DNA from: Candidatus Peregrinibacteria bacterium
Lineage (GTDB): Bacteria > Patescibacteriota > Gracilibacteria > UBA1369 > UBA12463
Length of the DNA stretch: 64,000 bases
Direction of reading: 5' to 3'
NCBI GenBank assembly: GCA_037447365.1
Contig: JBBIGU010000002.1
Span: 6,678-70,677, forward strand
In this document: in pieces, positions 1 to 64,000 of the stretch
Position numbering within the stretch: position 1 is the first letter of the stretch
Layout of the letters: the number at the start of each line of letters is the position of its first letter
The notes under the pieces: model-generated
The model's input: only the letters and a program-made list of their open reading frames with translations
Told to the model about the DNA's origin: nothing
The model's database searches: none
Made by a program: the position numbers and the translations under genes

Positions 1-28
1 GCTTGTGCATGTACCTATCTTGCCATGT

Positions 29-1165
29 TTATTTCTTCTTTGCTAGTAATTCTTTGGCTTTCATGGCCATGTGAAGCTCTTCTTGCGTGTGCATGACGAA
101 GACTTTGAACTTCAAATGTGAGAGAAATTTGAGGACGTCTTTTTGTAAGTACTCGGCATTTTCTCCAACGCCAGCCGTGAAAATAATGGCATCAACTCCG
201 TTGAGTGCTGCTGTGTAGGCGCCGATTTGGAGTGCGATATGATATGTATAGACGTCATATGCGAGCTGTGTTCCTTTGTTTCCCTTCAAATTTCCTGCGT
301 GAATGTCTCGCATGTCGCAAGAGATTCCAGAGAGACCCTTGAGTCCTGACTCTTTGTTGAGTATCGTGATAACTTTTTCTGGTGTTGTCTTAAGTTTTTT
401 TGCGAGATAGGGGACGAGCGCTGGATCGACTGATCCTGATCGTGTTCCCATTACGATCCCTTCGAGTGGCGTGAATCCCATACTTGTATCGATGGCTTTT
501 CCTCCAATAGATGCCGTAATGCTGCATCCATTTCCGAGGTGGCATGAGATGATTTTTGTCTTTTTTGTACTTTTGAGTCCAAGGAGTCCGCTCATTTTTT
601 TGAGCGCAAGTCCTGTGACATACTCATGGCTAATTCCATGAAATCCGTACTTTCGTATGCCAAATTTCGCATACCATTCTTTTGGAACGGCATAGAGATA
701 GGCTCGTTCAGGAAGGTCCTTGTAAAAGCCTGTGTCAAAGACGGCAATCTGTGGGATTTTTTTGAAGATTTTTTGCGCCGCACGAATTCCCTCTACGTTT
801 GGAGGATTGTGCAGCGGCGCAAGTGAATACAACTTCACTAATTCACTTATCACTTTTGGCGTGATAATTGTTGGATCGTAGTATAGTTCACCTCCATGTA
901 CCACTCGATGTGCAACTGCCTCGATCTTTTGATTTCCAAAAATCTTCTGACTAAAAAGCATCTCGGTTGTAAGTCCAACTGCCTGTGTTATGGTCTTTAT
1001 TTTTGGCTTCATAGCAAGCTTTTTCGCACCAACGGTCATTCTGAATTCACACTTAGAACTTCCAAGTCTGTCCACCATAGAGGTAAATAAAATTTTCTCC
1101 TTTTTGGTATCGATGAGTTCGCACTTGAGACTTGATGATCCGGCGTTGAAGATGAGAATAAGCAT
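29..1165 (-). CDS. ackA: acetate kinase
   Basis: 378-aa ORF with an ATG start. Carries acetate kinase signatures ILIFNAGSSSLK, HRVVHGG and CHLGNGCS. Lies immediately downstream of pta on the same strand. Confidence 0.9.
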   Translation of the reverse strand: MLILIFNAGSSSLKCELIDTKKEKILFTSMVDRLGSSKCEFRMTVGAKKLAMKPKIKTITQAVGLTTEMLFSQKIFGNQKIEAVAHRVVHGGELYYDPTIITPKVISELVKLYSLAPLHNPPNVEGIRAAQKIFKKIPQIAVFDTGFYKDLPERAYLYAVPKEWYAKFGIRKYGFHGISHEYVTGLALKKMSGLLGLKSTKKTKIISCHLGNGCSITASIGGKAIDTSMGFTPLEGIVMGTRSGSVDPALVPYLAKKLKTTPEKVITILNKESGLKGLSGISCDMRDIHAGNLKGNKGTQLAYDVYTYHIALQIGAYTAALNGVDAIIFTAGVGENAEYLQKDVLKFLSHLKFKVFVMHTQEELHMAMKAKELLAKKK

Positions 1166-1188
1166 GTGAGAGTGAGGTGAGTGAGTTT

Positions 1189-2208
1189 TTATTGATACTG
1201 TTTTGCGTCGTATGTTGCATCAACTGCTTCGCAAGATGTGATTGCGGCGACGTGTACGATATCCATCCATGTGCATCCGCGCGAAAGATCATTTACTGGC
1301 TTATTTAAGCCCTGAAGAATAGGTCCAATTGCCTCTGCTCCTGCGAGACGTTCACACAACTTGTATCCAATATTTCCACTGTTGAGGTCTGGGAAAATCA
1401 AGACGTTTGCATTTCCGTGAAGAGGTGAGTTAGGAAACTTTTTATCAGCAACTGCTGGAACGATTGCTGCATCGAGTTGAATTTCTCCGTCGACGATGAG
1501 GGTTGGTTCGCGTTCTTGAATGAGTTTTATCGCATCTGCAACCTTTGTTGCCATTGGATGATCACTGGCTCCGTGCGTTGAGAATGAGAGCATAGCAACT
1601 CGTGGTTCAATTCCAAACTTTCTCGCTGTGTGTGCTGCATCGAGCGCGGTGTTAGCGAGGTCGTTTGCATCTGGTTCGATATTTACTGAGCAGTCCGAGA
1701 AAATCATGAGTCGTCCATTCATTACCATGAAGAACATTCCTGAAACTTTGTGAAATTTTTCTTTCGTTCCGATGATGTAAAAAATCGGCATCAAGAAATC
1801 TGCAGAGTGAGAGTTGGCTCCTGATACAAGTCCGCTCACTTCATCAAAATGCGTCATCATGCATCCGATGTAGTCGTGGTTTTTCATCCACTCTTGTGCC
1901 TGCTCCAGTGTCATACCTTTTTCTTTTCTTTTTTCAAAAAGTGTTTCTACGTACTTATCTATTTTTGGCTTATTCTCTGGCAAATCTGGATCGAATATTT
2001 CTAAATCATCGATCGCCATCTTGATGCTATGTTCCTTTGCGAGAGCTGCGATTTTCTCCTTATTCCCAATGAGTACTGGTGTGACAATCTTATGATCATC
2101 AAGATAGTCGATCGCCTGAAGTGTTCGCGGATCATCCGTTTCTGCAAATGCAATACGTTGGCGTTTTTTCTGCGCAGTATCGATGATTTGAGCGAGGAGA
2201 TTTTTCAT
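1189..2208 (-). CDS. pta: phosphate acetyltransferase
   Basis: 339-aa ORF with RIAFAETDDPRTLQAIDYL at the N-terminus and the C-terminal NDLSRGCT motif typical of Pta. Paired with ackA. Confidence 0.85.
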   Translation of the reverse strand: MKNLLAQIIDTAQKKRQRIAFAETDDPRTLQAIDYLDDHKIVTPVLIGNKEKIAALAKEHSIKMAIDDLEIFDPDLPENKPKIDKYVETLFEKRKEKGMTLEQAQEWMKNHDYIGCMMTHFDEVSGLVSGANSHSADFLMPIFYIIGTKEKFHKVSGMFFMVMNGRLMIFSDCSVNIEPDANDLANTALDAAHTARKFGIEPRVAMLSFSTHGASDHPMATKVADAIKLIQEREPTLIVDGEIQLDAAIVPAVADKKFPNSPLHGNANVLIFPDLNSGNIGYKLCERLAGAEAIGPILQGLNKPVNDLSRGCTWMDIVHVAAITSCEAVDATYDAKQYQ

Positions 2209-2219
2209 TTTTTAAATTA

Positions 2220-2251
2220 AAAAGTGCTACTGGGATTGTAGCACATTTTTT
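2220..2251 (-). terminator. intrinsic terminator-like hairpin downstream of the 83-aa ORF
   Basis: Stem gtgctac (2224-2230) pairs with gtagcac (2238-2244) around a 7-nt loop. An A-run on one side and a T-run on the other give a T-tract on either strand. Confidence 0.4.
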
Positions 2252-2275
2252 ATTCTGACGAATGGTCTTTGTGAA

Positions 2276-2527
2276 TTAAAGAACTCCTGGGATTGTATTT
2301 CCTGCAAGTCCATGGCTTTGATTCTGTATTCCTCCTATTTCCTCATCTCTTCTAATTCTTACTGTATGAGCTAAAATTAAATCTCGAACAGAGAGATTAT
2401 GTCCGTTCGGAACCTCTGTTCGCATTCTCGCAATGCGTTCAGGATGATTGCTGTATCGTGCTATTAACCGATCTAACGCAGCCTCTGCATCATAAGGTTC
2501 ATGAGCCATAGCATTTTTTGTACCCAT
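2276..2527 (-). CDS. hypothetical protein (83 aa)
   Basis: ATG-initiated ORF in an otherwise empty gap, same strand as its neighbours, followed by a hairpin. No recognisable motif. Confidence 0.45.
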   Translation of the reverse strand: MGTKNAMAHEPYDAEAALDRLIARYSNHPERIARMRTEVPNGHNLSVRDLILAHTVRIRRDEEIGGIQNQSHGLAGNTIPGVL

Positions 2528-2601
2528 ATGTAAATAAATGTAATGAACTGATATCTCAGTGCATCATTTTACTACGATTTGCCTGTATAGCAAATGGCTT
2601 C

Positions 2602-3345
2602 CTAAAGCTGTTTTTCGGGAGTCTTCATTTTTGAGCCCTTGAGTGCGCGCTTGATGCTTCTGAATTGATATGGAATATCGAATTCTATGATTGTTTGTGC
2701 TGTTATTTTCATAAACTCTTTTGCGCTGAGCGGTGTTGTTTTCGATTCGATTTTATTTGCGAGAATTGCCTCACGAATTGACTTCCAATTTTTTTCTGCA
2801 TGAACGAGTGAATAACCCTGGTCAAAATATTGAAGCATGTGGTTATCAGAAGTTCCAATGAAGGCTTTTTTATGCAGTTTTGCAACCCTTTCTGCCTTTT
2901 TATTAAACATATTGAATTTCTCTGTAAAGAACCACGACTCTTCGATGGCATCGAAGAGATTAATATTCTCGAGAAGTTTTTCCTGGAGACAAAATCCACG
3001 CGGATAATACGGATGTGGGGCAATTATGAGACAGTCCGGATGTGATTTTCGATATTTACATAGATCGTAGAATGTATGAATATTCTCCGTTTCCTTGGTT
3101 GCGTTGATAATCAGAACATGTCGTCGTCCAATATTTTTTTCAATTCCAGGAATGAGTAGGATATTCAGTTTTTCTGCGTATTCCTTGAGTTCATCGGTAA
3201 AAAGTAGCATGTTGTGAAGTGTAATCGACACAACATCGTATTTTTTTTCTGCAGCAAAATCGAGCATTTGTTTTGCGTTGTGTTTTGGGCATTCGATAGG
3301 ATCTTCTCCTGTATGAACGTGGAACTGAACTTTGAGGGGTTTCAT
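2602..3345 (-). CDS. PHP-domain metal-dependent phosphoesterase
   Basis: 247 aa. His-rich PHP motifs QFHVHTGEDP, APHPYYP and GTSDNH. Confidence 0.7.
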   Translation of the reverse strand: MKPLKVQFHVHTGEDPIECPKHNAKQMLDFAAEKKYDVVSITLHNMLLFTDELKEYAEKLNILLIPGIEKNIGRRHVLIINATKETENIHTFYDLCKYRKSHPDCLIIAPHPYYPRGFCLQEKLLENINLFDAIEESWFFTEKFNMFNKKAERVAKLHKKAFIGTSDNHMLQYFDQGYSLVHAEKNWKSIREAILANKIESKTTPLSAKEFMKITAQTIIEFDIPYQFRSIKRALKGSKMKTPEKQL

Positions 3346-3393
3346 GAGGTTCTGTAAAATCAGTAAAATGCGAAGTGAACCTCCTTTTTTGGC

Positions 3394-3633
3394 TTATAAT
3401 TCTTTCTTGAGATCGTCGACAGCGTTGACGACGTTTTGAACTTTCTGAATTTTTCGATCGATGTTCTGTTTCGTTTCAAGGATGCTCGTTTTCGTATTTT
3501 CTACCTGCTTTTGCGCTTCTTTGGCTGCGCTTGATGCGCCCTGTTGTACATTTGTTCTGAAAGACTCAAGTTGACTACATCCGCTTACAAGAAGCGAACT
3601 CGCTACAAGAAGAATGAAAAAAGAAGTTTTCAC
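3394..3633 (-). CDS. small lipoprotein (start uncertain)
   Basis: The ORF-track version starts at a TTG (3711) that overlaps the upstream gene. An internal GTG at 3633 gives KTSFFILLVASSLLVSG|C, a signal peptide plus lipobox, followed by a coiled-coil-like tail. Confidence 0.5.
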   Translation of the reverse strand: MKTSFFILLVASSLLVSGCSQLESFRTNVQQGASSAAKEAQKQVENTKTSILETKQNIDRKIQKVQNVVNAVDDLKKEL

Positions 3634-3676
3634 GTGCGCAATGATAGCACTCCTATTTTCTTGAATAAAGAAGTTT

Positions 3677-3994
3677 TTAATTCTTCGTGAGATACAGGAA
3701 AAGTACTCCAAAAATCAATATGACAGCAAATCCCACCATCCAGATCGTTATATATGCCATGCTCATCATTTTTACTACCTTTCCTATTTTTTGCGTATTT
3801 TCGCCTGGGTCTTTCTTTCCAAAGATACCCGGTTTAATGGCCTTTGCAATAAACATGGCTCCAAGTAAATAAAAAAGGATTGTTAGTGCGATATCTATTG
3901 GTTTTCCATCAAGCCCATATGATTTCTTCGTGGCTTCTAGCCCGATCATAATAAGACCAAGAATGATCAGCTGAATACGATTTACAGTTTTCAT
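3677..3994 (-). CDS. small integral membrane protein
   Basis: The ORF-track version (to 4111) overlaps the gltX 3' end. The ATG at 3994 (MKTVNRIQLIILGL...) sits 2 nt after the gltX stop and gives a 105-aa protein with three hydrophobic helices. Confidence 0.55.
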   Translation of the reverse strand: MKTVNRIQLIILGLIMIGLEATKKSYGLDGKPIDIALTILFYLLGAMFIAKAIKPGIFGKKDPGENTQKIGKVVKMMSMAYITIWMVGFAVILIFGVLFLYLTKN

Positions 3995-3996
3995 AC

Positions 3997-5487
3997 TTAG
4001 AGATGAATATTTGTTAATCGAGATAGAGTTTCTCTTTTTCCAAGTGCCCAAATGACTTCGAAGACACCAGGAGAGAACTGCTCGCCAGTTAAAATGGCGC
4101 GTACTGGCCAAAAAACCTGACCATTTTTGAGACCAAGTTTTGCGACGATGCCCACGAGTGCAACTTTGATATTTTCTTCAGTCCATTGCTCTTCTGAGAG
4201 TTCTGAGATAGTTGCGATAACCTCTGGTATTACTTGTTTTACGGTTGCTTCCTCGACCTTCATCTTTTCGCTATATACAATATCTGGTTTGAACTGCGGT
4301 GCTACGAAGTAGAATTTGATATAGTCGTTTACTGGTTTAGGATCTTGAATAACCTTCTCTTCAACTGTTTTAAGAGCGCGATCTAACAGTGCTTCTTTGT
4401 CGGCGGTCTTGTACTCAGGTGCGATGTATTCTTCACACTCTTTCAAGAGAATTGCTTTTCGGTTGAGTGGGTTTGCCTCGACTTCTTCGAGGAACTTTCT
4501 TCGTCTCCACTGCCAGTTGTACCAGTCGAGTTTTTCGAGGTTGAAAATTGCGCCTGACTTATGAACGTTGTCTAACGAGAAGTCTTCTATAAGTTCCCGC
4601 ATTGAGTAGATTTCTTTTTCAATACCTTTTCCTGGATGCCAGCCGAGGAAAGCGATGAAGTTGATGATCGCTTCTTGGGTGTAGCCTTTTTGAATGTATT
4701 CTTCTACAGCAACGTCTCCTTGGCGCTTACTGAGTTTGGAGCGGTCGGCATTAAGAAGGAGTGAGAGGTGTGCGTACTGAGGTGGTGTCCATCCGAAGGC
4801 CTGGTAGAGCCAAATATGTTTCGGTGTTGATGGGAGCCACTCTTCACCGCGAATGACGTGCGTGATTTCCATATCATGATCATCGACGACGTTGGCGAGA
4901 TGGTACGTTGGGAAGCCATCAGATTTTACGAGAACCTGGTCGTCGATCGATTTGCTGTCGAATCGAACCTTTCCACGAATAAGATCTTCAATCACAATCA
5001 TTCCTTCCGGGATTTTTTGGCGAATAACGAAAGGCATACCTGCGGCTACTTTTGCATCGACTTCTTCTTTGGTTAATGCACAGCACTTTCGGTTGTACAT
5101 AGGTGCTTCGTGACGGGCCTCTTGTTTACGTCGCATCTCGTCGAGTTCTTCTTGTGTGCAGAAACATTTATACGCATAACCGTTTTCGAGAAGTTGATTT
5201 ACGGCTGCGGTGTATTTGTCATTTCTTTGTGACTGTATGTATGGACCGTGTGGGCCGCCATTGTCTGGACCCTCATCCCAATTGATTCCAAGCCATTTGA
5301 GTGATTTCATGAGATTTTCCATCGCTCCTTCAACAAAACGCTTCTGATCGGTATCTTCGATGCGTAATAGAAATTGTCCGTTATGTTTCTTGGCAAATAA
5401 ATAGGCGTAAAGGGCAGTTCGTGCTCCTCCAACGTGGAGGTAGCCAGTAGGTGATGGTGCGAAACGGGTGCGTACTTGTGAATTCAT
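3997..5487 (-). CDS. gltX: glutamyl-tRNA synthetase
   Basis: 496 aa. RFAPSPTGYLHVGGARTALY (HIGH-class motif) and KLSKRQG (KMSKS-class motif). Confidence 0.93.
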   Translation of the reverse strand: MNSQVRTRFAPSPTGYLHVGGARTALYAYLFAKKHNGQFLLRIEDTDQKRFVEGAMENLMKSLKWLGINWDEGPDNGGPHGPYIQSQRNDKYTAAVNQLLENGYAYKCFCTQEELDEMRRKQEARHEAPMYNRKCCALTKEEVDAKVAAGMPFVIRQKIPEGMIVIEDLIRGKVRFDSKSIDDQVLVKSDGFPTYHLANVVDDHDMEITHVIRGEEWLPSTPKHIWLYQAFGWTPPQYAHLSLLLNADRSKLSKRQGDVAVEEYIQKGYTQEAIINFIAFLGWHPGKGIEKEIYSMRELIEDFSLDNVHKSGAIFNLEKLDWYNWQWRRRKFLEEVEANPLNRKAILLKECEEYIAPEYKTADKEALLDRALKTVEEKVIQDPKPVNDYIKFYFVAPQFKPDIVYSEKMKVEEATVKQVIPEVIATISELSEEQWTEENIKVALVGIVAKLGLKNGQVFWPVRAILTGEQFSPGVFEVIWALGKRETLSRLTNIHL

Positions 5488-5606
5488 ACGTTGCTTTGAA
5501 ATAAGATTTGAAAATGATTTTGAAGCTCGTAACGGGCTGATTATAGATGAAATCTTGTTGATCTGCTAGCTGAATTGGTCTACTATATCTTCTTCTTTTG
5601 ATTTTT

Positions 5607-6092
5607 ATGAGCATATTAGATGCCCCAAGACAATTTGATCCGATGGAACTCCTTACTTTTGAAATGAGGGGCTCAATACAGATTGGAAGAAATGGACTGA
5701 TATATGACTATAAGAATGGTTTCCATGCTGTTTCCGGGTCATTTCAGGTTTATGATGAAATGGGTCAATTTCGCGGAAAGGAAGCTCAAATTGCAGTTGC
5801 CTCGCGTATTGCACAAGCTGCTCGTAATTTTCGTACATATCGAGAATATCTTGTTCCTTGCGTTGCACTTCGTTTCCCTGAGCTTACTTTGGATGAAAAA
5901 CAAGCAATGCTTGAATGTCTTTTTACATTGGCCCCTGAGAACGGGGGAAATTCTCTCGGTTCACGGCTCGATGCATTAAGTCAGCAACTACAAGCTGAAT
6001 TTTGTGCGCATGCGGATGATGTTGAATCCCTACGAGAAATTGTTCGTCGGTATTCATCTGTATTTTTTAGCTACTTTCCGGGTAATAATTGA
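5607..6092 (+). CDS. hypothetical protein (161 aa)
   Basis: The track ORF begins at TTG 5598; the first ATG is at 5607. No recognisable motif. Divergent from gltX. Confidence 0.5.
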   Translation: MSILDAPRQFDPMELLTFEMRGSIQIGRNGLIYDYKNGFHAVSGSFQVYDEMGQFRGKEAQIAVASRIAQAARNFRTYREYLVPCVALRFPELTLDEKQAMLECLFTLAPENGGNSLGSRLDALSQQLQAEFCAHADDVESLREIVRRYSSVFFSYFPGNN

Positions 6093-6176
6093 TATATCTT
6101 TTTTGTTCCCGCGTTTTTGGATTAGCGTCACGGCTTCCCCTTGTCCCCATAAGCCAAAAACTGGTATACTCCTCTC

Positions 6177-8597
6177 GTGGCTAAACGAAGAAAACGATCA
6201 ACATCAGCTTTGGAAAGACGAGGAAGTACCCGTAAGCGCAAGTCGCGGGGTGCTTCGAGGGCGCTTGCTTTTGAGGTAAAATCGACCGTTGCACGAGATA
6301 TTTCGGCGGTTGTCTACTTTTTAATTGCTGCCGTGATGGTCTTGAGCCTTCAGGGTAATTTTGGTGTGGTTGGCGATATGTTAACGGGAATTTTTCGACC
6401 AACACTTGGATATGGTGTTTGGCTTATTCCGCTTATTTTTGGAGCAACTTCCTTGATGCTCTTCTTTTCTAAATCTATAGAATTTGGATTTTCCAGGGTT
6501 GTCGGTATTGGAACTTTAACGGTTTCCATTTTGAGTATTCTTCATTTGTATGTTGATGTAAATGAACTTCATTCTGCAGCTAGTGGTGGACAGTATGGAG
6601 GATATGTTGGATTCGTGATGAATTTTTTGATGCGTGGTGTTTTGCAGATTGGGCATGTTGGAGCAAGCATTGTGTTTATTGCGATGTTCTTGATTGGAAC
6701 GATGCTTACGTTGCAAGTTTCCTTGAGTCAGATTTTCTCTTTCCTTCGAGGAAGTTTGGCTATTAGGAAGATTATGGTTGAGTCGGCTGAAGATGAGGAA
6801 GAGGACTCAGAAAGCGAAGAGGATGATGATCCCGAAATTTTTATTCGAAAGAATCAACTTGCTGACGAGGTACTTGCTGATCTTGCGAGCAAGGTTCAGG
6901 CGGGTGCTTACGATGAGGCTGAGCGCGTGAAGACTCTTCGTATTGATATGAATGAGCATAGAGGAGAAGAGGATATTATTTTACAAGAGGTTAAGCCCGA
7001 GAAGACAAAGAAAGCGAAAAAAGAAGGTGCAATTGCAGAAGGTGCTGCTACAGAAGAGGCGACAGAAGTTGATCCAGAGACAGGTGAGATTATTGTTAAG
7101 GATAATACCGAGGTTGAAAAGGCCGATGAGGTTCCAGAGTTTTTCTGGGAATATCCTTCACTTGATTTACTGAATCCTGCTGTAAAATCTGCGAGAGTTG
7201 ATGAGGCGATGCTTCGTGATACAGCTGAAAAGATTAAGAGCAAACTCAAACAGTTTGATATTGATGTTGTGATGCATGAGGTCAATGTTGGTCCGACGGT
7301 TGTCCAGTATACATTGCGTCCGCATGAAGGCGTAAAGCTTTCGAAAATTACGAATTTAAAAAATGATATTGCCCTTGCCCTTGCAGCGAAGGCGATTCGT
7401 ATTGAGGCGCCAATTCCTGGAAAGTCCCTCGTTGGTATTGAGATTCCAAATGATAAACGAACAGCGGTTCATCTTCGAGAAATTCTCGAGAGTAAGGAGT
7501 TTGCTGAAGTTGATTCTAATTTACGTTTTCCGATTGGACGAGATGTTTCCGGTAAACCGGTCATTGGAGATTTGGCTTCCATGCCACATCTTTTGATTGC
7601 TGGTAGTACGGGTTCCGGTAAGTCTGTTGGAATGAATACATTATTAATGTCACTCATTTACCAGAATGGTCCGGATGAGTTGAAGTTGATTATGGTTGAT
7701 CCAAAACGAGTTGAATTGGATTTGTATAATGGTATTCCCCATTTACTTACACCAGTTATTACCGAGCCGGAAAAGGCCGCTATTGCTTTGCGTTGGGCTG
7801 TTGCTGAAATGACACGACGATATAAGATACTGTCTGTTGCTCGTCAGCGAAATATTGCTGATTACATGGCTGCACTTGGTCCTGATGATGTTAGTGAGAG
7901 ATTGCCAAAGATTGTCGTCGTGATCGATGAGCTCGCCGACCTTATGATGACCGCAAAAAATGAAGTAGAGGCTTCCATCTGTCGGCTCGCCCAGATGGCC
8001 CGTGCCGTTGGAATTCATTTGGTTATCGCGACGCAGCGTCCGAGTGTCGATGTCATTACTGGTTTGATTAAGGCGAATATTCCTTCTCGTATTTCGTTTG
8101 CAGTGAGTTCGTCGATCGATTCTCGAACGATTATTGATTCGATTGGTGCGGAAGATCTTCTTGGAAAGGGTGATATGTTGTATTTGCCGGGCGGCATGGC
8201 TAAGCCACAGCGTGTCCAGGGTATCTATGTATCTACTGCTGAGATTGAGCGGGTTACGAATCATGCAAAGACGACCATGCCGCCTCAATACGATGAGGCT
8301 GTGACAAATCGTAAGACTGCCGATGAGTCGGTAATGGGTGTTCCTGATTCAAAATTTGCGACACCGGAGGAAGATATGGACGATGATCAGATGGTGAAAG
8401 AGGCGATTAAGCTTGTTATTGAAAGTCGTAAGGCTTCGGCAAGTCTTCTCCAGCGACGTTTGAAGGTTGGTTATGCGCGCGCAGCACGCCTCCTCGACGT
8501 GATGGAAGAGCGTGGCTACATTGGTCCTTCTCAGGGCGCTAAGGCCCGTGAAATCTACGTCAATGATGTTCCGGCTGATGTTCCTGAGGAGATCTAA
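6177..8597 (+). CDS. ftsK: DNA translocase FtsK/SpoIIIE
   Basis: 806 aa with a GTG start. Has N-terminal TM helices, an acidic linker (ESAEDEEEDSESEEDDD), Walker A GSTGSGKSVG, Walker B DELADLMM and the C-terminal gamma winged helix LLQRRLKVGYARAARLLDVME. Confidence 0.9.
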   Translation: MAKRRKRSTSALERRGSTRKRKSRGASRALAFEVKSTVARDISAVVYFLIAAVMVLSLQGNFGVVGDMLTGIFRPTLGYGVWLIPLIFGATSLMLFFSKSIEFGFSRVVGIGTLTVSILSILHLYVDVNELHSAASGGQYGGYVGFVMNFLMRGVLQIGHVGASIVFIAMFLIGTMLTLQVSLSQIFSFLRGSLAIRKIMVESAEDEEEDSESEEDDDPEIFIRKNQLADEVLADLASKVQAGAYDEAERVKTLRIDMNEHRGEEDIILQEVKPEKTKKAKKEGAIAEGAATEEATEVDPETGEIIVKDNTEVEKADEVPEFFWEYPSLDLLNPAVKSARVDEAMLRDTAEKIKSKLKQFDIDVVMHEVNVGPTVVQYTLRPHEGVKLSKITNLKNDIALALAAKAIRIEAPIPGKSLVGIEIPNDKRTAVHLREILESKEFAEVDSNLRFPIGRDVSGKPVIGDLASMPHLLIAGSTGSGKSVGMNTLLMSLIYQNGPDELKLIMVDPKRVELDLYNGIPHLLTPVITEPEKAAIALRWAVAEMTRRYKILSVARQRNIADYMAALGPDDVSERLPKIVVVIDELADLMMTAKNEVEASICRLAQMARAVGIHLVIATQRPSVDVITGLIKANIPSRISFAVSSSIDSRTIIDSIGAEDLLGKGDMLYLPGGMAKPQRVQGIYVSTAEIERVTNHAKTTMPPQYDEAVTNRKTADESVMGVPDSKFATPEEDMDDDQMVKEAIKLVIESRKASASLLQRRLKVGYARAARLLDVMEERGYIGPSQGAKAREIYVNDVPADVPEEI

Positions 8598-8635
8598 GTC
8601 CTCGTCTATTTTTCAGTTTTTTCGCGAAATTTTTT

Positions 8636-9634
8636 ATGAAACAACACATTCTCGTTACTGGTGGTGCTGGGTATATTGGTTCGCATGCAGTTCGTGCACT
8701 TCTTGCGCAAGGTTATGATGTAACGGTTATTGATTTCCTTAAAGGTGGGCACAAGGAATTCGTTCCTCCTGAGGCGCATTTTTTTGAAACTGATCTTGGT
8801 GACTCACAGATGCTTCGAGATATCTTTCAGCAAAATAAAGATCGCGATATGCCAATCCAGGCGGTTATTCATTTTGCTGGTCGTATTGAAGCAGGCTTGT
8901 CTGGAAAGGAGCGTGAAGATTTTTTTTATAACAATGTTGTCTGTGGTGAACGGCTTCTTCGTGTATGCGAAGAGTTCAATGTGAATACGTTTATTTTTTC
9001 TTCCACCGCAGCAGTGTATGGTGAGCCAGAAGAAGTTCCTATCCAGGAGACTGCCGCCTTACGTCCTGTGAATTACTACGGCACGACGAAACTCGAATTC
9101 GAGCGACGACTTCAAGTAGAGGCTGAAAAAGAAGGCCGTCATTTTACGTATGTTGCACTTCGGTATTTCAATGCAGCCGGTGCTGACCCGAATGGTGGTA
9201 TTGGTGAGTGGCATCCGCGTGAAACGCACTTGATCCCTCGAGTTCTCCAGGTTGCGAAAGGGGAGTTGCCTCGTGTTGAAATTTACGGTGTTGATTATCC
9301 AACGAAAGACGGAACGTGTGTTCGTGATTACATTCATGTGAATGATCTCGTTGATGCCCACTTGCTTGCTCTTGAGTATTTGTTCAATGGTGGCAAGAGC
9401 GACGTGTTTAACTTAGGAAATGGCGAGGGCTTCACTGTTCGAGAGATTATCACTGCGGCTGAAGAAGTGGTTGGTGGTAAGTTACCGGTCGTTGAAGAGA
9501 CTCGTCGTGAGGGTGATCCAGTAACACTTGTTGCTGATAGCTCAAAGGCTCGTGAAATTCTTGGATGGCAGCCAAAACACGCTGGACTTCATGAGATTCT
9601 TGAAACAGCTTGGAATTGGGAGCGACAGAGGTAA
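8636..9634 (+). CDS. galE: UDP-glucose 4-epimerase
   Basis: 332 aa. Rossmann motif VTGGAGYIGSH and catalytic YGTTK (YxxxK). Confidence 0.9.
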   Translation: MKQHILVTGGAGYIGSHAVRALLAQGYDVTVIDFLKGGHKEFVPPEAHFFETDLGDSQMLRDIFQQNKDRDMPIQAVIHFAGRIEAGLSGKEREDFFYNNVVCGERLLRVCEEFNVNTFIFSSTAAVYGEPEEVPIQETAALRPVNYYGTTKLEFERRLQVEAEKEGRHFTYVALRYFNAAGADPNGGIGEWHPRETHLIPRVLQVAKGELPRVEIYGVDYPTKDGTCVRDYIHVNDLVDAHLLALEYLFNGGKSDVFNLGNGEGFTVREIITAAEEVVGGKLPVVEETRREGDPVTLVADSSKAREILGWQPKHAGLHEILETAWNWERQR

Positions 9635-9674
9635 TATCTCTGTATTAGGTCTTAATTGACCTAAAAAATCAAGG

Positions 9675-9702
9675 TTGTGTTTTTGGGCTAGCCCGGTAGA
9701 AT
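9675..9702 (+). promoter_or_regulatory. putative sigma70-type promoter for the aspartokinase gene
   Basis: TTGTGT (9675-9680), a 16-nt spacer, then TAGAAT (9697-9702). It overlaps the TTG start proposed by the ORF track, which argues for a downstream ATG start. Confidence 0.35.
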
Positions 9703-9755
9703 GCCGCCTTGTATTTACTCTATCTATGAATTCTCCTGGCGGTAGTTATTCGGTT

Positions 9756-11288
9756 ATGAAGTTCGGTGGAACATCCGTTGATAATATCAACGAGGTTACA
9801 ACGATTGTTGGCTTGGAGGCGAAAAAAACTCAGCCGATCATGGTTGTTTCTGCATATAGCGGACAAACAGATGCACTTAAAAGGATTGCTCAGGATGTAC
9901 TTCAAAATCCCTCCTTTTGGAATTATTATAGTTTGTATTTTGCTCTCGTACCTGTTCTTTATGACGTTATGGAGAAGGCGGGAAAACGTGAGTCTCTTGA
10001 CCACCATTTTTCACTCCTCACTTCTGTTTATCAGCATTTTGTTGCGTGTATCGATCGTGTTATCCGGGAGATTCTAGCTATTACTGATGATCTTTCTGTG
10101 AAAGATCCATCTTCTCTTTCTCCTGAAATTCAGACATACATCGAAGATCGAATTATTGGCCTTGGTGAGGTATTTTCGGCTCATGTTCTTGCGAGAATTT
10201 TATCTACCCGAAGTGAGCTTGGCAGGATATTTGAAGACGTCTCTCTTGTTGATATTTTCGATGCAGATTCGCAGAGTTCTCCCGTTCTTCCTGATCAAAA
10301 AGATGCATTCTTTGAAGAAGCGAGTCGAAAAATTGCTGCCCGAATTCAAGCTGTTTTGGATCGAGGCAATGTGCCTGTTGTAACCGGTTATATGGGGTAT
10401 CTTCCTGGTGGTATTCTCAAAACAATTGATCGTGGATATACTGACTCGACTGCTGCGCTTACCGCTGTAGCGCTTTTGCGTATGGGTATTGATCCTGAGC
10501 GAATTCGTCTTCAAATTTGGAAAGAGGTTCCAGGTCTGTTATCGGCTGATCCTCGTATTGTTGAACCAAATTATAACCCTAAGGAGCAGCGACGTGCGAG
10601 TGACTTCAAGGTGGCGAAGCTTCGTGAACGAGCAACGTTAACCGAGGCAGCTGAGCTTGCCGATCTTGGGGGAATGAAGGCGGTAAATCCGAATGCGATC
10701 TGGATTTTGGATGGGAAGGGTATTGAACTTCAGGTTCGAAGTACCTTTGATCCAGAGAGTCCGGGTACTGTTATTAATGATGTGGAAAATCCTGATTTAC
10801 AAGGTATTCGATTTATTAGTGGAAAAAAAGGCCAGGCAATGTATCGCGTGAAGAGTAATAAAATGGTCGATCAGAGTGGTGTTGCTGACAAAATTTTCTC
10901 TGCGGCTGCCCATATGGGAATTTCTGTCGACATGATTACAACTTCTGCAACGTCAGTTGTTTTTAGTGTTGATGCAAAACATCCGAAACGAGCAGAGCTT
11001 GAAAAACAACTTGCTGATATCGGAAAAGTTAAACATTATGAAAAAATGGCACTTGTGTGCGCTATTGGAAATAATTTGGAGGAGTCAGTGGGTCTTTTGT
11101 CTAAACTTTCAGGCTTTTTAGCTCTTCATGGTATTAATATTTATTTTGATGGAGGCAATGCTGATGACAATCTCACCTTCGCTATTAAAGAAGAGCAGTT
11201 CGAAGATGCCATCAAATCTCTGCATGAAGGAGCGATTGAAAATGATCTAGATAGGACGATTATTCGATTTGAAAGAGCAGAAGCCTAA
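9756..11288 (+). CDS. aspartate kinase (amino-acid kinase domain plus C-terminal ACT-like region)
   Basis: MKFGGTSV start, VVSAYSGQTD, GYTDSTAA, and a C-terminal region resembling tandem ACT domains. An alternative ATG lies at 9726. The upstream TTG of the track ORF coincides with a -35 box. Confidence 0.75.
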   Translation: MKFGGTSVDNINEVTTIVGLEAKKTQPIMVVSAYSGQTDALKRIAQDVLQNPSFWNYYSLYFALVPVLYDVMEKAGKRESLDHHFSLLTSVYQHFVACIDRVIREILAITDDLSVKDPSSLSPEIQTYIEDRIIGLGEVFSAHVLARILSTRSELGRIFEDVSLVDIFDADSQSSPVLPDQKDAFFEEASRKIAARIQAVLDRGNVPVVTGYMGYLPGGILKTIDRGYTDSTAALTAVALLRMGIDPERIRLQIWKEVPGLLSADPRIVEPNYNPKEQRRASDFKVAKLRERATLTEAAELADLGGMKAVNPNAIWILDGKGIELQVRSTFDPESPGTVINDVENPDLQGIRFISGKKGQAMYRVKSNKMVDQSGVADKIFSAAAHMGISVDMITTSATSVVFSVDAKHPKRAELEKQLADIGKVKHYEKMALVCAIGNNLEESVGLLSKLSGFLALHGINIYFDGGNADDNLTFAIKEEQFEDAIKSLHEGAIENDLDRTIIRFERAEA

Positions 11289-11875
11289 TATTTTTTTATT
11301 AATTCTAGCAACATCGGAAACTCCTCGAATCCGTCGCGTTTCATGAAGTGACCGGCATTATTGAGCATGAAAAGCTCAGTAGTTCCGCCTAGATGGTGCT
11401 GATAGTATTCTCCGACTTCTGGTTGGACGTATGGATCGTTGTCGGAAAAGATGAGGATGAATTTTTTACAGTTGCGTTGGATTTTTTTCCAGTCGAAGTC
11501 TTGTTCGAAGAAGTTTTTGAGATCGGTGAATTCTGAATCTTCGAGAACTTTTTTATTTGGAGCTGCAATAATAATGGCGAGATCGAGTGGTTGTGTCCAG
11601 TCGAGTTCAAGTGATTTAAGGATTTCTGTTCCGCCGAGGCTATGGCCAATCATGGTACGAAATGTTGGCTTGTTCGAATGTGATGTAGACTTCAATTCTG
11701 GCTTCCATAGGTCATTTATGGTTTGTGTCCATTCTTGAACTTGTGGATGGTCTGTGTTGGGAAATTGAGGGTTATCAACATGAAAGTTGAATTTTTCTAA
11801 TTCAGATTTGAGCCACGGAAACCAATGTCCGTCTTTGTTTCCACCATAACCATGAATAATGAATGCTTGTTTCAT
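11285..11875 (-). CDS. alpha/beta serine hydrolase, YdeN/RBBP9-like
   Basis: 196 aa. IIHGYGGNKDGHWFPWLK N-terminus and nucleophile elbow GHSLGG. Its stop codon overlaps the aspartokinase stop (CTAA). Confidence 0.6.
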   Translation of the reverse strand: MKQAFIIHGYGGNKDGHWFPWLKSELEKFNFHVDNPQFPNTDHPQVQEWTQTINDLWKPELKSTSHSNKPTFRTMIGHSLGGTEILKSLELDWTQPLDLAIIIAAPNKKVLEDSEFTDLKNFFEQDFDWKKIQRNCKKFILIFSDNDPYVQPEVGEYYQHHLGGTTELFMLNNAGHFMKRDGFEEFPMLLELIKKY

Positions 11876-11903
11876 GACAAATTAAGATCGAGATTTTGGA
11901 GTA

Positions 11904-14537
11904 TTATTCTTCTGATCCGTGGCATTTCTTGTATTTCTTTCCGCTTCCACATGGACAAGGATCATTTCGACCTACAGTATTTTCACTGTGAGCTTGTTCT
12001 GATTTTGTAACAATTGGTTGACCATTTGCGTCTTCCGCTGGTCGTTCTCCAGAAAGAACCGATTCGATCTGTGCTTCATTGGTCATCATCTTTTTTGGTG
12101 CTTCTGGAGCCATTTCCTCGGCTGTTGTGATTGAAACTTCAATCTTGAAGAGTGTATTTACGGTATTGAATCGAATATTACTGAGAAGTTTTTCAAATGC
12201 TTCAAAGCCTTCCTGTTTGTACTCAATCAGTGGATCACGTTGAGCATAACCACGAAGGGAAATTGCTTCACGAACGGCTTGCATATTTTCAATATGTGCC
12301 ATCCAGAGTTCGTCAATAATGCGTAAGCTGATTGCGCGCTCGACGTTCCGCATAATGTCGCTTTGAGGAAATTTCTTCTCGCGCGCCTCATACTCTTCAA
12401 ACATATACTCTTTTACCATTTGAATGAGCTCTTCCACAGTATTTACTTTTTCAAGATCTTCTTTTGTAAGTTGACGAGCTGGATTTCCGTGAATAGCGCG
12501 GATTTCCATGAGAATCTTTTCGAGGTCCCATTCACTCTTTGCTCGTTCACCAGATCCTGCATAGTTACGTACAAGCATTTCTACGACCTGGCCAATACTC
12601 AATAAAATATCTTGCTTAATGTCATCTACGAATAATACTTTTCGTCGTCGGCTATAAATAATTTCTCGGTGCATATTCATGACATCATCGTATTGAACGA
12701 GATGTTTACGAATATCAAAATGATGACCTTCAACTTTTTTCTGTGCACTCTCGATTGCCCCACTAATGAGTCGGTTTTCGATTGGCATGTCTTCTGGAAT
12801 TTGTAATGCCTCCATCATTTTCTGAACACGTTCAGATCCAAAAAGTCGCATAAGGTCATCTTCCATAGATACGAAGAATTGGCTTGTACCAGCGTCTCCC
12901 TGACGTCCAGAACGACCTCGGAGCTGATTGTCGATACGTCGTGATTCGTGACGTTCCGTACCGAGAACGAAGAGTCCTCCGAGTTCGACAACATCGTCAC
13001 CGAGTTTAATATCGGTACCACGACCAGCCATGTTTGTTGCGATAGTGACCGCACCACGCTGACCGGCATCTTTAATAATTTCTGCTTCACGTGCGTGATT
13101 TTTTGCGTTTAAGACATTGTGCGGAACACCTTCACGTTTTAGTAATTCACTAATCAGTTCAGATCGTTCAACAGAAATAGTACCAACTAAGACAGGTTGA
13201 CCCTTTTCGTGGAGTTCTTTTATTTTGGCTACAGCAGCGAGAAATTTGCCTTTCTGATTTTTGAAAATAGCATCTGGAAGATCTTTACGATTGACCGGTC
13301 GGTGTGTTGGAATGACGATCGTTTCAAGTCCGTAAATTTGAACAAATTCTTCTGCTTCTGTCTGTGCAGTACCGGTCATACCTGCAAGTTTATTGAAGAG
13401 ACGGAAGTAGTTCTGAAGTGTGACGGTTGCGAGTGTTTTGCTCTCACGTTTAACCTCGACGTTTTCTTTTGCTTCGATAGCTTGATGAAGTCCATCTGAA
13501 TAACGGCGACCTGCCATGAGACGACCGGTGAATTCATCAACGATTAAAATCTCTCCATCTTTGACGACATAATCTACGTCGTTTTTGAAGGCAGCATGCG
13601 CTTTTAACGCTTGTTCCAAATGATGAACCTCGCTATATCCGGCATCAGTATAGATATTATCAACACCGAGAAGTTTTTCGAGATGAGCGATTCCTTCGTC
13701 TGTTAAGAATGCGCCTTTTACTTTTTCGTCGACGATATAATCTTTTTCTGGTTCGAGTTGTCGAACGAGTTGTGCGTATTGTTGGTATTTCGATGTTGAC
13801 TCTTCTGCTGGTGCAGAAATGATAAGCGGTGTTCGTGCTTCATCGATCAAGATTGAATCAACCTCATCAATAATGGCATAGTTCAGACCTCGTTGAACCA
13901 TCTGTTCTTTTGTTGTGGCCATGTTGTCACGAAGATAGTCGAAACCAAATTCGTTGTTTGTTCCATAGGTAACATCTGCTTCGTAGGCGAGTTTCTTTTC
14001 ATCGTACGATTGACCATGATGAATAACACCTACTTTTAAGCCAAGAAATCGATGTAATCCTCCCATCCACTCTGCATCACGACGAGCGAGATAGTCATTA
14101 ACTGTTACTACCCAAACACCTTTTCCTGTTAGTGCGTTGAGATATACCGGAAATGTCGATACGAGTGTTTTACCTTCACCCGTTTTCATTTCTGCAATTC
14201 TTCCACGATGAAGAACAGTTCCACCGATAATCTGAACATCAAATGGAACCATGTTCCACTCTTGTTCGTTTCCATATACTTCCCATTTTCGTCCACAAAG
14301 GCGTTCTGCAGCTGCCTTTACGAGACCGAATGCCTCTGGAAGAATATCGTCGAGCGTAGCGCCATTTGCGAGTCGCTCTTTGAATTCTGCTGTTTTTTCC
14401 GGAAAGGCTTCGTCTGTTGTGAGTTCAACTTTATATTTTTTGTACCAAGCATTGGTTTCTTCAACGAGTGGCAAAATGGATCGAATCTCTTTTTCGTTTG
14501 GATCGCCGAGAATTTTGGTAATAATTTTACGTAACAT
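11904..14537 (-). CDS. secA: preprotein translocase ATPase SecA
   Basis: 877 aa. AEMKTGEGKTLV Walker A, DEAD-like IDEVDSILIDEARTPLIIS, and the C-terminal zinc motif CPCGSGKKYKKCHG. Confidence 0.95.
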   Translation of the reverse strand: MLRKIITKILGDPNEKEIRSILPLVEETNAWYKKYKVELTTDEAFPEKTAEFKERLANGATLDDILPEAFGLVKAAAERLCGRKWEVYGNEQEWNMVPFDVQIIGGTVLHRGRIAEMKTGEGKTLVSTFPVYLNALTGKGVWVVTVNDYLARRDAEWMGGLHRFLGLKVGVIHHGQSYDEKKLAYEADVTYGTNNEFGFDYLRDNMATTKEQMVQRGLNYAIIDEVDSILIDEARTPLIISAPAEESTSKYQQYAQLVRQLEPEKDYIVDEKVKGAFLTDEGIAHLEKLLGVDNIYTDAGYSEVHHLEQALKAHAAFKNDVDYVVKDGEILIVDEFTGRLMAGRRYSDGLHQAIEAKENVEVKRESKTLATVTLQNYFRLFNKLAGMTGTAQTEAEEFVQIYGLETIVIPTHRPVNRKDLPDAIFKNQKGKFLAAVAKIKELHEKGQPVLVGTISVERSELISELLKREGVPHNVLNAKNHAREAEIIKDAGQRGAVTIATNMAGRGTDIKLGDDVVELGGLFVLGTERHESRRIDNQLRGRSGRQGDAGTSQFFVSMEDDLMRLFGSERVQKMMEALQIPEDMPIENRLISGAIESAQKKVEGHHFDIRKHLVQYDDVMNMHREIIYSRRRKVLFVDDIKQDILLSIGQVVEMLVRNYAGSGERAKSEWDLEKILMEIRAIHGNPARQLTKEDLEKVNTVEELIQMVKEYMFEEYEAREKKFPQSDIMRNVERAISLRIIDELWMAHIENMQAVREAISLRGYAQRDPLIEYKQEGFEAFEKLLSNIRFNTVNTLFKIEVSITTAEEMAPEAPKKMMTNEAQIESVLSGERPAEDANGQPIVTKSEQAHSENTVGRNDPCPCGSGKKYKKCHGSEE

Positions 14538-14666
14538 GTTGGGTTGTTGATCGAAAATAAAATAATCCGTCTGGGACTTCTAAAGCCAATGTATTTTAGT
14601 TGAAGTGAAGCCAAAATACAAGGTTTTACCAGCTTTGATATGGGGTTTTGCCTGGGCGAAGGTGCT

Positions 14667-16100
14667 TTATTCTTTGTATCCTCTCAAAACAATGAAAAAT
14701 GTCTTCAGGATCACCTTTAGATCGAGATCTATGGACCAGTTTTGGATATAGAAAGTGTCCAGGCGGACTTCTTCTCGGAAGTCGAGATCTGATCGGCCAG
14801 AGATTTGCGCCATGCCCGTGAGACCTGGTTTTACCTCGAGGACGAACTTGTCACCGCGTGAATATTTTTCTACTTCTTCTGGAAAGTGTGGGCGTGGTCC
14901 GACGATGCTCATGTCGCCTATGAAAATGTTCCAGAGCTGTGGAAGTTCATCGATTGAAAATCTTCTGAGAAATTTTCCAACACGCGTGACACGTGGATCG
15001 TTTTCAATTTTTACGAGAGGGGAGTTTTTGCGAAGATTTTTGTCGGCGAGAGTGGTGTATCTCTGATTGTGGGTGTTTGGATGCATCGTTCGAAACTTGT
15101 AGAACTTGAAGAGCTTTCCATACTGCCCTACGCGAAGAACGGGTTGACCATCGTCGAGCTTAGTGAAGAAGACTGGGCCGCGCGAGTCGATTTTAATCGC
15201 GAGCGCGATGAGTACGAAAAATGGAAATCCGATAATGAGTCCGATGAGTGATCCGACAATATCAAATGTTCGTTTGATGATTTTTCCCCAACCGTCGAGT
15301 GGTGTTGGTTTGAGTTCGAGAATAGGAATGCCACGCATGGTTGAAATTTCTACATTCGTTCGTTGAACCTCCATGAGATCTGGAACGAAAGAGTACTTCA
15401 CGTGAAGTTCACGACATGTTGCGAGTACTTCTGATCCGAACTTACTCACTTCTCCTGCCTGAATAATCTGCTCGATTTTGTGCTTTTTTATGAGTTTTTC
15501 GAGAGATGCTGTTGTTCCTAGAAAGTGATCTTTTTGTTCATGTTTTGATGTTTCGCCAATGAATCCAATTAATTTGTAATCGATGTGATTTTTGATTTTA
15601 CCCATAAAGTCTCGTGCGAAATCATTTTCTCCAATGATTGCTACTCGATACTGGCCTATGCCATTTTTAAGAAGTTGTCTTCTGATAAGATGAATGATGA
15701 GCCGTTCTGTTCCTAGGAAAATGGTTGTAAGTACCGTTGCATACACCAGAAGCAGACGCGAAAATGGAAATGTTCGTATGACGAAAAAGTACGCAATGAT
15801 CACCATAATCCATGCGAATACCAAGAAAAACATTTTTGCGAGATCACGAGCGAGTGCTCGAGAAACCTTCAAAAGGTACATCTGATTGATTGCAAAAATC
15901 ACTACAAGAAGCAGTGCGCACTTGAGCGTGAAAGTAAAAAAGTCTTCATGTGTTGGAAGTGTTGTGAAATCAAATGGACTTTGATACGTAAAAAAAGAGG
16001 GGAGTGTTCTGAATTTGAGTGCTACGAAAAACGCCGCCACGGTTAATCCAAAATCGAGTGGAATTTTAATAATGCCGAAGAAGAGACGAATGGGTTTCAT
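14667..16100 (-). CDS. polyprenyl-phosphate sugar phosphotransferase (WbaP/CpsE-type bacterial sugar transferase)
   Basis: 477 aa. N-terminal TM helices and a C-terminal catalytic domain with [21 protein letters not shown]. Confidence 0.8.
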
Positions 16101-16168
16101 GCGGACATATACTACTTCAAAGCCTGTATTGAGAAAAGAGACTCTTTTTCTCTCTGTATTTTATAGAG

Positions 16169-16631
16169 TACTGGAATGTTCTCTATAAGCCGAGTTCTGT
16201 ACACGGAAGCTTCATTGCTGAGGCTGCCGTGAGACGACTATCTATCTAGGCCCATGATCACTCATAAGCTCATGCAGTGGAGAAGAGAAGGACGGTCGGA
16301 ACCGACGTTTGGAGCACTTTCGTACACGTATCCTTTCTTCCCAGCCACCTTGCACCACCTAGGGTTTGCCACTGAGATTTTGTTGCCCTGAAATCAGAGT
16401 CCCCAAGAATCCCACTCCGCCTGAGGCGGACTTTTCACCTTTTGTTCTTCAATGTTTAAAGACTGAAGAACGAGTATTGTCTCTGTGGTACTTTCCCTTG
16501 CCCCATATTACTATGAGACCGACAGGCGTTACCTGCTAAGCGTTCCGATGGTGCTCGGACTTTCCTCTACGCGAGTTGCGAAGCGACTTGCGCCTGCTCC
16601 CGCATAGCAATCGTCAAAGAACATTCCAGTA
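16169..16631 (-). ncRNA. rnpB: RNase P RNA (bacterial type A-like)
   Basis: The minus strand reads GAGGAAAGUCCGAGCACC (P4 5' strand), GGUAACGCCUG, GAAAGUACCACAGAGA and ACAGAACUCGGCUUAU (P4 3' strand). The 14-nt terminal arms UACUGGAAUGUUCU and AGAACAUUCCAGUA form P1. No ORF covers this 640-nt gap. Confidence 0.85.
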
Positions 16632-16637
16632 CATGCT

Positions 16638-16666
16638 AGTATGCACCTTTTTTGGCTGTTTGACAA
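16638..16666 (-). promoter_or_regulatory. putative promoter for rnpB
   Basis: Minus-strand TTGTCA (16661-16666), about 17 nt of spacer, then CATACT/ATACTA with an adjacent TG, a few nt upstream of the P1 5' arm. Confidence 0.3.
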
Positions 16667-16685
16667 GTTACCGGCTTCTTTTATT

Positions 16686-16707
16686 CTAAAAATCCCTGCC
16701 CGGGCAG
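16686..16707 (-). terminator. weak intrinsic terminator after the 872-aa gene
   Basis: Minus strand: CTGCCCGGGCAG hairpin followed by GGATTTTTAG. Confidence 0.4.
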
Positions 16708-16772
16708 AAATTTAGCTTCAAATTTGACACGGTTTTGAAATGAATTCTTCCTTGTTCATAAGGGATGTATCG

Positions 16773-19391
16773 CTATTTGATCTTCACTTTTGGATGAAGC
16801 ATTTCTGTACCATCAATTCTGCTTACTCCATACATTTTTCCTTTATCTCTCGGAGGTATGCTTCCGATATTATAGCTGAGCCTGTTTGGGCCTCCTGTCG
16901 TTTCAACCCATTCGTATTTTCGCCCTTCTAATTCGAATGCTGTTCCCGGTCCATCGATATCGCATGCTATTGCTTGATGATCCGGAAGGTATATGAATAC
17001 GCAATCAATTCCTACCGCTCTTGCGAGGGTTGCTGTCATAATGCTTGAATCTTCACAATCACCCCCTCTGCTCAAGAGTGACATGAGAAGACTTTTTGGA
17101 GCCTCTTCGTATGCATCTGGTACATAATAGAATGAGTGTACGAAATCTACGATTGCTCGCATCTTGTCTTTCTTGCTCTTGAATTTTTCAGTGATCTGAT
17201 TGGCGATATCTTTCGCAAATGGATCATTATCGAGAATATACAAGCCAGGGTTGATCCATTGACTACCTTCATCTAATTTTATTCTTTCTACTCGTCCTTG
17301 TCCTCTGAGTGCCTTGTTCTGCTCTATCAGTGTTGCGATTTCGACTTTTATCGGAATGGTTATTTTCTTACCTCCTGATGTGAAATGTTGCTCGTAAGCA
17401 ACTTCTTTGTATTCTGGAAGGGCGCTTGGTGGTATCGCAATGCCTTGATCTTCCATGATTGATGGGGGCAGTCTTAAGTTGCCTTTATCATCTACAATCT
17501 TGAACTTTTTGTCTTTTGTTTCGGTAACATATCTGTTTTCGGTATTTCTTTCGTCTTTTTCTGTTTTTCCAGTTAATGTTGTTTCTACTGAGAGATTTTT
17601 TGCGTTTGAATCTTTGTAACGTATGGTGTTGATTTTTCCTTTTTCGTCCGCAGCAATTTCTATTGCATTTGGATTTAGCTGAATGTTAAATGAAAAATCA
17701 AAACTGGTAACGAGAATTGCTTTTATCGCTTCGATATCCTTTGGATTATTTGCTTTGTAAATCGTTATATCATTGAAAAGATCGACAAGCCTTTGTCCGC
17801 CTTTTACTTTTCCGATTCTTGGAGGAAGTTTTGTATTTGTCCTCTCGTCGAATGGCTTGAATATGAACGCATGGTATGGGAATTTGTATTGTGGTCTATT
17901 TTTGAAATTAAATGGAACGTCTTTTGTGATAAAAAGTGTTTGTGCAAATGCCCGATTTCCAGTAACGGTATTAAAGATATATTTATCAAAGTGATCTTTA
18001 AATGCCATGAGCATGTTGAGGCCTTCCAGTTTTACTCTTTCTTGATCAAGAAACTCTGGCCTGTTCGGATCTCGTGGTGGCTCATCAATGTGCTTTTCTT
18101 CAGGTTTTGTGACGGGGGCTTTTTCGCTTTTTTTAAAGAGCCCTTCGATTTTGTCGTGGGTGAGTGCTCCAATTGCTAAAACGGCTGCAGTTCCAAGAGC
18201 CAGTATGGCATTTTTGTTGCTCTTCTTTGGGTGACTACTTTCAGATGGTTTTTTCTGTGGTTGATGTACTGGTTCTTCAGCGTTTGCATCTCCGGGTCTT
18301 TGGGATTGTGGAGGAGTTATAATCGTGGTCGTAGTGTTGACATTCGCATTTGTGGACAACATTTCTACTATTTTCTTTTTTGTGTTTTTCCCGAAGCGTT
18401 TCGTTTTTATGTCGTTTGGATCGGTGGCAAGGTTGTTTGCGAGTTTGAATCTTACAAGAGCATCTTCTGTTTTTGGTCCGAAGTTTCCGTTTGGAGCAAC
18501 GGTCATGTAACCCAGTATAAGCAAGGCGTTTTGCAACATCAGAACGTCGTTTCCGTGCATTCCTCTTCCGAGGTCTCGGGTAATTCCGTTTATTCCTTCT
18601 GCGAGATATTTCTTTTTCTCGGGCAGGGACATTGCCTCGAAAGATCCATGAGCATTTAGAGGATTTGCTGCCGTTGGCTTCCTCCCATCATTATTAAAAT
18701 CACTAAATAGATCTGCGATGAAGTTGAATAAATCAGTTCCTCGTGGTGCCTCATTTTTTAAATAATATATAAATGCTACTGGTTCTGTTGGCCAATTATT
18801 GGCTTGAAGCAGCGCTTGATTTTTGTCGAGCATTTTCTTGAGCGTTTCTTCATGATAAGCGAATAATGCTCCGCTTGCGGTTCCGCTTTCTTCGAAAGTT
18901 AGTAAAAGTGTCTTGACGCCATTTTTTGCAAGATGCACTCGATACTGCTCCATGTTTCCAATTTGACCAACTTCTATAAGCGATTTAATTGCCATCCACC
19001 CGAGCGGTTTTTTTGGACCTACCCTTTCTAAGTCTGACAAGCATTTCACTCTTTCTGCTTCTTTGTATTCAGCCATTGTTCCTACTGGATAGGTACCTTG
19101 AATATATATAGGATTTTCCTCCTCTTTTGAGTTTTGCAATATGATACATGTTGTACTTTGAGTTCCGTTTGGATTTACTACTGAAACATATATTCTCTGG
19201 TGTTTTGATCTTTCTTCTGTAGTGAGTACAACTTTAGCATCTTTTGTTTTCAACTCTTGGATTTCCTCCATTAATCGGTGATCATTCCATCCCAAAAAGA
19301 TCGATAATTCAGCTATCGCATCTTCTGGTGACATGGGCCTATTACATGAAAGTGAGTTTGATGGGGTGAGCATGTGACTATATTTACCCAA
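16773..19391 (-). CDS. large bitopic membrane protein: unknown N-domain, PG_binding_1-like repeat, one TM helix, unknown beta-rich region, transglutaminase-like cysteine-protease core
   Basis: 872 aa. The PG-binding-like segment is GMHGNDVLMLQNALLILGYMTVAPNGNFGPKTEDALVRFKL (residues about 272-322). The single hydrophobic helix is AILALGTAAVLAIGAL (about 395-411). The C-terminal core GGDCEDSSIMTATLARAVGIDCVFIYLPDHQAIACDID (Cys779) is transglutaminase-like. The start is uncertain: TTG 19391, ATG 19373 or ATG 19334. Confidence 0.75.
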   Translation of the reverse strand: MGKYSHMLTPSNSLSCNRPMSPEDAIAELSIFLGWNDHRLMEEIQELKTKDAKVVLTTEERSKHQRIYVSVVNPNGTQSTTCIILQNSKEEENPIYIQGTYPVGTMAEYKEAERVKCLSDLERVGPKKPLGWMAIKSLIEVGQIGNMEQYRVHLAKNGVKTLLLTFEESGTASGALFAYHEETLKKMLDKNQALLQANNWPTEPVAFIYYLKNEAPRGTDLFNFIADLFSDFNNDGRKPTAANPLNAHGSFEAMSLPEKKKYLAEGINGITRDLGRGMHGNDVLMLQNALLILGYMTVAPNGNFGPKTEDALVRFKLANNLATDPNDIKTKRFGKNTKKKIVEMLSTNANVNTTTTIITPPQSQRPGDANAEEPVHQPQKKPSESSHPKKSNKNAILALGTAAVLAIGALTHDKIEGLFKKSEKAPVTKPEEKHIDEPPRDPNRPEFLDQERVKLEGLNMLMAFKDHFDKYIFNTVTGNRAFAQTLFITKDVPFNFKNRPQYKFPYHAFIFKPFDERTNTKLPPRIGKVKGGQRLVDLFNDITIYKANNPKDIEAIKAILVTSFDFSFNIQLNPNAIEIAADEKGKINTIRYKDSNAKNLSVETTLTGKTEKDERNTENRYVTETKDKKFKIVDDKGNLRLPPSIMEDQGIAIPPSALPEYKEVAYEQHFTSGGKKITIPIKVEIATLIEQNKALRGQGRVERIKLDEGSQWINPGLYILDNDPFAKDIANQITEKFKSKKDKMRAIVDFVHSFYYVPDAYEEAPKSLLMSLLSRGGDCEDSSIMTATLARAVGIDCVFIYLPDHQAIACDIDGPGTAFELEGRKYEWVETTGGPNRLSYNIGSIPPRDKGKMYGVSRIDGTEMLHPKVKIK

Positions 19392-19788
19392 ATATTCTCT
19401 TGAACCAAGCGCGAGGACCTGATTCTTTTTTCTGCGTTTGCGATGGAGTTATCCGAGCCATTACCAAAGTATCTTCTTTTTCTTGGTTTTGTATTGTCAT
19501 TAATTGTTTTCGTCTTTCCTCTACATAGCCTCGCATCGCCTGAAGATCTTGTTCTGAAAGGTTGTTTGGATTTCTCTGCACAAAATCCTCAACTTCTTTT
19601 ATTTCATTTTCTATATAAGGTATATCTCCTTCATCCATTACGAGAGGGGCGGCATTGATCACAATTCCACTTTCTCTTGTTGTATATTTTTGCATCAATG
19701 AAAGAAGTCGCTGGTGTGGTCGAATTCCTACGACGTAGACTCGTTCTCCATCTGATTCAATATTGTCGCTAGGTTGGTTTGCACCCAT
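19384..19788 (-). CDS. hypothetical protein (134 aa)
   Basis: The track ORF (to 19905) overlaps the TPR gene. ATG 19788 (MGANQPSD...) avoids that overlap. The stop abuts or overlaps the 872-aa gene start. The C-terminus PRAWFKRIFG looks amphipathic. Confidence 0.5.
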   Translation of the reverse strand: MGANQPSDNIESDGERVYVVGIRPHQRLLSLMQKYTTRESGIVINAAPLVMDEGDIPYIENEIKEVEDFVQRNPNNLSEQDLQAMRGYVEERRKQLMTIQNQEKEDTLVMARITPSQTQKKESGPRAWFKRIFG

Positions 19789-19817
19789 GTGATTTTTTGT
19801 AATGTATTGTTTCTGTT

Positions 19818-20438
19818 TTATTCCTGTTCCGCTGCAGCGTCGCCACTCAACTGTCCCTTTAACTTGCCATATTCCATGGCGAAGAACTTTACGGCGTTGA
19901 GACATTCGCGGGCTTTTGTGTTTTCTGGGTCTAATACAAGTACCTTTGTGAACATGCGCATAGCGCGTTCGAAGTTTTTCTCATTCATATAGAGGACGCC
20001 GAGATCGGTCAAGATCAGTGCGTCGTTTGGGGCGAGGTTCAATGCTCGTTCTAACAAGATAACTCCTTGTCGTTTTTCACCGTTGTGATAAATGCTCCAG
20101 CCGAGGCATCGGAGAATTTCTGGGTGGTTTGGGAAGAGCTCTTCTGCTTTTTCGAGATATTCGATAGATGTCTTCCACTTTCCCATGCAAGAGTAGACGA
20201 ATCCCATGAGATAGTTTCCGTTTGGACTCTGTGGGTCGAGGGCAATAGCTCGGTCGAGTGCACGCTTCGCCTTCTGATATTCACGAAGAGTGAGATAGTT
20301 GTCGGCAATTTCTTCGTACGCCTCTGTGAAGTCGAGATCGTAGTTGAGAATTCTCTCGCAAATTTTGATTGCCTCCTGGTGATCGCCATGTTGCTTCTTT
20401 GCTTCAGCCTCCTCGAGCAGCGATTGCATATCGTACAT
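19818..20438 (-). CDS. tetratricopeptide-repeat protein
   Basis: 206 aa made of five to six 34-residue repeats with the TPR pattern, for example AIKICERILNYDLDFTEAYEEIADNYLTLREYQKAKRALDRAIALDP. Confidence 0.8.
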   Translation of the reverse strand: MYDMQSLLEEAEAKKQHGDHQEAIKICERILNYDLDFTEAYEEIADNYLTLREYQKAKRALDRAIALDPQSPNGNYLMGFVYSCMGKWKTSIEYLEKAEELFPNHPEILRCLGWSIYHNGEKRQGVILLERALNLAPNDALILTDLGVLYMNEKNFERAMRMFTKVLVLDPENTKARECLNAVKFFAMEYGKLKGQLSGDAAAEQE

Positions 20439-20535
20439 AGAAATTTTTGTTTAGATTTTTATTTTGGATTTTGATGCGTTGGCTGGAGTTCGTTTTTCTT
20501 TTTTGCTTCGCGAACCTCAATCAATGCATCTAAGT

Positions 20536-20564
20536 ATAATAGCAGAAAATGCGTTTTCTTTCAA
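20536..20564 (-). promoter_or_regulatory. putative sigma70-type promoter for the TPR / 134-aa / 872-aa unit
   Basis: Minus-strand TTGAAA (20559-20564), a 17-nt spacer, then TATTAT (20536-20541), about 100 nt upstream of the TPR ATG. Confidence 0.4.
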
Positions 20565-20735
20565 GAACGACAGGGTCGTTATGTGCATAACTCCCTCAGG
20601 TGCTCTTGCTAAAAATTATGGAAGATTTCTAATGCGAATTTTTGATACGTACGGAGGCGCAAGTGCGTGCGCACAGAAATAAACATCCTATTATATGATT
20701 TGTAGATTGTTTGCCTTTTTGAAGCTGAAATTGTA

Positions 20736-22061
20736 TTAAGCTGGCTGGTAGTTGATGGCTTCGAGCATCTTTGGACTTAACTTGGAATATTCTTTCCATT
20801 TGAGATGTGGATTGTCTGCTCCTCCAAAGAGCTGTTCGATGCGATGACCTGGATTGTTTGGATCTTCGGTCATGGCGTATGTGTCCATTACTGAAAAATT
20901 TCCTGTTTTTGCAGCTTCTTCTTTGAGCCATGCATTATAAGCCGCGCGAGTTGGTTTGTTTGATGAATATTTTCCAGGTGCCATGAGCGTCCCAACTTTA
21001 ATTTTTGCATTTGGATTTATACTTTTAATTGCACTGATCATAAGATAAAAATTGTCCTGCATTTTTTTTAGAGGATAACCTTCTTTTCCTGCTAAATTAT
21101 TTCCACCACACTGAAATACAATGGTATCTGCATTTTTAATTGCTTGTCGATCTTGTTCTGGAAGTGCTCTGATGTGGGCTGCAATACTCTGCATGGTTTT
21201 TCCTACATAATCAAAAGATCGTATGCCTCTTTTTGCGAGACTTCCCTTGAGACCTTGAACCTGTGAGTCACCAATGAAAACAGGGGAGCGTGATATGAAT
21301 CGCTCATTCGACTCCCTTCCTTGTACTAATGGTGGTTCGACGCGTGCTGCTTGAGCGGGTGTTTGTTCTGCTGCTAATGGCGCTGCCACTGCTGGTGGTG
21401 TGAGTTTCTCGCTTCCACGAAGTCCTGCCTGTGCGCTGTGTGCTTCTCCGACAGTTGCTTGTACTTTTTGTATGGAATCTTTTTCTAATTTTATTGCGCT
21501 CTCCATTTGCTTGGCATCGAATGGCATGATGTCTTTGTAGGCGATGAAGAGTTTGGTTCCGGTGAAACTCGACATGTATTTATTTTTCTTTGATCGATAT
21601 TCGCCGCCACGTGTTCCTGGTGAGCGTTTTGCTTCCGTGCCTTTATTTTCTCCACCGAAAGAGACGTTAGTTGCATTTGGTGGGAAGAGGTGGCCGGCAC
21701 CAATGCCTTTTTGTTCAGCAAATGCGAGTTTGCCGAAATCGAGCGTGACGTTCATTCCTTTTTCTCCGAACTCAATATTTTTTCCAATGATAGCGAGAAG
21801 TTCGGCTTGAGGCTGTAGTCGAAGTTGTTCTTTTTTCTGATCGTCACTGAGACTTGGATCACTGTCGATTTTCTGCAAAGCTTCGGCAACTTTTTTTTGC
21901 TGCTCGGGATTGCTTCGAATAGATACGACCTTGTCGATGAATTCGCGAAAGGCACCACCCTTTTTCAAGGCATCTATTTTTTCCATACGTTCCAGTCCTT
22001 TGAAACCAGAAATGTCTTTTGGTTGTTCGGGTGCTTTTTGTTGCGCTTCTGGTCCGGCCAT
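20736..22061 (-). CDS. SGNH/GDSL-type hydrolase fused to a large unknown N-terminal region
   Basis: 441 aa. The C-terminal third carries FIGDSQV (block I), QCGGNNL (block III) and GGADNPHL (block V-like). No signal peptide or TM helix is evident. Confidence 0.65.
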   Translation of the reverse strand: MAGPEAQQKAPEQPKDISGFKGLERMEKIDALKKGGAFREFIDKVVSIRSNPEQQKKVAEALQKIDSDPSLSDDQKKEQLRLQPQAELLAIIGKNIEFGEKGMNVTLDFGKLAFAEQKGIGAGHLFPPNATNVSFGGENKGTEAKRSPGTRGGEYRSKKNKYMSSFTGTKLFIAYKDIMPFDAKQMESAIKLEKDSIQKVQATVGEAHSAQAGLRGSEKLTPPAVAAPLAAEQTPAQAARVEPPLVQGRESNERFISRSPVFIGDSQVQGLKGSLAKRGIRSFDYVGKTMQSIAAHIRALPEQDRQAIKNADTIVFQCGGNNLAGKEGYPLKKMQDNFYLMISAIKSINPNAKIKVGTLMAPGKYSSNKPTRAAYNAWLKEEAAKTGNFSVMDTYAMTEDPNNPGHRIEQLFGGADNPHLKWKEYSKLSPKMLEAINYQPA

Positions 22062-22160
22062 TGTGTGTTTTTATGTTTCTTTTCATTATATCACAAATGA
22101 AGCTAACCGGCAATATGTGCGCAAGTAAGGATTTTTGTGTGTTTGAATGCTGTTTTCAGC

Positions 22161-22478
22161 TTATAAATCTACCTTTTCTCCGACTGCATCTCGGGTTCCT
22201 TGTGTGAGGCTTGAAAAATCCAGATCAGGGATTTGCGGTCGATCTCTTGGTGTCATAGGTGGTATTCGAGTTCGTGGGCCACGCATTCTTTCTTGTTGAT
22301 CGAGGTGCCTTACGAAATCTTCCATTCCAGTTGTTTTTGTAGGATCATAGGGTGTTTGATCATTTCCTGGTTCATCAGCCATTGCACTTTGAAATAACCG
22401 AGCACTTGTGCTGAGTCTTGGTGATTTCGCTGTGTCTACATTTCCGATTCCGTCGTCAGAAGGACCTCTTTCATCCAT
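22161..22478 (-). CDS. hypothetical Pro/Asp/Arg-rich, probably disordered protein (105 aa)
   Basis: ATG ORF filling the gap between galU and the SGNH gene on the same strand. Low-complexity composition with no motif. Confidence 0.4.
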   Translation of the reverse strand: MDERGPSDDGIGNVDTAKSPRLSTSARLFQSAMADEPGNDQTPYDPTKTTGMEDFVRHLDQQERMRGPRTRIPPMTPRDRPQIPDLDFSSLTQGTRDAVGEKVDL

Positions 22479-22505
22479 ATAAAAAAGTTATAAGTATTGA
22501 TGTAT

Positions 22506-23393
22506 TTATGCTTTGAACAAATCTTTCAGATACTTTTTGAGCTCTGGGCCGAGATCTGGTCTTAAAAGTGCAAAGTCGATGGTTGCTTTGATGAGACCGA
22601 GTTTGTCGCCGGTGTCATAGTGGCTGCCTTCAACTTCGTAGCCATAGATTTTTTGAGACTTGCCGAGTTCGCGGAGGCCGTCAATCAGACGAAGTTCACC
22701 ATCTGGGTGGCTTGCGTTGGCCTTTTCGAGTGCAGCAATAATTTCTGGTGTGAGAATGTATTTTCCGATGATTGCGAGATTGCTCGGAGCTTTTTCTGGT
22801 TTTGGTTTTTCAACAAGCGTTGCGATTTCGTGAAGACGTTTGTTCCCAGTTTTGACACTGAGATTTGGTCCGATAATTCCGTAGAGATGTGTTTTATTTG
22901 GTTCAACTTTGTCGAGTGCGATGATCGAGGCTTGTTTTTCGTAGAACTGATCGAGGAGTTGCTTGGTTCCTGGAACTTCGTTGGCGATAATATCATCACC
23001 AAAAAGTACAGCGAATGGCTCGTTACCGATGACTTCTTTTGCACAGAGAATAGCGTCTCCATCGCCTTTTGGTTCGGACTGACGGACATAAATAAACTTC
23101 GCAAGTTTGGAAATTTTTCGAATGTCCTTGAGGAGGTTGTGTTTTCCTTTTTCAACGAGGTTGTGCTCGAGTTCCCACGATGAGTCGAAGTGATCTTCGA
23201 TCGCGCGCTTGCCACGACCGGTGACGATAATAATTTCTGTGATACCGGAATCGACTGCTTCTTCAACGAGATATTGAATGACTGGTTTGTCGACGATTGG
23301 AAGCATCTCTTTTGGTTGAGACTTGGTGGCCGGAAGGAATCTGGTTCCAAATCCTGCGGCAGGGAAGACGGCTTTTCGAATTTTTTGAGTCAT
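22506..23393 (-). CDS. galU: UTP-glucose-1-phosphate uridylyltransferase
   Basis: 295 aa. AVFPAAGFGTRFLPATKSQPKEMLP N-terminal nucleotidyltransferase signature. Confidence 0.9.
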   Translation of the reverse strand: MTQKIRKAVFPAAGFGTRFLPATKSQPKEMLPIVDKPVIQYLVEEAVDSGITEIIIVTGRGKRAIEDHFDSSWELEHNLVEKGKHNLLKDIRKISKLAKFIYVRQSEPKGDGDAILCAKEVIGNEPFAVLFGDDIIANEVPGTKQLLDQFYEKQASIIALDKVEPNKTHLYGIIGPNLSVKTGNKRLHEIATLVEKPKPEKAPSNLAIIGKYILTPEIIAALEKANASHPDGELRLIDGLRELGKSQKIYGYEVEGSHYDTGDKLGLIKATIDFALLRPDLGPELKKYLKDLFKA

Positions 23394-23435
23394 GATGATT
23401 GAGAGATACTAGGTGTTGTGGGCTGTGTAATTGTC

Positions 23436-23807
23436 TTATGTTTTGATGCGAATAACTTTTGTCTGGAGTTTCTCGACTTTTGGTATGGCTATGCGGAGAA
23501 TTCCATTTTTGAATGAGGCGGCTATTTTTGCAGAATCGGCGGAGGCTGGCAAGACAATTGAACGAGAAAAATCTCCCCAGAAGCACTCTTTCGTAAGGTA
23601 ATCTTCCTCTGGAACCTTGTCATCGAGCTTTCGTTTACCTTTTATCGTGAGCACTTCATCTGTAACTGAGATATTGAGATCGTCTTCCGTGACACCAGCG
23701 ACGGCAGAAAGAATGATGATTTCCGAATCAGTTTGATAGATGTCGAGGGCGAGTTGACCCTCTTGTTCATCGTAGTGACCAATTGGGGCGGATGGTTTTT
23801 GAGCCAT
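23436..23807 (-). CDS. small heat-shock protein (Hsp20/alpha-crystallin family)
   Basis: 123 aa. Alpha-crystallin domain ending FSRSIVLPASADSAKIAASFKNGILRIAIPK. Confidence 0.85.
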   Translation of the reverse strand: MAQKPSAPIGHYDEQEGQLALDIYQTDSEIIILSAVAGVTEDDLNISVTDEVLTIKGKRKLDDKVPEEDYLTKECFWGDFSRSIVLPASADSAKIAASFKNGILRIAIPKVEKLQTKVIRIKT

Positions 23808-23854
23808 AAAATATTTGAGTGAGAATGTGAGTAGAGAGGGGATTTAATTGTATA

Positions 23855-25732
23855 TTATGCGACTTTCCCTTTTTTCTCAGCGTCTTTCTTTTGTTCTTTT
23901 TCGAGTTCTTTTTCCGGAGAGTCGAAATGTGCGAGGAATTCGTCGCGGCTCAGTGTTTCTTTTTCAATAAGTTCTGCCGCAATTTTTTCCATCGTCTTCT
24001 TGTTTTTTGTAATGGTTTCTTTTGCACGTTTGTAGGCTTCATCGACATATTTCTTTACAGCCTCATCGATTTTTTGCGCCATTGATTCGGAGTAGTTTTT
24101 GGTGTGACCAAGGTCTCGTCCAATGAATACTTCATGATTTTTTTCACCGTAGATGACTTGTCCAAGATCGGACATTCCATATTCGGTCACCATGCGACGT
24201 GCGATGTTTGTAGCCTTCTCGAGGTCGTTGCTTGCACCGGTTGTGACGTCACCAAAAAAGACTTCTTCTGCGCAATAACCGCCAAGGAGTGATGCCATCT
24301 CATCGATAAACTTTGCTCGCGCATAGAGATGCTTGTCTTCATCTGGAACAAACCATGTGACACCAAGAGCCATACCACGTGAAACGATAGAAATTTTCTG
24401 AACTGGATCACAGTTTTCTGTGAGATGACCAACGATTGCATGACCAACTTCGTGAAAGGCAGTGATCTTCTTTTCCTTTTCATTGAGGACGCGAGATTTT
24501 CGCTCAGGACCCATGAGAACTTTTTCGATCGACTTCTCGAGGTCGTCCATGACGATTGTTTTTCGATTGTGTCGAGCAGCAAGAATAGCCGCCTCGTTCA
24601 TGAGATTTTCAAGGTCAGCACCAGAGAAACCAGGAGTGTGTTTTGCAATTTTTTCAAGATCAACATTGTCTGAAAGTGGCTTGTTTCGGCCGTGAACTTT
24701 GAGAATCGCAATACGATCTGAAAGATCTGGGAGGTCGACAACTACACGTCGATCGAAGCGTCCTGGACGAAGAAGAGCTGGATCGAGAATGTCTGGTCGG
24801 TTTGTGGCGGCCATGACAATAATGTTGGTGTCCTTCTCGAATCCATCCATTTCCGTGAGGATTTGGTTGAGGGTTTGCTCGCGTTCATCATGGCCGCCGC
24901 CAACTCCTGCACCGCGATGTCTTCCAACGGCATCGATTTCATCGATGAAAATAATACATGGAGCATTTCGTGCTGCCTTCTTGAATAAATCTCGTACGCG
25001 TGATGCGCCAACACCTACAAACATTTCGACGAATTCTGAACCAGAAATTGAGAAGAATGGAACACCTGCCTCACCAGCAACGGCTCGTGCAAGCAGTGTT
25101 TTACCTGTACCCGGAGAACCAACGAGCAAGACACCCTTTGGAATCTTCGCACCGATTTCTAAATATTTTCCTGGATTTTTCAAGAAGTCGACGATTTCAA
25201 CAAGTTCCTGTTTAGCTTCCTCTGCACCTGCTACATCTTCGAATGTTGTCTTTCCTTTTTCCTTATCATAGAGTTTTGCCTTACTCTTACTGAATGACAT
25301 CGCCTGATTGTTGCTGCTCTGTGCTTGTTTCATCATGTATGCGAGTACAGCAACGATCAAAATAATTGGGAAGGCGCTCATAATAAGATTGAGCCAGAAG
25401 TCACTCGACTCAGTTGGTGTCACCTCAATTTTCATTTGAGCAACCTGATCTTTTGACACCCCGCCTTTGTCGAGAAGGTCATAGAGATCCTGGGATCCCT
25501 CTTTGTAAGCGTATTCTTTGCTTCCGTCTGTTCTCGTGATGTCGAGTTGATTCTTTACAACATTAATTGCTTCAATCTTTCCATCTTTGGCTTCTTGAAT
25601 GACAGTATTAAGACTTACTTTTGTTGAAATTTCTGCATTTCTTGACCATAAAAGAAATCCTGCACTTATGACGAGTGCGATAATAATAAGATAGAGAAAG
25701 CTGTTTTGTTTTTTCTGCGGAGCTGGATTCAT
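23855..25732 (-). CDS. ftsH: ATP-dependent zinc metalloprotease FtsH
   Basis: Two N-terminal TM helices, AAA Walker [19 protein letters not shown] and zinc motif HEVGHAIV. The track start is TTG 25747; the first ATG is at 25732. Confidence 0.95.
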
Positions 25733-25841
25733 ATTGTGTTGAGTCAAGAAGTATTAGTAAGGATTGTAATAAAGATCGTATGCGTGAAATGCGCCACTAT
25801 TTTACTCTTTTTCTATGCGTCAACCAAGGTTCTTCCTGGGC

Positions 25842-27302
25842 TTACTCTTCATGTTCTTGCTTTTCATCGAGAATCTGAATTTCGATAACCGGTGATTCGA
25901 AAAGTTTTGGGTCTGCGCCTTTATCGATGCGATATGTACCAACTGCCACAATTTTTCCATTGTCATCCACAATGATCGGAATATTTTTTCTAAGTTCTCT
26001 TCGAATTTTTTTGTCGACAAAGAAATCTTGAACTTTCTTGCTTCCACTCATGCCGGCTGGATGAAATCGATCACCATCTTTAACACTTCGAATGAAAAAT
26101 TGATTATCTGGTTTTCGTAAGCTTACATAGACCGCATCTTTTTTTGTCTTCTTTGGAATTTTTTGATGAATACGTGTGATAATTTTTCCGCCTGGGAAAC
26201 TTAAACTTCCTGGCATTGGAAGGAGAATAACGTCTTCTGTGAGGTGTGGCTTGTCGAATGTTTTTTCTTTTTGAAAGTGTGCCTTCCCGTACGCAATCGT
26301 AATGCTTAATCGATTTCCTAATATCTTTTCACTTCCTGTTCGTTCTTTCTGAATAATCTCGAGGAAGTCGTTGATATTGTCCGTTGTAAGAAGTTCTGTT
26401 GATCCGTGAAAAATTTCGTAGATTGATTGAATGACATTTTTTTGAACCGTTGGAAATAGTCCCTTGAGTGGTCCGATTGGACAGACAATTTCTGTAGGGG
26501 AAACTTCACAAAATAATTTGATGAATTCGAGCGAAAGAGATGTTAACATTTCGTCAATTTCACTGAAGTAGAAGCTCTTTTCATGGAAGTTGCTTTTGAA
26601 ATTTGGATTGAGTTTTTCAATCGCAGGAATTACAGTATGACGAATGTAATTTCGCGTGTGAATCGTATCTTTATTTGTTGCATCTTCACGGAACGTAATC
26701 TTTTTTCGTCGACAGTAGCTCACAAGCTCTTCTTTTGAAAAGTCGAGAAGTGGCCGAATAATGCCCTTATTTACCATCTGAATTCCACTGAGTCCCCGAA
26801 CACTTGATCCGCGAATGAGATTGAAGAGCATTGTTTCAACGTTGTCATCACGATGATGTGCAGTGAAAATATGCGCTGCTCCATATCGCTCCTTGAGTCG
26901 GAAGAAGAACGTCTTTCGAATATTTCGTCCCGCTTCCTCAAGAGTCAGTTTTTGTTTTTTGCTGTATGCTTTCACGTCAACTCGTTCAACTTCACAAGTG
27001 AGTTTGTATTTTTTTGCCGTTGTGCGAACAAGTCGTTCATCGAGATCACTTGCTCGTCCTCGAAGTTTGTGATTAACGTGCGCTACGATAATGTTCATTG
27101 GATAATTGACTGCAATTTTCCTCAGAACAGAAAGAAGTGCCATTGAATCAGACCCCCCCGATACACCTACAATGATCGTTCCGTTTTCCTCAACATAGTG
27201 AGTCATAATTGCCTCTACCGTATTTTCGAGGATGGATGATATATCGGTCGTCTTTTCCTTGAGGTTCTTTTTTTGCTTCTTCTTGTTGTTTGGTTTTTTC
27301 AT
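25842..27302 (-). CDS. tilS: tRNA(Ile)-lysidine synthetase
   Basis: 486 aa. PP-loop VGVSGGSDSMALL. The classic tilS-ftsH adjacency is present. Confidence 0.85.
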   Translation of the reverse strand: MKKPNNKKKQKKNLKEKTTDISSILENTVEAIMTHYVEENGTIIVGVSGGSDSMALLSVLRKIAVNYPMNIIVAHVNHKLRGRASDLDERLVRTTAKKYKLTCEVERVDVKAYSKKQKLTLEEAGRNIRKTFFFRLKERYGAAHIFTAHHRDDNVETMLFNLIRGSSVRGLSGIQMVNKGIIRPLLDFSKEELVSYCRRKKITFREDATNKDTIHTRNYIRHTVIPAIEKLNPNFKSNFHEKSFYFSEIDEMLTSLSLEFIKLFCEVSPTEIVCPIGPLKGLFPTVQKNVIQSIYEIFHGSTELLTTDNINDFLEIIQKERTGSEKILGNRLSITIAYGKAHFQKEKTFDKPHLTEDVILLPMPGSLSFPGGKIITRIHQKIPKKTKKDAVYVSLRKPDNQFFIRSVKDGDRFHPAGMSGSKKVQDFFVDKKIRRELRKNIPIIVDDNGKIVAVGTYRIDKGADPKLFESPVIEIQILDEKQEHEE

Positions 27303-27355
27303 ATGTTCGATTGATTCGAAAGGCTGAGTAAAGGTTGAGTATTAAAGCGTTGGAT

Positions 27356-27709
27356 TTATCGAGCGAGCTTTGGATTGGCGTTTATAAGACTCATGATGAG
27401 ATCGATATTGTCGTCAGGTGCGGCTTGATTAGGAATGATTTTGCCGCAATTGATACACTGGTGTGTGATAATGTAGCTTCCTTTTCTTCCAATCGAGACT
27501 GTTTCTGGCTTCATAAGCCCCTGACACTGGCTTTGTCTATCGCCAGGAATGGCTTCATCGACATGGAGAGAATAAAGGCATTTTGAGCAATGGTTAAGCT
27601 GTTTTCCTGAGATTCTCGTGTTTTCGGCGCCACAATTGGCACAGATAAATGGTTCTTTTCGAGCGATGAGGCGCTTTCGAAGCTGATTTTGTGGCTCTTT
27701 TGGATTCAT
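27356..27709 (-). CDS. zinc-ribbon protein, RNHCP-domain-like
   Basis: Cys pairs CANCG, (N)HCSKC and CINCG, plus LHVDEAIPGDRQSQCQGLMKP resembling the RNHCP family core. The start is ambiguous (ATG 27709 or ATG 27745); the longer form overlaps the divergent promoter. Confidence 0.45.
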   Translation of the reverse strand: MNPKEPQNQLRKRLIARKEPFICANCGAENTRISGKQLNHCSKCLYSLHVDEAIPGDRQSQCQGLMKPETVSIGRKGSYIITHQCINCGKIIPNQAAPDDNIDLIMSLINANPKLAR

Positions 27710-27729
27710 AAATAGAGGTGGATTCCTAC

Positions 27730-27758
27730 TTGCTCTAAGCTTCAAAATTTGGTATAAT
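27730..27758 (+). promoter_or_regulatory. putative extended -10 promoter of the type IV pilus operon
   Basis: TTGCTC (27730-27735), a 17-nt spacer, then TGgTATAAT (27750-27758), about 30 nt upstream of the pilN-like ATG. Confidence 0.45.
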
Positions 27759-27786
27759 ACTATGAAATAAAAATAAAACGCACTCT

Positions 27787-28350
27787 ATGTCTACTTTTAC
27801 CCCGCAAGATCAGTCGCAAACTCCTCGCAGCCCAGCTTTGTCTTTCTTTATCTTGGCCGTGGTTCTGAGTTTACTCTTTTCGGCTTATCTCGTCTACCTT
27901 TTTGTGGCTCAATTCTCTACAAAAAAGGAGGCTGATGTCTACGTTCAAGAGACTGCTCAGTTGCAGCAACAAGTCACCACACTTACTCAGAAAAAAGTAG
28001 GTTATTTGCAGAAAGCAAAACAAGTTTTGGATAAGATTGATAGTCAGCGTATTTATTGGTCGAAAGTTGTCCATGATGCGCTTCTCGTCATGCCAAAAGA
28101 TGCTAAGACTGGAGCTACGAAATCAGATTTTCTCTCATATTCTGGTAGTAGTGATGGAAAGCTGGTCATGAGTATGAAAACGATTGCCGGAAGTCAGAAT
28201 CCGTATATTGATGTTGCTGATGTTGTGAATGCATTTTCTAAGTCATCAGTCTTCCGTGACGTTTTTGTTCCGACTATTTCGAAAAATCAAAATGATCAGG
28301 GACAGGCGGTTCTTACTTATGTCTTAAATCTCACATACCATGGAGAATAA
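27787..28350 (+). CDS. PilN-like type IV pilus assembly protein
   Basis: 187 aa. Short cytoplasmic N-terminus, one TM helix (LSFFILAVVLSLLFSAYLVYLFV), a coiled coil, then a globular domain. First gene of the operon containing pilC and the prepilins. The call rests on architecture and context only. Confidence 0.45.
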   Translation: MSTFTPQDQSQTPRSPALSFFILAVVLSLLFSAYLVYLFVAQFSTKKEADVYVQETAQLQQQVTTLTQKKVGYLQKAKQVLDKIDSQRIYWSKVVHDALLVMPKDAKTGATKSDFLSYSGSSDGKLVMSMKTIAGSQNPYIDVADVVNAFSKSSVFRDVFVPTISKNQNDQGQAVLTYVLNLTYHGE

Positions 28351-28879
28351 ACAAAAATTTTATCTTACGGCTGCGATCGTTCTCGTTGTTGTTATGCTCC
28401 TCGGAGTTCCGTTTGGGATCTTTCCTTTGAGCTCCAAGCTCGATGATGTTCGAAAAATGCGCGATGATGCTTTGGCGGCGAAGGCTAATGTATCGAGCGA
28501 TCTTCAGGTTCTTCAGACGGCCCAGCAATCCCTTGATGGAGTTTCTGAAGTGAAACAGTCTGAATATCTTGATGCGATTCCAGAGGGTGTTCAGCAGGAT
28601 GTCTTAATCAAGAATATTAACGATCTTGCTACGAAGTATGGCGTTACACTCTCAAGTGTTCAATTTGGATTGAGTGATACGCAGGAACTTCCGAAGCGGG
28701 TAAGTGTGAGCGCGAGCTTCCAGAGTGGATATAGCGATTTGCTGGAGTTTTTGCGAGCGCTTGAGGCGAATCGACGACGTATTCATGTGAAATCGATCAG
28801 CGTTCAGGTTGTTCCACAAGCTGGTACATCTGCCGTCAACTTCTCTCTTGATATGGAAGCTTTTTATCAGGGTGCATAA
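28340..28879 (+). CDS. PilO-like type IV pilus assembly protein
   Basis: 179 aa. One TM helix, a coiled coil and a C-terminal domain. It overlaps the upstream gene by 11 nt. The call rests on architecture and context only. Confidence 0.45.
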   Translation: MENKQKFYLTAAIVLVVVMLLGVPFGIFPLSSKLDDVRKMRDDALAAKANVSSDLQVLQTAQQSLDGVSEVKQSEYLDAIPEGVQQDVLIKNINDLATKYGVTLSSVQFGLSDTQELPKRVSVSASFQSGYSDLLEFLRALEANRRRIHVKSISVQVVPQAGTSAVNFSLDMEAFYQGA

Positions 28880-28901
28880 TCGTAATATGTAGATATATTT
28901 T

Positions 28902-30122
28902 ATGGAATCTTTCGAGTCACAATCATTACAGACTGGTTCGTCATTACAAGACAACTCATCGTCTTCTATTCTTCAAAATGTTTCTGAAAAGCCAGTAGAA
29001 GAGATTGTATATGGTGTGTACGATAATTCTCGCGCGAATGTTTTTCGCCAGCTTAATGATTTTCTCATTGATCATAGTAAAGTAAGTCTCAAGGAAAAAT
29101 CGTATGTTTTTTATTTATTGTCGGTGATGGTGGATAGCGGCGTTCCACTTATTCAGTCACTTCGAATTGTGGCTCGTCGAACCACAAGTGAACGCATGCG
29201 ACGAGTACTCTTTACGGTCGCTTTTGATGTGGAAAAAGGTAAAAATTTTGCCGACAGTCTTGCTCGATTTCCAGATGTTTTTGAAGAATTTGAAATTGGA
29301 GTTATTCGGAGTGGTGAAGTTTCTGGTCATTTAGATAGAATGCTCTCTCGTCTTGCTACTGAAGTTGAAGATGCTTATGACCTTCAATCTCAATTGTGGA
29401 GCGCAGCGTTTTACCCAATCACTGTCTTTGCCGTTTTGCTTGTTGTTGGATTTGGTGTGATGACATTTCTAGTTCCGCGAATTCTTGGTTTTTCTCAGGA
29501 CTTGATTGGTACTGGACGTGAGCTTCCTTCAGCAACACAGGTACTTATTAGTACTCAGCATATTATTACAAATTATTGGTGGTTGTTGTTCCTTCTCGTT
29601 TTTGGTGGATATGGACTTTGGAATTTTTATGTTAAAACTGGAACAGGTAAGTTGCAGTGGGATCTTTTTGTTTTGAAATTTCCGGTTCTTGGAATGCTCC
29701 GAAGAAAAATATATGTTCTTCGAATTATTCGATTACTTGCGATTCTTCTTGAGTCTGGACTTCCAATTCTCGTAACACTCAAAATGGTTGCCAAGAGTAT
29801 TCCAAATGAAATATATAAATTGAAATTATGGGATGCCATGAATCAGGTTCAGCAGGGCGGAAAACTACACTCTGCTTTTCAAGATAACTCATTCTTGTTT
29901 CCAGAAGAGGTGACATCGATGCTTGCTATTGGTGAACAGTCTGCGACTATTGCACAGAGTGCGAGTCGTGCTGCTACTCAGTATGAAAAAGAAATTAAAC
30001 ATACATTAAAAAAGCTTACGACGATTTTTGAGCCGGCACTTATTATTATTGCCGGTATCTTCGTTGCCGTGATGGCGCTCGCTGTTTTGATGCCTATCTT
30101 CGATCTTACGAGTCAGATTTAA
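28902..30122 (+). CDS. pilC: type IV pilus platform protein PilC (GspF family)
   Basis: 406 aa. Two internal T2SS-F repeats, each followed by TM helices, and a typical C-terminal ...LMPIFDL. Confidence 0.85.
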   Translation: MESFESQSLQTGSSLQDNSSSSILQNVSEKPVEEIVYGVYDNSRANVFRQLNDFLIDHSKVSLKEKSYVFYLLSVMVDSGVPLIQSLRIVARRTTSERMRRVLFTVAFDVEKGKNFADSLARFPDVFEEFEIGVIRSGEVSGHLDRMLSRLATEVEDAYDLQSQLWSAAFYPITVFAVLLVVGFGVMTFLVPRILGFSQDLIGTGRELPSATQVLISTQHIITNYWWLLFLLVFGGYGLWNFYVKTGTGKLQWDLFVLKFPVLGMLRRKIYVLRIIRLLAILLESGLPILVTLKMVAKSIPNEIYKLKLWDAMNQVQQGGKLHSAFQDNSFLFPEEVTSMLAIGEQSATIAQSASRAATQYEKEIKHTLKKLTTIFEPALIIIAGIFVAVMALAVLMPIFDLTSQI

Positions 30123-30139
30123 TTTCACCTCAATGTCAC

Positions 30140-30697
30140 ATGCCTTCTCTCAAACATCAACAACATAGAGGCTTTACACTTATCGAACTTGTCATTGTTA
30201 TAGCAATTATCGGTATTATTGTTGCAATGTCCTTGTCGAGTTATATGGGTTATCGAAAGAGTATTGCGTTGTCGTTGGCTGTCGATTCATTGCAGTCTGC
30301 TGTGAAACAAATTCAGCAGCAAGCACGTTCAGGCAAAACCTTTGACGGTACGATACCTTGTTATGGTCTTCTTTTTGAGCAGGGAAAACCGGTTCATTTT
30401 GTGACGGCAGCATACCAAAAAACAAGCGGAAAAAATACATCCGCTGATCAGATTTGTACCCAGGAGAAAATTGAAAATTTAATTCCCCTCATGGATGGAA
30501 TAAATGTTGTTGGTTTTGATTCTTCAATCAACATGCGTGTTTTTGCCACTCCGCCTCGAGGAGATATTGTAACTTCCGGTCTTGATATTAATGCTTCTTC
30601 AATTCATTTTCGACTTCAATTTGGAAGTGATAGTACAAAATCGGTTTCCGTAAAAATGAATCTTCCATTTGGTATTTTGCAACGAGATCAGCTCTAA
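30140..30697 (+). CDS. type IV prepilin (candidate major pilin)
   Basis: Leader MPSLKHQQHRG followed by FTLIELVIVIAIIGIIVAM, with the prepilin peptidase site G|F and Glu at +5. Confidence 0.8.
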   Translation: MPSLKHQQHRGFTLIELVIVIAIIGIIVAMSLSSYMGYRKSIALSLAVDSLQSAVKQIQQQARSGKTFDGTIPCYGLLFEQGKPVHFVTAAYQKTSGKNTSADQICTQEKIENLIPLMDGINVVGFDSSINMRVFATPPRGDIVTSGLDINASSIHFRLQFGSDSTKSVSVKMNLPFGILQRDQL

Positions 30698-30703
30698 TAT
30701 TTT

Positions 30704-31369
30704 ATGAAACATTTTCTTACACATTTTCGACTTTATATTCAATCGCCATCTCATACACGTGATGGATTTACGCTTCTTGAGCTTATTATTAGTTTTGCGG
30801 TTATGTCGATTGTCGTCTTTGGTGTGACGAGTTTATATGTAACATCTATTCGTTCTAATGCTGCGCAGGTTGATCGTTTTATTGCCTATAATCTTGCTCA
30901 AGAAGGACTTGAAGGTGTTCGAAATATTCGTGACACCTACTTCCGTCAGTCGCTTCCTTGGGATGGAAGTGATACTTCTGTTTCTTTGGTTGATAAGCCA
31001 TTTATTGATGGAACATATATTATTTCACGAAAGATTTCTCTTCCGATTGTTCAGTCATTTCAATCTGAGAATAAAGAGTCAGTTAAAAGTAGCATTCCTT
31101 GGATTTTTAAGTCCTTGAGCCAAAAAGACGATAGTCTTATTTACGAAGTTCATGCACAGGAAAATACGGGAATTCCATATTATGTTCATAAAATGGATTC
31201 ACTTCCTGCGGACAGTACGCCAACCATGTATCGTAGATCCATTACGCTTTCCAAGATTGATCAAAATCGAATTTTAGTTACGGCGCATGTTGAATGGAGT
31301 GATCATGGAAACCAAAAATCTCTCGATCTTGCAACAGAACTTACCAATTGGAAACAACGACCATTCTAA
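30704..31369 (+). CDS. prepilin-type minor pilin
   Basis: Long leader ending ...HTRDG followed by FTLLELIISFAVMSIVVFGV, with Glu at +5. Confidence 0.75.
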   Translation: MKHFLTHFRLYIQSPSHTRDGFTLLELIISFAVMSIVVFGVTSLYVTSIRSNAAQVDRFIAYNLAQEGLEGVRNIRDTYFRQSLPWDGSDTSVSLVDKPFIDGTYIISRKISLPIVQSFQSENKESVKSSIPWIFKSLSQKDDSLIYEVHAQENTGIPYYVHKMDSLPADSTPTMYRRSITLSKIDQNRILVTAHVEWSDHGNQKSLDLATELTNWKQRPF

Positions 31370-31376
31370 TATCTTT

Positions 31377-32021
31377 ATGAAATTTTCTTTATTAACTAGT
31401 CGGGTGAATCGTAGTAAACAAAAGGGTTTCACTCTCATTGAAATCCTGGTCTCCTTGTCGATTTTTTTGATCTTGCTTGGCGTACTGATGACTTCGTTCT
31501 TTCAGCTCTACAAAGCACAGCGTGATGCGAATGATGTTCGAAAAGTTGTTGCTGATTTGCGTACCCTTACCAATTTTGTTCAGGACGAAATGAGGACAAA
31601 AACAATTGATTTTTATTCATATAATCCCACGTATCGTCTTTCTTTTGATACTCCGCAGCATGTTTTGTATCTCACCGATAAAAATGGAACGCATCAGACG
31701 ACCATTACATTTATTCCTTCTCAGAAGGGTAGTGTTAGTGGTGAAAATGGCGGTAGTGTTGTTTTTACAAAGCAGGTTCGGGTTGATAAGGATCATAGTT
31801 GGAGTGCCGATTCTGGTTTTGCCGGTGATCCAAAAAAGATCTCTATTCCACATGTTCAATTAAAAGACGTTTCGTTTTCTCTTGCTCCGATGGGTGATCC
31901 TAATGCAAGTCTTGATAATCTTCGTGACAGTACTTTGCAAATGCAGCCATCGGTTACAATGCATGTTCGATTTGGAAATAATTATTATCTGCAAACTACT
32001 TTTTCCTCACGTGTTTACTAA
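31377..32021 (+). CDS. prepilin-type minor pilin
   Basis: The track ORF starts at 31287 inside the upstream gene. ATG 31377 gives MKFSLLTSRVNRSKQKG followed by FTLIEILVSLSIFLILLGV. Confidence 0.75.
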   Translation: MKFSLLTSRVNRSKQKGFTLIEILVSLSIFLILLGVLMTSFFQLYKAQRDANDVRKVVADLRTLTNFVQDEMRTKTIDFYSYNPTYRLSFDTPQHVLYLTDKNGTHQTTITFIPSQKGSVSGENGGSVVFTKQVRVDKDHSWSADSGFAGDPKKISIPHVQLKDVSFSLAPMGDPNASLDNLRDSTLQMQPSVTMHVRFGNNYYLQTTFSSRVY

Positions 32022-32024
32022 CTC

Positions 32025-33155
32025 ATGAATATTTTTACTTCACATCGACGGGGAAGTGCATTGATTACCACACTCTTGGTAACTGCACTCATTATGCTTA
32101 CTGCCGTTGGACTTGCTCAGTTGATTACTGGCGATATTCGAACGGGAGGGGAGTTTGTGCAAGATGGAAAGGCGTTATATATGGCTGAGAGCGGATTGGA
32201 AAGAGGCTTGCTTACCTTGAAAGATCAGCTTCCTGGCTATCAGCCAAAACTTGTAAAAGGTGGTGTTGAGAAAGAGACTCTTTCTTATGAAACTAATTTC
32301 AAGACTCAAGCAAATGATATTCCTCATGTTGAGCCTGGCATGGTGAGTGTTTTCAATAAGGCCGATGCATATAATACACTTGCGGCCCAACATTCTGTTG
32401 CGGTTCCGTTGTTTACTGTTGATGACGCTGGTGTGGCTCATAATATTCAAGACTTCCTCGTAAAATATTATGTTCCATTTGATCTTTCAAAAAATATTGC
32501 AGGATCTCAATTGCAAGATATTGATTTCTTCCGATGGAAGATTGTTGGTATTGCGCATGATACAAAAAAAGCTGAGTCAGTAAGCGACTTTACGTCCGCT
32601 TCTGATTTTGCTATCGCCGAGAAGCCAAACTGTTTTGGAACCTCAAAAGAAAAAGTTCAGGAGAAGTTTTCTGATATTATTCCTGACTGCATTCCCGATA
32701 TGGTGAAGTCTTCTACGGATGTGCAGAATTGCCAATATAACCAAGCTCGATCGTATTACAAATACACAGTAAAGACTTCCTATGATGGCTTCGAGGATAG
32801 CGCTCCTATTGAAGTTCTTGATACTCCTTGTTATGCGATTGCTGATTTTCTTGCGAATCATGATCAGAATTACTTGATCCTTACGAATCTCGTGAATCCC
32901 GATATCATTCAGGCGCTGAGTCCTGATGCTCAGGCCGCCCTCTCTTACATTAAATATCGTGTTATCACTACGGAGCCAGTTTTGCGAGATAAGGTGACTA
33001 TAGAATCGACCGGAAATTCTGGTGGTATTCTTGGTGGGGTTGGCGCTGCTCTCCTTGGTGGCTCTACTAAAAAGCTCGATCTTCAGCTTTCTGGAGATGC
33101 TTTTTTGCCAGTCTTTAACTTCTCAATCTACCAGACGGATTTGAAGAAGAAGTAG
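32025..33155 (+). CDS. PilX-like pilus-associated protein
   Basis: 376 aa. N-terminus RRGSALITTLLVTALIMLTAVGLAQL...ALYMAESGLERGL resembles the PilX N-terminal domain, with no Glu at +5. Last gene of the pilin cluster. Confidence 0.55.
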   Translation: MNIFTSHRRGSALITTLLVTALIMLTAVGLAQLITGDIRTGGEFVQDGKALYMAESGLERGLLTLKDQLPGYQPKLVKGGVEKETLSYETNFKTQANDIPHVEPGMVSVFNKADAYNTLAAQHSVAVPLFTVDDAGVAHNIQDFLVKYYVPFDLSKNIAGSQLQDIDFFRWKIVGIAHDTKKAESVSDFTSASDFAIAEKPNCFGTSKEKVQEKFSDIIPDCIPDMVKSSTDVQNCQYNQARSYYKYTVKTSYDGFEDSAPIEVLDTPCYAIADFLANHDQNYLILTNLVNPDIIQALSPDAQAALSYIKYRVITTEPVLRDKVTIESTGNSGGILGGVGAALLGGSTKKLDLQLSGDAFLPVFNFSIYQTDLKKK

Positions 33156-33231
33156 GTTATAGACGTGATTCAATATTGCCCTGGAGTGTATTTTTCTGCT
33201 AGGATGAGCCCACATTCGCTTTATTTTTCCT

Positions 33232-34791
33232 ATGCAAAAATCTTTCTTTGTTACGACCTCGATTGCTTACGTGAACTCCGTCCCACACATTGGTTTTGCG
33301 ATGGAATTAGTACAGGCAGATGTTCTTGCTCGTTATCATCGACTTAAGGGTGAAAAAGTTTTTTACGAAACGGGTACGGATGAGCATGGTATCAAAATTT
33401 TCAGAACCGCTGCTGACCTCAGTATGACTCCTCAGGAGATGGTTGATAAAAATGCTCAAAGATTCCGAGATCTTACCAAAGCTCTTAGTATTTCCAATGA
33501 TTTTTTTGTTCGCACAACAAATCCAGATCATAAGCGTGGTGCTCAGAAGATTTGGCAAAAGATGGCTGAAAATGGTGAAGATGGTAAAAAGGATATTTAC
33601 AAGGGCACGTACGAAGGTCTCTACTGTGTTGGCTGCGAAGCATATGTCCTCGAAAAGGATCTCGTTGATGGCAATTGCTCTATTCACAAGAAGCCACCAG
33701 AGCTTCTCAAAGAAGATAACTATTTTTTCCGACTTTCGAAATATTCCGCGCAGATCAAGGAACTTATCGAAACCGATAAACTCAAAGTTGTCCCAGAGGC
33801 GCGCAAGAATGAAATTCTCAATATCATCGGCGAAGGCCTTCCTGATGTCAGTTTTTCACGTCCGAACTCAATGCTTCCATGGGGCGTTCCAGTTCCTGGC
33901 GATGAGTCACAGGTGATGTATGTTTGGTGTGATGCGCTTTCAAATTACATTACGGGTATTGGATATAATGGAGATAACGAAGAGCAAAATGAGATGTTCA
34001 AAACATTCTGGCCGGCTCAAGTCCACCTCATTGGGAAGGATATTCTTCGATTTCATGCAGGTGTTTGGATTGGTATGCTCCTTTCTGCCGGACTCGCAAT
34101 ACCAGAAAATATTTACGTTCATGGATTTATTACGTCTGAAGGTCAGAAGATGAGTAAGTCCCTCGGAAATGTTGTCGATCCCTTTGAATTCACTGAAAAA
34201 TATGGCATCGATCCTGTGAGATATTATTTGTTGAAAGAAATTCCAACGACCGATGATGGCGACTTTAGTAAAGAAAGATTCCTCGGAGTGTATGGTTCAG
34301 ATTTGGCTAACAGCCTTGGAAATCTCGTCTATCGTGTCTTCTCCATGAACGAAAAATATTTTGAAGGGAAGATTGTGAAGAAAGCCCTGAGCGCACCTGC
34401 TACATTAACTGCACCACTTCCTGAACTTATTGCTCGATATCATGCGTCTATTAATGATTTTGATTTGAAATCTGCGCTTGAGCTTGTTGTAAAGCTCATG
34501 AATGCGGGTAATGAACATGTTGAAATTTCGAAACCTTGGGCACTCGCAAAGACCGACATGGACAAGCTTGCTGAGGTTATGTACCAACTTCTCGAACTCA
34601 TTCGTATTATCGCCGTTTTACTTTCTCCATTTATTCCAACTACTGCCGAAAAGATTCTTGCTCAGTATGGCGAATCGGGAAAGGTAAGTGATGCGGTGGG
34701 TGGTCTTGATACGGCTCTTATTTGGGGTCAGCTTCCTGAAGGCCTGCAGCTCACAAAAGGGGAGCCACTGTTCCCGAGGTTGGAGGAGTAA
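33232..34791 (+). CDS. metG: methionyl-tRNA synthetase
   Basis: 519 aa. SIAYVNSVPHIGFAME (HIGH-class motif) and KMSKSLGN. Confidence 0.93.
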   Translation: MQKSFFVTTSIAYVNSVPHIGFAMELVQADVLARYHRLKGEKVFYETGTDEHGIKIFRTAADLSMTPQEMVDKNAQRFRDLTKALSISNDFFVRTTNPDHKRGAQKIWQKMAENGEDGKKDIYKGTYEGLYCVGCEAYVLEKDLVDGNCSIHKKPPELLKEDNYFFRLSKYSAQIKELIETDKLKVVPEARKNEILNIIGEGLPDVSFSRPNSMLPWGVPVPGDESQVMYVWCDALSNYITGIGYNGDNEEQNEMFKTFWPAQVHLIGKDILRFHAGVWIGMLLSAGLAIPENIYVHGFITSEGQKMSKSLGNVVDPFEFTEKYGIDPVRYYLLKEIPTTDDGDFSKERFLGVYGSDLANSLGNLVYRVFSMNEKYFEGKIVKKALSAPATLTAPLPELIARYHASINDFDLKSALELVVKLMNAGNEHVEISKPWALAKTDMDKLAEVMYQLLELIRIIAVLLSPFIPTTAEKILAQYGESGKVSDAVGGLDTALIWGQLPEGLQLTKGEPLFPRLEE

Positions 34792-34805
34792 TTCAGCTGT
34801 AGATT

Positions 34806-35387
34806 TTATAACGTTTGAATTATTTTTCCGGATTTGTCTTTAATAACCTCTTCCGGAAGTTTACCTCCCCCAGGTTGTGATTCTAATTTTTTTAAATCTT
34901 CTTCACTTTGCTTTATCTGTTGTTCTAGATCAGTAGTTGCTTTTATGTCGGTTGCTTTTTGTATAATTGGAAACGGCTGAATAATAAGTCTTACGATCAA
35001 GTATGAGAACATGACGAGTGCGAGACCGAGAAGCGCCCAGGTGAGCTCTCGTTTAGCATTTTCAATTTGAGACTCTTCGCCCATGGCGAAGGCATAGTCA
35101 CCACCAGCTCGAACGATAAACATGACTGCGAGTGGTGCGGCTACAAAGAGGAGTAAGTTTGCGATGTACTGCAATACGATATTGAAAGCCGAAACAGCTC
35201 TGTCTTGCTGAGTATCTCCTTGTTGTCCCGTAGCACTATTTACTTTTTCTTGAAGTGATTTATTGAGATCTTGAAGTCCTGCATTTTTTGGTACGAGATA
35301 GTCAGGAATTCCTATCGCTGCTTGAGTAGCGGTGAAAAGTGTCGCGCTGAGGATGAGTGATGCGAGAATGATTGATAACTTTTTCAT
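34806..35387 (-). CDS. VirB2/TrbC-like (T4SS-pilin-type) membrane protein, paralog 1
   Basis: Signal peptide MKKLSIILASLILSATLFTATQA, then TM helix, loop AMGEESQIENAK, TM helix, plus a charged C-terminal tail. Confidence 0.6.
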   Translation of the reverse strand: MKKLSIILASLILSATLFTATQAAIGIPDYLVPKNAGLQDLNKSLQEKVNSATGQQGDTQQDRAVSAFNIVLQYIANLLLFVAAPLAVMFIVRAGGDYAFAMGEESQIENAKRELTWALLGLALVMFSYLIVRLIIQPFPIIQKATDIKATTDLEQQIKQSEEDLKKLESQPGGGKLPEEVIKDKSGKIIQTL

Positions 35388-35397
35388 ATGTATCTAT

Positions 35398-35844
35398 TTA
35401 TTCGAGTGGCTTGATGAGCGTAATAGCACGAACGATAGCGTATGATGCTGCAATGATAACATCGCCGATGGCGATATAGATAATGATCGTTTTTGCTTTA
35501 GTCTGTTTATCCTCTTCACCATCCGAGAAGACGAGAATCACTCCTGCTACAACCGCTCCGACGAATGTCATAACGACAGCAACTCCTGAAAGAATTTTGA
35601 TGATTCCAGAGAACACGTCGGCAAATGATGATTCTTGCGTTGATTTAACTTGTTTCGATAAGTCTTTGAGGTTTTTGTTTACATCTTTCCCGTCGATTTG
35701 CAGGTTCTCAACCTTGAAGATCTTATCAATACCTTCAGTAACACTTTTATCTTCCGGAGTTTGTACTACTGCAAGTGTAACGGTTGGCATAACCATTACA
35801 AGTGTCATCATAAGAGCGATAATGTAGGTTTGAATTTTTTTCAT
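35398..35844 (-). CDS. VirB2/TrbC-like (T4SS-pilin-type) membrane protein, paralog 2
   Basis: Signal peptide, then TM helix, loop SDGEEDKQTKAK, TM helix. 148 aa. Confidence 0.6.
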   Translation of the reverse strand: MKKIQTYIIALMMTLVMVMPTVTLAVVQTPEDKSVTEGIDKIFKVENLQIDGKDVNKNLKDLSKQVKSTQESSFADVFSGIIKILSGVAVVMTFVGAVVAGVILVFSDGEEDKQTKAKTIIIYIAIGDVIIAASYAIVRAITLIKPLE

Positions 35845-35862
35845 ATTTTTTCTTTTGTATAT

Positions 35863-36261
35863 TTATCCTCCAATTTTAAGCTTGAGAAGTATTGATACGA
35901 GGGCGTACGAGAGCATTGCTACGGCGATTCCTACGGCTGACCATTTCATAATTTTTTTTGCTTTTTCTGTTTGTCCTTCCTCGCCAAATGATACGACGTA
36001 TAGGACACCTCCATACACGAATGAGACAAGTGCCATACTTCCTGTAAATCCCACAAAGAAGGTTGTAAGAAATGGAATGACGAATGTGACTCCGTAACCT
36101 CCATTAACCCCACCTTGGCCCTTGAGTGACTCTTGTTGCGCAATGTCAGGTCCTGCCAATGACTTTGGCTTTGGTATAAATGATTGCGCATAGGCTGCCT
36201 GTAGACCCAAGGTCATGACGAGAAGTGATACGGTGATGATGATTTTTGCGAGTGGTTTCAT
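35863..36261 (-). CDS. VirB2/TrbC-like (T4SS-pilin-type) membrane protein, paralog 3
   Basis: Signal peptide ending LQAAYA, then TM helix, loop SFGEEGQTEKAK, TM helix. 132 aa. Confidence 0.6.
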   Translation of the reverse strand: MKPLAKIIITVSLLVMTLGLQAAYAQSFIPKPKSLAGPDIAQQESLKGQGGVNGGYGVTFVIPFLTTFFVGFTGSMALVSFVYGGVLYVVSFGEEGQTEKAKKIMKWSAVGIAVAMLSYALVSILLKLKIGG

Positions 36262-36272
36262 AATGCATTACT

Positions 36273-37055
36273 TTATGGTGCAGGTAATGGCTCAGGAGCC
36301 GGCGCTTCTCCTCCATCCTTCGTTACTTCTGTTGGCGGATTTTGTCCGCTATAATCTGGCGCTTGGAAGAATGTTGGATTGATGATGTAAAGAAGTCCTG
36401 ATGCGAAAAAGAGGAGTACGATCCCTCCAATTGCCTGAACGATTCGGCCCTTAGCTTCTCCTACAACCGATGGTTCGCCTTCGCCTTTGGCAATTGAAAT
36501 TTGAATTCCGCTAATCACAATTGTGAGTACTGCAATAACTCCAACGATTCCTGCCGCCCAGCGATAAATAAGTCCAAGATATAGTTGCAATAATCCCGTT
36601 CCTCCTTGCGCTGGATCAATGAGGAGAACGGTAACTTCCTGACAGTCAAAGTACTGACCATTATCGTCTGTTCCGAGAGCTGGAACGTCCTTTGGACATT
36701 TTTCGAGAAGTAGTTGATTTGTGATTTTTTTTACTCCTCCACCTTTTGCATCGCAGTTTAGAATTTCTGTATAACGTACACATGCTTTAACTTTTCCCGG
36801 AGTTCCGCTTCCAGACTCGGTATTTGGCGTGTCTATGCTTTCTTCGAGGACGGTGAAAATGTTGTTTTTAACTTCGGTATCAGATAAACAGAGTTTTCCG
36901 GCGCTTATATTCGTTTTTTTTGCATCTTCTACTTTTGATTTACATTTTGTGACAAGTGGATCTTCCACGGTTTTATCTGCCGCAAGCGCAGCGTATGGGA
37001 GAAGTAATCCTCCGAGCACAATGCTTATCACCAATGTTTTGAATAATGTTTTCAT
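36273..37055 (-). CDS. VirB2/TrbC-like membrane protein, paralog 4, with a Cys-rich ectodomain
   Basis: ATG 37055 (MKTLFKTLVISIVLGG...) lies 4 nt after the upstream stop. Six Cys in the mature N-domain. TM helix, loop AKGEGEPSVVGEAK, TM helix, then a Pro/Ala-rich tail. Confidence 0.6.
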   Translation of the reverse strand: MKTLFKTLVISIVLGGLLLPYAALAADKTVEDPLVTKCKSKVEDAKKTNISAGKLCLSDTEVKNNIFTVLEESIDTPNTESGSGTPGKVKACVRYTEILNCDAKGGGVKKITNQLLLEKCPKDVPALGTDDNGQYFDCQEVTVLLIDPAQGGTGLLQLYLGLIYRWAAGIVGVIAVLTIVISGIQISIAKGEGEPSVVGEAKGRIVQAIGGIVLLFFASGLLYIINPTFFQAPDYSGQNPPTEVTKDGGEAPAPEPLPAP

Positions 37056-37059
37056 ACGT

Positions 37060-37620
37060 TTATGAGAGAAGGCTGGTGACAATGTTAACAAAGATAAATG
37101 ATAGGAGCGCGAAAATAACTCCAAGGATTGAGTAGAGCATCATGCCTTTTCCTTTCGTAACCCATCCTTCGTCGCCGTGATTTGCGATCATCATAATACC
37201 TGCCACGATAAGTGTTAAGAGAGCAAGTGATCCAATGACATAAACGAGAATATCGATGATTCGAAGAAATGTTCCGAGAAGAACTCCATATTTTTCGACT
37301 GGATAATCTTTATTTGCGAAGATGGATTGTCCTTGTGTTACCTTATTTCCTTTACTGTCTTTGGTTGTAAGAGTGAGAAAGTTGAGTGGTAATTTGAAGC
37401 CTTGCCCTGAGGCATTGCGTATTGCTGCTGCCTTTTCTGCTGCCGCTGTTGCGTCCGCCTTTGCTTTCTCTGCCGCTGCATCTGCTTGTTGTTGGCAATA
37501 TTCCGGAGAATCATCTGGTCCACACTGAAAATCCGCCCGCACAACAGTTGGTACGTATAATAATGGCATAATCATTATTGCGAGAAGTCCGATGGTAATT
37601 GCGCCTGTAGTTCGTTTCAT
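37060..37620 (-). CDS. VirB2/TrbC-like membrane protein, paralog 5
   Basis: Signal peptide, CGPDDSPEYC, an Ala/Lys-rich helix, then TM helix, loop NHGDEGWVTKGK, TM helix. 186 aa. Confidence 0.6.
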   Translation of the reverse strand: MKRTTGAITIGLLAIMIMPLLYVPTVVRADFQCGPDDSPEYCQQQADAAAEKAKADATAAAEKAAAIRNASGQGFKLPLNFLTLTTKDSKGNKVTQGQSIFANKDYPVEKYGVLLGTFLRIIDILVYVIGSLALLTLIVAGIMMIANHGDEGWVTKGKGMMLYSILGVIFALLSFIFVNIVTSLLS

Positions 37621-37649
37621 GGTGCGTACAAATAGTGAAGTTTCAGCAA

Positions 37650-38690
37650 CTAAATCTCAAATTCTGGAGGGATGCTTGCCATGGCGTCTTCTTCAGTGAT
37701 TAAGTCGGCCTGGAGCAAGTCCATGACGGCTTTTTTCATCGTCTGCATGCCGTCGCGGAGACCGGTTTCGATGGCGGAGTTGATCTGGAATGTTTTTTCT
37801 TTTCGAATCATGTTAGAGATCGCGTTGTTGACGAACATGATTTCGAGAGCGGCGAGACGACCCTTTCGATCCTTTGTTTTGAGAAGGTTCTGCCAGATAA
37901 CTGCTTTCAAACTTTCAGCGAGCTGTGTACGAATTTGATTCTGTTGTGATGGAGGGAAGGCGTCGATGATACGATCGACTGATCGTGCGGCACCACTGGT
38001 ATGCATGGTTGCGAGGACCAAGTGACCTGTTTCCGCAGCTGTGATGGCAAGTCCCATGGTTTCAAGATCACGCATTTCACCGACGATAATAATGTCTGGA
38101 TTTTCACGAACGGAAGCCTTCAAAGCCTTTGCGAAGGATGCGGTGTGGGTTCCAACTTCACGCTGTTCGATCATCGACTTTTTGTTTTCGTGAGTGAACT
38201 CGATTGGATCTTCGATGGTAATGATATGCTTTGATTGCTTTTCGTTGATCTCATTAGCAATGGCTGCGAGTGTTGTCGACTTACCAGAACCTGTTGGACC
38301 GGTGATAATGACGAGACCTTGTTTGAGCTGTGTGATCTGTCGTATTTGCTGTGGAAGTGCAAGCTCGTCGAGACTGTAAACAACTTCCGGAATGATACGA
38401 AAAGCAGCACTGATTCCTTTTCGCTGAACAAACATATTTACACGAAATCGTCCAATGTTCTCAATTTCAAGCGAGAAGTCGAGATCGAGCGTCTGTTCGA
38501 ATTTTTTCTTTTGCACTTCGTTCAATGTCTCAAGCAGATAATCTTCTGCCATTTGTTTTGTGAGAATTGGGTGGTCTTCGACGGCTATGAGATCACCATT
38601 GATACGAAGAATCGGTTTACTTCCTGTTGAGATGAATATATCCGAAGCCTTGTACTGGATAGCTGTGCGGAAAATTTTATCGAGTTTCAT
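37650..38690 (-). CDS. pilT: type IV pilus retraction ATPase PilT
   Basis: 346 aa. Walker A GPTGSGKSTTLAA, IIVGEMRD and His-box LVLATMHTSGA. The size fits PilT rather than PilB. Confidence 0.9.
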   Translation of the reverse strand: MKLDKIFRTAIQYKASDIFISTGSKPILRINGDLIAVEDHPILTKQMAEDYLLETLNEVQKKKFEQTLDLDFSLEIENIGRFRVNMFVQRKGISAAFRIIPEVVYSLDELALPQQIRQITQLKQGLVIITGPTGSGKSTTLAAIANEINEKQSKHIITIEDPIEFTHENKKSMIEQREVGTHTASFAKALKASVRENPDIIIVGEMRDLETMGLAITAAETGHLVLATMHTSGAARSVDRIIDAFPPSQQNQIRTQLAESLKAVIWQNLLKTKDRKGRLAALEIMFVNNAISNMIRKEKTFQINSAIETGLRDGMQTMKKAVMDLLQADLITEEDAMASIPPEFEI

Positions 38691-38833
38691 CGGGGTTGGT
38701 TTTTATTTTTATCTCACTATTGTACCATAAATGCTCATTTTTCTCAAGCTAGAACAGCCTTTATTAATCATACCCCCTTAAAGCTGATAGGTGATTTGAT
38801 ATGTATTCTTTTTTTGAAGCTGAATTTGTCCAA

Positions 38834-39694
38834 TTATCGACGTTTTACCTTTCCGCCAACCGTGTCTGTACTAGTTGGGGTTGATGGGGTTGTGGTATCG
38901 CCACCTGGAGCCGTAATGTCGCCTGTTGGCGGGATTGTCAATCCACCTGTCGTTTCATCGGTTGATACTGGTGGTGTCGCAATTGGTTCGACAGGAGCGG
39001 TTATATCTGGGGTGGTATTTTCAATAGGCAATGTAGATGAGTTTTCGACCTGTTGCTGAATGTCACTTGAAAGTGGCTGACTTGTCGAAAGGAATGTTTT
39101 ATAGAAGAAGAATCCCCCAATAATAGCTACCGCGAGGACTCCTACAAAAATAGCCCATTTTGTATTTTGAGAAAGTCCCTGAACGGTACTGAGCATTGAC
39201 GGTCCTGTTGCCATTTCACCTTTTTCCATTTCCTTTGTGAGCATTTCTGGTGCTGCTGCAGATGTAATCGGTTTGAGAGGGGATAGCGGAGCAGGAGTTG
39301 GTGTAACTGGCGTAGGCTTTGGAGTTGGTGTCACTACTGGAGCTACGGGAGTTGGTTTTGCGACGACAGGTGCTGAAGTTACTGCAGGAGTTGTTGCTGC
39401 TGGAACGGATGCCGGTGTAGCAATAGGTGTTGTTGCGGCAGGCGTTGTTGGTTTGAGATTCATATCTAATTTGAACGCTGCTGGTGCGGGTGTTGCTGGT
39501 GCTGGTGCGGGTGTTGCCACTGTAGTCATAGTTCCGCCAAGTTCTGCGAGCATTTTTTGAGCATCAACATTGCCTGGATCGAAACTTAATAATTCCTGAA
39601 GACCCTTTATAGCCTTATCTTTTTCGCCTTTTGAAACCCAGTCTTTGATATGATCAAAAGCTGCCTGGACGGTTGTTTTAATTGGTTCTGCCAT
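38834..39694 (-). CDS. bitopic membrane protein with a TPR-like N-terminus and Pro/Thr/Ala-rich linkers
   Basis: 286 aa. Helical N-terminal approximately 50 aa, a long PAPAPATPAPAA / TPTPKPTPVTPTP low-complexity tract, one TM helix (WAIFVGVLAVAIIGGFFFY) and a Thr-rich C-terminus. Confidence 0.55.
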   Translation of the reverse strand: MAEPIKTTVQAAFDHIKDWVSKGEKDKAIKGLQELLSFDPGNVDAQKMLAELGGTMTTVATPAPAPATPAPAAFKLDMNLKPTTPAATTPIATPASVPAATTPAVTSAPVVAKPTPVAPVVTPTPKPTPVTPTPAPLSPLKPITSAAAPEMLTKEMEKGEMATGPSMLSTVQGLSQNTKWAIFVGVLAVAIIGGFFFYKTFLSTSQPLSSDIQQQVENSSTLPIENTTPDITAPVEPIATPPVSTDETTGGLTIPPTGDITAPGGDTTTPSTPTSTDTVGGKVKRR

Positions 39695-39736
39695 GGTTTG
39701 AGAAGGTAAAAAGAATAGTGAACACGAATCTAAAGA

Positions 39737-40330
39737 TTAAAATCGTTCGAGATTGAGTTCTTCCATACCGTAATCCTCAGTGCTGTTTCTTGGCAAGACG
39801 TTTTCGATTGCGCCCCACTCACTCTCTTCATTTGCTGGAACAACAAGCGTAACTTTACTTCCAACTTCGCCGCGGAAGTAGGTGACTGATGCGAGGAGAA
39901 CTTTGTAGGTTTTTCCGCTTACAATAACCTTGTACTGACCGTCATCATTGGTGAGAATGCCAATAATGTGCTTACGTTCGATTGGTTTGATCTGCTTATA
40001 AAGGAAGGTTCCATCATCTTTAATAGTAAGTTTCAACACATCACCTGGAACGAGTTTTGATTTGCTGGCGTAATTGGCTGGAACTGGATAGGCTCTTTTG
40101 TCTGGACCAATCATCGTCTGGCCATCAAAAACACCCTCGAGAACATTGGCATCTCCATTCATGCCACTTTCCTGTTCGAGTGATGTAGCCTTTTTTACAT
40201 ATTTAGAACGAGCAGACGGTTTGCTTTCCCCACCGCTTATTTCTGCAAGTAACTGTTGAGCTGATCGAAGGCTTGTTTCTGCGCTTTCGATCATTTCCTG
40301 AATTAACGCTATCTTAGAGTCTTGAGACAT
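39737..40330 (-). CDS. hypothetical protein (197 aa)
   Basis: N-terminal coiled coil, then a beta-rich region (YPVPANYASKSKLVPGDVLKL...). Lies between sbp and the PT-rich protein on the same strand. Confidence 0.55.
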   Translation of the reverse strand: MSQDSKIALIQEMIESAETSLRSAQQLLAEISGGESKPSARSKYVKKATSLEQESGMNGDANVLEGVFDGQTMIGPDKRAYPVPANYASKSKLVPGDVLKLTIKDDGTFLYKQIKPIERKHIIGILTNDDGQYKVIVSGKTYKVLLASVTYFRGEVGSKVTLVVPANEESEWGAIENVLPRNSTEDYGMEELNLERF

Positions 40331-40402
40331 TTGATTTTTGTTTAGGGGAATTTTGTAGCTTTATTATACCTGTTTTTCAGCTTTTCCTCAATTCTCTGCT
40401 CT

Positions 40403-40786
40403 TTACAAAGTTACCTGAATAGTTTCTTCCTTCGATTTCTTTCGTTTTTCGAGCCATCGCTGAAGAAGTGCACGACGCGTAATACCCACATTTGAGAAGA
40501 TTCGGAAGGTGAATACAACGGTTGCTGCGAGATAAAGGTCGAGGCCGAGTTTATCACCAAGGTAGGTAATAACCAGCGCAAGAATAATGTTAAAAAAGAG
40601 TCCTGATATGAAAATGACCGCGTTGTATTGATCTCGAGTGATCTCAGCACGAATAGCGCCAAAGAGCGCATCAAGAATTCCGATCAAAATGACCGCGGAG
40701 AATTTTGTATATATGACCGGAATGGTGACATTGATGCCAAGTCCGAGAAGAATGCCGAGTAAAATTCCGAGGAGAGCCCAAATCAT
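40403..40786 (-). CDS. sbp: small basic membrane protein, Sbp/DUF1290-like
   Basis: 127 aa, four TM helices and a basic tail. It resembles B. subtilis Sbp and occupies the same position after divIB/ftsQ. Confidence 0.55.
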   Translation of the reverse strand: MIWALLGILLGILLGLGINVTIPVIYTKFSAVILIGILDALFGAIRAEITRDQYNAVIFISGLFFNIILALVITYLGDKLGLDLYLAATVVFTFRIFSNVGITRRALLQRWLEKRKKSKEETIQVTL

Positions 40787-40823
40787 GAAACAATATGATG
40801 AATGACTTTGCGTTTATTATATC

Positions 40824-41879
40824 TTACTTTTTTCTTTTGAAAATGACTTTTTCGCCGCTGGTTCCTGTGATCCGTAGATCGATGTAGTTGAGTGGAACTT
40901 TGTAAATGTCTACTGTTGCCATTGCTTTCTTGAGTTTAAGGAATTGTCTTTCATAAGAAATTTGTGTGTCGAGCCAAATGGTGAAGTATTTTTCCGTTTT
41001 GATGTGGAGTTCTCGTGCGTTGATAAGGAATTGTGTTTCCATAATCTTCATACCAAACTTTTCTTCGAAATAGCTTGTTGCCTTTAGAATATAATTCAAA
41101 GTTTCTGCTGTAAGGATTGGTTTTGTTGGATCGAGAACTGGAGTATTGGAAGTTGGATTTTCCGACGGTGTTACTGTTGTTGCTGGTGCTACTGGTGATT
41201 CTGTGGATGTTCCCGAATCTGTCGGTGTTGCTGTTGATGTTGTGGCTTCCGGTGTCGCTGCGTTTGTTTCCGGATTTTTCATTGTTGCCAATGTTTCTAC
41301 CTTTGGAGTTTTGCTGATGATTTTTATGTATGGAAGATTTGGATTTTCAGTATTTCCGTATACTGGCATTCCGACAGCATTAACCATCATTTTTCCAAGT
41401 GTTTTTCCATCAACAACTTGTTCGATATTTGCGACGATAGGGAATTCAGAAAAGTGAATTTGAATTGTTCCTGGTAGAATTTTTTTAGCGGTGATTTGCT
41501 GTAACTCAGGATGATCTTTGTGAATTTGATTTACGATAGTATCTGTATCTGTTGTGAGAATATTTTTCCCTTTTAATGAACTGAAGTATTCTAATATGCT
41601 GTTGTTTTCGTTTTGTAATTCCTCGTACTGAATGTAAATATTTCCAATTTTAAAATATGATGAAAATACGAATACATAGAGTCCTGCTCCAATAATCACG
41701 CATGCTGTGAGCCCAAGAAGTATTCTCTTGATTGTTGTGAGCGATGGCATCGATACGTTTGGAATAGTCATGCTCCTTCGATTTCTCACTCCCGATGATC
41801 TGTTGTTGGTAAGAAGAGGGCCGCGACCATATCGAGTATGGGCTTGTATGTTCCCTCTTCGTTTTCGACTAAAAAACAT
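40824..41879 (-). CDS. ftsQ: cell-division protein FtsQ/DivIB-like
   Basis: 351 aa. Basic N-terminus, one TM helix, a POTRA-like segment (IGNIYIQYEELQNENNSILEYFSSLKGKNIL...LPGTIQIHFSEFPIVANIE) and a Thr/Pro-rich insertion (ATPEATTSTATPTDSGTSTESPVAPATTVTPSENPTSNTP). Confidence 0.6.
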   Translation of the reverse strand: MFFSRKRRGNIQAHTRYGRGPLLTNNRSSGVRNRRSMTIPNVSMPSLTTIKRILLGLTACVIIGAGLYVFVFSSYFKIGNIYIQYEELQNENNSILEYFSSLKGKNILTTDTDTIVNQIHKDHPELQQITAKKILPGTIQIHFSEFPIVANIEQVVDGKTLGKMMVNAVGMPVYGNTENPNLPYIKIISKTPKVETLATMKNPETNAATPEATTSTATPTDSGTSTESPVAPATTVTPSENPTSNTPVLDPTKPILTAETLNYILKATSYFEEKFGMKIMETQFLINARELHIKTEKYFTIWLDTQISYERQFLKLKKAMATVDIYKVPLNYIDLRITGTSGEKVIFKRKK

Positions 41880-42000
41880 GCGGCTATTATAATGGTATGC
41901 AAAAAGTTCGTACAGCTACGGATCTATTTAAAAATAGTCAGGTATGTTATTTGTTACCTGCGTTTGAAATGAGTTTTTGAAATCTTTGCAAGATCTTCAA

Positions 42001-42171
42001 TTATTTAAGCTTGCTAGCCATTTCTGCTTTCTTGGCCTGAGCGTTAGCAAGAATAGAAGCTTTTCGAATACGTGCGAGAGACTTGTTTCGCTTTTTTGCG
42101 TTGCTCGACTTTGGTCGAAGTTTTGGAATATCTGTTACTCCGTGTTTGTGGTTGACGTGTGCGTTAGACAT
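42001..42171 (-). CDS. small highly basic protein (56 aa), absent from the ORF track
   Basis: Hand translation of the minus strand gives MSNAHVNHKHGVTDIPKLRPKSSNAKKRNKSLARIRKASILANAQAKKAEMASKLK, with an ATG start and a TAA stop. Same strand as the ftsQ-like gene, 121 nt upstream of it. Confidence 0.35.
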   Translation of the reverse strand: MSNAHVNHKHGVTDIPKLRPKSSNAKKRNKSLARIRKASILANAQAKKAEMASKLK

Positions 42172-42282
42172 GATGGACGTGGATTACTTTTTGTGTCGGC
42201 ATTGTAAGGTGTGTTTTGTACTATTGTCAATGAAAGGTTGAGGCTTTGTGTGTCTGAGGAGATATTTTTCTAGCTTCGTGGT

Positions 42283-42864
42283 ATGATATTTGTAATGACT
42301 ATATCGAAAAAACAGCTTTGGTTTCTCGTTTTCTTGGGATTTTCTATGTCGCTCCTTGCTTTGCGGATTGATCTCCATGATTTTGTAGAAACTCCTTGGT
42401 ATTTGTGGCCCTGGGTTCCGATTTGTTCCATATACCCACTGTTTTTAGCTTTGAATTATCTTTATTTCTTGCGATTTGGGAGGTTTCTCCAATTTCTTCT
42501 GTATTTTACGATTTTTGGAATAATCGGTTATGGAATTATTGCACCCATTTTTTACATCCTATACATGATGGAGTCTGGCTTTTCCTGGTATGAATCTGGA
42601 AATATTTTTTGGGTTTGGTTGTATGCGAGTCAGGCTTTTCTGCTTTGGCCGTACCGTAGGCAGCTTCCTTGGTGGCAGATTTTTTTGATTGGCGGGTATT
42701 TTTTCGTAAAAGATATTCTTGACCGATTTAGTATTACATGGTCTTATGTGAGATTCCGAGTGTTGTCAGGCGATCTTATGAATATTGTTTTTTGTTTACT
42801 TGTAGTCATTCATATCGGATTGCTCTTTGTTTTTCTGTATCAATCGTTTCGACATCATAAATAA
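42283..42864 (+). CDS. polytopic membrane protein (possibly DUF1405-like)
   Basis: 193 aa, five to six hydrophobic helices rich in Trp/Tyr/Phe. An alternative ATG lies at 42295, just downstream of a TGgTATGAT element. Confidence 0.5.
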   Translation: MIFVMTISKKQLWFLVFLGFSMSLLALRIDLHDFVETPWYLWPWVPICSIYPLFLALNYLYFLRFGRFLQFLLYFTIFGIIGYGIIAPIFYILYMMESGFSWYESGNIFWVWLYASQAFLLWPYRRQLPWWQIFLIGGYFFVKDILDRFSITWSYVRFRVLSGDLMNIVFCLLVVIHIGLLFVFLYQSFRHHK

Positions 42865-42969
42865 TCTTCTACTATAGGTGTCTCTTTTGGGAATTTTTCT
42901 TTTGTTGTATATATTCATACTGTGTGGTAGGGTATTCCACGGTTTTTTATTTGATATCTATCTGTACTG

Positions 42970-43872
42970 ATGATTTTGTCTTACGCTAAGCTTTATCCGA
43001 TGGGTAATAGTACTGTTTTAATTGATTCTTTGAAGAATGAAGTTACTCCTAATATGTTCAAAACGGTCGCCTCTCTCGTCATGCAGGAAAAATATATTCC
43101 ATGCGAACAAGTTGGATTTGTATGTCCACCTCGTCGCCCAGAGCATGTTTCTCGACTTGAGATGATGGGTGGTGAACTCTGCGTTAATGCACTTAGAACT
43201 CTTGGATATCTTCATCATATGCGAACAGGGCAGAGAACGTTCTTGGTTGAATCTTCAGGATCCGATCAGTCTTTTTCTCTTAAGGTAACTCCTGACGATC
43301 TTGTTTCTCTGAATTTTGATATGAATTTTCAGCACATTTCGCTTTCTGAAAATCTTAGTCTTATTAATCTTCAGGGTATCTCTCATTTTGTTGAGAAATT
43401 TCTTGATGTTGACATCATTACTCAAGAATATATCGTAAAGCGTCATGAATTCCTTCGTAAGGAGTATGCTCGGTATGTTCAGCATCCTGGTGCGGTTGGT
43501 TATATTCCATATGATCAAAAGGATATTATCAAGATTGTTCCTTATATTTACATTGAGGATACCAATACGAGAATTTTTGAGACCGCCTGTGGTTCCGGTT
43601 CTATTGCTGTTGCTGTTCGTGAACATACTCTCTTTAAGAAGACAGAAGTTTCTTTTATTCGACAGCCAAGCTCAGAGATTTTTCAATTATATGTTTTTGA
43701 GTTGGCACCAAATAATTTTCACGTTGATATTACAAGTGACGTGAATCTTGTTTCCCAAGGTCAGATTTTTCTTTCTGAAAAGGAATTGGGCTTGTCAGCA
43801 AACAGAGCATCTTACTTGAAGGAGAGTACGGCTTCGTCAATGCTCGAAAATGTTTCCTGTTTGCGCTCTTGA
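42970..43872 (+). CDS. DapF-fold epimerase/racemase-like protein
   Basis: 300 aa. N-terminus LYPMGNSTVLID. Two pseudo-symmetric halves carry GGELCVNALR and ETACGSGSIA at the positions of the two catalytic Cys of diaminopimelate epimerase. Confidence 0.5.
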   Translation: MILSYAKLYPMGNSTVLIDSLKNEVTPNMFKTVASLVMQEKYIPCEQVGFVCPPRRPEHVSRLEMMGGELCVNALRTLGYLHHMRTGQRTFLVESSGSDQSFSLKVTPDDLVSLNFDMNFQHISLSENLSLINLQGISHFVEKFLDVDIITQEYIVKRHEFLRKEYARYVQHPGAVGYIPYDQKDIIKIVPYIYIEDTNTRIFETACGSGSIAVAVREHTLFKKTEVSFIRQPSSEIFQLYVFELAPNNFHVDITSDVNLVSQGQIFLSEKELGLSANRASYLKESTASSMLENVSCLRS

Positions 43873-45149
43873 AGATTCTTGATTGTATATCCATTTTCCC
43901 CTTTGGCTCCTTCTATCATCACCATGTAGCCAATGCCTCGTTTCGATGCGTCTTCAAGTTGCTTTCCAATTTTTTTGTTTCCATCAAAGTAGACTTCAGT
44001 ATTGAAGCCTGCTTTTCGGAATGCTTGCGCTACCTTGTTACCTGTAGCTCGCTGCTCTTCTCCGAAAAGCCCGATCATTACATCGGTTACCGATTGTTTT
44101 TCAAATGAAAGAAGTTTTTCTTGTTTTATGATGCTTAATAGTCTCGAGAGGCCGATAGAAATTCCTACACCAGGAAGGTTTTTGTTTATGAATTTGCTTG
44201 CCAGATTAGCATAGCGTCCTCCTGAACAAATACTTCCGTATTTTTCGAGACCATCGAGCGTTGTCTCATATACCGATCCTGTGTAATAGTTGAGTCCTCG
44301 TGCGATCTTTGGATTGAAAACAATCTTTCCTCTTTTTGTTGTTGAGTCTTTGAGGAGGGTTCCAATTGCCTGCAATTCCACTTTTCCTTCTTCGAGAAGG
44401 GGATTGGTTCCCTTAATATTTTTTAAGAATATTTCAATTTCGCTGATCGGAACTTTTGTATCAATTATCGTTACAAACTCATTTGCTGCTTCAGCGCTGA
44501 GGCCTAATTCCGTCTTCAGACCTGTTCGAGTTGCAGCAATTCCAACTTTATCTGTCTTATCGATAATTCGAAGTGCGTCACTTATTTGATCATCTTTTAT
44601 TCCAAAAATTTGGAGGAGTCCTTGGAGAAATTTTCTGTGATTGATGTGGATGGTGAAGTTTCCAATATTTATTCCTTCAAAAACTTCTTGTACGGCCGAA
44701 ACAACTTCTGCGTCGTAGTGAAGAGGTAGGTCGTCGATTCCAATAACATCAATATCTGCTTGATAAAACTCCCTAAATCGTCCTTTTTGAGGGCGCTCTC
44801 CTCTCCATACTTTTTGAATTTGAGATCGTTTAAATGGAAATCGGAGTTCATTGAAGTGTTCTGCTGTATATCGTGCAAAAGGCACAGTAAGATCAAAGCG
44901 AAGTCCGCGCTCTACTTCTTGAGCGTCGTCTCCTTCTGCTGCTGCTCTTTTGATGCCATATACTTCTTTTTTAATCACGCCATCTTCATTTTCGAGAGTT
45001 TCCATGTTTTCAACTGCGGGTGTTTCAATCGGAGTGTAGCCATAGCTTGCATATACCATTTCCATTATTCCTCTGATGCGATTTTCTACTAATTGTTCCG
45101 ATGGAAGATTTTCCGGAAAACCACCGGGAGCACGCGATTTATCTGACAT
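43812..45149 (-). CDS. hisS: histidyl-tRNA synthetase
   Basis: 445 aa. Class II motif 2 FREFYQADIDVIG, motif 3 GGRYANL and a C-terminal anticodon-binding domain. Confidence 0.9.
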   Translation of the reverse strand: MSDKSRAPGGFPENLPSEQLVENRIRGIMEMVYASYGYTPIETPAVENMETLENEDGVIKKEVYGIKRAAAEGDDAQEVERGLRFDLTVPFARYTAEHFNELRFPFKRSQIQKVWRGERPQKGRFREFYQADIDVIGIDDLPLHYDAEVVSAVQEVFEGINIGNFTIHINHRKFLQGLLQIFGIKDDQISDALRIIDKTDKVGIAATRTGLKTELGLSAEAANEFVTIIDTKVPISEIEIFLKNIKGTNPLLEEGKVELQAIGTLLKDSTTKRGKIVFNPKIARGLNYYTGSVYETTLDGLEKYGSICSGGRYANLASKFINKNLPGVGISIGLSRLLSIIKQEKLLSFEKQSVTDVMIGLFGEEQRATGNKVAQAFRKAGFNTEVYFDGNKKIGKQLEDASKRGIGYMVMIEGAKGENGYTIKNLQERKQETFSSIDEAVLSFK

Positions 45150-45385
45150 GGATGGGGGTATTAAAAATGTGTTGAATGATAGATGCCTCTGCTTGTGAGT
45201 ATCATTACTCTCAATTTGCTTTCAGTCAAACCTTTTTGTTGGTTTTTTAGCTTTGTTTTTGTGATTTTACGCGTCTTTGGAATTGCTTTTTTATATGTTT
45301 CAGGTAATCTTGTCGACACTTAATAATTATTTATTTTCTTGTCAAGATAGTCGGCCTGGAAGCGAATATATTTTATATTTTTTGA

Positions 45386-46957
45386 ATGAGTGACTCGTCA
45401 TTTTCATCTTCTACTCCTTTAACCACTACTCCTTCTTCAACATTAACTCCCCAAATTTTTGATCGTCTTATTAAATCTATTTTAGATCGGAAGCCCGTTT
45501 TAAAAGATATTATGATTGAGTATGGGGATTCTCCGATGATTGAGTATGCCAGACGGCATCTTACGAATCCTGTTGAATGTGTTTTTCCAGAGCGAGCTCC
45601 GGAACTTCTTGAGGTTATTCGAGAGGAGATAGATCGTCTTTTTGGGGCTGATATTGCTGGACGTGCTGTAGCTCAGATGAAAAAGTTTTATAGTGTTTCA
45701 ACAGCTGATCATCATGGACCGATTACGCATTCTTTTTTCTTGAATCCAAATATTCTTTGTGCTGCAGCGTCAGTTGAGGATCCTGCATCTCGAAAAGATT
45801 TTATTGTGACTTTTCCTTGCGCAAATGTTTCTTTCAATAACTCATCGTTTCCTCGTGGAATTCTTTATCACGCTATGAATAAGGGTCGACTTGATATGGG
45901 TCGTCTCGCATTTGTTCCTGCCAAAAATCGTCAAGCAACGTTATATGGTTATCCGGCCTATACTCGTGAAGATGTGAAACGTATATATCAAGATATCGAT
46001 CGACAGGTGACAGAGTTTGGTCTTTCCCGAAAAGTCATGAATGATCTTCGTGGCATTGTTGCTGAGATTTACGATAAAGATGAAATATATGACCAAAAGG
46101 ACTATTCAGATCAGATGACGCTCACAAATTATGCTCTTTGGAAAAAATTCTTTCCTGCTGGTTCAGACGTTCCAGATCTTCTCTATGTTCCTATGGAGAA
46201 TATTGCAGTGAGTGCTTTTTTGAAACATCATATCGATCAGAAAACTATCTTGAGTAAGCTCATTTTTGATGAAGATTATTCAAAAATTATTGCCGAGATT
46301 TTTAATGGGGTTCAAGGTGCTTTTGATTTTACTTCTGGTGCTGGGACTTTTATGTTTTGGGGTTTGTCGGAAGGTAAAAATTATCTTGTATCCTTGCGAC
46401 GAGAGGGGAATTTCTTGGTTGATAAAACAGGTGAATTTCGTGTTGAGCTTACTCCTGCGTCACTTCGAGAGGCTCTTGAAAAAAAACGTATCGCACCGAG
46501 TATGCTGTTCGTGTTTATGGTTCTTGTTTTTTATTATGGACTTCGATGTCTTGGTGGTTTTAGTCAGGTAAACTACCTCACCCACATGAAAGAACAGTGG
46601 GTCAAGTTTTTGACTCGTATTAATGAAACTAGCGACATTTCATCTGTCGAGAAGGTTCAAACTCGTAGTTTTGTGAGCGATATTGGTATTGCCTATATTA
46701 AAGATACTTTAGGTAAAAATTGTCTTGCCTCTGGTATTGACATGATTCTTTATCAAAATCCTGATGCGTGGAATTTACTGAAAAAGGCTGTTACTACTCT
46801 TCCTCTCGCGGAAGGATTTTATGCGCTTTGCGCTGATCTCTATCCTGCAATTTACTCTGTCACTGAGCGGGATCCAGTCCTATCTGCTATTGGCGCTTCC
46901 GATCTTCTTAAATATCTTGAAGTTGAAAAGCGCTGCGAAGCATGTGTAAAAATGTAA
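45386..46957 (+). CDS. hypothetical protein (523 aa), no recognised family
   Basis: Long ATG ORF with a Ser/Thr-rich N-terminus, STADHHGPITHSFF, FPRGILYH, and a hydrophobic segment MLFVFMVLVFYYGLRCLGGFSQVNYL. Followed 95 nt later by the ATP-grasp gene. Confidence 0.6.
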   Translation: MSDSSFSSSTPLTTTPSSTLTPQIFDRLIKSILDRKPVLKDIMIEYGDSPMIEYARRHLTNPVECVFPERAPELLEVIREEIDRLFGADIAGRAVAQMKKFYSVSTADHHGPITHSFFLNPNILCAAASVEDPASRKDFIVTFPCANVSFNNSSFPRGILYHAMNKGRLDMGRLAFVPAKNRQATLYGYPAYTREDVKRIYQDIDRQVTEFGLSRKVMNDLRGIVAEIYDKDEIYDQKDYSDQMTLTNYALWKKFFPAGSDVPDLLYVPMENIAVSAFLKHHIDQKTILSKLIFDEDYSKIIAEIFNGVQGAFDFTSGAGTFMFWGLSEGKNYLVSLRREGNFLVDKTGEFRVELTPASLREALEKKRIAPSMLFVFMVLVFYYGLRCLGGFSQVNYLTHMKEQWVKFLTRINETSDISSVEKVQTRSFVSDIGIAYIKDTLGKNCLASGIDMILYQNPDAWNLLKKAVTTLPLAEGFYALCADLYPAIYSVTERDPVLSAIGASDLLKYLEVEKRCEACVKM

Positions 46958-47052
46958 TTCTCTTCTGAGGCACACCTTACTGATGTGCATTTTTACTTAA
47001 AATCGTGTATACTATTCGAGGTTTATTTTGATTACACATTTCATTTATTTTT

Positions 47053-48309
47053 ATGGGACATAAAATTGAATATTCTCTCTCGAGATACTTTCCTGAAGGT
47101 ACAGAATATTTTTACGGATATCCTGCTGAACAAGACTCACACTTTTTCAATGGAGTTCCTCCGGAAATTGAAGAGATGGTATCTGGTCGACCAATGGTGT
47201 GCGCTGGTCCAAACGTGAAAGCTGTTTGTTTTTCTGCCTGTCTTGATTCTATTCCATTTTCTATTCTTCGCGATGACCTCGATGTGATTCGTGTTGATCG
47301 AAAACAGATTCTTACGTTACCAAAAGATATTAATGTTAAAATTCGTGGTTCGAAGCGTAATAAGCTTATCAAGAATGCGCTCTTTGAAATGGCTGGACCA
47401 GGTCAGCTTGTGATGGCTCAGCCGTATCTTGATCCTCGAGCAAAAACGTACTATGCGATTCCGCCACACCGAAGTATTTGGCTTAATGATAAGCGCAATA
47501 TGACGTCCTATATTCCAAAGGCTTATCTTCCGGAGATCTATGAAGAGTTTATGGATGGTGCTTGTTTTCAGCAGGCTGATCAACTTCCTCTTCCGTGTGT
47601 TATCAAGGTTACATCTTCATCGTCTGGTGACGGTGTTCGTATTTGTTATACCAATGAAGATGTTGAGCGTGCAAAGGCTGATTTTGGTCACCTTGAAGGT
47701 ATGATTTTCGTGAGTGAGTATGTGAAGATTCATAGAAATTTTGCCGTTCAATTTGGTATTTCCCATAATCCTGAACAGCCAATTGAAATTATTAACTGGC
47801 ATGAACAGATGGTGTCTCCTTTTGGAGGATTTTTGGGTGGTATTATTGAACCACATGAAAATGAAGAGCTTTTTCAGCCTTTAAATAAGGTCCTTCTCGA
47901 AAAAATTCTTCCTGAGGTTCGACGTCGTGGTTGGTATGGTGTTGGCGGTTTTGACGTTCTCATGACGGAGGATGAACGGTTCTACTTTATTGATCCGAAC
48001 TTTCGTATGACGGGTATGACGGTCTATGATTTCTTGGCTCGAAATAATGTCATCAAAAAATCACTTCTGAGTTTTAATTCAGAGTTTCATGGTAGCGAGC
48101 GTGAGTTCCGTGAAAAGATTCTTCCTGTTGCCAAGCCTGGCGCTAATCAACTTCTCTACGTCACGGTTCTGACGCATGGCAAAAAAGTTTTCCGTTTGAA
48201 TTCGGCGTTATTATTCGATAAACGCAGTGATATTCCAAAAGTCACAGAAAAACTTTTGAGTCTCGGCCTCGTTTCATCGGTACTAACCGATGCGACGAAG
48301 ATGGCTTAG
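47053..48309 (+). CDS. ATP-grasp fold ligase
   Basis: 418 aa. PCVIKVTSSSSGDGVRICYTNEDVERA (Lys plus Gly-rich loop region), IFVSEYV and GGFDVLMTEDERFYFIDPNFRMTG (Mg/ATP-binding strand pattern). Confidence 0.65.
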   Translation: MGHKIEYSLSRYFPEGTEYFYGYPAEQDSHFFNGVPPEIEEMVSGRPMVCAGPNVKAVCFSACLDSIPFSILRDDLDVIRVDRKQILTLPKDINVKIRGSKRNKLIKNALFEMAGPGQLVMAQPYLDPRAKTYYAIPPHRSIWLNDKRNMTSYIPKAYLPEIYEEFMDGACFQQADQLPLPCVIKVTSSSSGDGVRICYTNEDVERAKADFGHLEGMIFVSEYVKIHRNFAVQFGISHNPEQPIEIINWHEQMVSPFGGFLGGIIEPHENEELFQPLNKVLLEKILPEVRRRGWYGVGGFDVLMTEDERFYFIDPNFRMTGMTVYDFLARNNVIKKSLLSFNSEFHGSEREFREKILPVAKPGANQLLYVTVLTHGKKVFRLNSALLFDKRSDIPKVTEKLLSLGLVSSVLTDATKMA

Positions 48310-49721
48310 AGGTTTGGTTTGGTGAGGTTTTTTGGATCGAGGATTTTTTCGAGTTTGTCTTTTGGCATGAGTTTTTTCTCGAGAATGAGGGCTTCGAGGT
48401 GGGTGCCACGGCGGAGAGCTTCGTTGACGAGTTCGGCGGTCTGGTGGTAGCCGAGGTAGGGGTTGAGGGCGGTTGCGACGCAGAGTGATTTTTCGAGAAG
48501 TTCTTGGCAGCGCTTCGTATTTGCGATGATATTTTCTACGCAAAATTCACGGAAAAGTTGGAATCCGTTTTTGAGGAGCGAGCAGGACTCTTGGAGATTT
48601 TTGAGAATGAGAGGAGTCATGACGTTGAGCTCGAGCTGACCGTTCATCACAGCAAGTTCTACGGCGCGATCGTTTCCTTGAACTTGGTAGGCGATCATCT
48701 GTACACATTCGGCGACAGATGGGTTGACCTTTCCTGGCATGATAGATGAGCCTGGCTCGACTTCTGGGAGTTGAATTTCTCCGATGCCACCGATTGGCCC
48801 CATGTTGAGCAATTTGAGATCTTGTGCGATACGCTGCATAGTGATCGCGAGATTTCTGAGTGCGGACGAGACGCTTGCGAACGTATTCATATTGCTTGTT
48901 GTCTCAAAAAGATTTTTTGTTGGCTTGAGGGGAAGTTTCGTGAGTTTAGCAAGATAACGAGTGACGAGTTTTTGGTATTGTGGATATGTGTTAATGCCGG
49001 TTCCAAGTGCGGTTCCTCCGAGTCCGATTTCATGGAGAAGGGACGTGGCGTGTTTGAGTTCTTGAATATCTTTTTCGATGGCGGTGGCGAACGACTCGAA
49101 CTCCTGACCAAGCGTTACTGGAACGGCGTCTTGTAAGTGCGTCCGTCCGACCTTGAGAATTTTTGCGAACTTTTTTGCTTTTGCGTGGAGTGATTTGGCG
49201 AAACGGAAAGCTTCTTTTTGAAGCGCGATCGACTCCCAGCAGATGGCGATGCGGGTTGAGGTGGGGAAGACGTCGTTTGTCGACTGGGCCATGTTGACGT
49301 GATTGTTTGGATTCACGAATTTGTATGAGCCCTTTGGTGCGCCGAGAAGTTCGTTGGCACGATTTGCCACGATCTCGTTGATATTCATATTGTAAGGAGT
49401 TCCCGCGCCGGCCTGAAATATATCGATCTGATATTCATCATCAAATTTTCCGTCCATGAATTCCTGAAGCGCCTGCAATATTGGTTTGGTGAGTTTTGGA
49501 TCGAGCTTTCCGAGCTCAGTATTTGCTTGAGTTGCCGCATACTTCACGCAGGCGATCGCACACTTGAATGTCGTCGATGCCTTGATGGGACTGATATTGA
49601 AGTTGGCGAGTGCTCGAGTGGTAAATGAGCCATAATATGCTTCTTTTGGGACGTTGATATTTCCGAGTGCGTCGTTTTCGAGGCGGGTGGCTGTGGTTAT
49701 GGTGTTTTTTTTGATTGTCAT
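48306..49721 (-). CDS. aspA: aspartate ammonia-lyase (fumarase/aspartase superfamily)
   Basis: GSSIMPGKVNP signature. The N-terminal EAYYGSFTTRALANFNIS resembles AspA more than FumC. ATG 49721 is preferred over the longer track ORF. Confidence 0.75.
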   Translation of the reverse strand: MTIKKNTITTATRLENDALGNINVPKEAYYGSFTTRALANFNISPIKASTTFKCAIACVKYAATQANTELGKLDPKLTKPILQALQEFMDGKFDDEYQIDIFQAGAGTPYNMNINEIVANRANELLGAPKGSYKFVNPNNHVNMAQSTNDVFPTSTRIAICWESIALQKEAFRFAKSLHAKAKKFAKILKVGRTHLQDAVPVTLGQEFESFATAIEKDIQELKHATSLLHEIGLGGTALGTGINTYPQYQKLVTRYLAKLTKLPLKPTKNLFETTSNMNTFASVSSALRNLAITMQRIAQDLKLLNMGPIGGIGEIQLPEVEPGSSIMPGKVNPSVAECVQMIAYQVQGNDRAVELAVMNGQLELNVMTPLILKNLQESCSLLKNGFQLFREFCVENIIANTKRCQELLEKSLCVATALNPYLGYHQTAELVNEALRRGTHLEALILEKKLMPKDKLEKILDPKNLTKPNL

Positions 49722-49979
49722 AGGGTGAAGATTTTTATGGAGATTTCTGTCTTGTAGTTTTGCATGATCAGATTCCAATCTGCAATACAAAGAGTGCAGC
49801 GGGTAGTACCTTCAAAACCTCATTTTCTGGATGTATATCACTACGCTATCACATAGTTATCACTGAGCAATTAATTTGTAATACATACGTAAAACACTCT
49901 TTTAAAATCCCAAGTCCCACCTCATCCCTTGCTTTTATTCTAAAATATGTTACTATTGTTCCTCAATATTTTTACGTCT

Positions 49980-50636
49980 ATGTCGGAAATCCAGCTTTCC
50001 TTTGAACAACTTGGCCTTCCCGAACACCATGAAGATGTGCTCTGCTATGAAAAGCATGGCTTTATCTGGAAGTTTCGTAAGCTGAATAATGAAAAAGATA
50101 AATTTATCGTTAATGTTTTTTTACCTAATGAAAAGAAAATTGGGTACATGACTTTTTATGTGACACATCCTCCCCAGGACGGGCAGCAGCTTGTTTTTGG
50201 TGGGCTCTATATTTCTGATGATCTTCGTGGTCGAGGACTTGGTGGTTTGTGTATGGGGGAGCTCTTTGCTTTTTCAAATCAGCTTCAAGTTCCTCTTCAT
50301 AGCGCTGTTCCTCAGGGTAAACCCTTGACTTGTTCAATGCTCCATAAATTCGGTTTTGCTCCGAAAACTATTTCGGGCGATCAGGTGGTTATTGTAGGAC
50401 GACCTTCAAATTCTGAATCTTCAAAAATTCCTGTTCACTTTCCTTCGGAGTCTGCGGGTCGGCACTTTATACATTCTCGTATTGCTCGAACTGGGCAATA
50501 TCAGCTTGTCGGATCTATTGACGAGATTGTTGATGGGGTTCGCGTTGTTTTGAATAAACGATATCTCTTCCAGGATAAGGTCAAAGCTCAGACTCAGCTT
50601 CAACGTATCGAAGAGAAACTCTTGCATTTTAATTAG
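49980..50636 (+). CDS. GNAT-like acetyltransferase-fold protein
   Basis: LYISDDLRGRGLGGLCMGELF (motif A, R-x-x-G-x-G) and MLHKFGF (motif B-like). ATG 49980 is preferred. Confidence 0.45.
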   Translation: MSEIQLSFEQLGLPEHHEDVLCYEKHGFIWKFRKLNNEKDKFIVNVFLPNEKKIGYMTFYVTHPPQDGQQLVFGGLYISDDLRGRGLGGLCMGELFAFSNQLQVPLHSAVPQGKPLTCSMLHKFGFAPKTISGDQVVIVGRPSNSESSKIPVHFPSESAGRHFIHSRIARTGQYQLVGSIDEIVDGVRVVLNKRYLFQDKVKAQTQLQRIEEKLLHFN

Positions 50637-50678
50637 TCCCTTGGTAGACTCCTACCCGCTTCATTAAAGCAAAATTTT

Positions 50679-50873
50679 ATGTCAAACGTCTGCTCAGTCA
50701 CAGGAAAAAAGCCAACAACTGGCCACAATGTTAGTCACTCAATGCGTCATACAAAGCGCCGATTCTTACCAAATTTGCTTTGGAAGAAGGTCTGGAATCC
50801 GCTTAAGAAGCGTTTCGAGCGAATCAAGGTTTCTACTCAGGGTCTCAAGGCTTTGAACAAGCGATCACGATAA
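50679..50873 (+). CDS. rpmB: 50S ribosomal protein L28
   Basis: 64 aa. CSVTGKKPTTGHNVSHSMRHTKRRFLPNL. Confidence 0.9.
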   Translation: MSNVCSVTGKKPTTGHNVSHSMRHTKRRFLPNLLWKKVWNPLKKRFERIKVSTQGLKALNKRSR

Positions 50874-50915
50874 TTTTTCATTGCATATCAAAAGGAGCCC
50901 TTCTTTAGTCATTGA

Positions 50916-51725
50916 CTATGAACGCTCCTTTTTTGGTGTCTTGAAAACTTTTCTTGTTGCTTGTTTTGCTGTGTGAGCGATATCTAAGAAAAGTCGGTAG
51001 CTAAACTGTAAGGCGAGATGAAAGGGGAGTTTGATGACTGGACCAAATCCCATAATTTGATTAAGGATGGCGTGGTTACCTTGTTTGCATGACTTAGCTC
51101 GAGTTGTTCGATTTTTTACCGCCTGTCTGAAATCTTCTCCGGTTTGTCCGTCAAACAAGGTATAGCTGTGGCCAAAGTTCATTTTGATGTGACAGTCGCT
51201 CGATCCAATTCGGGCTTTTTGTAAAAAATTTTCATTAATAAATGCTGCTTTGTTTGGAAAGTCTGGTTCGATAAGTTGGAAGTTTTCTATCTCAACACCG
51301 TCGATCATTGCGAGCAGTTCAGGTCTATTGATGAGATCAATATAACTGACGCGATAACGATAAATATATTCGCCGAGAGGGTCTTCTTCGAACGTTACAT
51401 GTGGGATTATAATCATTGCCCCTTGAGCTTGAAGTTGTTTTAACGTGTCTTCCAGAGATTGAAATGATTCAACACGTTCTTTTAAAAAGAGTCCAATGAT
51501 ATGCCCACCATTTGAGTAAATTTCCTCTCCGACAATAACTTCTACTGGAAGATTGTTTTTTTCAGCATACGCTTTTGCGACTTTTGCGCCTTCGATGGTG
51601 TCGTGATCAGTGATTCCAAGAATACGTATTCCTTTTGCCACAGCCATATCTACTGCGCTTTTTGGCGAGATGAGTGAGTCAATTGAATGCCAGGTATGAA
51701 AATGAAGATCGGCTTTTGATTCCAT
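50916..51725 (-). CDS. PHP-domain metal-dependent phosphoesterase (second paralog)
   Basis: 269 aa. ADLHFHTWHS, GITDHDT, IIPHV and GSSDCH. Confidence 0.7.
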   Translation of the reverse strand: MESKADLHFHTWHSIDSLISPKSAVDMAVAKGIRILGITDHDTIEGAKVAKAYAEKNNLPVEVIVGEEIYSNGGHIIGLFLKERVESFQSLEDTLKQLQAQGAMIIIPHVTFEEDPLGEYIYRYRVSYIDLINRPELLAMIDGVEIENFQLIEPDFPNKAAFINENFLQKARIGSSDCHIKMNFGHSYTLFDGQTGEDFRQAVKNRTTRAKSCKQGNHAILNQIMGFGPVIKLPFHLALQFSYRLFLDIAHTAKQATRKVFKTPKKERS

Positions 51726-51806
51726 ATATTATCTGCAATGCTTTATCATTCTTGTCTTATTCTAGCACTAAAACTATACTATTAAAGTGTTTTATAACTT
51801 AAAAAT

Positions 51807-52358
51807 ATGACTTTAACTGAGTCGTTTCGAGTTCAGCTTAATTCTAAGCCACCTGATTTTTCTCTTCTGGGTGTTGATCAGCAAACATATGATTTGAAAT
51901 ACTTCGATGGGGCATCAATTCTCGTTATCGTTTTTATGTGCAATCATTGTCCGTATGTACAAGCTTGCATAGATCGTCTTGTTCAGCTTCAGCGAGATTT
52001 TGCAGATAGAGGAGTGCGTTTCGTAGGTATTAATTCAAATGACTCGACGGATTATCCTGAAGACTCTTTTGATGCCATGAAGGATTTTTCTTTACGTCAT
52101 GCGATGAATTTTCCTTATCTTATCGATGAAAAACAGGAAATTGCTCATAAATATCATGCTGTTTGCACTCCTGATATCTTTGTATATGACAAAGAGCGAA
52201 CGTTACAGTATCACGGCCGAATTGATAATAATTGGAAAGATGCTTCGAAGGTCACTTCTCATGACTTACGCAATGCTCTTGAAAAGCTGACTTCTGGGCA
52301 AAAACCTGATAATCTTCAGTATTCTTCGATGGGTTGTTCTATTAAATGGAAGCAGTAG
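51807..52358 (+). CDS. thioredoxin-fold protein (AhpC/TSA/redoxin-like)
   Basis: 183 aa. VIVFMCNHCPYV redox motif and CTPDIFVYD. Confidence 0.7.
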   Translation: MTLTESFRVQLNSKPPDFSLLGVDQQTYDLKYFDGASILVIVFMCNHCPYVQACIDRLVQLQRDFADRGVRFVGINSNDSTDYPEDSFDAMKDFSLRHAMNFPYLIDEKQEIAHKYHAVCTPDIFVYDKERTLQYHGRIDNNWKDASKVTSHDLRNALEKLTSGQKPDNLQYSSMGCSIKWKQ

Positions 52359-52414
52359 TCTTGTGTTTTTTTGACGATCCCCTATAATCACCCCTTCTTT
52401 TTAATAAATAATGC

Positions 52415-52906
52415 ATGGTTGATGATTTGCTAGATCATACAGCGGTGGAACTTCAAACAGCGCAGATGGCAAATGTCATGCCAGTGGTTACAACCCCTCC
52501 TGTTCCAGAGATTCTTTCGACGCTTGGTTTTACCGATGCTGAGGTGAGGGCACTTTCTTCCATTGCTCGACGAAAGGTTCGACTTCTTCTCATTCCGACA
52601 TGTGGTGGAGAAAAGCTTTTGCAGGATACTGGAAATGTTCGAGATATTTATAGGCCAGATGCGTGGCTTGATATTCATCCTCAAGTTCGCAGTATGGTGT
52701 GGAGTCAGCTCATTACTTTTTGGGAACGAAGATTCCAAAGCTATCACCGTCGTAAACCTTATCAAATGGTGATTGAGATCCCATTTCCTTATGAAACGCC
52801 ATACAAAACATCCCTTGTTGTAGATATTAACCCACAAGGTTTTTCTATCATCAGTCCTTTTAAGGCTTACTTACCAGCGCCTTCTCCTGATTCTTTTGCT
52901 CGATAA
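52415..52906 (+). CDS. hypothetical protein (163 aa)
   Basis: ATG ORF with no motif. Its 3' end overlaps the convergent lgt by 40 nt. Confidence 0.4.
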   Translation: MVDDLLDHTAVELQTAQMANVMPVVTTPPVPEILSTLGFTDAEVRALSSIARRKVRLLLIPTCGGEKLLQDTGNVRDIYRPDAWLDIHPQVRSMVWSQLITFWERRFQSYHRRKPYQMVIEIPFPYETPYKTSLVVDINPQGFSIISPFKAYLPAPSPDSFAR

Positions 52907-53664
52907 TTTTTGTAGAGAAACCATCCTCCTACAAGGAGCATTATTATTGAAAAATACTGTCCTTCTGTGAGACTGCCTGGAAGGAGTCCGATTTGCGGAT
53001 CTGGTTCTCGGAAAAATTCACCAATGAATCGAAGTGCTCCATATGTTACAATAAAGAGCCAACTTAACACTCCCGGTGTTTTGATTTTTTTTCGTAAGAA
53101 GAAAATAATGAAAAATGTGAAGAGTCCCTCTAGGAGCGCTTGAATAAGCTGTGAAGGATATCGGCAGTTTTCAAGGTCGGTAGGGAAGTAGTAGCAAAAT
53201 GATGATGTTGTAATTCGACCGTAGAGTTCTGCGTTGATGAAATTTCCAATTCGAACAAGAACGATGCCAATTGGAATAATCGGAACGATCGTGTCACTGA
53301 TAGTGTACAGTGGAGTTTTTCTGATTTTTGAGAGAATAAAAAGCCCCAGAATAACTCCTAACATTCCTCCGTGAAAAGACATACCTCCGTTCCAAATCTT
53401 AAAAACGTCAGTTGGATTTGAGAGGTAGTAGGGGAGATTATAGAAGAGGATGTATCCCAGACGACCACCGAGAACAACTCCAATTAATGAACTTAAGATA
53501 ATATCACCAGTAAAGTCTTGATCGATTTTTGCCTTTCGTTCTTTGGCAAAATATCCAATCAGAAAATAGCCGATGATGAACGTAAGAAGATACATAATTC
53601 CATACCAGCGAATCTGAATGGCTCCAAAGGAAACAGCAATAGGGGAGATGTTTGGGAATGTCAT
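52867..53664 (-). CDS. lgt: prolipoprotein diacylglyceryl transferase
   Basis: IQIRWYGIMYLLTFIIGY and WNGGMSFHGGMLG. ATG 53664 (MTFPNISPIA...) is preferred over the longer track ORF. Confidence 0.85.
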   Translation of the reverse strand: MTFPNISPIAVSFGAIQIRWYGIMYLLTFIIGYFLIGYFAKERKAKIDQDFTGDIILSSLIGVVLGGRLGYILFYNLPYYLSNPTDVFKIWNGGMSFHGGMLGVILGLFILSKIRKTPLYTISDTIVPIIPIGIVLVRIGNFINAELYGRITTSSFCYYFPTDLENCRYPSQLIQALLEGLFTFFIIFFLRKKIKTPGVLSWLFIVTYGALRFIGEFFREPDPQIGLLPGSLTEGQYFSIIMLLVGGWFLYKNYRAKESGEGAGK

Positions 53665-53771
53665 GAGTGCATTATATGATATAAAAAGTGGAAAGGCTAC
53701 TCTTGGTATCATTGGCGACGCTTCGTCTTTCCTCTTTTTTCGCAATATTGATTAGTGTAAGCTCTTTGCGC

Positions 53772-54824
53772 ATGGCACATATTCCTCATTATCAACGGCT
53801 TAAGAATGATGTTGCGTTTCGAAATATTTTTGAGAAACGTGCGCGAGCCATGAGCGCGATTCGGCAGTTTTTTACTAACGATGGTTTTTTGGAAGTAGAG
53901 ACTCCGATACTTGTGAACTTGCCTGGCATGGAACCGTATTTAGATGTCTTTAAGACGCGTTATGTTGGTGAGCATGGTCGTGATGCTCAAGACATGTATT
54001 TGATTACCTCTCCGGAGTATGCGATGAAAAAACTTCTCGTTGGAGGTATGGAGAAGATCTTTCAGCTGACCCGAAGTTTTCGAAATAAAGAAACAGGTGG
54101 TGCGCTTCACAATCCTGAATTTACTATTCTTGAGTGGTATCGTGCTCATGCGGATTATACTGACATTATGCGCGATACCGAGCAATTAATGAGATATGTT
54201 TGTCGCGAACTACATGGTGGACGTGAGTCGTTTATGTATCAGGGAGTGAAGGTGGATCTCAGTAGTGGTTTTGAACGGTTAACCGTCAGAGAGGCTTTTG
54301 AAAAACATGCTGGGGTTAGTCGGGAAATTTTTGAGAATTCTGAGAAGTTGATTGCGGAGGCGTGTAAAAGAGGTTATGCCGCAGAAACTTATGATGATGC
54401 GTTTTTCCTGATTTTCCTGAATGAAATTGAGAGAAAATTGGGTGCAGTTAGCGTTGATGGTTTTGTTCGCCCAACAATTTTGTGCGAGTATCCTGTGAGC
54501 ATGGCCGCGCTTTCTCGTGAGTGCGCAAGTGATCCTCGATATGCTGAGCGATTTGAGATGTATGTATGCGGGATTGAGTTGTGTAATGCGTTTAGTGAAC
54601 TGACGGATGCGGGTGAGCAGGAGGGGAGGTTAAAGGCCGAGCGAGCGGAGCGAGCGAGGCTTGGTAAAGATCTTTATGATGTTGATGAAAGTTTCATTGA
54701 GGCGTTGAAAATCGGTATGCCACCTTCTGGTGGAATTGCATTCGGTGTTGATCGATTCATGATGCTTTTGCTTGATTGTGTCTCCATAGAGGATGTTATG
54801 CTTTTTCCATTTAGAGATTTGTAG
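53772..54824 (+). CDS. epmA: EF-P lysine-lysyltransferase EpmA (GenX/PoxA, truncated class II LysRS paralog)
   Basis: About 350 aa from ATG 53772. No anticodon-binding domain. Motif 2 FRNKETGGALHNPEFTILEWY and motif 3 GVDRFMMLL. Adjacent to efp. Confidence 0.8.
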   Translation: MAHIPHYQRLKNDVAFRNIFEKRARAMSAIRQFFTNDGFLEVETPILVNLPGMEPYLDVFKTRYVGEHGRDAQDMYLITSPEYAMKKLLVGGMEKIFQLTRSFRNKETGGALHNPEFTILEWYRAHADYTDIMRDTEQLMRYVCRELHGGRESFMYQGVKVDLSSGFERLTVREAFEKHAGVSREIFENSEKLIAEACKRGYAAETYDDAFFLIFLNEIERKLGAVSVDGFVRPTILCEYPVSMAALSRECASDPRYAERFEMYVCGIELCNAFSELTDAGEQEGRLKAERAERARLGKDLYDVDESFIEALKIGMPPSGGIAFGVDRFMMLLLDCVSIEDVMLFPFRDL

Positions 54825-54894
54825 ATATGATCCGTGATCTCGATCATGGGTATAGAATGTATAATTGCCTTTTTGGCAACTTCATGATGTACTT

Positions 54895-54918
54895 AAAAAT
54901 TTCGGCGCCGAAATTTTT
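54895..54918 (+). terminator. bidirectional intrinsic terminator after epmA
   Basis: Perfect 24-nt palindrome AAAAATTTCGGCGCCGAAATTTTT, with a GC core and A/T flanks. Confidence 0.5.
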
Positions 54919-54998
54919 AGCTTTAGAATTACGGGTTTTTTTATAGAAACTATGATTGCATCATGAAAATAAAAAATGCAACCTCTTGCCTTTCCCAC

Positions 54999-55026
54999 TT
55001 GCTCCTAATAATAGCTATGGTAGAAT
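54999..55026 (+). promoter_or_regulatory. putative extended -10 promoter for efp
   Basis: TTGCTC (54999-55004), a 16-nt spacer, then TGgTAGAAT (55018-55026), about 75 nt upstream of the efp ATG. Confidence 0.4.
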
Positions 55027-55099
55027 GCGCCAGGTTTGAAGAAAACCCTGTTAGGTATTATCAAATCAAAGCTACAAAAAGCTATTAATCATCTATCTT

Positions 55100-55657
55100 A
55101 TGCAAACATCAGATTTCAAGAAAGGCATTGCTATCAAGTATAACAATGAAACATACGTTATCGTTGGTTACCAATTTGTTAATCCAGGTAAGGGTGCCGC
55201 CTTTACTCGTGCAAAATTGAAGAACGCCAAGACCGGACGAAATGTTGAAGTTACTTTCAAATCTGGTGAAAATGTTGAAGAAGCTAATATGGAAAATCGA
55301 CGATGCCAGTATCTTTACAATGATTCAAGCGAGTGGACATTCATGGATAACCAGTCTTATGATCAGTTTAGTATCTCAAAAGAGATGATTGGTGATGATG
55401 CTGACTTTTTGATTGATGGAACAGAAGTTGTCGTTGTCTTCGTTGACGATTCACCTGCTTCTATTGAGCTTCCTACAAAGATGGACTTCAAAGTTATTTC
55501 TGCTCCTCCTGGTGAAAAGGGAGATACGGCAACTGGTGGGACAAAACCCGTTGTTATTGAGACAGGTGCTACAATCAGTGCTCCACTCTTTATCAAAGAA
55601 GGTGATGTTATCCGTGTAAATACAGAACTTCACGAGTACGTTGAGCGCGCAAAGTAA
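55100..55657 (+). CDS. efp: elongation factor P
   Basis: 185 aa. The loop VNPGKGAAFTRAKLKN has Lys31 at the modification position. Confidence 0.93.
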   Translation: MQTSDFKKGIAIKYNNETYVIVGYQFVNPGKGAAFTRAKLKNAKTGRNVEVTFKSGENVEEANMENRRCQYLYNDSSEWTFMDNQSYDQFSISKEMIGDDADFLIDGTEVVVVFVDDSPASIELPTKMDFKVISAPPGEKGDTATGGTKPVVIETGATISAPLFIKEGDVIRVNTELHEYVERAK

Positions 55658-55675
55658 GCGTGTTATTATTGAGGC

Positions 55676-56296
55676 ATGACCTCACCACTCGATCCAGAAC
55701 TTCTTAAGATTCCTGCGTTTCAGCGCAAGAAAGTTATTCAAAAACGAATTCAGGCTCCACCTCAATTTACGGTAGGAGATGCGATGCGTTCGGCTTCTCG
55801 TGAGGAAATATATGAAGAGCCGATGATTTCTTCTAGTCTTTCTCGAGCAAAGGAAAATGCTCGACAGTCGCAACTACCGTCCTCGTCCTCTTCCTCTTTG
55901 CGCGCAACTCCAAGTAAACCGAGAACGTTTCAGAAACGCACTTTCACAAGTATTTCCCTTCATCAGCCTTCGCTTCTTGTGGACACATATCCACAGGGGT
56001 CTCGCGGCGCTCAGTCTCAATTCGAATCTTCTTCCCTTCGTTCATATATAGAAATTGGAACCGTTACGGCGGTTCTCACGAAGATTCAGGTGGTTATTAT
56101 TAAACTTTCTACAACCCTCAAAACTGGCGAAGTTCTCCTTTTCGAAACCGATGGCCAGATGTTCGAAGAGCGTGCCGACTCGATTCAGATCGATCGAAAG
56201 AATGTTAAAACAGCTAAAAAGAATGCCGAGATTGGTATGAAGATTTCTCGTCTCCCAAGAAATGGCAGTAAGGTTTACCGAGTCAGTTTGAAGTAA
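55676..56296 (+). CDS. hypothetical protein with an N-terminal FtsZ-C-terminal-peptide-like motif and a C-terminal beta-barrel-like domain
   Basis: 206 aa. GAGG Shine-Dalgarno 4 nt upstream. N-terminus LDPELLKIPAFQRKK, a Ser-rich disordered middle, and C-terminal IGTVTAVLTKIQVVIIKL...GEVLLFE...AEIGMKI resembling a translation-factor domain-II barrel. Confidence 0.55.
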   Translation: MTSPLDPELLKIPAFQRKKVIQKRIQAPPQFTVGDAMRSASREEIYEEPMISSSLSRAKENARQSQLPSSSSSSLRATPSKPRTFQKRTFTSISLHQPSLLVDTYPQGSRGAQSQFESSSLRSYIEIGTVTAVLTKIQVVIIKLSTTLKTGEVLLFETDGQMFEERADSIQIDRKNVKTAKKNAEIGMKISRLPRNGSKVYRVSLK

Positions 56297-56340
56297 TGAG
56301 CTTGAAGTAGCTTCTATCTGCCAATTATCAACTACTACTT

Positions 56341-56775
56341 CTACCAACTACTGCTTCCGCCGCCTCCCGAGGATTTTCCGCCTCCGAATGTGCTATTTAG
56401 CGAACCGCCACCATTATTTCTGTGGAATGATTTTGATGATGAAGATGATCTCCTTCTCCATACATTTCCTGACCATATTTTAGACGTCTTGTTTGACCAT
56501 TTTCCTGAACGAATTCTACGAAGTCGTATGTTTCCTAGATATTCAAGTCCATATCCGAACAACACCCCGGTGACAACACATGGAATTCCATACCAAAAAC
56601 CTGTTTTAAGCAAAATACATAGTCCAGTTGTTATTAATGCATATATAACAATAGTTTTTATGTTTATTGTCTCCTTTTTCTTCCAGATAACTAAGTAGAT
56701 TAATCCAAACAACATGGTTCCTACATAAAGAATCATTGTTGTCATCAGCCAAGGTTGAATCCAATCATTGAACAT
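56341..56775 (-). CDS. membrane protein with a Gly/Ser-rich C-terminal tail
   Basis: 144 aa. Three TM helices and the tail ...GGGKSSGGGGSSSW. Last gene of the LemA-TPM unit. Confidence 0.55.
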   Translation of the reverse strand: MFNDWIQPWLMTTMILYVGTMLFGLIYLVIWKKKETINIKTIVIYALITTGLCILLKTGFWYGIPCVVTGVLFGYGLEYLGNIRLRRIRSGKWSNKTSKIWSGNVWRRRSSSSSKSFHRNNGGGSLNSTFGGGKSSGGGGSSSW

Positions 56776-56783
56776 ATTGAGTT

Positions 56784-57716
56784 TTACCAGCTACTACTTC
56801 CGCCGCCTCCCGAGAAACTTCCTCCACCAAAACTACCGCCACCACTCCATCCGCTTCCCGATCCTCCGGAACTTCCACCACCAAACCAGAATCCTCCTCC
56901 AGAAGATCCTCCTTTTCCTCCTGGTCCTTTGTATTTAGTTGATACAACGAAGTCGAGAAGGAGTCCGAATATTCCGCATATGAGAGCGAGAAGTCCGGCA
57001 ACAAATAATCCGAAGGAGAGTAAGAGTGATACTACAAACGCTCCTCCTGCTCCAATAACCCCTCCGAGCCACCATGACTTTGTTTTTGCGAGATATTGTA
57101 CGAAAAATCCAAATCCAAAAATGACCGCATAGAAAATAACATTAATCCATCCTTCATTTTCAAAACTTTCTGTATCTGAAGCATCCTGAACATCTGCTAC
57201 ATTAAACTCTCCCTGTGCGGCTGCCATAACGACGTCGAGCGTATCATTTATTCCTTTATAGTAATTGTTCTCCCTGAAGGCTGGTCGTGCGTAAGTATTG
57301 AGAATTTTGACAGTTGAAATATCCGGAATAGCACCTTCAAGTCCGCGTCCGATTTCAAGTCGCATAGCCCGATCATTTACGGCTACGGTAAAAAGTACTC
57401 CATTATCTTTACCCTTTTTTCCGACACCCCACTGCTCTGCAACATGAATACTATACTCTTCGATTGTTTCCGGAGAGGTTGTTGGTACAACAAGAACAGC
57501 AATTTCGTTAGAAGTTTTTGCCTTGAAGTCGAGGACTTTTTGACTGAGTAGTGTTGTTTCTTCCGCAGACAAAACTTCCGCATAATCACTGACATATTTT
57601 GCTTCAGGATACGTGATTTTTGTGGCAGCTAGTACGTTTGCTATTCCGACCATACTCCATATTCCTGCTGTCACTATGACAGTTCCAAGTGTAACGAGTC
57701 CTGTAAGTCGCTTCAT
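56784..57716 (-). CDS. TPM-domain (YgcG-like) membrane protein
   Basis: 310 aa. Signal peptide, TPM domain (YVSDYAEVLSAEETTLLSQKVLDFKAKTSNEIAVLVVP...), TM helices and the tail ...GGSFSGGGGSSSW. Confidence 0.75.
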   Translation of the reverse strand: MKRLTGLVTLGTVIVTAGIWSMVGIANVLAATKITYPEAKYVSDYAEVLSAEETTLLSQKVLDFKAKTSNEIAVLVVPTTSPETIEEYSIHVAEQWGVGKKGKDNGVLFTVAVNDRAMRLEIGRGLEGAIPDISTVKILNTYARPAFRENNYYKGINDTLDVVMAAAQGEFNVADVQDASDTESFENEGWINVIFYAVIFGFGFFVQYLAKTKSWWLGGVIGAGGAFVVSLLLSFGLFVAGLLALICGIFGLLLDFVVSTKYKGPGGKGGSSGGGFWFGGGSSGGSGSGWSGGGSFGGGSFSGGGGSSSW

Positions 57717-57759
57717 TGAAAATGAGGTTATATGGGGTCTGATAATGTCTACCTTGACC

Positions 57760-58338
57760 TTACTTTGTAAGGCTCAGGTCGACTTTTGGAGCATTTGCAG
57801 CTTCTTTTACCGCTTCAAATCGAGTCTTTTCTGAGAATCCAAAAATGCTTGCAATCATCTTTCCTGGGAAGCGACGTACGGAAACGTTGTAGTCTTCGAC
57901 GGACTCATTATATCGTTCGCGTGCGACACTGACTCGGTTTTCTGTACCTTCGAGCTGCGTCATGAGTGACTGAACGGTTTCCGAAGATTTGAGCTGAGGG
58001 TAGTTTTCCATGATGACGAGGAGTCGGCTGAGTCCACCTTCGAGCTGGTTAGCAGCAGCGACTTTTTCATTACTGCCTGATGGAGCAGCGGCATAACTAG
58101 AACGTGCCTTTGCGATCGTTCCGAAAACGTCCTGTTCTTGTTTAAGCACGCCTTTTACTGATTCTGCGAGGTTTGGGATGAGGTCAAATCGTCTTTGATA
58201 CTGTGTTTCTACTTGTGACCAGGCAGTCTTTACGCTTTCTTCGCGTCCAACAAATCCATTATATGAGGACATGAACCAGAGGCCGAGAAGCACGACGACT
58301 CCGAGAATGCCGAGAAGTACCTTATTAGTTGTAGACAT
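57760..58338 (-). CDS. lemA: LemA family protein
   Basis: 192 aa. N-terminal TM helix, then YNGFVGREESVKTAWSQVETQYQRRFDLIPNL. Confidence 0.85.
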   Translation of the reverse strand: MSTTNKVLLGILGVVVLLGLWFMSSYNGFVGREESVKTAWSQVETQYQRRFDLIPNLAESVKGVLKQEQDVFGTIAKARSSYAAAPSGSNEKVAAANQLEGGLSRLLVIMENYPQLKSSETVQSLMTQLEGTENRVSVARERYNESVEDYNVSVRRFPGKMIASIFGFSEKTRFEAVKEAANAPKVDLSLTK

Positions 58339-58394
58339 ACGAAAAAAGAAAAAGAGTAAAGCGCTCCTAGTATAGCTTTTTCTCTAGGCTTTTT

Positions 58395-59606
58395 CTAGAT
58401 ATTTTCGAGCTCGTTTCGTCCGGAGAAGTCGAGAGGTGTTCCTTTTAGCTCTTGTTTGTGGGTAACGAGAATAATAAAGACGATTCCCATCCAGAATGAT
58501 GAGATAATCCATGGTGCATTGATATGATAGTCCATGAAGAAGCCAGAAATCGCTGGTGCGATGACTTGTGAGATGGCGATCAATGCGTGTGAGATTCCGA
58601 TAACTTTTCCACGTTCGTGCTCCTCTGCTTTTCCCGAAAGTTCACTTCCATTGATGACGGTGAGCGTTCCTTCCATGACTCCAAGGATCGCGATGATTGG
58701 TATAAAAATACGAAGTCGTGCTGATGTTGCTGCTAAAAAGAGCAGGACGAGCGTTGAAGAAGCAATGAGCTGAATTTTGTATGGCCGCATGTATTTGAGC
58801 CAAATATGCTTCATAAGGACGAGCTGATTAATGGCAATCATAATGCCAATACAGGTGAGAAGGATTCCCGCGTTGGTAATGGAGAAGTCGAATCGTCGAC
58901 TTAAAAAGAGAATAAATGTCGAGTGATAGCTTTCGAAACTCATCGATGTTGCGAGTAGGAGGAGAATCAGTGTTTTGTATTTTTTGTGCGTGAGCCCATA
59001 CCAGATGGTATTGAATGAGTTGAACTGAATTTTGGCATTTTTTTGTTTTGAAACGATGCTTTCTGGAAGGAACGCGATGGCAGCCATTCCGTTCAGGAAG
59101 GCGAGAGCTCCTGTAAACCAAAAGGGAATTGATGGAGCAATTTTGGCTAAGAGACTTCCGATTCCTGGTCCAGTGATAAATCCGATTCCAATAGCTGTTG
59201 GAATAAGTCCGAGCTTAATCGCGCGATCTTTTTCGTCTGAGGAGATGTCGGTGAGATAACTCTGTGCGACCGAAAGGTTTCCCGCACTGAAGCCCCCGAT
59301 AACACGTGAGAGGAAGATCATCCAGAGATTTGGGGAAAGTGCAAAGACAACCCAACTGAGCGATGTTCCCAGGAGACAAGTGATAATCACCGGCTTTCTT
59401 CCAAAGCGATCTGAGAGCGATCCCATAATTGGTCCTGCGAGAAATGCGCATGCCGCAAACACCGAATACATGATCGATATCGTGAATGTCGATGTGCTAA
59501 ACTTTTCTACGTAAATCGGAAGTGATGGAAGAATGATCGTTACGCCGATCATATCAATGAGTACCGTGGCAAAAATAATCGCAGTCGCTTTTCTTGAAGA
59601 TGCCAT
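58395..59606 (-). CDS. MFS transporter (DHA1/tetracycline-efflux-like)
   Basis: About 403 aa from ATG 59606. Twelve predicted TM helices and motif A GSLSDRFGRKP. Confidence 0.8.
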   Translation of the reverse strand: MASSRKATAIIFATVLIDMIGVTIILPSLPIYVEKFSTSTFTISIMYSVFAACAFLAGPIMGSLSDRFGRKPVIITCLLGTSLSWVVFALSPNLWMIFLSRVIGGFSAGNLSVAQSYLTDISSDEKDRAIKLGLIPTAIGIGFITGPGIGSLLAKIAPSIPFWFTGALAFLNGMAAIAFLPESIVSKQKNAKIQFNSFNTIWYGLTHKKYKTLILLLLATSMSFESYHSTFILFLSRRFDFSITNAGILLTCIGIMIAINQLVLMKHIWLKYMRPYKIQLIASSTLVLLFLAATSARLRIFIPIIAILGVMEGTLTVINGSELSGKAEEHERGKVIGISHALIAISQVIAPAISGFFMDYHINAPWIISSFWMGIVFIILVTHKQELKGTPLDFSGRNELENI

Positions 59607-59725
59607 GGGAATTGGAGTTTGTGGGTAGGAGTCTTGGTGGGTTTGGGGTTTGCGCAGAGTGATGAATTGGCTTTTGGGCCTATTGTTTTCTCGTCCCAAG
59701 GATTTTAGCAGAAAATTGGGCACAA

Positions 59726-59755
59726 AAAAAGAGGGCCGGAGTGGGCCCTCTTTTT
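59726..59755 (-). terminator. intrinsic terminator after the lipoprotein gene (bidirectional)
   Basis: AAAAAGAGGGCC, loop GGAGTG, then GGCCCTCTTTTT: a 12-bp stem with a GC core and T-tracts on both strands. Confidence 0.55.
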
Positions 59756-59768
59756 ACAAGGTGTTAAT

Positions 59769-60347
59769 TTAGAGTGCCTTGAATGATTGTCCTATGAGCT
59801 TGAACTCTTTTACTTGATCATCATTTGTATCAGGACCTGCATATCCATTATCTCCATATACGTCATATGTCTTTGTTTTGCCTAGATAGACGAGTCCATC
59901 GGCATCACTTAGCATATCCTTTGATTTATTTGCTGTAAGTCCGAGAACGATTGTATATGTTTTTGTCTTGTCACCCGAACTGATATTGAACGTTTTTCTT
60001 CCGTTACTATCTCCTTTTGCATTTGTTCCAACTACTTTGCTTGCTACAACAGTTCCCCAACTTTGTGGAAATTGAAGAGAGAAGCCAAATTCAGTATTTG
60101 TATATGTTGTCATGACTCCAAATTCTTTTTTGAGTTGATCTGCAGCTGCTCCAAAGTCGCTTTGCATCTTTTCTCCCTGTGCCTTGAGGGCATCAGTTGT
60201 CTTAGCTACTTCGCTGTTGATGTTGCCGCTGACTTCTTTGGCGGTTGAGGCGATCTTGTTGTTGATGGCGGTTTGGATGGCGCTGCAGCCGGTGAGGGCG
60301 AGCGATGCAATCGCGAGACCACTGATGAGAACTTTTTTGGTGACCAT
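59769..60347 (-). CDS. lipoprotein, unknown function
   Basis: 192 aa. Signal peptide plus lipobox LALTG|C. Confidence 0.6.
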   Translation of the reverse strand: MVTKKVLISGLAIASLALTGCSAIQTAINNKIASTAKEVSGNINSEVAKTTDALKAQGEKMQSDFGAAADQLKKEFGVMTTYTNTEFGFSLQFPQSWGTVVASKVVGTNAKGDSNGRKTFNISSGDKTKTYTIVLGLTANKSKDMLSDADGLVYLGKTKTYDVYGDNGYAGPDTNDDQVKEFKLIGQSFKAL

Positions 60348-60405
60348 GGATAGAGGATAAAAAATAAATAGATGAGAGAAGAGATACGGCTTGTTGTTTG
60401 GTTCG

Positions 60406-60449
60406 TTACAGTTATTCTAACAGATCATTACAGTTATTCTAACAGATCA
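60406..60449. repeat. perfect 22-bp tandem direct repeat (2 copies)
   Basis: TTACAGTTATTCTAACAGATCA occurs at 60406-60427 and again at 60428-60449, followed by T9. On the minus strand each unit reads TGATCTGTTAGAATAACTGTAA and contains TGtTAGAAT. Confidence 0.95.
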
Positions 60450-60466
60450 TTTTTTTTTGCTACTTT

Positions 60467-61498
60467 TTACTTCTTCCGCATGGTGATTGCCGCGATGATA
60501 GCGACGACGACAAGTCCCAAGAAGACGTACCAGAATTTGATGACGAGGCTGCCGAGGGCGACGAGGATGGCTGAGACGATGGCGAAGACGACGAACATGA
60601 TGCCGCTAAGAGCTGAGCCGACGCCTGGGAGAATGTTCAAGAGGGCGAAGACTGGGCCGAAGATGCTCATGAGACCAAAGGCGAGGAAGAACCAGCTAGC
60701 TCCTTTCATAAGCCAGAATTTGAGGTTTTCTGAGCTCTTGAGGTCTTTGACGATCTCTGCGTCTGATTTGTTGCTGACGATAAATGGGTCACCAGCGCTG
60801 ATGGTGCCGTTGGCTACTTCACCGATAACGATGATGTTTTGGTCGGCTGGAACTCCTACGACTTTTTCACGAGTTTTAGTAACAGGGTAGGCGTTAGCTG
60901 TTTTTCCAGCGTAGGTGATTGGAGTGATAAGTGTTGGATTCGCGGCTACTGGAGCGACTGTCTCCTGGTCGTAGATTGATTTGAGATTGTAGTTTCCGTT
61001 GGCTGACTTCGGATCGACCGTAACGGCACCAAGTTTGAAGGTGTTCCATTTCTCATCTGTGGTTACTGGAACCCAGGTGTCGACGTATTCTTTGGTTTCG
61101 ACGGTTTGTTGAACATCCTGACCGTCTTTTTGAACCGTCTTGTAGCTTGTCTTGGTCTGTTCGACTTTTCGGTATTCTTCGGTTGTGTATTTATAATAGA
61201 TGACGTTTTCAGAAGTCTTTGGAGCTGCGAGAGCAGATGGTGTAAGTGGCTTTCCAGAGACCTTTATGAGTCCCGTCTGACTTGTTGTTACTTGATCGGC
61301 TGGCGTGAGTGCAAGCTTGGCTACGGTTCCGGAATTTTCCTTCATTCCTACCGAGTAGTAGAGAATGACAAAACCGATGAGGACCATGATGAAGCCTGTT
61401 CCAATGCCTTTAATGCTTGAAACCAGATCTCGTCCGTAACGAGCAATAGGATTGGAGCTTCCGAGACTTGTTTCGGAAACGACGCGTTCGTCTGCCAT
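60467..61498 (-). CDS. membrane protein, TMEM43/DUF1625-like
   Basis: 343 aa. One N-terminal TM helix (IGTGFIMVLIGFVILYYSVG), a large soluble domain and three C-terminal TM helices including LLNILPGVGSALSGIMFVVF. Confidence 0.5.
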   Translation of the reverse strand: MADERVVSETSLGSSNPIARYGRDLVSSIKGIGTGFIMVLIGFVILYYSVGMKENSGTVAKLALTPADQVTTSQTGLIKVSGKPLTPSALAAPKTSENVIYYKYTTEEYRKVEQTKTSYKTVQKDGQDVQQTVETKEYVDTWVPVTTDEKWNTFKLGAVTVDPKSANGNYNLKSIYDQETVAPVAANPTLITPITYAGKTANAYPVTKTREKVVGVPADQNIIVIGEVANGTISAGDPFIVSNKSDAEIVKDLKSSENLKFWLMKGASWFFLAFGLMSIFGPVFALLNILPGVGSALSGIMFVVFAIVSAILVALGSLVIKFWYVFLGLVVVAIIAAITMRKK

Positions 61499-61588
61499 AG
61501 ATAAATGGGGTTAGAGAGGTGATAAAATCGGGATCATTATCTCATATGTAATGACTTTGTAAACGAGAGATGATACGCACTTGAATTA

Positions 61589-62452
61589 TTATGGGAAAAG
61601 TTTTTGAAATGCCTCGAGTGTCATGCCTCCTCGTATTCGAACTCTGGTTATTGTAAACGGTTTCGTGGATGCGTGGTCTTCTCCTGGTTCTGTTGTGACT
61701 GCGGTTACATATCCTGCTTTTTCTGTAGCTCTCAGTGTTTCTTTGTTGTACTGACCCGATGGATAAGCGAAGTGCAATATAGGATGACCGGTGAAATTTT
61801 CTAACCATGTTTTTGATCCAAGCACTTCCTCTATTAGCCTTGTTCCTGTTGTATTTCGTAAATTTGGATGATGCATGGTGTGTGCAGCGATCGTTATAAG
61901 AGGAGACTGATCTAGTTCTTTGAGCTGTTGACTTGTGAGATATCGAGATTTGTCGATAAAGTCGGTGATAATGTATGCCGTTGCTTTTAAGTTGTATTTT
62001 TGAAGAACTGGAAATGCATCTGTATAAAAATCGTCATATCCATCATCAAATGTTAAGATAATGGATTTTTTTGGAAGATTTTTTTCTTCTTTCCATGCGC
62101 TGACAAGATCATCTAGGGTTATGGTTGTATATCCCGCATTTGATAGATGTTTCATCTGTTCTTCAAAAGCATTCGCTGGTACAGAGAGATCTATTCCAAC
62201 GGGATCGTGTTGATCAGTTACTGTTCGAACGTAGTGATACATTAATATCGGCAGATGAATCATCTTTTTCGATAGTGTTTTTGCTGAATTATCGGTAACG
62301 GTGGTGTTTTTTTGAGGTTGGTCTATGGTTATTGGCGTAGTGTTTTTTGGTGTATTTTTTGTATATTGTTGTATTACATCGCCTCCTTCAAGCATGAAGT
62401 ATGGTGCGCACACGAGTGTGATCCCGAGAAGATATGATATGATTTTTTTCAT
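61589..62452 (-). CDS. polysaccharide deacetylase (NodB homology domain)
   Basis: 287 aa. Signal peptide, ILMYHYV and ILTFDDGYDDFY. Confidence 0.8.
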   Translation of the reverse strand: MKKIISYLLGITLVCAPYFMLEGGDVIQQYTKNTPKNTTPITIDQPQKNTTVTDNSAKTLSKKMIHLPILMYHYVRTVTDQHDPVGIDLSVPANAFEEQMKHLSNAGYTTITLDDLVSAWKEEKNLPKKSIILTFDDGYDDFYTDAFPVLQKYNLKATAYIITDFIDKSRYLTSQQLKELDQSPLITIAAHTMHHPNLRNTTGTRLIEEVLGSKTWLENFTGHPILHFAYPSGQYNKETLRATEKAGYVTAVTTEPGEDHASTKPFTITRVRIRGGMTLEAFQKLFP

Positions 62453-62470
62453 AAATATTTTTTGCGATGT

Positions 62471-63022
62471 TTAGAGTATTTCATACATATATACGCCTTT
62501 TTCTTTTTTGCTTGGCTCAATTTTTGGGAAAACAAACGAGTTGCTGATAATTTTTGCCTTTGATTTAAGCTGTTTTTTTAGTTTTCGATACAGATGACCC
62601 ATGACGTACGGCATCATGTATACCGTGACGACGTCATATGGACGGTAGTCGATTTTCCAGAGGTCTCCCCAGTGAATAAAAGCTTTTCCTGTGAGTTTGG
62701 CTCGTCGAACATTTCGCCGAGCAAGGTAGACGAGTAGGGGGTTGTTGTCGTATCCGTGAGCCTCTGCGCCTTGTTTTGCCATGGCAATAACTACTCTTCC
62801 GTCTCCAGATCCTATGTCGAGTGTCTTTTGTCCTGGCTTAATATTGGCTAACCGGACCATTTTTTCTACTGTTTCGTTTTTTGATGGAACGTATGGAGCG
62901 CCCGTGAACATCATAACGAAAGAGATAATAACGAACAGGTTAATGATCAGAACTATCAGGAGTATGATCGCCATGTTGACTAGATTGATCGAGTAAAGTG
63001 TGTCTATACTTTGTGTGTACAT
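62471..63022 (-). CDS. membrane-anchored class I SAM-dependent methyltransferase
   Basis: 183 aa. N-terminal TM helix and motif I LDIGSGDGRVV. Confidence 0.7.
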   Translation of the reverse strand: MYTQSIDTLYSINLVNMAIILLIVLIINLFVIISFVMMFTGAPYVPSKNETVEKMVRLANIKPGQKTLDIGSGDGRVVIAMAKQGAEAHGYDNNPLLVYLARRNVRRAKLTGKAFIHWGDLWKIDYRPYDVVTVYMMPYVMGHLYRKLKKQLKSKAKIISNSFVFPKIEPSKKEKGVYMYEIL

Positions 63023-63035
63023 ACATTACCTTATC

Positions 63036-63668
63036 ATGGCCTTAATCTCCAAAAGTCGGCGGCGTTTTTTTCGTCTCTTGAGTGGCGGGTTGTTTCTGTT
63101 GATTTTTTCCGTGTCATTTTCTTCTTCGGCTCTCGCTGATTCATACCCAAAGAATGTTGATATGACGAAGGTTCGTTCGATGTGGCTTGATTGGTACAAT
63201 ACGGCTCGGCAGTCCGCGAAACTTTATGCATTTACCTATAATGCTCAGCTCGATAAAACGGCGCTTGCCTGGTCTGAGACGGCGAAGAAGCGTGGTTATA
63301 TGAATCACAAGCGCGATGGTCAGACCTCGTATTATGATTATAAATTTGTGAAAAAATGGTTCGCTGCACAGGGCGTTACCTTTGGTAAAGCTTCTGGGAC
63401 GGTTGTTACTGAAAATATCGGTTGGAGTCCGTATTCTTGTACGAAAAAGGATTGTACGAGCGAGATGATCAAGGCCATTCGATATACATTTGATTTTTAT
63501 ATGGCCGAGAAGGGGAGGAAGTATCGCCCTCATTACAATAGCGTTATGAGTTCTGATTATAAGCAGATTGGTCTTGGAATTTCTGTTGATGAGGTGAAAA
63601 AGAAGCTGTATTTGACGGTTCATTATGCGAAGAGTGTTGATGACCCAGTTCACACTAAGAAGCCGTAA
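63036..63668 (+). CDS. secreted CAP/SCP-domain protein
   Basis: ATG 63036 gives the signal peptide ...FSVSFSSSALA. CAP-like segments LAWSETAKKRGYMNHKRDG, ENIGW and HYNSVMSSDYKQIGLG. Confidence 0.65.
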   Translation: MALISKSRRRFFRLLSGGLFLLIFSVSFSSSALADSYPKNVDMTKVRSMWLDWYNTARQSAKLYAFTYNAQLDKTALAWSETAKKRGYMNHKRDGQTSYYDYKFVKKWFAAQGVTFGKASGTVVTENIGWSPYSCTKKDCTSEMIKAIRYTFDFYMAEKGRKYRPHYNSVMSSDYKQIGLGISVDEVKKKLYLTVHYAKSVDDPVHTKKP

Positions 63669-63709
63669 ATTTCCTTTACTTTCTGCCTCTTTTAAGGAAG
63701 AATTGGCCC

Positions 63710-64000
63710 ATGAGAAAAATTGAAATTATGGCTCCAGTTGGGTCGTTTGAGGCCCTTGGTGCTGCTATTGAGGCTGGATGTAATAGTGTGTATTTCGGTG
63801 TTCAGCAGCTTAATATGCGAACTCGCGCTGCTCACAACTTCACCCTTGAGGAGCTCGTAGAGGTGGCGCAGCGCTGCAAAGACGCCGGCATTCGAAGCTA
63901 CATTACGTTGAATGTTCTCTTGTATGAGCATGATATGTCGATGATGCGACAGATTATTGATACCGCGAAAAAAGCTGGTATCAGCGCCATTATTGTTCAG
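63710..64000 (+). CDS. peptidase U32 family protein (5' fragment, runs off the window)
   Basis: AAGGAAG Shine-Dalgarno, then MRKIEIMAPVGSFEALGAAIEAGCNSVYFG..., the typical U32 N-terminus. No stop before the window end, so it is absent from the ORF track. Confidence 0.7.
   Translation, partial: MRKIEIMAPVGSFEALGAAIEAGCNSVYFGVQQLNMRTRAAHNFTLEELVEVAQRCKDAGIRSYITLNVLLYEHDMSMMRQIIDTAKKAGISAIIVQ

Follow-up and report, generated by a model that had tools for sequence, protein, structure and literature searches.

LapG is a transglutaminase-fold cysteine peptidase outside the cytoplasmic membrane, and a membrane protein links its activity to a signal in the cytoplasm (inside-out control). PeiP and PeiW are pseudomurein endoisopeptidases that cut peptide bonds of the cell wall. 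MinD binds to the membrane via its C-terminal amphipathic helix (PMC8155659), and Caulobacter AmiR is a cytoplasmic amidase that carries a PG_binding_1 domain (PMC13046382). Each of these proteins resembles some part of the locus described here.

The locus lies in a stretch of 64,000 nucleotides (the window) and comprises three co-oriented genes for a TPR protein, a 134-aa protein (p134) and a large membrane protein. The genes, the promoter on their 5' side and the hairpin on their 3' side next to rnpB are present where the original prediction had placed them, with three corrections (Table 1). The promoter, the gene of the cytoplasmic TPR protein and the gene of a cytoplasmic protein of ~233 aa form a core directly upstream of rnpB. 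This two-gene core occurs in five related Gracilibacteria/Peregrinibacteria genomes. In the clade of the window, the orphan gene of p134 lies between the core genes, and the second core gene continues in frame into three additional parts: a PG_binding_1 module that is also found in membrane-anchored trypsin-like peptidases of this lineage, then one membrane anchor and finally a transglutaminase-like module.

Table 1. Features of the locus with their positions in the window.
Feature	Position	Strand	Remarks
Sigma-70-type promoter TTGAAA-17-TATTAT, extended -10 TG	20536-20564	-	pattern scan and comparison
TPR protein gene	19818-20438	-	206 aa; Pfam TPR_2, 7.9e-28
p134 gene	19384-19788	-	134 aa; lineage-restricted orphan
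p134 C-terminal segment GPRAWFKRIFG	19387-19419	-	conserved in all three homologues
Gene of the mosaic, predicted bitopic membrane protein	16773-19373	-	866 aa from ATG (872 aa if TTG 19391)
N-domain, residues 1-233	18675-19373	-	orthologous to free-standing 200-235-aa proteins of L017/L019
PG_binding_1-containing module, residues 229-339	18357-18689	-	Pfam 35.5 bits; predicted cytoplasmic
Low-complexity linker, residues 340-387	18213-18356	-	37% identity to L001, least conserved segment of the protein
Membrane segment (predicted signal anchor), residues 388-406	18156-18212	-	Kyte-Doolittle 1.59; KKSNK on the N-terminal side
Predicted extracytoplasmic module, residues 407-866	16776-18155	-	conserved juxtamembrane stretch, beta-rich middle domain, transglutaminase-like core
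Catalytic triad codons	16902-17057	-	Cys773 17055-17057, His799 16977-16979, Glu824 16902-16904
Palindrome TCTGCCCGGGCAG and T-tract (hairpin CTGCCCGGGCAG)	16686-16710 (hairpin and T-tract 16686-16707)	-	between the unit and the rnpB promoter
rnpB with its own promoter	16169-16666	-	Rfam RF00010, 127 bits; rnpB proper 16169-16600

Boundaries of the gene unit

The promoter had been described as a good match. The site is found, but as a bare pattern it does not stand out from chance: 10 kb contain 13 such sites, and shuffles give an expectation of 17.3. What supports it is comparison: the -35 and extended -10 blocks (CTTGAAA...TCTGCTAT(T/A)ATA) are retained in five genomes. Two of these are L019 and L017, in which the rest of the intergenic region cannot be aligned. 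On the 3' side, the predicted hairpin and T-tract exist, with a palindrome that does not vary among five genomes, but the fold is weak in the window (-9.2 kcal/mol, z = -0.97) and the T-tract is not retained in L001/L005. In L019, the palindrome sits inside a hairpin of -36.8 kcal/mol that is followed by a U-tract. Lying between the unit and the promoter of rnpB, the palindrome may act as a weak terminator or as a site for protein binding. The rnpB promoter (TTGTCA-17-CATACT) is conserved, and rnpB with its own promoter is the downstream boundary of the three-gene unit; rnpB was detected in L017, and the L019 contig ends inside the rnpB promoter. Between the conserved promoter and the rnpB promoter, the three genes form a single compact, co-oriented unit.

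All three are real coding genes, and the dN/dS values against L001 (TPR 0.04, p134 0.24, large gene 0.10) indicate purifying selection on each of them. The mechanical p134 reading frame has 173 codons, and the MGANQP start conserved in three genomes gives 134 aa. The large protein most likely starts at the ATG at 19373 and not at the upstream TTG, because its N-terminus MLTPSN is conserved in relatives, including the free-standing orthologue P0160. The stop codon of p134 was thought to abut or overlap the next start; with the ATG start the two are separated by a gap of 10 nt. Of the predicted 872-aa bitopic protein, the two modules and the one hydrophobic segment (NAILALGTAAVLAIGALTH) stand, but the length is most likely 866 aa. 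The fusion and the 78% identical orthologue P0002 are present in independent assemblies, and dN/dS is 0.045-0.26 across all segments of the large protein.

Parts and orientation of the large protein

The Pfam matches of the large protein, PG_binding_1 (35.5 bits) and Transglut_core (32.2 bits, cut-off 23 for both), agree with the earlier domain calls, as does the match of the TPR protein. The core of the N-domain (about residues 100-233) belongs to a family of small cytoplasmic proteins that has no Pfam entry. The remote-homology check suggested for this domain yielded this family and a confident AlphaFold model (pLDDT 91.1), but no Foldseek match at E <= 0.001 in PDB or BFVD. The free-standing orthologues end at ...NNDGRK, which is the exact start of the PG-binding module in the fused proteins. 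This module is 82% identical (BLASTP) to the N-terminus of the trypsin-like peptidase P0004 (88-91% in the core module). In P0003 and P0004, which have no signal peptide, it is followed by a basic stretch, a membrane segment and the protease. A further copy (47% identity) forms the N-terminus of P0055, which has neither a signal peptide nor a membrane segment.

With a Kyte-Doolittle score of 1.59 (1.48 in the orthologue), the hydrophobicity of the membrane segment is no more than moderate. Residues 407-866 have stand-alone homologues of ~520 aa (P0008-P0013, P0019), and the membrane segment lines up with the signal or lipoprotein segments of these proteins. These stand-alone homologues begin with RR- or KK-flanked hydrophobic segments, and several carry lipoboxes (VNVAC, SAGAC, LIGC, ASAC, LGGC, LSAC). 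One of them is annotated as 'transglutaminase-like domain-containing protein'. The net charge is about +4 on the N-terminal flank of the membrane segment (KKPSESSHPKKSNKN) and about +1 on the C-terminal flank. Neither a signal peptide nor a hydrophobic 19-mer (Kyte-Doolittle >= 1.6) is present in any of the 48 members of the N-domain family. Because of the signal peptides of the homologues, the signal-less N-domain family and the charge distribution, the large protein is probably a type II membrane protein with residues 1-387 in the cytoplasm and residues 407-866 outside. The PG_binding_1 module precedes the membrane segment and is contiguous with a cytoplasmic family; it is most likely cytoplasmic, a position from which anchoring to the wall would be impossible.

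An inverted orientation would place residues 1-387 outside, with PG_binding_1 on the wall, and the transglutaminase-like domain in the cytoplasm. PG_binding_1 is indeed usually extracytoplasmic (the typical multi-repeat matches P0023, P0087 and P0119 have signal peptides), and the modest hydrophobicity of the membrane segment also speaks for this orientation. However, the large protein has no N-terminal signal peptide, and export of a 387-residue N-terminal tail without one is not expected. The N-domain family is signal-less, the homologues of the C-terminal module have lipoprotein or TAT-like signals, the charge bias favors N-in, and AmiR is a precedent for a cytoplasmic PG_binding_1 domain. 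The inverted orientation is therefore highly improbable.

The AlphaFold model of the C-terminal module is confident for residues ~530-866 and poor for the first ~126 residues. Foldseek matches include 3kd4, 3isr, PeiP/PeiW, LapG and PNGase, with probabilities of 0.87-1.00 for transglutaminase-fold peptidases, among them LapG and PeiP. The Cys and His of the triad are invariant in a nine-sequence alignment (A4), and Trp-x-Glu is invariant in a second one (A5). The third residue is Glu in the protein of the window, whereas the canonical residue is Asp, which one member of A4 has. At the sequence level, the Cys773-His799-Glu824 triad is intact. We infer that this outer module works as a cysteine peptidase or transamidase at the cell surface.

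Distribution of the three genes and their possible coupling

The TPR protein was predicted to be soluble, and it has no hydrophobic segment; it is predicted to be cytoplasmic. Its identity is 98-99.5% in L001/L004, 89% in L019 and 78% in L017. For p134 and the large protein, identities of 73-84% and dN/dS values of 0.10-0.24 indicate much faster evolution. With its low dN/dS, the TPR protein evolves in the manner of a housekeeping gene, unlike the other two, which does not fit well with the view that none of the three has an obvious housekeeping role.

Only three homologues of p134 were found (73-100% identity), and an HMM built from them gave no further match in any fetched locus. In these searches no homologue of p134 lies outside one genus-level group, which marks it as a lineage-restricted orphan; it is under purifying selection. 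All three loci that carry the fusion and cover the position (window, L001/L002 and L004) contain p134, and both non-fusion relatives (L017 and L019) lack it; thus, it co-occurs only with the fusion. The amphipathic C-terminus noted in the original prediction is kept in the homologues as GPR(A/G)W(F/L)(K/R)RI(F/L)G and is a putative membrane-targeting helix.

Outside the window, the complete trio occurs only in L001/L002 and L004, where the whole region from FtsH to SecA is syntenic and neighboring proteins are 88-100% identical. In L017 and L019 the gene order is SGNH, TPR, N-domain only (free-standing, 200-235 aa) and the conserved block before rnpB; the 134-aa gene, the PG-binding module, the membrane segment and the enzyme half are missing. 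Homologues of the enzyme half in L007, L008 and L009 (44-49% identity) are stand-alone proteins. In L007 and L008, where these have lipoprotein signal starts, no TPR, 134-aa or N-domain gene is nearby. At each distant locus inspected, the N-domain family gene has different neighbors, and in more distant organisms none of the family members lies next to a TPR gene. Co-occurrence of the trio thus fails once the relatives are distant enough to be informative, and the proposed dedicated, self-contained module is not borne out.

In its strict form, that proposal describes an obligate, co-evolved envelope or cell-cell interaction machine in which the TPR protein is the scaffold, the 134-aa protein the adaptor and the large protein the envelope-spanning enzyme. 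Tight spacing, shared orientation and one conserved promoter fit such a machine, as do the pairing of p134 with the fused enzyme in 3/3 genomes and the predicted cytoplasmic position of all non-enzyme parts. It is nevertheless unlikely, given the restriction of the trio to syntenic genomes, the relatives that keep TPR and N-domain without p134 or enzyme, the unrelated neighbors of the stand-alone enzymes and the unequal evolutionary rates. Conversely, the genes may be neighbors by descent only: a housekeeping TPR gene, a marginal young orphan and a fusion that just anchors a surface peptidase, with no coupling. The disparity in conservation between the TPR protein and the other two, the confinement of p134 and the varying neighborhoods of the N-domain family are in line with this explanation. 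It is possible, albeit not probable, since five genomes, with TPR identities as low as 78%, retain the adjacent TPR and N-domain genes and the promoter that these share, purifying selection acts on p134 and its C-terminal helix is kept, and the in-frame fusion is maintained with constraint on every segment.

We favor, with moderate confidence, a young lineage-specific unit built on the older core, in which the enzyme is tethered to a cytoplasmic assembly. Judged from two outgroup loci, gain of p134 and the enzyme half appears more likely than loss. Since every part other than the enzyme is predicted to lie on the cytoplasmic side, these parts could form a complex at the inner membrane face. 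The partnership of TPR protein and N-domain is putative, because the TPR protein is far more conserved and distant N-domain loci have no TPR neighbor. As a putative peptidase or transamidase, the outer module would have its substrate in the envelope, for example a wall peptide or a surface protein, as LapG and PeiP/PeiW do. The fusion would tether it to the cytoplasmic assembly, which possibly includes the TPR protein and p134, the latter held on the inner membrane face by its MinD-like C-terminal helix. The PG-binding-like module could not bind the wall itself; soluble wall precursors or recycled muropeptides may be its ligands. Such an arrangement would permit localization or inside-out control of the outer module.

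Comparison with known systems

The N-domain family has a weak resemblance to Pfam DUF3793 (PF12672), itself a domain without known function: 10 of 35 members give matches (best E = 1.7e-4), all below the Pfam cut-off, and the copy in the window gives none. The C-terminus of p134 (...AWFKRIFG) is, like that of E. coli MinD (...KGFLKRLFGG), a short amphipathic helix with basic and aromatic residues. Unlike MinD, p134 has no ATPase domain and no detectable MinD homology, and its membrane binding is putative. AmiR of Caulobacter crescentus, an AmpD-like protein, also has its PG_binding_1 domain in the cytoplasm, where it reaches only soluble wall fragments or precursors (PMC13046382). The AmiR domain has a cytoplasmic amidase as its fusion partner, whereas the fusion partners here are enzymes that lie outside, beyond a membrane anchor.

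The stand-alone transglutaminase-like lipoproteins of Gracilibacteria (P0008-P0013, L007, L008) are true homologues of residues ~384-861 (39-52% identity) and share the conserved triad and the middle domain. They differ in their length of ~520 aa, their signal or lipoprotein N-terminus, the lack of N-domain and PG_binding_1 and their unrelated gene neighborhoods. PeiP and PeiW (8z4f, 8jx4) share the transglutaminase fold with a Cys-His-acid triad (Foldseek probability 0.87-0.89 for PeiP, 0.41 for PeiW). Their wall-binding repeats are on the same side as the catalytic domain, whereas the wall-binding-like domain of the large protein is predicted on the opposite, cytoplasmic side; Pfam detects no pseudomurein-binding repeat in the proteins of the window. 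LapG-type BTLCPs are likewise transglutaminase-fold cysteine peptidases outside the cytoplasmic membrane (Foldseek probability 1.00; 4u65_E, LapG bound to the LapD output domain). The large protein differs by matching only Transglut_core and not BTLCP in Pfam and by its Glu in the triad, and no LapA-like substrate is evident here. Furthermore, the LapG system has a separate LapD-like receptor, whereas the large protein unites the cytoplasmic part and the enzyme in one chain.

Gene models and boundaries of the proposed transcription unit

Three consecutive open reading frames are present on the minus strand next to rnpB, where the original prediction placed them (ORF list, Rfam), and the TPR, PG-binding-like and transglutaminase-like domains assigned to their products are backed by Pfam. 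The mechanical ORF list contains a small gene of 173 aa and a large gene of 872 aa with a TTG start. Relatives set the starts at MGANQP for the small gene and MLTPSN for the large one; this shortens the large protein from the 872 aa first assigned to 866 aa. The two genes had been described as touching or overlapping; with these starts they are separated by 10 nt, and the TPR gene and p134 by 29 nt. The large protein has a single hydrophobic stretch (NAILALGTAAVLAIGALTH, Kyte-Doolittle 1.59), and the same scan found none in the TPR protein or p134. No paralogues were found in the window.

Features of the locus and its surroundings; dN/dS values are pairwise against L001, the orthologous locus of a close relative
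Feature	Position	Strand	Basis or content	dN/dS
rnpB (after large gene)	16169-16600		Rfam, 127 bits
Pre-rnpB block	16638-16722	minus	ATCAAATTTGAAGC block, palindrome, rnpB promoter
Large gene	ATG 19373, end 16773	minus	ORF; start set by relatives	0.10 (whole); 0.045-0.26 (per segment)
Juxtamembrane stretch (residues ~428-505)	~17850-18090		DPNRPEFLD...GL..L.A..D.FD.YIFN.VTGN
PG-binding module (residues 229-339)	18357-18689
p134 (134 aa)	19384-19788	minus	ORF; start set by relatives	0.24
TPR protein (206 aa)	19818-20438	minus	ORF; Pfam TPR_2, 7.9e-28	0.04
Promoter	20564-20536		TTGAAA-17-TATTAT with upstream TG (promoter scan)
Spacer upstream of promoter	20565-20735	minus
SGNH/GDSL hydrolase (441 aa)	20736-22061	minus
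p105 (105 aa)	22161-22478	minus
Type IV pilus cluster	28893-33155	plus
TGA-ending ORF	42955-43872	plus	no Pfam hit
FtsH, HSP20, GalU, SecA genes				0.013-0.04

Some Gracilibacteria and Peregrinibacteria lineages translate UGA as Gly, and the Gracilibacteria label of relatives prompted a check of the genetic code. The alternative code is ruled out, as long housekeeping genes are intact under table 11 with no in-frame TGA; the gene models therefore stand. TGA stops are rare in the whole window: of the 47 stop-to-stop ORFs that reach 200 codons, they terminate 3 (TAA 35, TAG 9). Two of these three lie antisense to galU as shadow ORFs; the remaining one is listed in the table. TGA is frequent out of frame and absent in frame (example stops used: 16773, 19384, 19818 and 20736).

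Judged by dN/dS, all three genes are protein-coding and under constraint. On the same comparative basis, p134 and the large protein have diverged far more rapidly than the neighboring genes: in close relatives they are 73–84% identical, versus 97–100% for FtsH, GalU, HSP20 and the TPR protein. The dS of the large gene against L001 (10001-12616) is 1.16 overall and ~2.0 in the transglutaminase-like part, about twice that of the flanking genes (0.48–0.76), with values above 1 being noisy. The raised dS could stem from recombination that replaced the allele or from weaker constraint on codons.

The bare promoter pattern occurs at 13 sites in 10 kb versus 17.3 expected, so that the match on which the promoter was originally proposed means little by itself. 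Its position is borne out by comparison: CTTG(A/T)AA and TCTGCTAT(T/A)ATA blocks keep a constant spacing in 5 of 5 aligned genomes, including L017 and L019, two syntenic loci whose SGNH-TPR spacers are unalignable outside these blocks. This footprint is strong comparative support for a promoter. Upstream of the promoter, the spacers of the window, L001 and L004 (a further close relative) share 89% identity, a level like that of coding sequence; this part is unalignable with L019 or L017, and no Rfam family was found in it.

The proposed downstream hairpin with T-tract holds in part. The ATCAAATTTGAAGC block, the palindrome TCTGCCCGGGCAG and the rnpB promoter CTTGTCA-17-CATACT are invariant in five genomes (the window and the equivalents in L001, L005, L017 and L019), and in the four relatives the palindrome is a perfect 14-bp TCTGCCCGGGCAGA. 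The hairpin formed in the window, however, is weak (−9.2 kcal/mol, z = −0.97) and the T-tract is missing in L001 and L005. In L019 the palindrome is embedded in a hairpin of −36.8 kcal/mol followed by a U-tract. Rather than a terminator, the palindrome could represent a site ahead of rnpB to which a regulator binds. Plausibly, the unit comprises the promoter, the three genes and a boundary, here taken as a candidate terminator, followed by the rnpB promoter.

Modules and predicted topology of the large protein

Word-index homologue searches with the large protein and p134 returned genus-level relatives only, and a scan of one genome per species added one partial relative. The modules were resolved by an exhaustive HMMER search covering 1.84 billion representative proteins. 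By these sequence matches the large protein is a mosaic whose three modules each have a distribution of their own.

Residues 384–861 match stand-alone proteins of ~520 aa with 39–52% identity (P0008-P0013 and P0019). Transglut_core (PF01841) scores 32.2 bits (cut-off 23) over residues 728–801 in the 872-aa numbering and also matches P0008-P0013. The family alignment shows no variation at Cys773 and His799. The third triad position, Glu824 of a WxE motif, is invariant in alignment A5 and replaced by Asp in one member of the nine-sequence alignment A4; an acidic residue is present, though not the Asp of a canonical Cys-His-Asp triad. The AlphaFold model of the C-terminal 488 residues is confident from about residue 530 on. 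Foldseek matches this C-module to 3kd4 and 3isr (putative proteases), PeiP, LapG and PNGase with probabilities of 0.87–1.00 but E-values of only 1.5e-4 to 3e-2; PeiW is matched as well. The modeled C-module has the transglutaminase/papain-like fold. Given this match, the invariant Cys773 and His799 and the conserved acidic Glu824, the enzyme is probably active. It is a new member of a known superfamily, and the enzyme class is already known. The juxtamembrane stretch ranks with the best-conserved regions of the enzyme family, and AlphaFold gives it a pLDDT below 50; its folding may require a partner or substrate.

PG_binding_1 (PF01471) scores 35.5 bits (cut-off 23). The module aligns with the binding domain of the phiKZ gp144 endolysin, and sequence matches of the large protein to the PDB are limited to PG-binding domains. 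Residues 229–339 are 82% identical (BLASTP) to the N-terminus of P0003 and P0004, trypsin-like peptidases of Gracilibacteria, so that the module is carried by both a transglutaminase-like and a trypsin-like hydrolase. In the core of the module every pair, orthologous or paralogous, shares 88–91% identity (window; P0003 and P0004, L003 3970-4293). The star-like pattern hints at a recent exchange of the module, or at gene conversion, between the two ectoenzyme families.

The stand-alone homologues of residues 384–861 open with a basic stretch followed by a hydrophobic segment, and several contain lipoboxes or twin arginines (RRAIL...VNVAC, RRGFL...SAGAC, ...LIGC, LGGC in L008 and LSAC in L007). 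In the large protein, the N-domain runs into the PG-binding module with no hydrophobic segment between them. The N-terminal flank of the membrane segment is strongly basic (KKPSESSHPKKSNKN) and the opposite flank is nearly neutral. P0003 and P0004 likewise lack a signal peptide and show the same order of module, Arg-rich stretch, membrane segment and protease, which is the layout expected of membrane-anchored HtrA-type enzymes. A copy of the module with 47% identity stands at the head of P0055, a protein without any hydrophobic segment. These features indicate an N-in, C-out orientation, with residues 1–387 cytoplasmic and the C-terminal module exported. The PG-binding module is predicted to be cytoplasmic because it has no signal peptide, is contiguous with a signal-less family and follows the N-in charge bias, while the homologues of the C-terminal half are exported. 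There it could not bind the sacculus, being on the wrong side of the membrane to anchor the protein to the wall.

Residues ~100–233 match small free-standing proteins of 126–235 aa with 30–47% identity (39 among the best 150 representatives). The family motif is VGPxKPLGYLP...GLKT...GALYAYDE...WPTxP...LFdliADAFgDxxNxGR, and the named members belong to Peregrinibacteria and Roizmanbacteria genomes. No Pfam or NCBIfam model covers the family, NCBIfam giving nothing specific. DUF3793 (PF12672), itself uncharacterised, gave sub-threshold hits in 10 of 35 members (best E-value 1.7e-4, cut-off 25.1 bits), and its Pfam profile gave none for the copy in the window; no relevant literature was found on DUF3793. 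The family is predicted to be cytoplasmic, since none of 48 members has a hydrophobic segment. The AlphaFold model of residues 1–240 (21-sequence alignment) has a mean pLDDT of 91.1. Residues 1–95 form a subdomain of helices and four strands that is specific to the close lineage, and residues 100–225 form an alpha/beta core that represents the widespread family. Foldseek found no match for this model at E ≤ 0.001 in the PDB and a viral library (best PDB TM-score 0.27), and a PDB sequence search with the N-domain profile gave nothing significant.

Distant family members have different neighbors each time: PEP carboxylase and ferredoxin, glycosyltransferases, PspC with an RNase_T-family exonuclease, or a PIN-MazE pair. 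In L029-L031, on an archaeal-looking contig, the N-domain gene (~5001-5417) lies near Rpr2, an RNase P subunit (3494-3808), and this neighbor of one member suggests that the family reaches archaea. In another distant locus, L027, the RNase_T-family exonuclease gene (6440-7099) lies 5 nt downstream of the N-domain gene (6001-6435). The family is thus found near RNA-processing genes in three unrelated contexts, with rnpB (in the window, where both genes lie within 16169-19373), Rpr2 and RNase_T, which may be coincidence. A link to RNase P or tRNA processing was set aside, as three heterogeneous cases are too few, and is recorded as an observation only.

Gene neighborhood and origin of the fusion

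The trio is present in L001/L002, with 78% identity of the large protein, and in L004. The order FtsH-HSP20-GalU-p105-SGNH-TPR-p134-large-rnpB-sugar transferase-SecA is collinear in these close relatives and the neighboring proteins are 88–100% identical. As the whole FtsH-SecA region is collinear, synteny is uninformative at this distance.

More distant loci break up the proposed conserved, self-contained module. In L017, from a Peregrinibacteria genome (FtsH 81%, TPR 78% identity), and in L019 (TPR 89%), the SGNH and TPR genes are followed after 12–17 nt by a free-standing protein corresponding to residues 1–232 (72–79% identity). This protein stops at ...NNDGRK, the exact fusion junction. 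The conserved pre-rnpB block comes next in both; rnpB was detected in L017, and the L019 contig ends inside the rnpB promoter. p134, the PG-binding module, the membrane segment and the enzyme are absent from both loci, which have no room for them. Conversely, the enzyme homologues in L007, L008 and L009 (44–49% identity to the enzyme half) are stand-alone and have unrelated neighbors: L007 has genes for an HtrA-like protease and an ABC transporter nearby, and L008 has glycosyltransferase genes and one for a ComF-like protein. In none of the three is a gene for the TPR protein, p134 or the N-domain present within a distance of up to 10 kb. What survives of the module reading is a compact unit in which cytoplasmic accessory proteins plausibly accompany a membrane-spanning enzyme; it is neither evolutionarily conserved nor self-contained.

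On comparison of these loci, the conserved entity is the promoter, the TPR gene, the N-domain gene and rnpB. The clade of the window has two extras together, the orphan p134 and an N-domain gene extended in frame by the PG-binding module, the membrane anchor and the transglutaminase-like module. Their gain is more parsimonious than loss, on the thin basis of two outgroups, because both outgroups lack the extras, the enzyme module stands alone elsewhere, another protein family has a near-identical copy of the PG-binding module and p134 is an orphan. An assembly chimera as the source of the fusion is ruled out by the same architecture in independent assemblies and by purifying selection on every segment.

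No p134 homologue was found outside the three fusion-bearing genomes, and its profile detected no further one among all ORFs of the 31 loci and the window. The protein has a predicted helical center and a C-terminal AWFKRIFG; the C-terminus GPRAWFKRIFG is conserved in three homologues and its 11-residue hydrophobic moment reaches at most 0.6 in the scan. A phage or anti-phage defence affiliation was dropped, as PHROGs and PADLOC gave no support: p134, the N-domain, the C-module, SGNH and p105 had no hits except one borderline PADLOC hit of p134 (REase_II, E-value 0.008, 13.8 bits), and the TPR protein had generic repeat hits only.

Three further observations concern the surroundings. The SGNH/GDSL hydrolase upstream has a 280-residue N-terminal region without family match or signal peptide. 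The p105 gene preceding it is a fast-evolving orphan (67–78% identity, dN/dS 0.21). The type IV pilus cluster, ~8 kb from the trio, encodes a PilC-like T2SSF protein, three proteins with a prepilin-type N-methylation motif and a PilX_N protein.

The large protein would be a surface-exposed cysteine peptidase or transamidase held by a signal-anchor helix. Its cytoplasmic tail would consist of a protein normally free in the cytoplasm beside the TPR protein, joined to a PG-binding module whose possible ligands are soluble precursors or fragments of the wall. p134 could lie next to this tail at the inner leaflet, and such an arrangement would permit placement or inside-out control of the ectoenzyme. 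A broader reading, which we regard as improbable, takes the N-domain as a new cytoplasmic fold with no PDB analogue; its family, which lacks a Pfam model, is widespread among ultra-small bacteria and may extend to one archaeon. The fusion would then serve as a 'Rosetta stone', linking this family and a cytoplasmic PG_binding_1 subfamily to the positioning of surface hydrolases or to their inside-out control. Such control could rely on the detection of wall precursors or recycled muropeptides in the cytoplasm, and p134 would be a recently arisen partner at the membrane periphery. The fusion would provide the first functional hint for a widespread, uncharacterised family whose fold is confidently predicted yet unmatched.

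No phenotype or open question depends on the locus. It appears to record the recent assembly of a multi-domain envelope protein in an uncultivated candidate-phyla lineage: a free-standing protein of the cytoplasm was joined to a PG-binding module acquired by shuffling, a membrane anchor and a peptidase of the lipoprotein type, and an orphan gene appeared at the same time. It is also a cautionary case, in which tight synteny in very close genomes mimicked a dedicated module that dissolves slightly further out.

Comparison with known systems

The combination of an unmatched-fold cytoplasmic domain, a cytoplasmic PG_binding_1 module and an ecto-transglutaminase-like peptidase appears to be an undescribed architecture, and no relevant literature on a Gracilibacteria transglutaminase was found. 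In Pei enzymes, N-terminal pseudomurein-binding repeats and a C-terminal peptidase share one side of the membrane; the Pfam scan found no such repeats in the large protein, and the likeness is at the fold level only. The LapG/BTLCP family differs in its profile, its LapD-like partner and its LapA-like substrate, all missing here: the BTLCP profile gave no match, Pfam gave Transglut_core alone for the enzyme region, and no LapD- or LapA-like gene is present among the neighboring genes scanned. The inside-out control proposed here would be loosely analogous to LapD-LapG.

The AWFKRIFG of p134 resembles the C-terminal sequence of E. coli MinD. The C-terminus of p134 would accordingly be a putative membrane-targeting helix on the principle described for MinD (PMC8155659). 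For the PG-binding module, the locus points to a PG_binding_1 subfamily predicted to work on the cytoplasmic side of the membrane. Caulobacter AmiR, a cytoplasmic muropeptide amidase fused to PG_binding_1, is a precedent for a cytoplasmic domain of this family (PMC13046382).

Follow-up and report, generated by a model that had tools for sequence, protein, structure and literature searches.

A gene on the minus strand of the analysed window, by which we mean the whole stretch of 64,000 nucleotides from a Candidatus Peregrinibacteria bacterium, encodes a protein that we read, with a probability of roughly 65%, as a type II membrane ecto-protease whose anchor derives from a signal peptide and whose cytoplasmic extension carries a shared adaptor/regulator module. 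The protein places a PG_binding_1-like module and a transglutaminase-like peptidase domain on either side of a single hydrophobic helix, its catalytic residues are conserved, and a paralog in the same genome has the same module ahead of a helix and a trypsin-like domain. The features are listed below, with residues counted in the 866-aa protein (872-aa numbering minus 6).

16773..19373 (-): whole gene, 866 aa from the probable start ATG 19373, stop codon 16773-16775
19077..19373 (-): N-terminal subdomain, residues 1-99, built of helices and one three-stranded sheet, no signal peptide
18669..19076 (-): domain A, residues 100-235, an uncharacterised, widespread family of small signal-less proteins
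18348..18662 (-): PG_binding_1-like module, residues 238-342, extended at its N-terminus by a conserved helix (Pfam core residues 274-318, nt 18420-18554)
18210..18347 (-): low-complexity Pro/Thr/Ser/Asn/Lys linker, residues 343-388, ending in the basic patch KKPSESSHPKKSNKN
18159..18209 (-): single hydrophobic helix AILALGTAAVLAIGALT, residues 389-405 (Kyte-Doolittle), read as an uncleaved signal-anchor
16776..18158 (-): ectodomain, residues 406-866, with a cysteine peptidase core of transglutaminase fold behind a beta-rich N-part (Pfam core nt 16989-17210)
17055..17057 (-): catalytic Cys773 (Cys779 in 872-aa numbering), in GGDCEDSS
16977..16979 (-): His799, presumed general base
16902..16904 (-): Glu824, candidate third (acidic) triad residue, in WVETT
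19384..19788 (-): upstream gene for a 134-aa soluble protein, stop 10 nt before ATG 19373
19818..20438 (-): TPR protein, 206 aa, without signal peptide
20536..20564 (-): promoter-like site TTGAAA-17-TATTAT with TG upstream, ahead of the TPR gene (consensus match only)

The open reading frame 16773-19391 (-) is present in the window and its translation is free of stops. The first-pass annotation had given the protein 872 aa, which corresponds to a start at TTG 19391 and 6 more residues; the start is more probably ATG 19373, because two sequences, the ortholog (P0003) and a database entry (P0002), open with MLTPSN, 10 nt past the upstream stop codon (19384-19386). In the longer numbering its coordinates for the helix (residues 395-411, nt 18159-18209) and for Cys779 (nt 17055-17057) were exact. 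The ortholog is full-length, syntenic and 78% identical and is present in two independent assemblies, so the fusion is not an assembly artefact; its identity to the window protein falls to 39% in the linker and lies between 65 and 87% in the folded parts. An alternative genetic code was considered, relatives being labelled Gracilibacteria, and rejected: under table 11 the long frames run without interruption, and a few of them end in TGA.

The 134-aa gene is probably co-transcribed with the 866-aa gene. Its product belongs to no Pfam family and likewise gave nothing in PHROGs and NCBIfam, and a 132-aa gene occupies its position in the ortholog locus. The TPR gene, whose position is kept in loci L006 and L007, is likely the first of a three-gene unit; promoter-like sites such as the one ahead of it were no more numerous in the region than in shuffles. 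The remaining neighbours are housekeeping genes. In a search of 151 genomes the full gene was absent at E<=1e-8 from the 150 others of the class, the same-genus genome included, the other matches being classical signal-bearing 3D-domain/PG_binding_1 proteins or lone copies of domain A, and the species-representative genomes searched yielded one partial relative only. Comparative support is thin because the gene is rare, and the evidence on architecture spans two orthologs and one paralog line. What is new is how known parts are combined, within a narrow lineage of Gracilibacteria/Peregrinibacteria.

The N-terminal subdomain was modelled by AF2 with a pLDDT of about 50-83, is 65% identical in the ortholog and has a sole match, P0026 (235 aa), over residues 1-99. 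Domain A was modelled with much greater confidence (pLDDT mostly 94-98, residues ~111 to ~230) and is marked by the motifs VGPxKPLGY, WPTxP and ADAFxDxxNxGR. Dozens of stand-alone homologs of 117-190 aa share 34-47% identity with it, and 37 of 38 domain A relatives are devoid of any hydrophobic segment. Foldseek searches with the N-terminal model, domain A included, returned no significant fold match in the PDB or among the viral structures of BFVD, and PHROGs and NCBIfam gave nothing for domain A. Weak matches to DUF3793 (PF12672) appeared in 11 of the 38 relatives (best E 1.7e-4), all below the 25.1-bit cut-off; the window protein itself had no DUF3793 match, and we do not count domain A as a member of that family. 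The genes flanking stand-alone domain A genes encode hypothetical proteins, a context that is uninformative.

The two modules named by the first-pass annotation were borne out by Pfam-A, for both of which the gathering cut-off is 23 bits. PF01471 (PG_binding_1) matched residues 280-324 in 872-aa numbering (E 1.2e-8, 35.5 bits, and 38.3 bits for the N-terminal piece alone), and PF01841 (Transglut_core) matched residues 728-801 in the same numbering (E 1.3e-7, 32.2 bits, and 36.6 bits in the genome search). The first of these resembles hundreds of PG_binding_1 repeat proteins as well as endolysin PHROGs. AF2 placed helices at 250-268, 274-291, 302-312 and 329-346, at a pLDDT of about 40-55 and from a poor mixed alignment; the PG_binding_1 fold is here predicted from the HMM match.

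The paralog, P0162 (G000 contig C8), carries the same module, then a linker and helix, and then a trypsin-like domain. Between the two proteins the module is 84% identical in amino acids and 85% in nucleotides, with 23 synonymous against 12 non-synonymous codon differences, and the module core, together with the helix added at its N-terminus, hardly varies across five sequences. We considered whether the genome's two modules had recently undergone gene conversion and rejected this, because their 99 codons contain 23 synonymous differences and identity is similar to the paralog and to the ortholog (82-90%); the conservation looks like strong purifying selection rather than recent copying. Relatives of P0162 that lack the module were sought as a second topological anchor, and the search returned only two orthologs and one remote HtrA-like protein.

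Classical exported PG_binding_1 proteins of the same genome (contigs C1 and C10) have N-terminal signal peptides, which indicates that this organism uses signals when it exports the fold. The premise of the first-pass annotation that both modules are normally envelope-facing was overstated: Transglut_core domains are often cytoplasmic, PG_binding_1 proteins without signal and without helix occur in related Gracilibacteria (P0018 and P0059), and AmiR offers a precedent. In AmiR of Caulobacter crescentus an AmpD-type amidase is joined to PG_binding_1 and acts on peptidoglycan fragments after their import by AmpG (PMC13046382), so that the protein is presumably cytoplasmic, to judge from its substrates. 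AmiR differs from the window protein in being soluble, with a C-terminal module and without membrane helix or ecto-protease. An inward placement of the module would be unusual, not unprecedented.

The C-terminal ~460 residues form a conserved family. The AF2 model of the ectodomain (mean pLDDT 86.9, pTM 0.83) has a papain-like/transglutaminase core fold according to Foldseek, which matched it to 3kd4, 3isr, PeiP/PeiW and LapG with probabilities of about 1.0 (0.98 for the best PeiP chain). LapG (4fgo) was the best PDB profile match, local and around the Cys motif (E 0.0098); the BTLCP/LapG Pfam model PF06035 did not match the ectodomain at E<=1, and PHROGs and NCBIfam gave nothing for it. All 15 family members have Cys773 and His799. 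D772, E774 and D775, which surround the cysteine, are shared by 13-14 of the 15, and a calcium-site D-C-E arrangement can thus be predicted from the alignment. Glu824 was positioned by the family motif; among complete members the residue is Glu in 14 of 15 and Asp in the other, and a sixteenth row, the fragment P0016, misaligns there with Arg. We propose Cys773-His799-Glu824 as the predicted triad, with Glu as third residue in place of the canonical Asp, and the ectodomain is most likely a LapG-like extracytoplasmic cysteine peptidase.

The best structural matches, 3kd4 (Parabacteroides BDI_1141), 3isr (Cytophaga hutchinsonii) and the pseudomurein endoisopeptidases PeiP and PeiW (Foldseek E 3e-5 to 1e-3), are respectively putative transglutaminase-like proteases and enzymes that cut cell-wall peptide links. 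Their TM-scores to the ectodomain are about 0.2-0.3, low because the core alone superposes, their identity is 12-17%, and a cytoplasmic extension is absent from all of them. The Pseudomonas aeruginosa protein TgpA (PA2873) is likewise membrane-bound with a periplasm-facing Transglut_core; it differs in its multiple N-terminal helices (DUF3488), its DUF4129 tail and the lack of PG_binding_1 and domain A. Bitopic proteins of the ExeA/GspA type resemble the window protein in joining a cytoplasmic domain and PG_binding_1 by a single pass; their orientation is reversed, the PG-binding domain being C-terminal and periplasmic.

A close parallel is provided by the LapG/BTLCP proteases, DvhG included, which are transglutaminase-fold cysteine peptidases acting outside the cytoplasmic membrane (PMC13090378; PMC3032545; PMC4359373). 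They share with the window protein the acidic residues on either side of the nucleophile (GGDCED); in DvhG and LapG the D-C-E residues form the calcium site and nucleophile, D316/C317/E318 being the DvhG equivalents, and DvhG of Desulfovibrio vulgaris is held in the membrane by one N-terminal helix (PMC13090378), as the window protein is predicted to be by its own. In the Lap system the outside protease is reported to be controlled from the cytoplasm, inside-out, through LapD-LapG (PMC3032545), whereas in the window protein the cytoplasmic element would be fused in cis. The window ectodomain also departs from LapG by a ~270-residue beta-rich part before the core and by the glutamate of its triad. 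Among the annotated neighbours in the window and in the ortholog locus we detected neither a LapD/DvhD-like c-di-GMP receptor nor a LapA-type adhesin with retention module or type I secretion lookalikes. In contrast to the Lap hosts, the organism presumably has a single membrane and hence no periplasm in the Gram-negative sense.

A Kyte-Doolittle scan revealed a single hydrophobic segment in the window protein and no hydrophobic N-terminus, in agreement with the first-pass annotation, which had described one helix, no N-terminal signal and a module on either side. The next two hydropathy peaks were considered as a second or re-entrant helix and rejected, as they correspond to the conserved PG-binding helix and to an element of the transglutaminase core. 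Neither outcome that the first-pass annotation had named as contrary to its observation, an unsupported domain assignment or a further membrane segment, was seen. The segment AILALGTAAVLAIGALT reaches means of 2.39 (15-residue) and 2.18 (17-residue), between the soluble controls of the same genome (<= 1.64) and the helices of FtsH and a sugar-transferase (2.8-2.9), and is for this reason only moderately hydrophobic; it is Ala/Gly-rich, 17 residues long and 71% identical in the ortholog. With one hydrophobic segment, no cleavable N-terminal signal and a more positive N flank, the protein has the features of a type II signal-anchor. The positive-inside check suggested by the first-pass annotation pointed to N-in, with a net charge of +4 over the 20 residues that lead into the helix against +1 on its C-terminal side, a modest difference.

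Each of the 13 complete shorter homologs has a single hydrophobic segment close to its N-terminus and immediately ahead of the C-terminal domain; this segment is a signal peptide, a lipobox-like signal or a membrane anchor. In 10 of the 13 it ends in a Cys after a small residue, lipobox-like, several having an RR motif before it, and the genome encodes signal peptidase II. In alignment A1, AILALGTAAVLAIGALT lines up with the h-region of these lipoprotein-type signals (GALTHDKI against SACDKI). From hydropathy, flank charge and the architectures of homologs we infer that N-in/C-out is the most likely orientation: the C-terminal domain stands directly behind the signal or anchor in all 13 shorter homologs, the N flank is the more positive, domain A belongs to a family of small proteins without signal peptide, and in the trypsin-like paralog the helix that follows the shared module has a strongly basic sequence on its N side (ATRQKRVR) and an acidic one on its C side. 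The PG-binding-like module is then probably cytoplasmic, and of the three explanations offered by the first-pass annotation the cytoplasmic use of a PG-binding fold is the best supported.

We therefore favour a type II, single-pass protein whose helix would descend from a lipoprotein-type signal peptide; with its cysteine lost, the helix would have turned into an uncleaved anchor once an extension of ~390 residues was fused in front of it. Outside, the ~460-residue ectodomain would probably cut a cell-wall or surface-protein substrate; inside, the extension would comprise the domain A-family domain, the PG_binding_1-like module and the basic disordered linker. The genome has a second ecto-protease, a trypsin-like one, behind the same combination of module, linker and helix, which suggests that the module may serve as a shared cytoplasmic adaptor/regulator of membrane-tethered ecto-proteases. 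It might bind a cytoplasmic peptidoglycan-related ligand (UDP-MurNAc-peptide, lipid I/II or an imported muropeptide) or else a common protein partner, and with either option the outside protease could be placed or gated by the state of the inside. Cytoplasmic wall precursors should exist, since the genome encodes MraY-type transferases. That the module is specifically a sensor of peptidoglycan precursors or recycled muropeptides, wired through the helix to LapG-like and trypsin-like ecto-proteases, is a tentative proposal that we consider unlikely as it stands.

The evidence on topology would serve equally a cytoplasmic module unrelated to peptidoglycan, namely a three-helix protein-protein module tethering both ecto-proteases to a scaffold such as the TPR protein. 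A PG_binding_1 fold functions without peptidoglycan in the pro-domains of animal matrix metalloproteinases, the signal-less TPR protein and the small soluble protein are conserved immediately upstream, and a core nearly invariant in five sequences is expected with a fixed partner. A partner common to both ecto-proteases would however have to act in trans, and a peptidoglycan-related ligand is equally possible, wall precursors being made and AmiR setting a precedent; we regard this alternative as doubtful.

A released or secreted effector, the remaining explanation of the first-pass annotation, is quite unlikely. The protein, or a cleaved N-terminal half of it, would leave the cell by lysis, in vesicles or by a non-classical route, and the module would bind the bacterium's own peptidoglycan or that of a host or prey, bringing the peptidase to a foreign wall, many candidate-phyla-radiation bacteria being epibionts. 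Such a role would suit a genuine PG_binding_1 match that is nearest to wall-binding repeats and endolysins and is carried by two different peptidases, as well as a patchy distribution of the kind common in accessory interaction genes; signal peptides are likewise missing from endolysins and from injected effectors that degrade walls. Against it, the conserved helix, homologous to the signal peptides of relatives, keeps module and peptidase on opposite sides unless the protein is cut, the homologs of domain A resemble ordinary cytosolic proteins, and no secretion or lysis genes adjoin the gene, which neighbours TPR, small soluble protein and housekeeping genes.

The reverse orientation, with the N-terminal 390 residues translocated and the transglutaminase-like domain in the cytoplasm, had been listed by the first-pass annotation as an N-out topology with an intracellular protease-like domain. 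It would agree with the mostly extracytoplasmic occurrence of PG_binding_1 (at least 68 of the 95 close relatives begin with a signal) and with the cytoplasmic Transglut_core domains mentioned above, but the window protein has no signal peptide, and we know of no case in bacteria (Sec/YidC) in which a folded, charged N-terminus of ~390 residues is translocated without one. It is further contradicted by the flank charges, by the signal-less small relatives of domain A and by the export of the C-terminal domain in all 13 shorter homologs, and we consider it very improbable. A wholly soluble, cytoplasmic protein, in which the short (17 residues), Ala/Gly-rich and moderately hydrophobic segment is not a membrane helix, has scarcely any probability either, as in the alignment this segment falls on the signal or anchor segment of each family member; it is also conserved in the ortholog, borders on a basic patch and exceeds in hydropathy every soluble control tested.

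The scope is narrow, every part of the protein is of a known kind, and the finding is moderate, not striking. Independently of topology, it brings to light an uncharacterised family of ectodomains whose active site resembles that of LapG and, in domain A, a widespread family of small proteins whose fold is predicted with confidence and lacks a PDB match. If the type II topology is right, a domain annotated as peptidoglycan-binding is cytoplasmic on two membrane-tethered ecto-proteases, which would call for caution in using PG_binding_1 as a marker of envelope location. The envelope biology of candidate-phyla-radiation bacteria is to our knowledge almost unknown, and the favoured reading, if true, would indicate a possible link in these organisms between cytoplasmic wall-precursor status and extracellular proteolysis. 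Should the module moreover prove to be a sensor, the protein would represent a cis-fused "inside-out" device by which an ultra-small bacterium couples extracellular proteolysis, whether for remodelling the wall or for shedding surface proteins, to the status of its wall synthesis.

Translation showed that the open reading frame at 16773-19391 (minus strand), called in the first-pass annotation, is real and uninterrupted. The stop codon of the upstream gene lies at 19384-19386, and both P0002 (the database entry for this protein) and its 78%-identical ortholog P0003 open with MLTPSN 10 nt past that stop, so the start is most likely the ATG at 19373, giving the 866-aa form numbered here, in which each residue number is six lower than in the first-pass annotation. 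The gene is likely the last of a three-gene unit with a promoter-like site upstream, which is kept at the ortholog locus L006 and is surrounded by housekeeping genes including secA, ftsH, tilS and a nucleotidyl transferase.

Features of the likely unit, the protein and its paralog
First gene of the unit: TPR protein without signal
Second gene of the unit: 134-aa soluble protein
16773-19373, minus strand: last gene of the unit, the gene under study
18669-19076, minus strand (residues 100-235): domain A, with dozens of stand-alone matches (family: P0026-P0159)
Residues 238-342: PG_binding_1-like module, matching hundreds of PG_binding_1 repeat proteins
Residues ~406-866: ectodomain, a family of its own
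Contig C8, 35131-36684, plus strand (locus L003:1456-3006), outside the window: P0162, trypsin-like paralog, 517 aa

The upstream ORF (19384-19905, minus strand) is 173 aa long when read from its first ATG, and in that form overlaps the TPR gene at the latter's 3' end; starting at 19788 instead yields 134 aa without overlap, in agreement with the 132-aa gene of the ortholog locus. An ORF-free gap of ~670 nt (16101-16772, nine stops in minus-strand translation) separates the studied gene from the sugar-transferase gene. Between sugar transferase and secA, the ortholog locus (L006:12737-14314, versus window 14537-14667) carries two additional genes absent from the window, encoding a 180-aa protein and a 343-aa FemAB-family protein (opposite strand).

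Sequence comparison shows a mosaic protein, assembled from three parts that are distributed independently of one another: domain A, the PG_binding_1-like module and the ectodomain. The earlier PG_binding_1 and Transglut_core assignments both exceed the Pfam curated cut-offs (35.5 and 32.2 bits, respectively, against 23 in each case). Domain A represents a widespread family of small proteins without signal, with stand-alone homologs of 117-190 aa (34-47% identity); of the 38 homologs sampled, 37 lack a hydrophobic segment, the sole exception being a conserved core strand. The family is absent from Pfam, with DUF3793 matching 11 of the 38 weakly and always under cut-off. AF2 models the domain with very high confidence (pLDDT mostly 94-98 between residues ~111 and ~230), and the model had no match in the PDB or the viral structure library BFVD. 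Domain A is also found C-terminally in the larger proteins P0050 (666 aa) and P0112 (360 aa).

The ectodomain model (mean pLDDT 86.9, pTM 0.83) matched by Foldseek the putative transglutaminase-fold proteases 3kd4 and 3isr, the pseudomurein endoisopeptidases PeiP/PeiW, and LapG. LapG (4fgo) was also the best PDB sequence match of the family profile, centred on GGDCED. By HMM the ectodomain is not in the BTLCP Pfam family. Cys773 and His799 never vary among 15 family members; at position 824, 14 have Glu and one has Asp, and D772, E774 and D775 persist in 13-14. In DvhG, a LapG relative likewise anchored by an N-terminal helix, D316 and E318 beside the nucleophile form a calcium site needed for activity (PMC13090378); D772 and E774 flank Cys773 in the same arrangement here. 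Fold, profile match, conserved residues and the DvhG precedent together argue that the ectodomain is very probably an active extracytoplasmic cysteine peptidase or isopeptidase, possibly calcium-dependent.

Hydropathy scans revealed one candidate helix, AILALGTAAVLAIGALT (residues 389-405); the next peaks fall on a conserved PG-binding-fold helix and on a transglutaminase-fold core element. The candidate helix has moderate hydrophobicity (17-residue mean 2.18, where five soluble window proteins give at most 1.64 and FtsH and a sugar transferase reach 2.8-2.9), and the positions first assigned to it and to the cysteine proved exact. We consider an N-in/C-out topology probable (roughly 0.8) because four independent lines agree. 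First, the signals of the short homologs put the ectodomain outside, and the helix shares alignment columns with them, GALTHDKI standing opposite SACDKI. Other family members measure 484-595 aa, and in all 13 complete shorter ones a single N-proximal hydrophobic segment directly precedes the ectodomain; ten of these segments end in Cys after a small residue, several with an RR motif ahead, and look like lipoprotein-type signals, while the remainder resemble uncleaved anchors. Signal peptidase II is encoded in the genome. In several of the short homologs P0005-P0009, P0013 and P0014, a twin-arginine-like RR motif and a lipobox-like Cys occur together. Second, the N-side flank carries a charge of +4 and the C-side flank one of +1. 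Third, domain A relatives look cytosolic. Fourth, the C8 paralog P0162 shares the module (84% amino-acid identity over residues 239-342, 85% at the nucleotide level) in the order module, linker, one helix, trypsin-like (S1) domain and Lys/Arg-rich tail, and its helix is flanked by a strongly basic stretch on the N side (ATRQKRVR) and an acidic one on the C side; the paralog's sole relatives are P0010 and P0011, both from Gracilibacteria.

The N-out topology raised in the first-pass annotation is contradicted, and no bacterial route is known that moves a folded N-terminal region of ~390 residues across the membrane without a signal. Ordinary N-terminal signal peptides are present on both classical PG_binding_1 proteins of the genome (contigs C1 and C10); the organism therefore marks exported versions in the usual way. 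Of the options raised, a cytoplasmic use of the PG-binding fold is best supported. The two modules do lie on opposite sides of one helix, but the paradox seen in this is softer than claimed, since both folds also occur outside the envelope.

At least 68 of the best 95 PG_binding_1 relatives carry N-terminal signals; among these 95, the module precedes a helix without a signal only in P0002, in P0010 and P0011 (the trypsin-like line) and in one unrelated protein, P0038. Between P0002 and P0003, identity is 65-87% in the folded parts and 39% in the Pro/Thr/Ser/Lys linker. Module codons of the window protein and the C8 paralog (64 identical, 23 synonymous, 12 non-synonymous) and a core, DVLMLQNALLILGYMTVAPNGNFGPKTEDAL, invariant in all five known copies point to strong purifying selection; recent gene conversion between the two modules was rejected on these grounds. 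Related Gracilibacteria have PG_binding_1 proteins (P0018, P0059) that lack both signal and helix, which suggests that this lineage makes wider use of the fold away from the envelope. P0018 (1011 aa) has four modules and a long coiled-coil-like C-terminal region, and P0059 has 391 aa; both are from Candidatus Gracilibacteria. In Caulobacter AmiR the fold occurs in an enzyme acting on imported muropeptides (PMC13046382), so AmiR is presumably a cytoplasmic precedent. MraY-type transferases are encoded in the window's genome, and the cytoplasm should accordingly contain wall precursors.

In the 1.1-Mb genome (44 contigs) the standard code leaves long frames intact, and relatives in public records are titled Candidatus Gracilibacteria; it therefore belongs to a candidate-phyla-radiation bacterium, which presumably has a single membrane. 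The full gene was found in one of 151 genomes sampled across the class, the window's own. The same-genus representative G006 had no match at E<=1e-8, and the gene is therefore either accessory even within the genus or missing from that assembly. The fused architecture is known from P0002 and P0003 only, and the module-helix cassette only from these and the trypsin-like line.

The protein brings known parts into a new domain arrangement within a narrow lineage, for which a regulatory role is a testable hypothesis. From the conservation of the folded parts, the signal-less relatives, AmiR and MraY, we infer that the module may act in the cytoplasm as an adaptor or sensor common to two ecto-proteases. 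Its ligand would be a wall precursor or muropeptide, or else a protein partner that both share, and the module would place or gate the protease outside, by analogy with the inside-out protease control of LapD-LapG (PMC3032545).

Follow-up and report, generated by a model that had tools for sequence, protein, structure and literature searches.

In Patescibacteria, 441 arrays of 2-11 divergent VirB2-like pilin genes with about 25% identity have been catalogued, and a pilin gene was located near virB4 in 1135 of the 1948 assemblies surveyed (PMC12102498; Quinonero-Coronel et al. 2025); the pilin gene was therefore unlinked in the other 813. Proximity to virB4 is common in the family without being a defining feature. 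Within the class Gracilibacteria the T4SS genes are dispersed (PMC12102498). The pilin array and the T4SS of Southlakia epibionticum are essential (PMC10633639; PMC12857230), and such arrays are one of only a few features specific to Patescibacteria for which an essential role in the epibiotic lifestyle has been shown. Reviews of the subject mention no visualised pilus made of proteins of the Pfam family PF18895. The published survey was based on the NCBI 'Patescibacteria group', which excludes Peregrinibacteriota, and the accessible portion of its Table S1 contains no Peregrinibacteria or Peribacter name; Peregrinibacteria apparently lie outside this survey. A literature search returned no paper naming both Peregrinibacteria and VirB4. 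The only pair of papers on 'type IV secretion' concerned BD1-5 Gracilibacteria, and the Peribacteria genome paper mentioned T2SS and type IV pili (T4P) alone.

We analysed a stretch of 64 kb (hereafter the window) from an uncultivated Candidatus Peregrinibacteria (Peribacteria-like) bacterium, a monoderm, in which a five-gene cassette (p1 to p5) occupies positions 34806-37620 of the minus strand. The locus comprises the following features:

27787-33155, plus strand: type IV pilus operon (PilN-like, PilO, PilC, three N-methyl prepilins, PilX-like)
33232-34791, plus strand: metG (methionyl-tRNA synthetase), convergent with the array across a 14-nt gap; Pfam tRNA-synt_1g, 344 bits
34806-35387, minus strand: p5 (ORF A), 193 aa; signal peptide, ectodomain, hairpin with loop AMGEESQIENAK, 48-aa hydrophilic C-terminal tail
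35398-35844, minus strand: p4 (ORF B), 148 aa; signal peptide, short ectodomain, hairpin with loop SDGEEDKQTKAK
35863-36261, minus strand: p3 (ORF C), 132 aa; signal peptide, short ectodomain, hairpin with loop SFGEEGQTEKAK
36273-37055, minus strand: p2 (ORF D), 260 aa from the ATG at 37055; signal peptide, Cys-rich ectodomain (6 Cys; helix and beta-sheet), hairpin
37060-37620, minus strand: p1 (ORF E), 186 aa; signal peptide, ectodomain with 2 Cys, C-terminal two-helix hairpin with loop NHGDEGWVTKGK
37650-38690, minus strand: pilT, first gene of the co-directional run; PilT/PilU-family type IV pilus retraction ATPase; Pfam T2SSE, 163 bits
38719-38747, minus strand: promoter-like site TTGAGA-17-TACAAT with TG, from a consensus scan of the 143-nt gap upstream of pilT (a pattern match alone)
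39737-41879, minus strand: conserved block upstream of pilT, with a 197-aa protein without known family, DUF1290 (sbp-like) and an FtsQ-like POTRA protein

As the initial annotation had stated, the five minus-strand ORFs are 4-18 nt apart and lie 29 nt downstream of pilT: the ORF coordinates give gaps of 10, 18, 11 and 4 nt within p5-p4-p3-p2-p1 and of 29 nt from p1 to pilT. Because all gaps are short (4-29 nt) and no terminator-like site was found on the minus strand from pilT to the end of the array, pilT-p1-p2-p3-p4-p5 probably form one transcript in this genome. For p2, the start given by the ORF lister (TTG at 37124) overlapped p1; the ATG at 37055 (MKTLFK...) yields a normal signal peptide and was also called on an identical public contig. 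The C-terminal end of p2 bears a conserved ILYTINPTFF-type motif and a Pro-rich tail. The T4P operon matched the Pfam families T2SSM_b/PilO, T2SSF, N_methyl (three proteins) and PilX_N, with the prepilins at 30140-32021. The array had been described as converging on this operon, which is true, but metG sits in between and is the gene on which the array converges directly. The co-directional 'division genes' correspond to the sbp-like DUF1290 protein (91 bits) and to a weak FtsQ POTRA match that fell below the cut-off (E 9e-4).

Four of the five proteins scored above the gathering cut-off of PF18895 (T4SS_pilin; 26.6 bits), with 28.7 bits for p5, 29.0 for p4, 31.0 for p3 and 32.6 for p2. Protein p1 stayed below it (22.7 bits, E 1e-4); since it is a clear paralog of the other four (blastp E 1e-6 to 6e-11), we counted it as a family member. 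In a set of 51 cassette proteins, taken from the window, nine Peregrinibacteria loci and locus L020, every protein matched PF18895 at E <= 0.05 (best E 3e-13). The TrbC/VirB2 family (PF04956; cut-off 27.9 bits) was matched at E <= 0.05 by 13 of the 51 (best 6e-6), and its threshold was reached by none of the five proteins, p2 scoring best with 14.3 bits (E 0.05). The assignment to PF18895 holds.

All five proteins exhibited an N-terminal hydrophobic segment and two C-terminal hydrophobic helices around a short charged loop, and AxA-like cleavage sites were predicted at TQA/A (p5), TLA/V (p4), AYA/Q (p3), ALA/A (p2) and VRA/D (p1). The five loop peptides listed in the initial annotation were all present in the translations. 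AlphaFold2 (AF2) modelled a helix-loop-helix for p3 (residues 56-90 and 95-131, pLDDT about 80) and for p2 (residues 152-191 and 195-225, pLDDT 79). Hydropathy, cleavage sites and models were thus in agreement with the shared architecture proposed before, consisting of a Sec-type signal peptide, an ectodomain and a two-helix hairpin. Pairwise identity between the paralogs ranged from 18 to 39%, with blastp matches down to E 2e-12, and their loops had a motif of Gly, acidic residues and then Ala/Gly-Lys in common, including invariant Gly and Lys columns. When 80 hairpins were compared with five VirB2/TrbC sequences by hhalign, helix 1, loop and helix 2 aligned in register over 59 columns (probability 20%, E 1.1e-3). 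Foldseek searches of the PDB, by which simple hairpins are poorly discriminated, yielded no match at E < 1 for the p3 model and none with TM > 0.2 for p2, and the family sequence profile matched no PDB sequence. The PF18895-type hairpin family is very large, since the hairpin profile found 72,199 cluster representatives. The N-methylation motif (PF07963) was detected at E <= 1 in the three true prepilins and in none of the five proteins, which corroborates the earlier statement that they are not type IV (prepilin) pilins; their Sec signal peptides, together with the missing prepilin motif, mean that they are not substrates of the T4P. On the basis of these sequence data, the five genes are assigned as encoding predicted VirB2-like pilin subunits of the Patescibacteria-type family PF18895.

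Comparison between loci showed that 412 of 450 inter-locus best hits fell on the same cassette position. The array consisted of five genes in 26 of the 28 fully visible metagenome loci, and the order of the cassette was unchanged in loci without pilT. Hairpins were better conserved than ectodomains, and the p2 hairpin was the most conserved of the five (59% among orthologs versus 23% for the p2 ectodomain). Ectodomains and tails differed greatly in size, the largest ectodomains reaching about 120 aa in the window and 256 aa in orthologs. A homolog search with p3 alone retrieved 15 close relatives only; an alignment query went further, yet its matches were confined to Peregrinibacteria and Gracilibacteria. 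Judged by their sequences, the five are ancient paralogs that Peregrinibacteria have retained as positional orthologs in an unchanging order. The same-position best hits contradict the view of a five-fold expansion with variable ectodomains as a recent or free-running variable family. The five subunits are individually conserved and fixed in order, with a conserved hairpin and freely varying ectodomains; this pattern favours a defined structure of several subunits over antigenic variation.

The PilT protein matched the NCBIfam model TIGR01420 with 440 bits (cut-off 319), as against 62 bits for VirB11 (TIGR02788; cut-off 250) and 61 for TrbB (cut-off 305), and was 46-53% identical to PilT of many non-CPR phyla. 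That pilT is really a VirB11 gene was ruled out by the NCBIfam scores. The conserved order of the block is FtsQ-like, DUF1290, 197-aa gene, pilT, cassette, convergent metG and T4P operon. Its most constant cassette neighbour was metG: a convergent MetRS gene followed the array in 30 of 31 metagenome loci with a visible flank, and also in loci without upstream pilT. The T4P operon was syntenic in the related loci, where the cassette was always within a few kb of it, and the upstream FtsQ-like/DUF1290/197-aa block was syntenic in the Peregrinibacteria loci. Of 39 metagenome loci, 28 had a direct, same-strand pilT junction and about nine more had genes inserted; among the Peregrinibacteria genome loci, pilT was located directly upstream of the cassette in 12 of 16. 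Opposite-strand genes separated pilT from the array in several loci, and two others (L086 and L087) had no pilT upstream, with cassette, metG and T4P operon intact; a pilT-cassette operon strictly conserved everywhere was thereby ruled out. In more distant Peregrinibacteria, the FtsQ-DUF1290-pilT block was present and the cassette absent. The linkage to pilT thus recurs in related genomes, but metG and the T4P operon are the steadier neighbours, and about a quarter of loci have an interrupted pilT junction or none. The most plausible view of the adjacency is that pilT, cassette, metG and T4P operon form an old chromosomal neighbourhood of cell-surface genes. In this genome the adjacency probably results in co-expression with pilus retraction; it is no evidence for PilT assembling the cassette proteins.

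Among the 45 window ORFs scanned, including every ORF of at least 300 aa, no Pfam match to the VirB4, VirB6 or VirD4 families was obtained, and no VirB4-like ORF occurred in the window within the 26-35 kb on either side of the cassette. Searches by phmmer with PrgJ, PcfC, PrgH, PrgI, PrgK and PrgL of pCF10 gave no match in the window. Both approaches bear out the claim of the initial annotation that VirB4, VirB6 and VirD4 are missing from the 64 kb. Related loci were searched with the pCF10 proteins and one T4CP-like protein, covering about 10 kb to either side of the cassette; within this reach VirB4, VirD4, VirB6 and VirB3 were not found in more than 100 loci. The same pCF10 proteins, searched together with an 817-aa T4CP-like ATPase from locus L174, likewise had no match in the window, nor in related loci totalling 1.14 Mb. 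None of the unknown ORFs of the window and of those beside the cassette in L086 and L087 (505, 398 and 344 aa) displayed a Walker A motif or a polytopic profile that would suggest a hidden VirB4 or VirB6.

An unrelated lineage contained a three-gene PF18895 array beside PilT, divergently transcribed, on four separate contigs and with different flanks (MetK, LytR, nitroreductase). In one member of this array, the hairpin is followed by a C-terminal alpha/beta-hydrolase (esterase) domain. The PilT-array adjacency in this lineage is the sole independent hint of a partnership between PilT and the cassette. A VirD4/T4CP-like ATPase is encoded 1.4-7 kb from the three-gene array, an observation that we counted in favour of a link to a T4SS.

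By analogy with VirB2/TrbC pilins and with the essential pilin array of S. epibionticum, we consider it moderately probable that the cassette represents PF18895 VirB2-like pilins assembled by a VirB4-driven T4SS encoded elsewhere in the genome. Signal peptidase would cleave the precursors, and the hairpin would span the membrane such that both of its ends face outwards and the Gly-Glu-Glu...Ala-Lys loop faces the cytoplasm. From the resulting membrane pool of processed subunits, a Gram-positive-type, VirB4-driven T4SS would extract the proteins and form a surface filament or conduit for contact with a host cell. Because the five-fold conservation is strict, the subunits would have non-redundant roles rather than be interchangeable antigenic variants, e.g., with one or two of them as major subunits and the others as minor or tip subunits; its Cys-rich ectodomain would make p2 a candidate adhesive subunit. 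Counted against a T4SS pilin were the lack of any T4SS ATPase or channel component in the window or near related cassettes, of any PF04956 threshold pass and of a Foldseek match to solved pilins, as well as a literature in which VirB4 is not documented for Peregrinibacteria and a survey group without Peregrinibacteriota.

Alternatively, the hairpins could be membrane anchors or a membrane-embedded hetero-oligomer that displays the ectodomains on the cell surface independently of a T4SS and is not polymerised into a pilus. The absence of T4SS genes near the cassette in more than 100 loci is consistent with such anchors, as are the great size variation of ectodomains and tails, the esterase domain in the unrelated lineage, which fits an anchored exo-enzyme, and the fixed five in fixed order, which suit a defined complex. 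The representative library also contains polyproteins of 3-16 hairpins that are hard to fit in a helical pilus, but these may be gene-calling fusions. Since the family sits inside T4SS clusters, where it is essential in Saccharibacteria, and shows in-register though weak similarity to VirB2/TrbC, we rate a pure anchor function as rather unlikely. Even the sequence relationship itself might be doubted, as the scores exceed the Pfam cut-off by no more than 2-6 bits, one falls short of it, and the same proteins weakly match many unrelated membrane families; the PF18895 matches would then be composition artefacts of hydrophobic helices and the five ORFs unrelated small membrane proteins. The blastp matches between paralogs, the positional orthologs kept across many genomes, the 51/51 matches to PF18895 and the common loop motif with its invariant Gly and Lys render this extremely improbable, and we regard it as effectively refuted.

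VirB11 and DotB are PilT-related ATPases used by some T4SSs, and the next-best NCBIfam matches of PilT were TraJ and DotB, which are PilT-like ATPases from I-type and Dot/Icm T4SSs. The cassette might work with the T4P apparatus, PilT or the T4P platform acting on the VirB2-like proteins and PilT being VirB11/DotB-like. The frequent direct, same-strand junction (28/39 metagenome and 12/16 Peregrinibacteria genome loci), the invariable position within a few kb of the T4P operon and the pairing of PilT with a three-gene array amid other flanks on four contigs speak for this idea, which we nevertheless judge to be distinctly unlikely. PilT is a fully canonical PilT/PilU (440 bits, about 50% identity to other phyla), no separate PilT paralog is evident for a second job, and proteins with Sec signal peptides and no prepilin motif do not qualify as T4P substrates. 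Co-transcription of pilT and the array is not required, because opposite-strand genes are inserted in several loci; the cassettes of L086 and L087 persist without upstream pilT, and distant Peregrinibacteria retain the FtsQ-DUF1290-pilT block without a cassette. Moreover, the Peregrinibacteria loci amount to about one evolutionary observation, as all share one long syntenic block. We see a slim chance that Peregrinibacteria are devoid of any VirB4-type T4SS and run the five-subunit cassette with the T4P machinery, PilT serving as VirB11/DotB-like ATPase. A hybrid T4P/VirB2-like surface organelle, if true, would join two pilus worlds that are otherwise kept apart, and complete genomes without VirB4 would make the cassette finding considerably more important.

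The repeated adjacency to pilT and the T4P operon offers a cheap, testable lead on co-regulation of two surface systems. With exactly five subunits in fixed order, conserved hairpins and variable ectodomains, the Peregrinibacteria cassette is a clean comparative case, and it supplies a concrete protein set for multimer modelling and groundwater metaproteome searches.

The array does not represent a system of unknown kind: tandem VirB2-like pilin arrays are already documented across Patescibacteria (PMC12102498; PMC10633639); what appears to be new here is the fixed five-ortholog set, the T4P-gene neighbourhood and the lack of a secretion motor in view. The known arrays (the six-gene array in the S. 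epibionticum ML1 T4SS cluster and the 441 catalogued ones) belong to the same Pfam family, PF18895, and have the same architecture of signal peptide, variable ectodomain and two-helix hairpin and the same tandem layout of paralogs of similar structure with about 25% identity. The cassette, with its five genes, falls within the description of a PF18895 tandem array (2-11 genes, about 25% identity), and the host group is shared in the broad (GTDB) sense, being monoderm with an ultra-small genome. Unlike those arrays, the cassette has no virB4 cluster nearby, neither in the 64-kb window nor over about 10 kb in related loci, follows pilT, adjoins metG and the T4P operon, and is a set of five positional orthologs fixed across the lineage.

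The likeness to VirB2/TrbC (PF04956; Agrobacterium VirB2, RP4 TrbC) consists in a signal peptide followed by two hydrophobic helices with a short loop, in the weak in-register hhalign match and in the 13/51 PF04956 matches. The cassette differs by much larger ectodomains, by an acidic loop with Lys in place of an Arg/Gly-rich one, by five paralogs instead of one major pilin and, in comparison with the Gram-negative systems, by the absence of adjacent virB1, virB3 and virB4 and by a monoderm host. Mbov_0395 and MMCAP2_0565 of Mycoplasma ICEs (NF045849) are likewise small two-helix pilin-like proteins of monoderm conjugation systems; weak matches of p3 (18 bits) and p4 (21.8 bits) span the whole 80-residue model, well below its cut-off of 40, and those proteins, in contrast to the cassette, are encoded by single genes inside ICE transfer modules. 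The virB2 paralogs of Bartonella and Anaplasma resemble the cassette in being several divergent tandem copies with variable surface-exposed parts. They are thought to provide antigenic or host-range variation and lie within otherwise complete virB loci (PMC12102498). In the cassette, by contrast, every one of the five copies has been kept in its own right across genomes, an argument for distinct, fixed roles.

Five VirB2-like pilin genes lie in tandem on the minus strand of the window, immediately behind pilT. ORF listing and translation placed them in transcription order as follows:

37650–38690, minus strand: pilT, canonical PilT, directly upstream of p1
37060–37620, minus strand: p1, 186 aa, first pilin gene in transcription order
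36273–37055, minus strand: p2, 260 aa, second
35863–36261, minus strand: p3, 132 aa, third
35398–35844, minus strand: p4, 148 aa, fourth
34806–35387, minus strand: p5, 193 aa, last

The pilT stop and the p1 start are 29 nt apart, and the gaps between successive pilin genes amount to 4, 11, 18 and 10 nt. A mechanical ORF call places the p2 start at a TTG at 37124, overlapping p1; the ATG at 37055 yields a normal signal peptide and the 4-nt gap, and the same start is called on an identical public contig. Hydropathy analysis gave one layout for all five proteins: a hydrophobic segment at the N-terminus runs up to an AxA-like site and is followed by hydrophilic sequence whose length differs between proteins, then by two long hydrophobic helices linked by the short loops noted in the initial annotation. 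AlphaFold2 predicted a helix-loop-helix for p3 (residues 56–90 and 95–131, pLDDT ~80) and for p2 (152–191 and 195–225), with the p2 ectodomain, the segment between signal peptide and hairpin, modeled as one helix against a sheet of four to five strands, with six cysteines. ORFs, spacing, hydropathy and models thus agreed with the initial description of the array in every particular.

The assignment of these proteins to VirB2/TrbC-like rather than prepilin pilins was upheld as far as PF18895 (T4SS_pilin) is concerned: p2 to p5 scored 28.7–32.6 bits, above the Pfam gathering cut-off of 26.6 bits, and none of the five carried the prepilin N-methylation motif that Pfam searches detected in the three genuine type IV pilins at 30140–32021. 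Despite a sub-cut-off score of 22.7 bits, p1 is a clear paralog of p2–p5, because it matched three of the other four by blastp (E 1e-6 to 6e-11) and because, around the loop, the positions Gly, Gly, Lys and Gly are invariant across all five. Furthermore, we scanned 51 cassette proteins. Besides p1–p5, these comprised 43 proteins of nine related Peregrinibacteria loci and three of L020, a locus of another lineage. All 51 matched PF18895 (best E 3e-13), and 13 matched PF04956 (TrbC/VirB2) at E ≤ 0.05 (best 6e-6). On these profile matches, we regard membership of p1–p5 in PF18895 as established. In a profile-profile alignment, 80 hairpins and five annotated plasmid VirB2/TrbC proteins matched in register across both helices and the loop between them, with a weak score (probability 20%, E 1.1e-3), and p3 and p4 matched the Mycoplasma ICE 'pilin-like conjugal transfer protein' family below threshold. 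Fold searches with the predicted cassette models were uninformative. Homology to classical VirB2/TrbC is plausible, not proven here. The family must be very large, since a profile of the five hairpins retrieved 72,199 cluster representatives at E ≤ 1e-3 among 1.84 billion. In the representative library (P0158–P0307), the hairpin profile matched best to long proteins with 3–16 consecutive hairpins (e.g., 552 aa with six, 1775 aa with 16). These could be genuine polyproteins of tandem hairpins, or else arrays that gene calling with a wrong genetic code has joined.

The pilT product reached 440 bits against TIGR01420 (cut-off 319) and only 62 bits against the VirB11 model, and shares ~50% identity with PilT from many phyla. 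Upstream of pilT, four genes on the same strand encode a low-complexity membrane protein, a conserved 197-aa protein, DUF1290 and a weak FtsQ-like protein. Co-transcription of pilT and the cassette is likely in this window, given the 29-nt spacing, a promoter-like site upstream of pilT and the absence of a terminator-like site between pilT and the array in a pattern scan. At its 3′ end the array converges on metG with a 14-nt gap; metG follows a type IV pilus (T4P) operon on the same plus strand (PilN-like, PilO, PilC, three prepilins, PilX-like; Pfam). The remainder of the window is housekeeping (FtsK, SecA, FtsH, tRNA synthetases, TilS, sugar-nucleotide enzymes, acetate kinase/Pta, fumarase). 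Neither a Pfam scan of 45 window ORFs, among them all those of at least 300 aa, nor phmmer with pCF10 proteins detected VirB4, VirD4, VirB6 or VirB3.

Several other genes of the window deserve mention. The 197-aa protein (39737–40330, minus strand) has no Pfam or NCBIfam match; its homologs lie upstream of pilT in most Peregrinibacteria-type loci covering that stretch (48–83% identical in genome loci), immediately after DUF1290 wherever DUF1290 was detected, making it a lineage-wide conserved protein without family in a division-gene context. Between it and pilT, a 286-aa protein (38834–39694, minus strand) combines a long Pro/Thr/Ala-rich low-complexity region with one transmembrane segment; tblastn detected no counterpart in related loci, whose corresponding slot is taken by Dus or other genes. 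An 872-aa protein (16773–19391, minus strand) with PG_binding_1 peptidoglycan-binding and transglutaminase-core domains could be an enzyme that acts on the cell wall and matters for host contact. A 418-aa ATP-grasp protein (47053–48309, plus strand), preceded by a 523-aa protein without family match, showed a sub-threshold match to LdmS (L-aspartate–L-methionine ligase; 79 bits, cut-off 475).

The closest PilT loci in species-representative genomes all came from MAGs labelled Candidatus Peregrinibacteria, Peribacteria or Gracilibacteria (61–88% identity). Searching the 16 Peregrinibacteria-type loci with an HMM built from the five hairpins, we found exactly five pilin genes directly after pilT in nine. 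In three more the array start was visible and cut by the contig end, one contig ended at pilT, and the three loci with the most distant PilT (61–63% identity) had no array beside it. A metagenome scan seeded on the conserved p2 C-terminal motif added 80 loci. Here, an array of five was present in 26 of the 28 loci with both flanks visible, and a convergent metG followed it in 30/31. The initially claimed linkage to pilT recurred in these relatives as well (directly upstream on the same strand in 28/39), but it is not strict: ~9 metagenome loci carry 1–1.5 kb between pilT and p1, often with an opposite-strand gene of 289–463 aa, as does the fetched locus L084, and two other Peregrinibacteria loci, L086 (GCA_016186205.1) and L087, keep cassette, metG and T4P operon with no pilT upstream. 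The tightest partner of the cassette is metG with the T4P operon. Since the pilT junction is conserved but tolerates insertions, co-transcription with pilT is no requirement of the system. The block of FtsQ-like gene, DUF1290, 197-aa gene, pilT, cassette, metG and T4P operon is syntenic across these genomes, so that, in evolutionary terms, the many loci count as about one observation. Between FtsK and the array, L086 (4651–8371, plus strand) and L087 (6725–9475, plus strand) contain two or three ORFs of 344–505 aa. These ORFs lack a Walker A motif, a recorded Pfam match and any homolog in the window, and have no more than two hydrophobic segments.

Best matches between proteins of ten complete loci fell on the same array position in 412 of 450 cases, and loci found later, including those without pilT, showed the same gene order. 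This pattern indicates that the five-gene duplication is ancient and that every copy was retained; the copies are neither a recent expansion nor a freely varying family, and represent five positional orthologous groups. In 13 genomes, hairpins of positional orthologs were 35–59% identical, with p2 highest and its C-terminus bearing an almost invariant ILYTINPTFF-type motif. Their ectodomains were 23–32% identical and highly variable in length (78 to 256 aa in p2). Ancient, retained copies fit non-redundant subunits of one structure better than interchangeable antigenic variants.

PilT also adjoins a pilin array outside the Peregrinibacteria. In L020, three PF18895 genes diverge from a pilT whose product is 52% identical, and homologs of one L020 pilin led to three more contigs with the same arrangement. 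Their flanks are unrelated to those in Peregrinibacteria (MetK and LytR on one side, nitroreductase on the other). Two of these contigs encode, 1.4–7 kb beyond the array, an 815–817-aa ATPase (L174:10219–12672, plus strand; L173:15538–16549, plus strand, cut by the locus end) with DUF8128, DUF87, TrwB_AAD_bind and T4SS-DNA_transf signatures, as expected of a VirD4-like coupling protein; no VirB4 was found in the 8-kb flanks. This second lineage cuts both ways: it shows PilT–array adjacency in a different genomic setting, yet also such arrays near T4SS ATPases. The third gene of the three-gene array in this unclassified lineage (L020:2803–4167, minus strand; L173:8556–9932, plus strand) encodes a 454–458-aa protein with an N-terminal PF18895 hairpin (35.6 bits) and a C-terminal alpha/beta-hydrolase or PHB-depolymerase-type esterase domain, which looks like a pilin-anchored or pilin-delivered enzyme. 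A SMODS-domain nucleotidyltransferase (CBASS-like; L020:144–1942, minus strand) adjoining a tyrosine integrase, 0.9 kb from the array, probably marks a small mobile defence island.

Most economically, p1–p5 can be read as the VirB2-like pilins of a Patescibacteria-type T4SS that has its ATPase and channel genes at other sites in the genome, consistent with the dispersed T4SS genes common in the neighbouring class. The esterase fusion of the second lineage and the multi-hairpin polyproteins in the database would also suit a T4SS-independent membrane complex or display anchor, which we consider unlikely. A functional tie of the cassette to PilT and the T4P machinery, to which only the synteny and the second lineage point, seems distinctly improbable. 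For p1–p5, family membership, architecture and conservation pattern are all that the data establish; the assembly steps are inferred. On the VirB2/TrbC model, mature p1–p5 would be hairpins embedded in the membrane, their N- and C-termini both on the outer side, and would from there be recruited into a filament or conduit at the surface. That five orthologous groups are conserved suggests a division into one or two major subunits and specialised minor ones, with the Cys-rich p2 ectodomain as a candidate distal or adhesive part.

In Southlakia epibionticum, a six-gene pilin array within the T4SS cluster is essential (PMC10633639). Pilin arrays have been surveyed by Quinonero-Coronel et al. (2025), who searched 3,035 Patescibacteria assemblies with PF18895, PF04956 and other profiles (PMC12102498). 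VirB2-like pilins occurred in 1,948 VirB4-containing assemblies, near virB4 in 1,135 of these, and 441 arrays comprised 2–11 pilin genes with a mean identity of 25%; T4SS genes were markedly dispersed in class Gracilibacteria (PMC12102498). A 2025 review restates these points (PMC12857230), and the survey makes no mention of PilT. Its assemblies were drawn from the NCBI 'Patescibacteria group' (PMC12102498). Because Peregrinibacteriota stand outside that group in NCBI taxonomy and a portion of the survey's genome table contains no Peregrinibacteria or Peribacter names, the lineage was probably not covered. Our literature search found no paper linking Peregrinibacteria with VirB4, and the presence or absence of any VirB4 in these genomes is the one question that could raise the importance of the array. 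The Peregrinibacteria array is real and of a kind already published. It adds two modest points: the cassette strictly comprises five orthologs, and its position, with pilT on one side and metG plus the T4P operon on the other, is conserved in a lineage that apparently escaped the survey.
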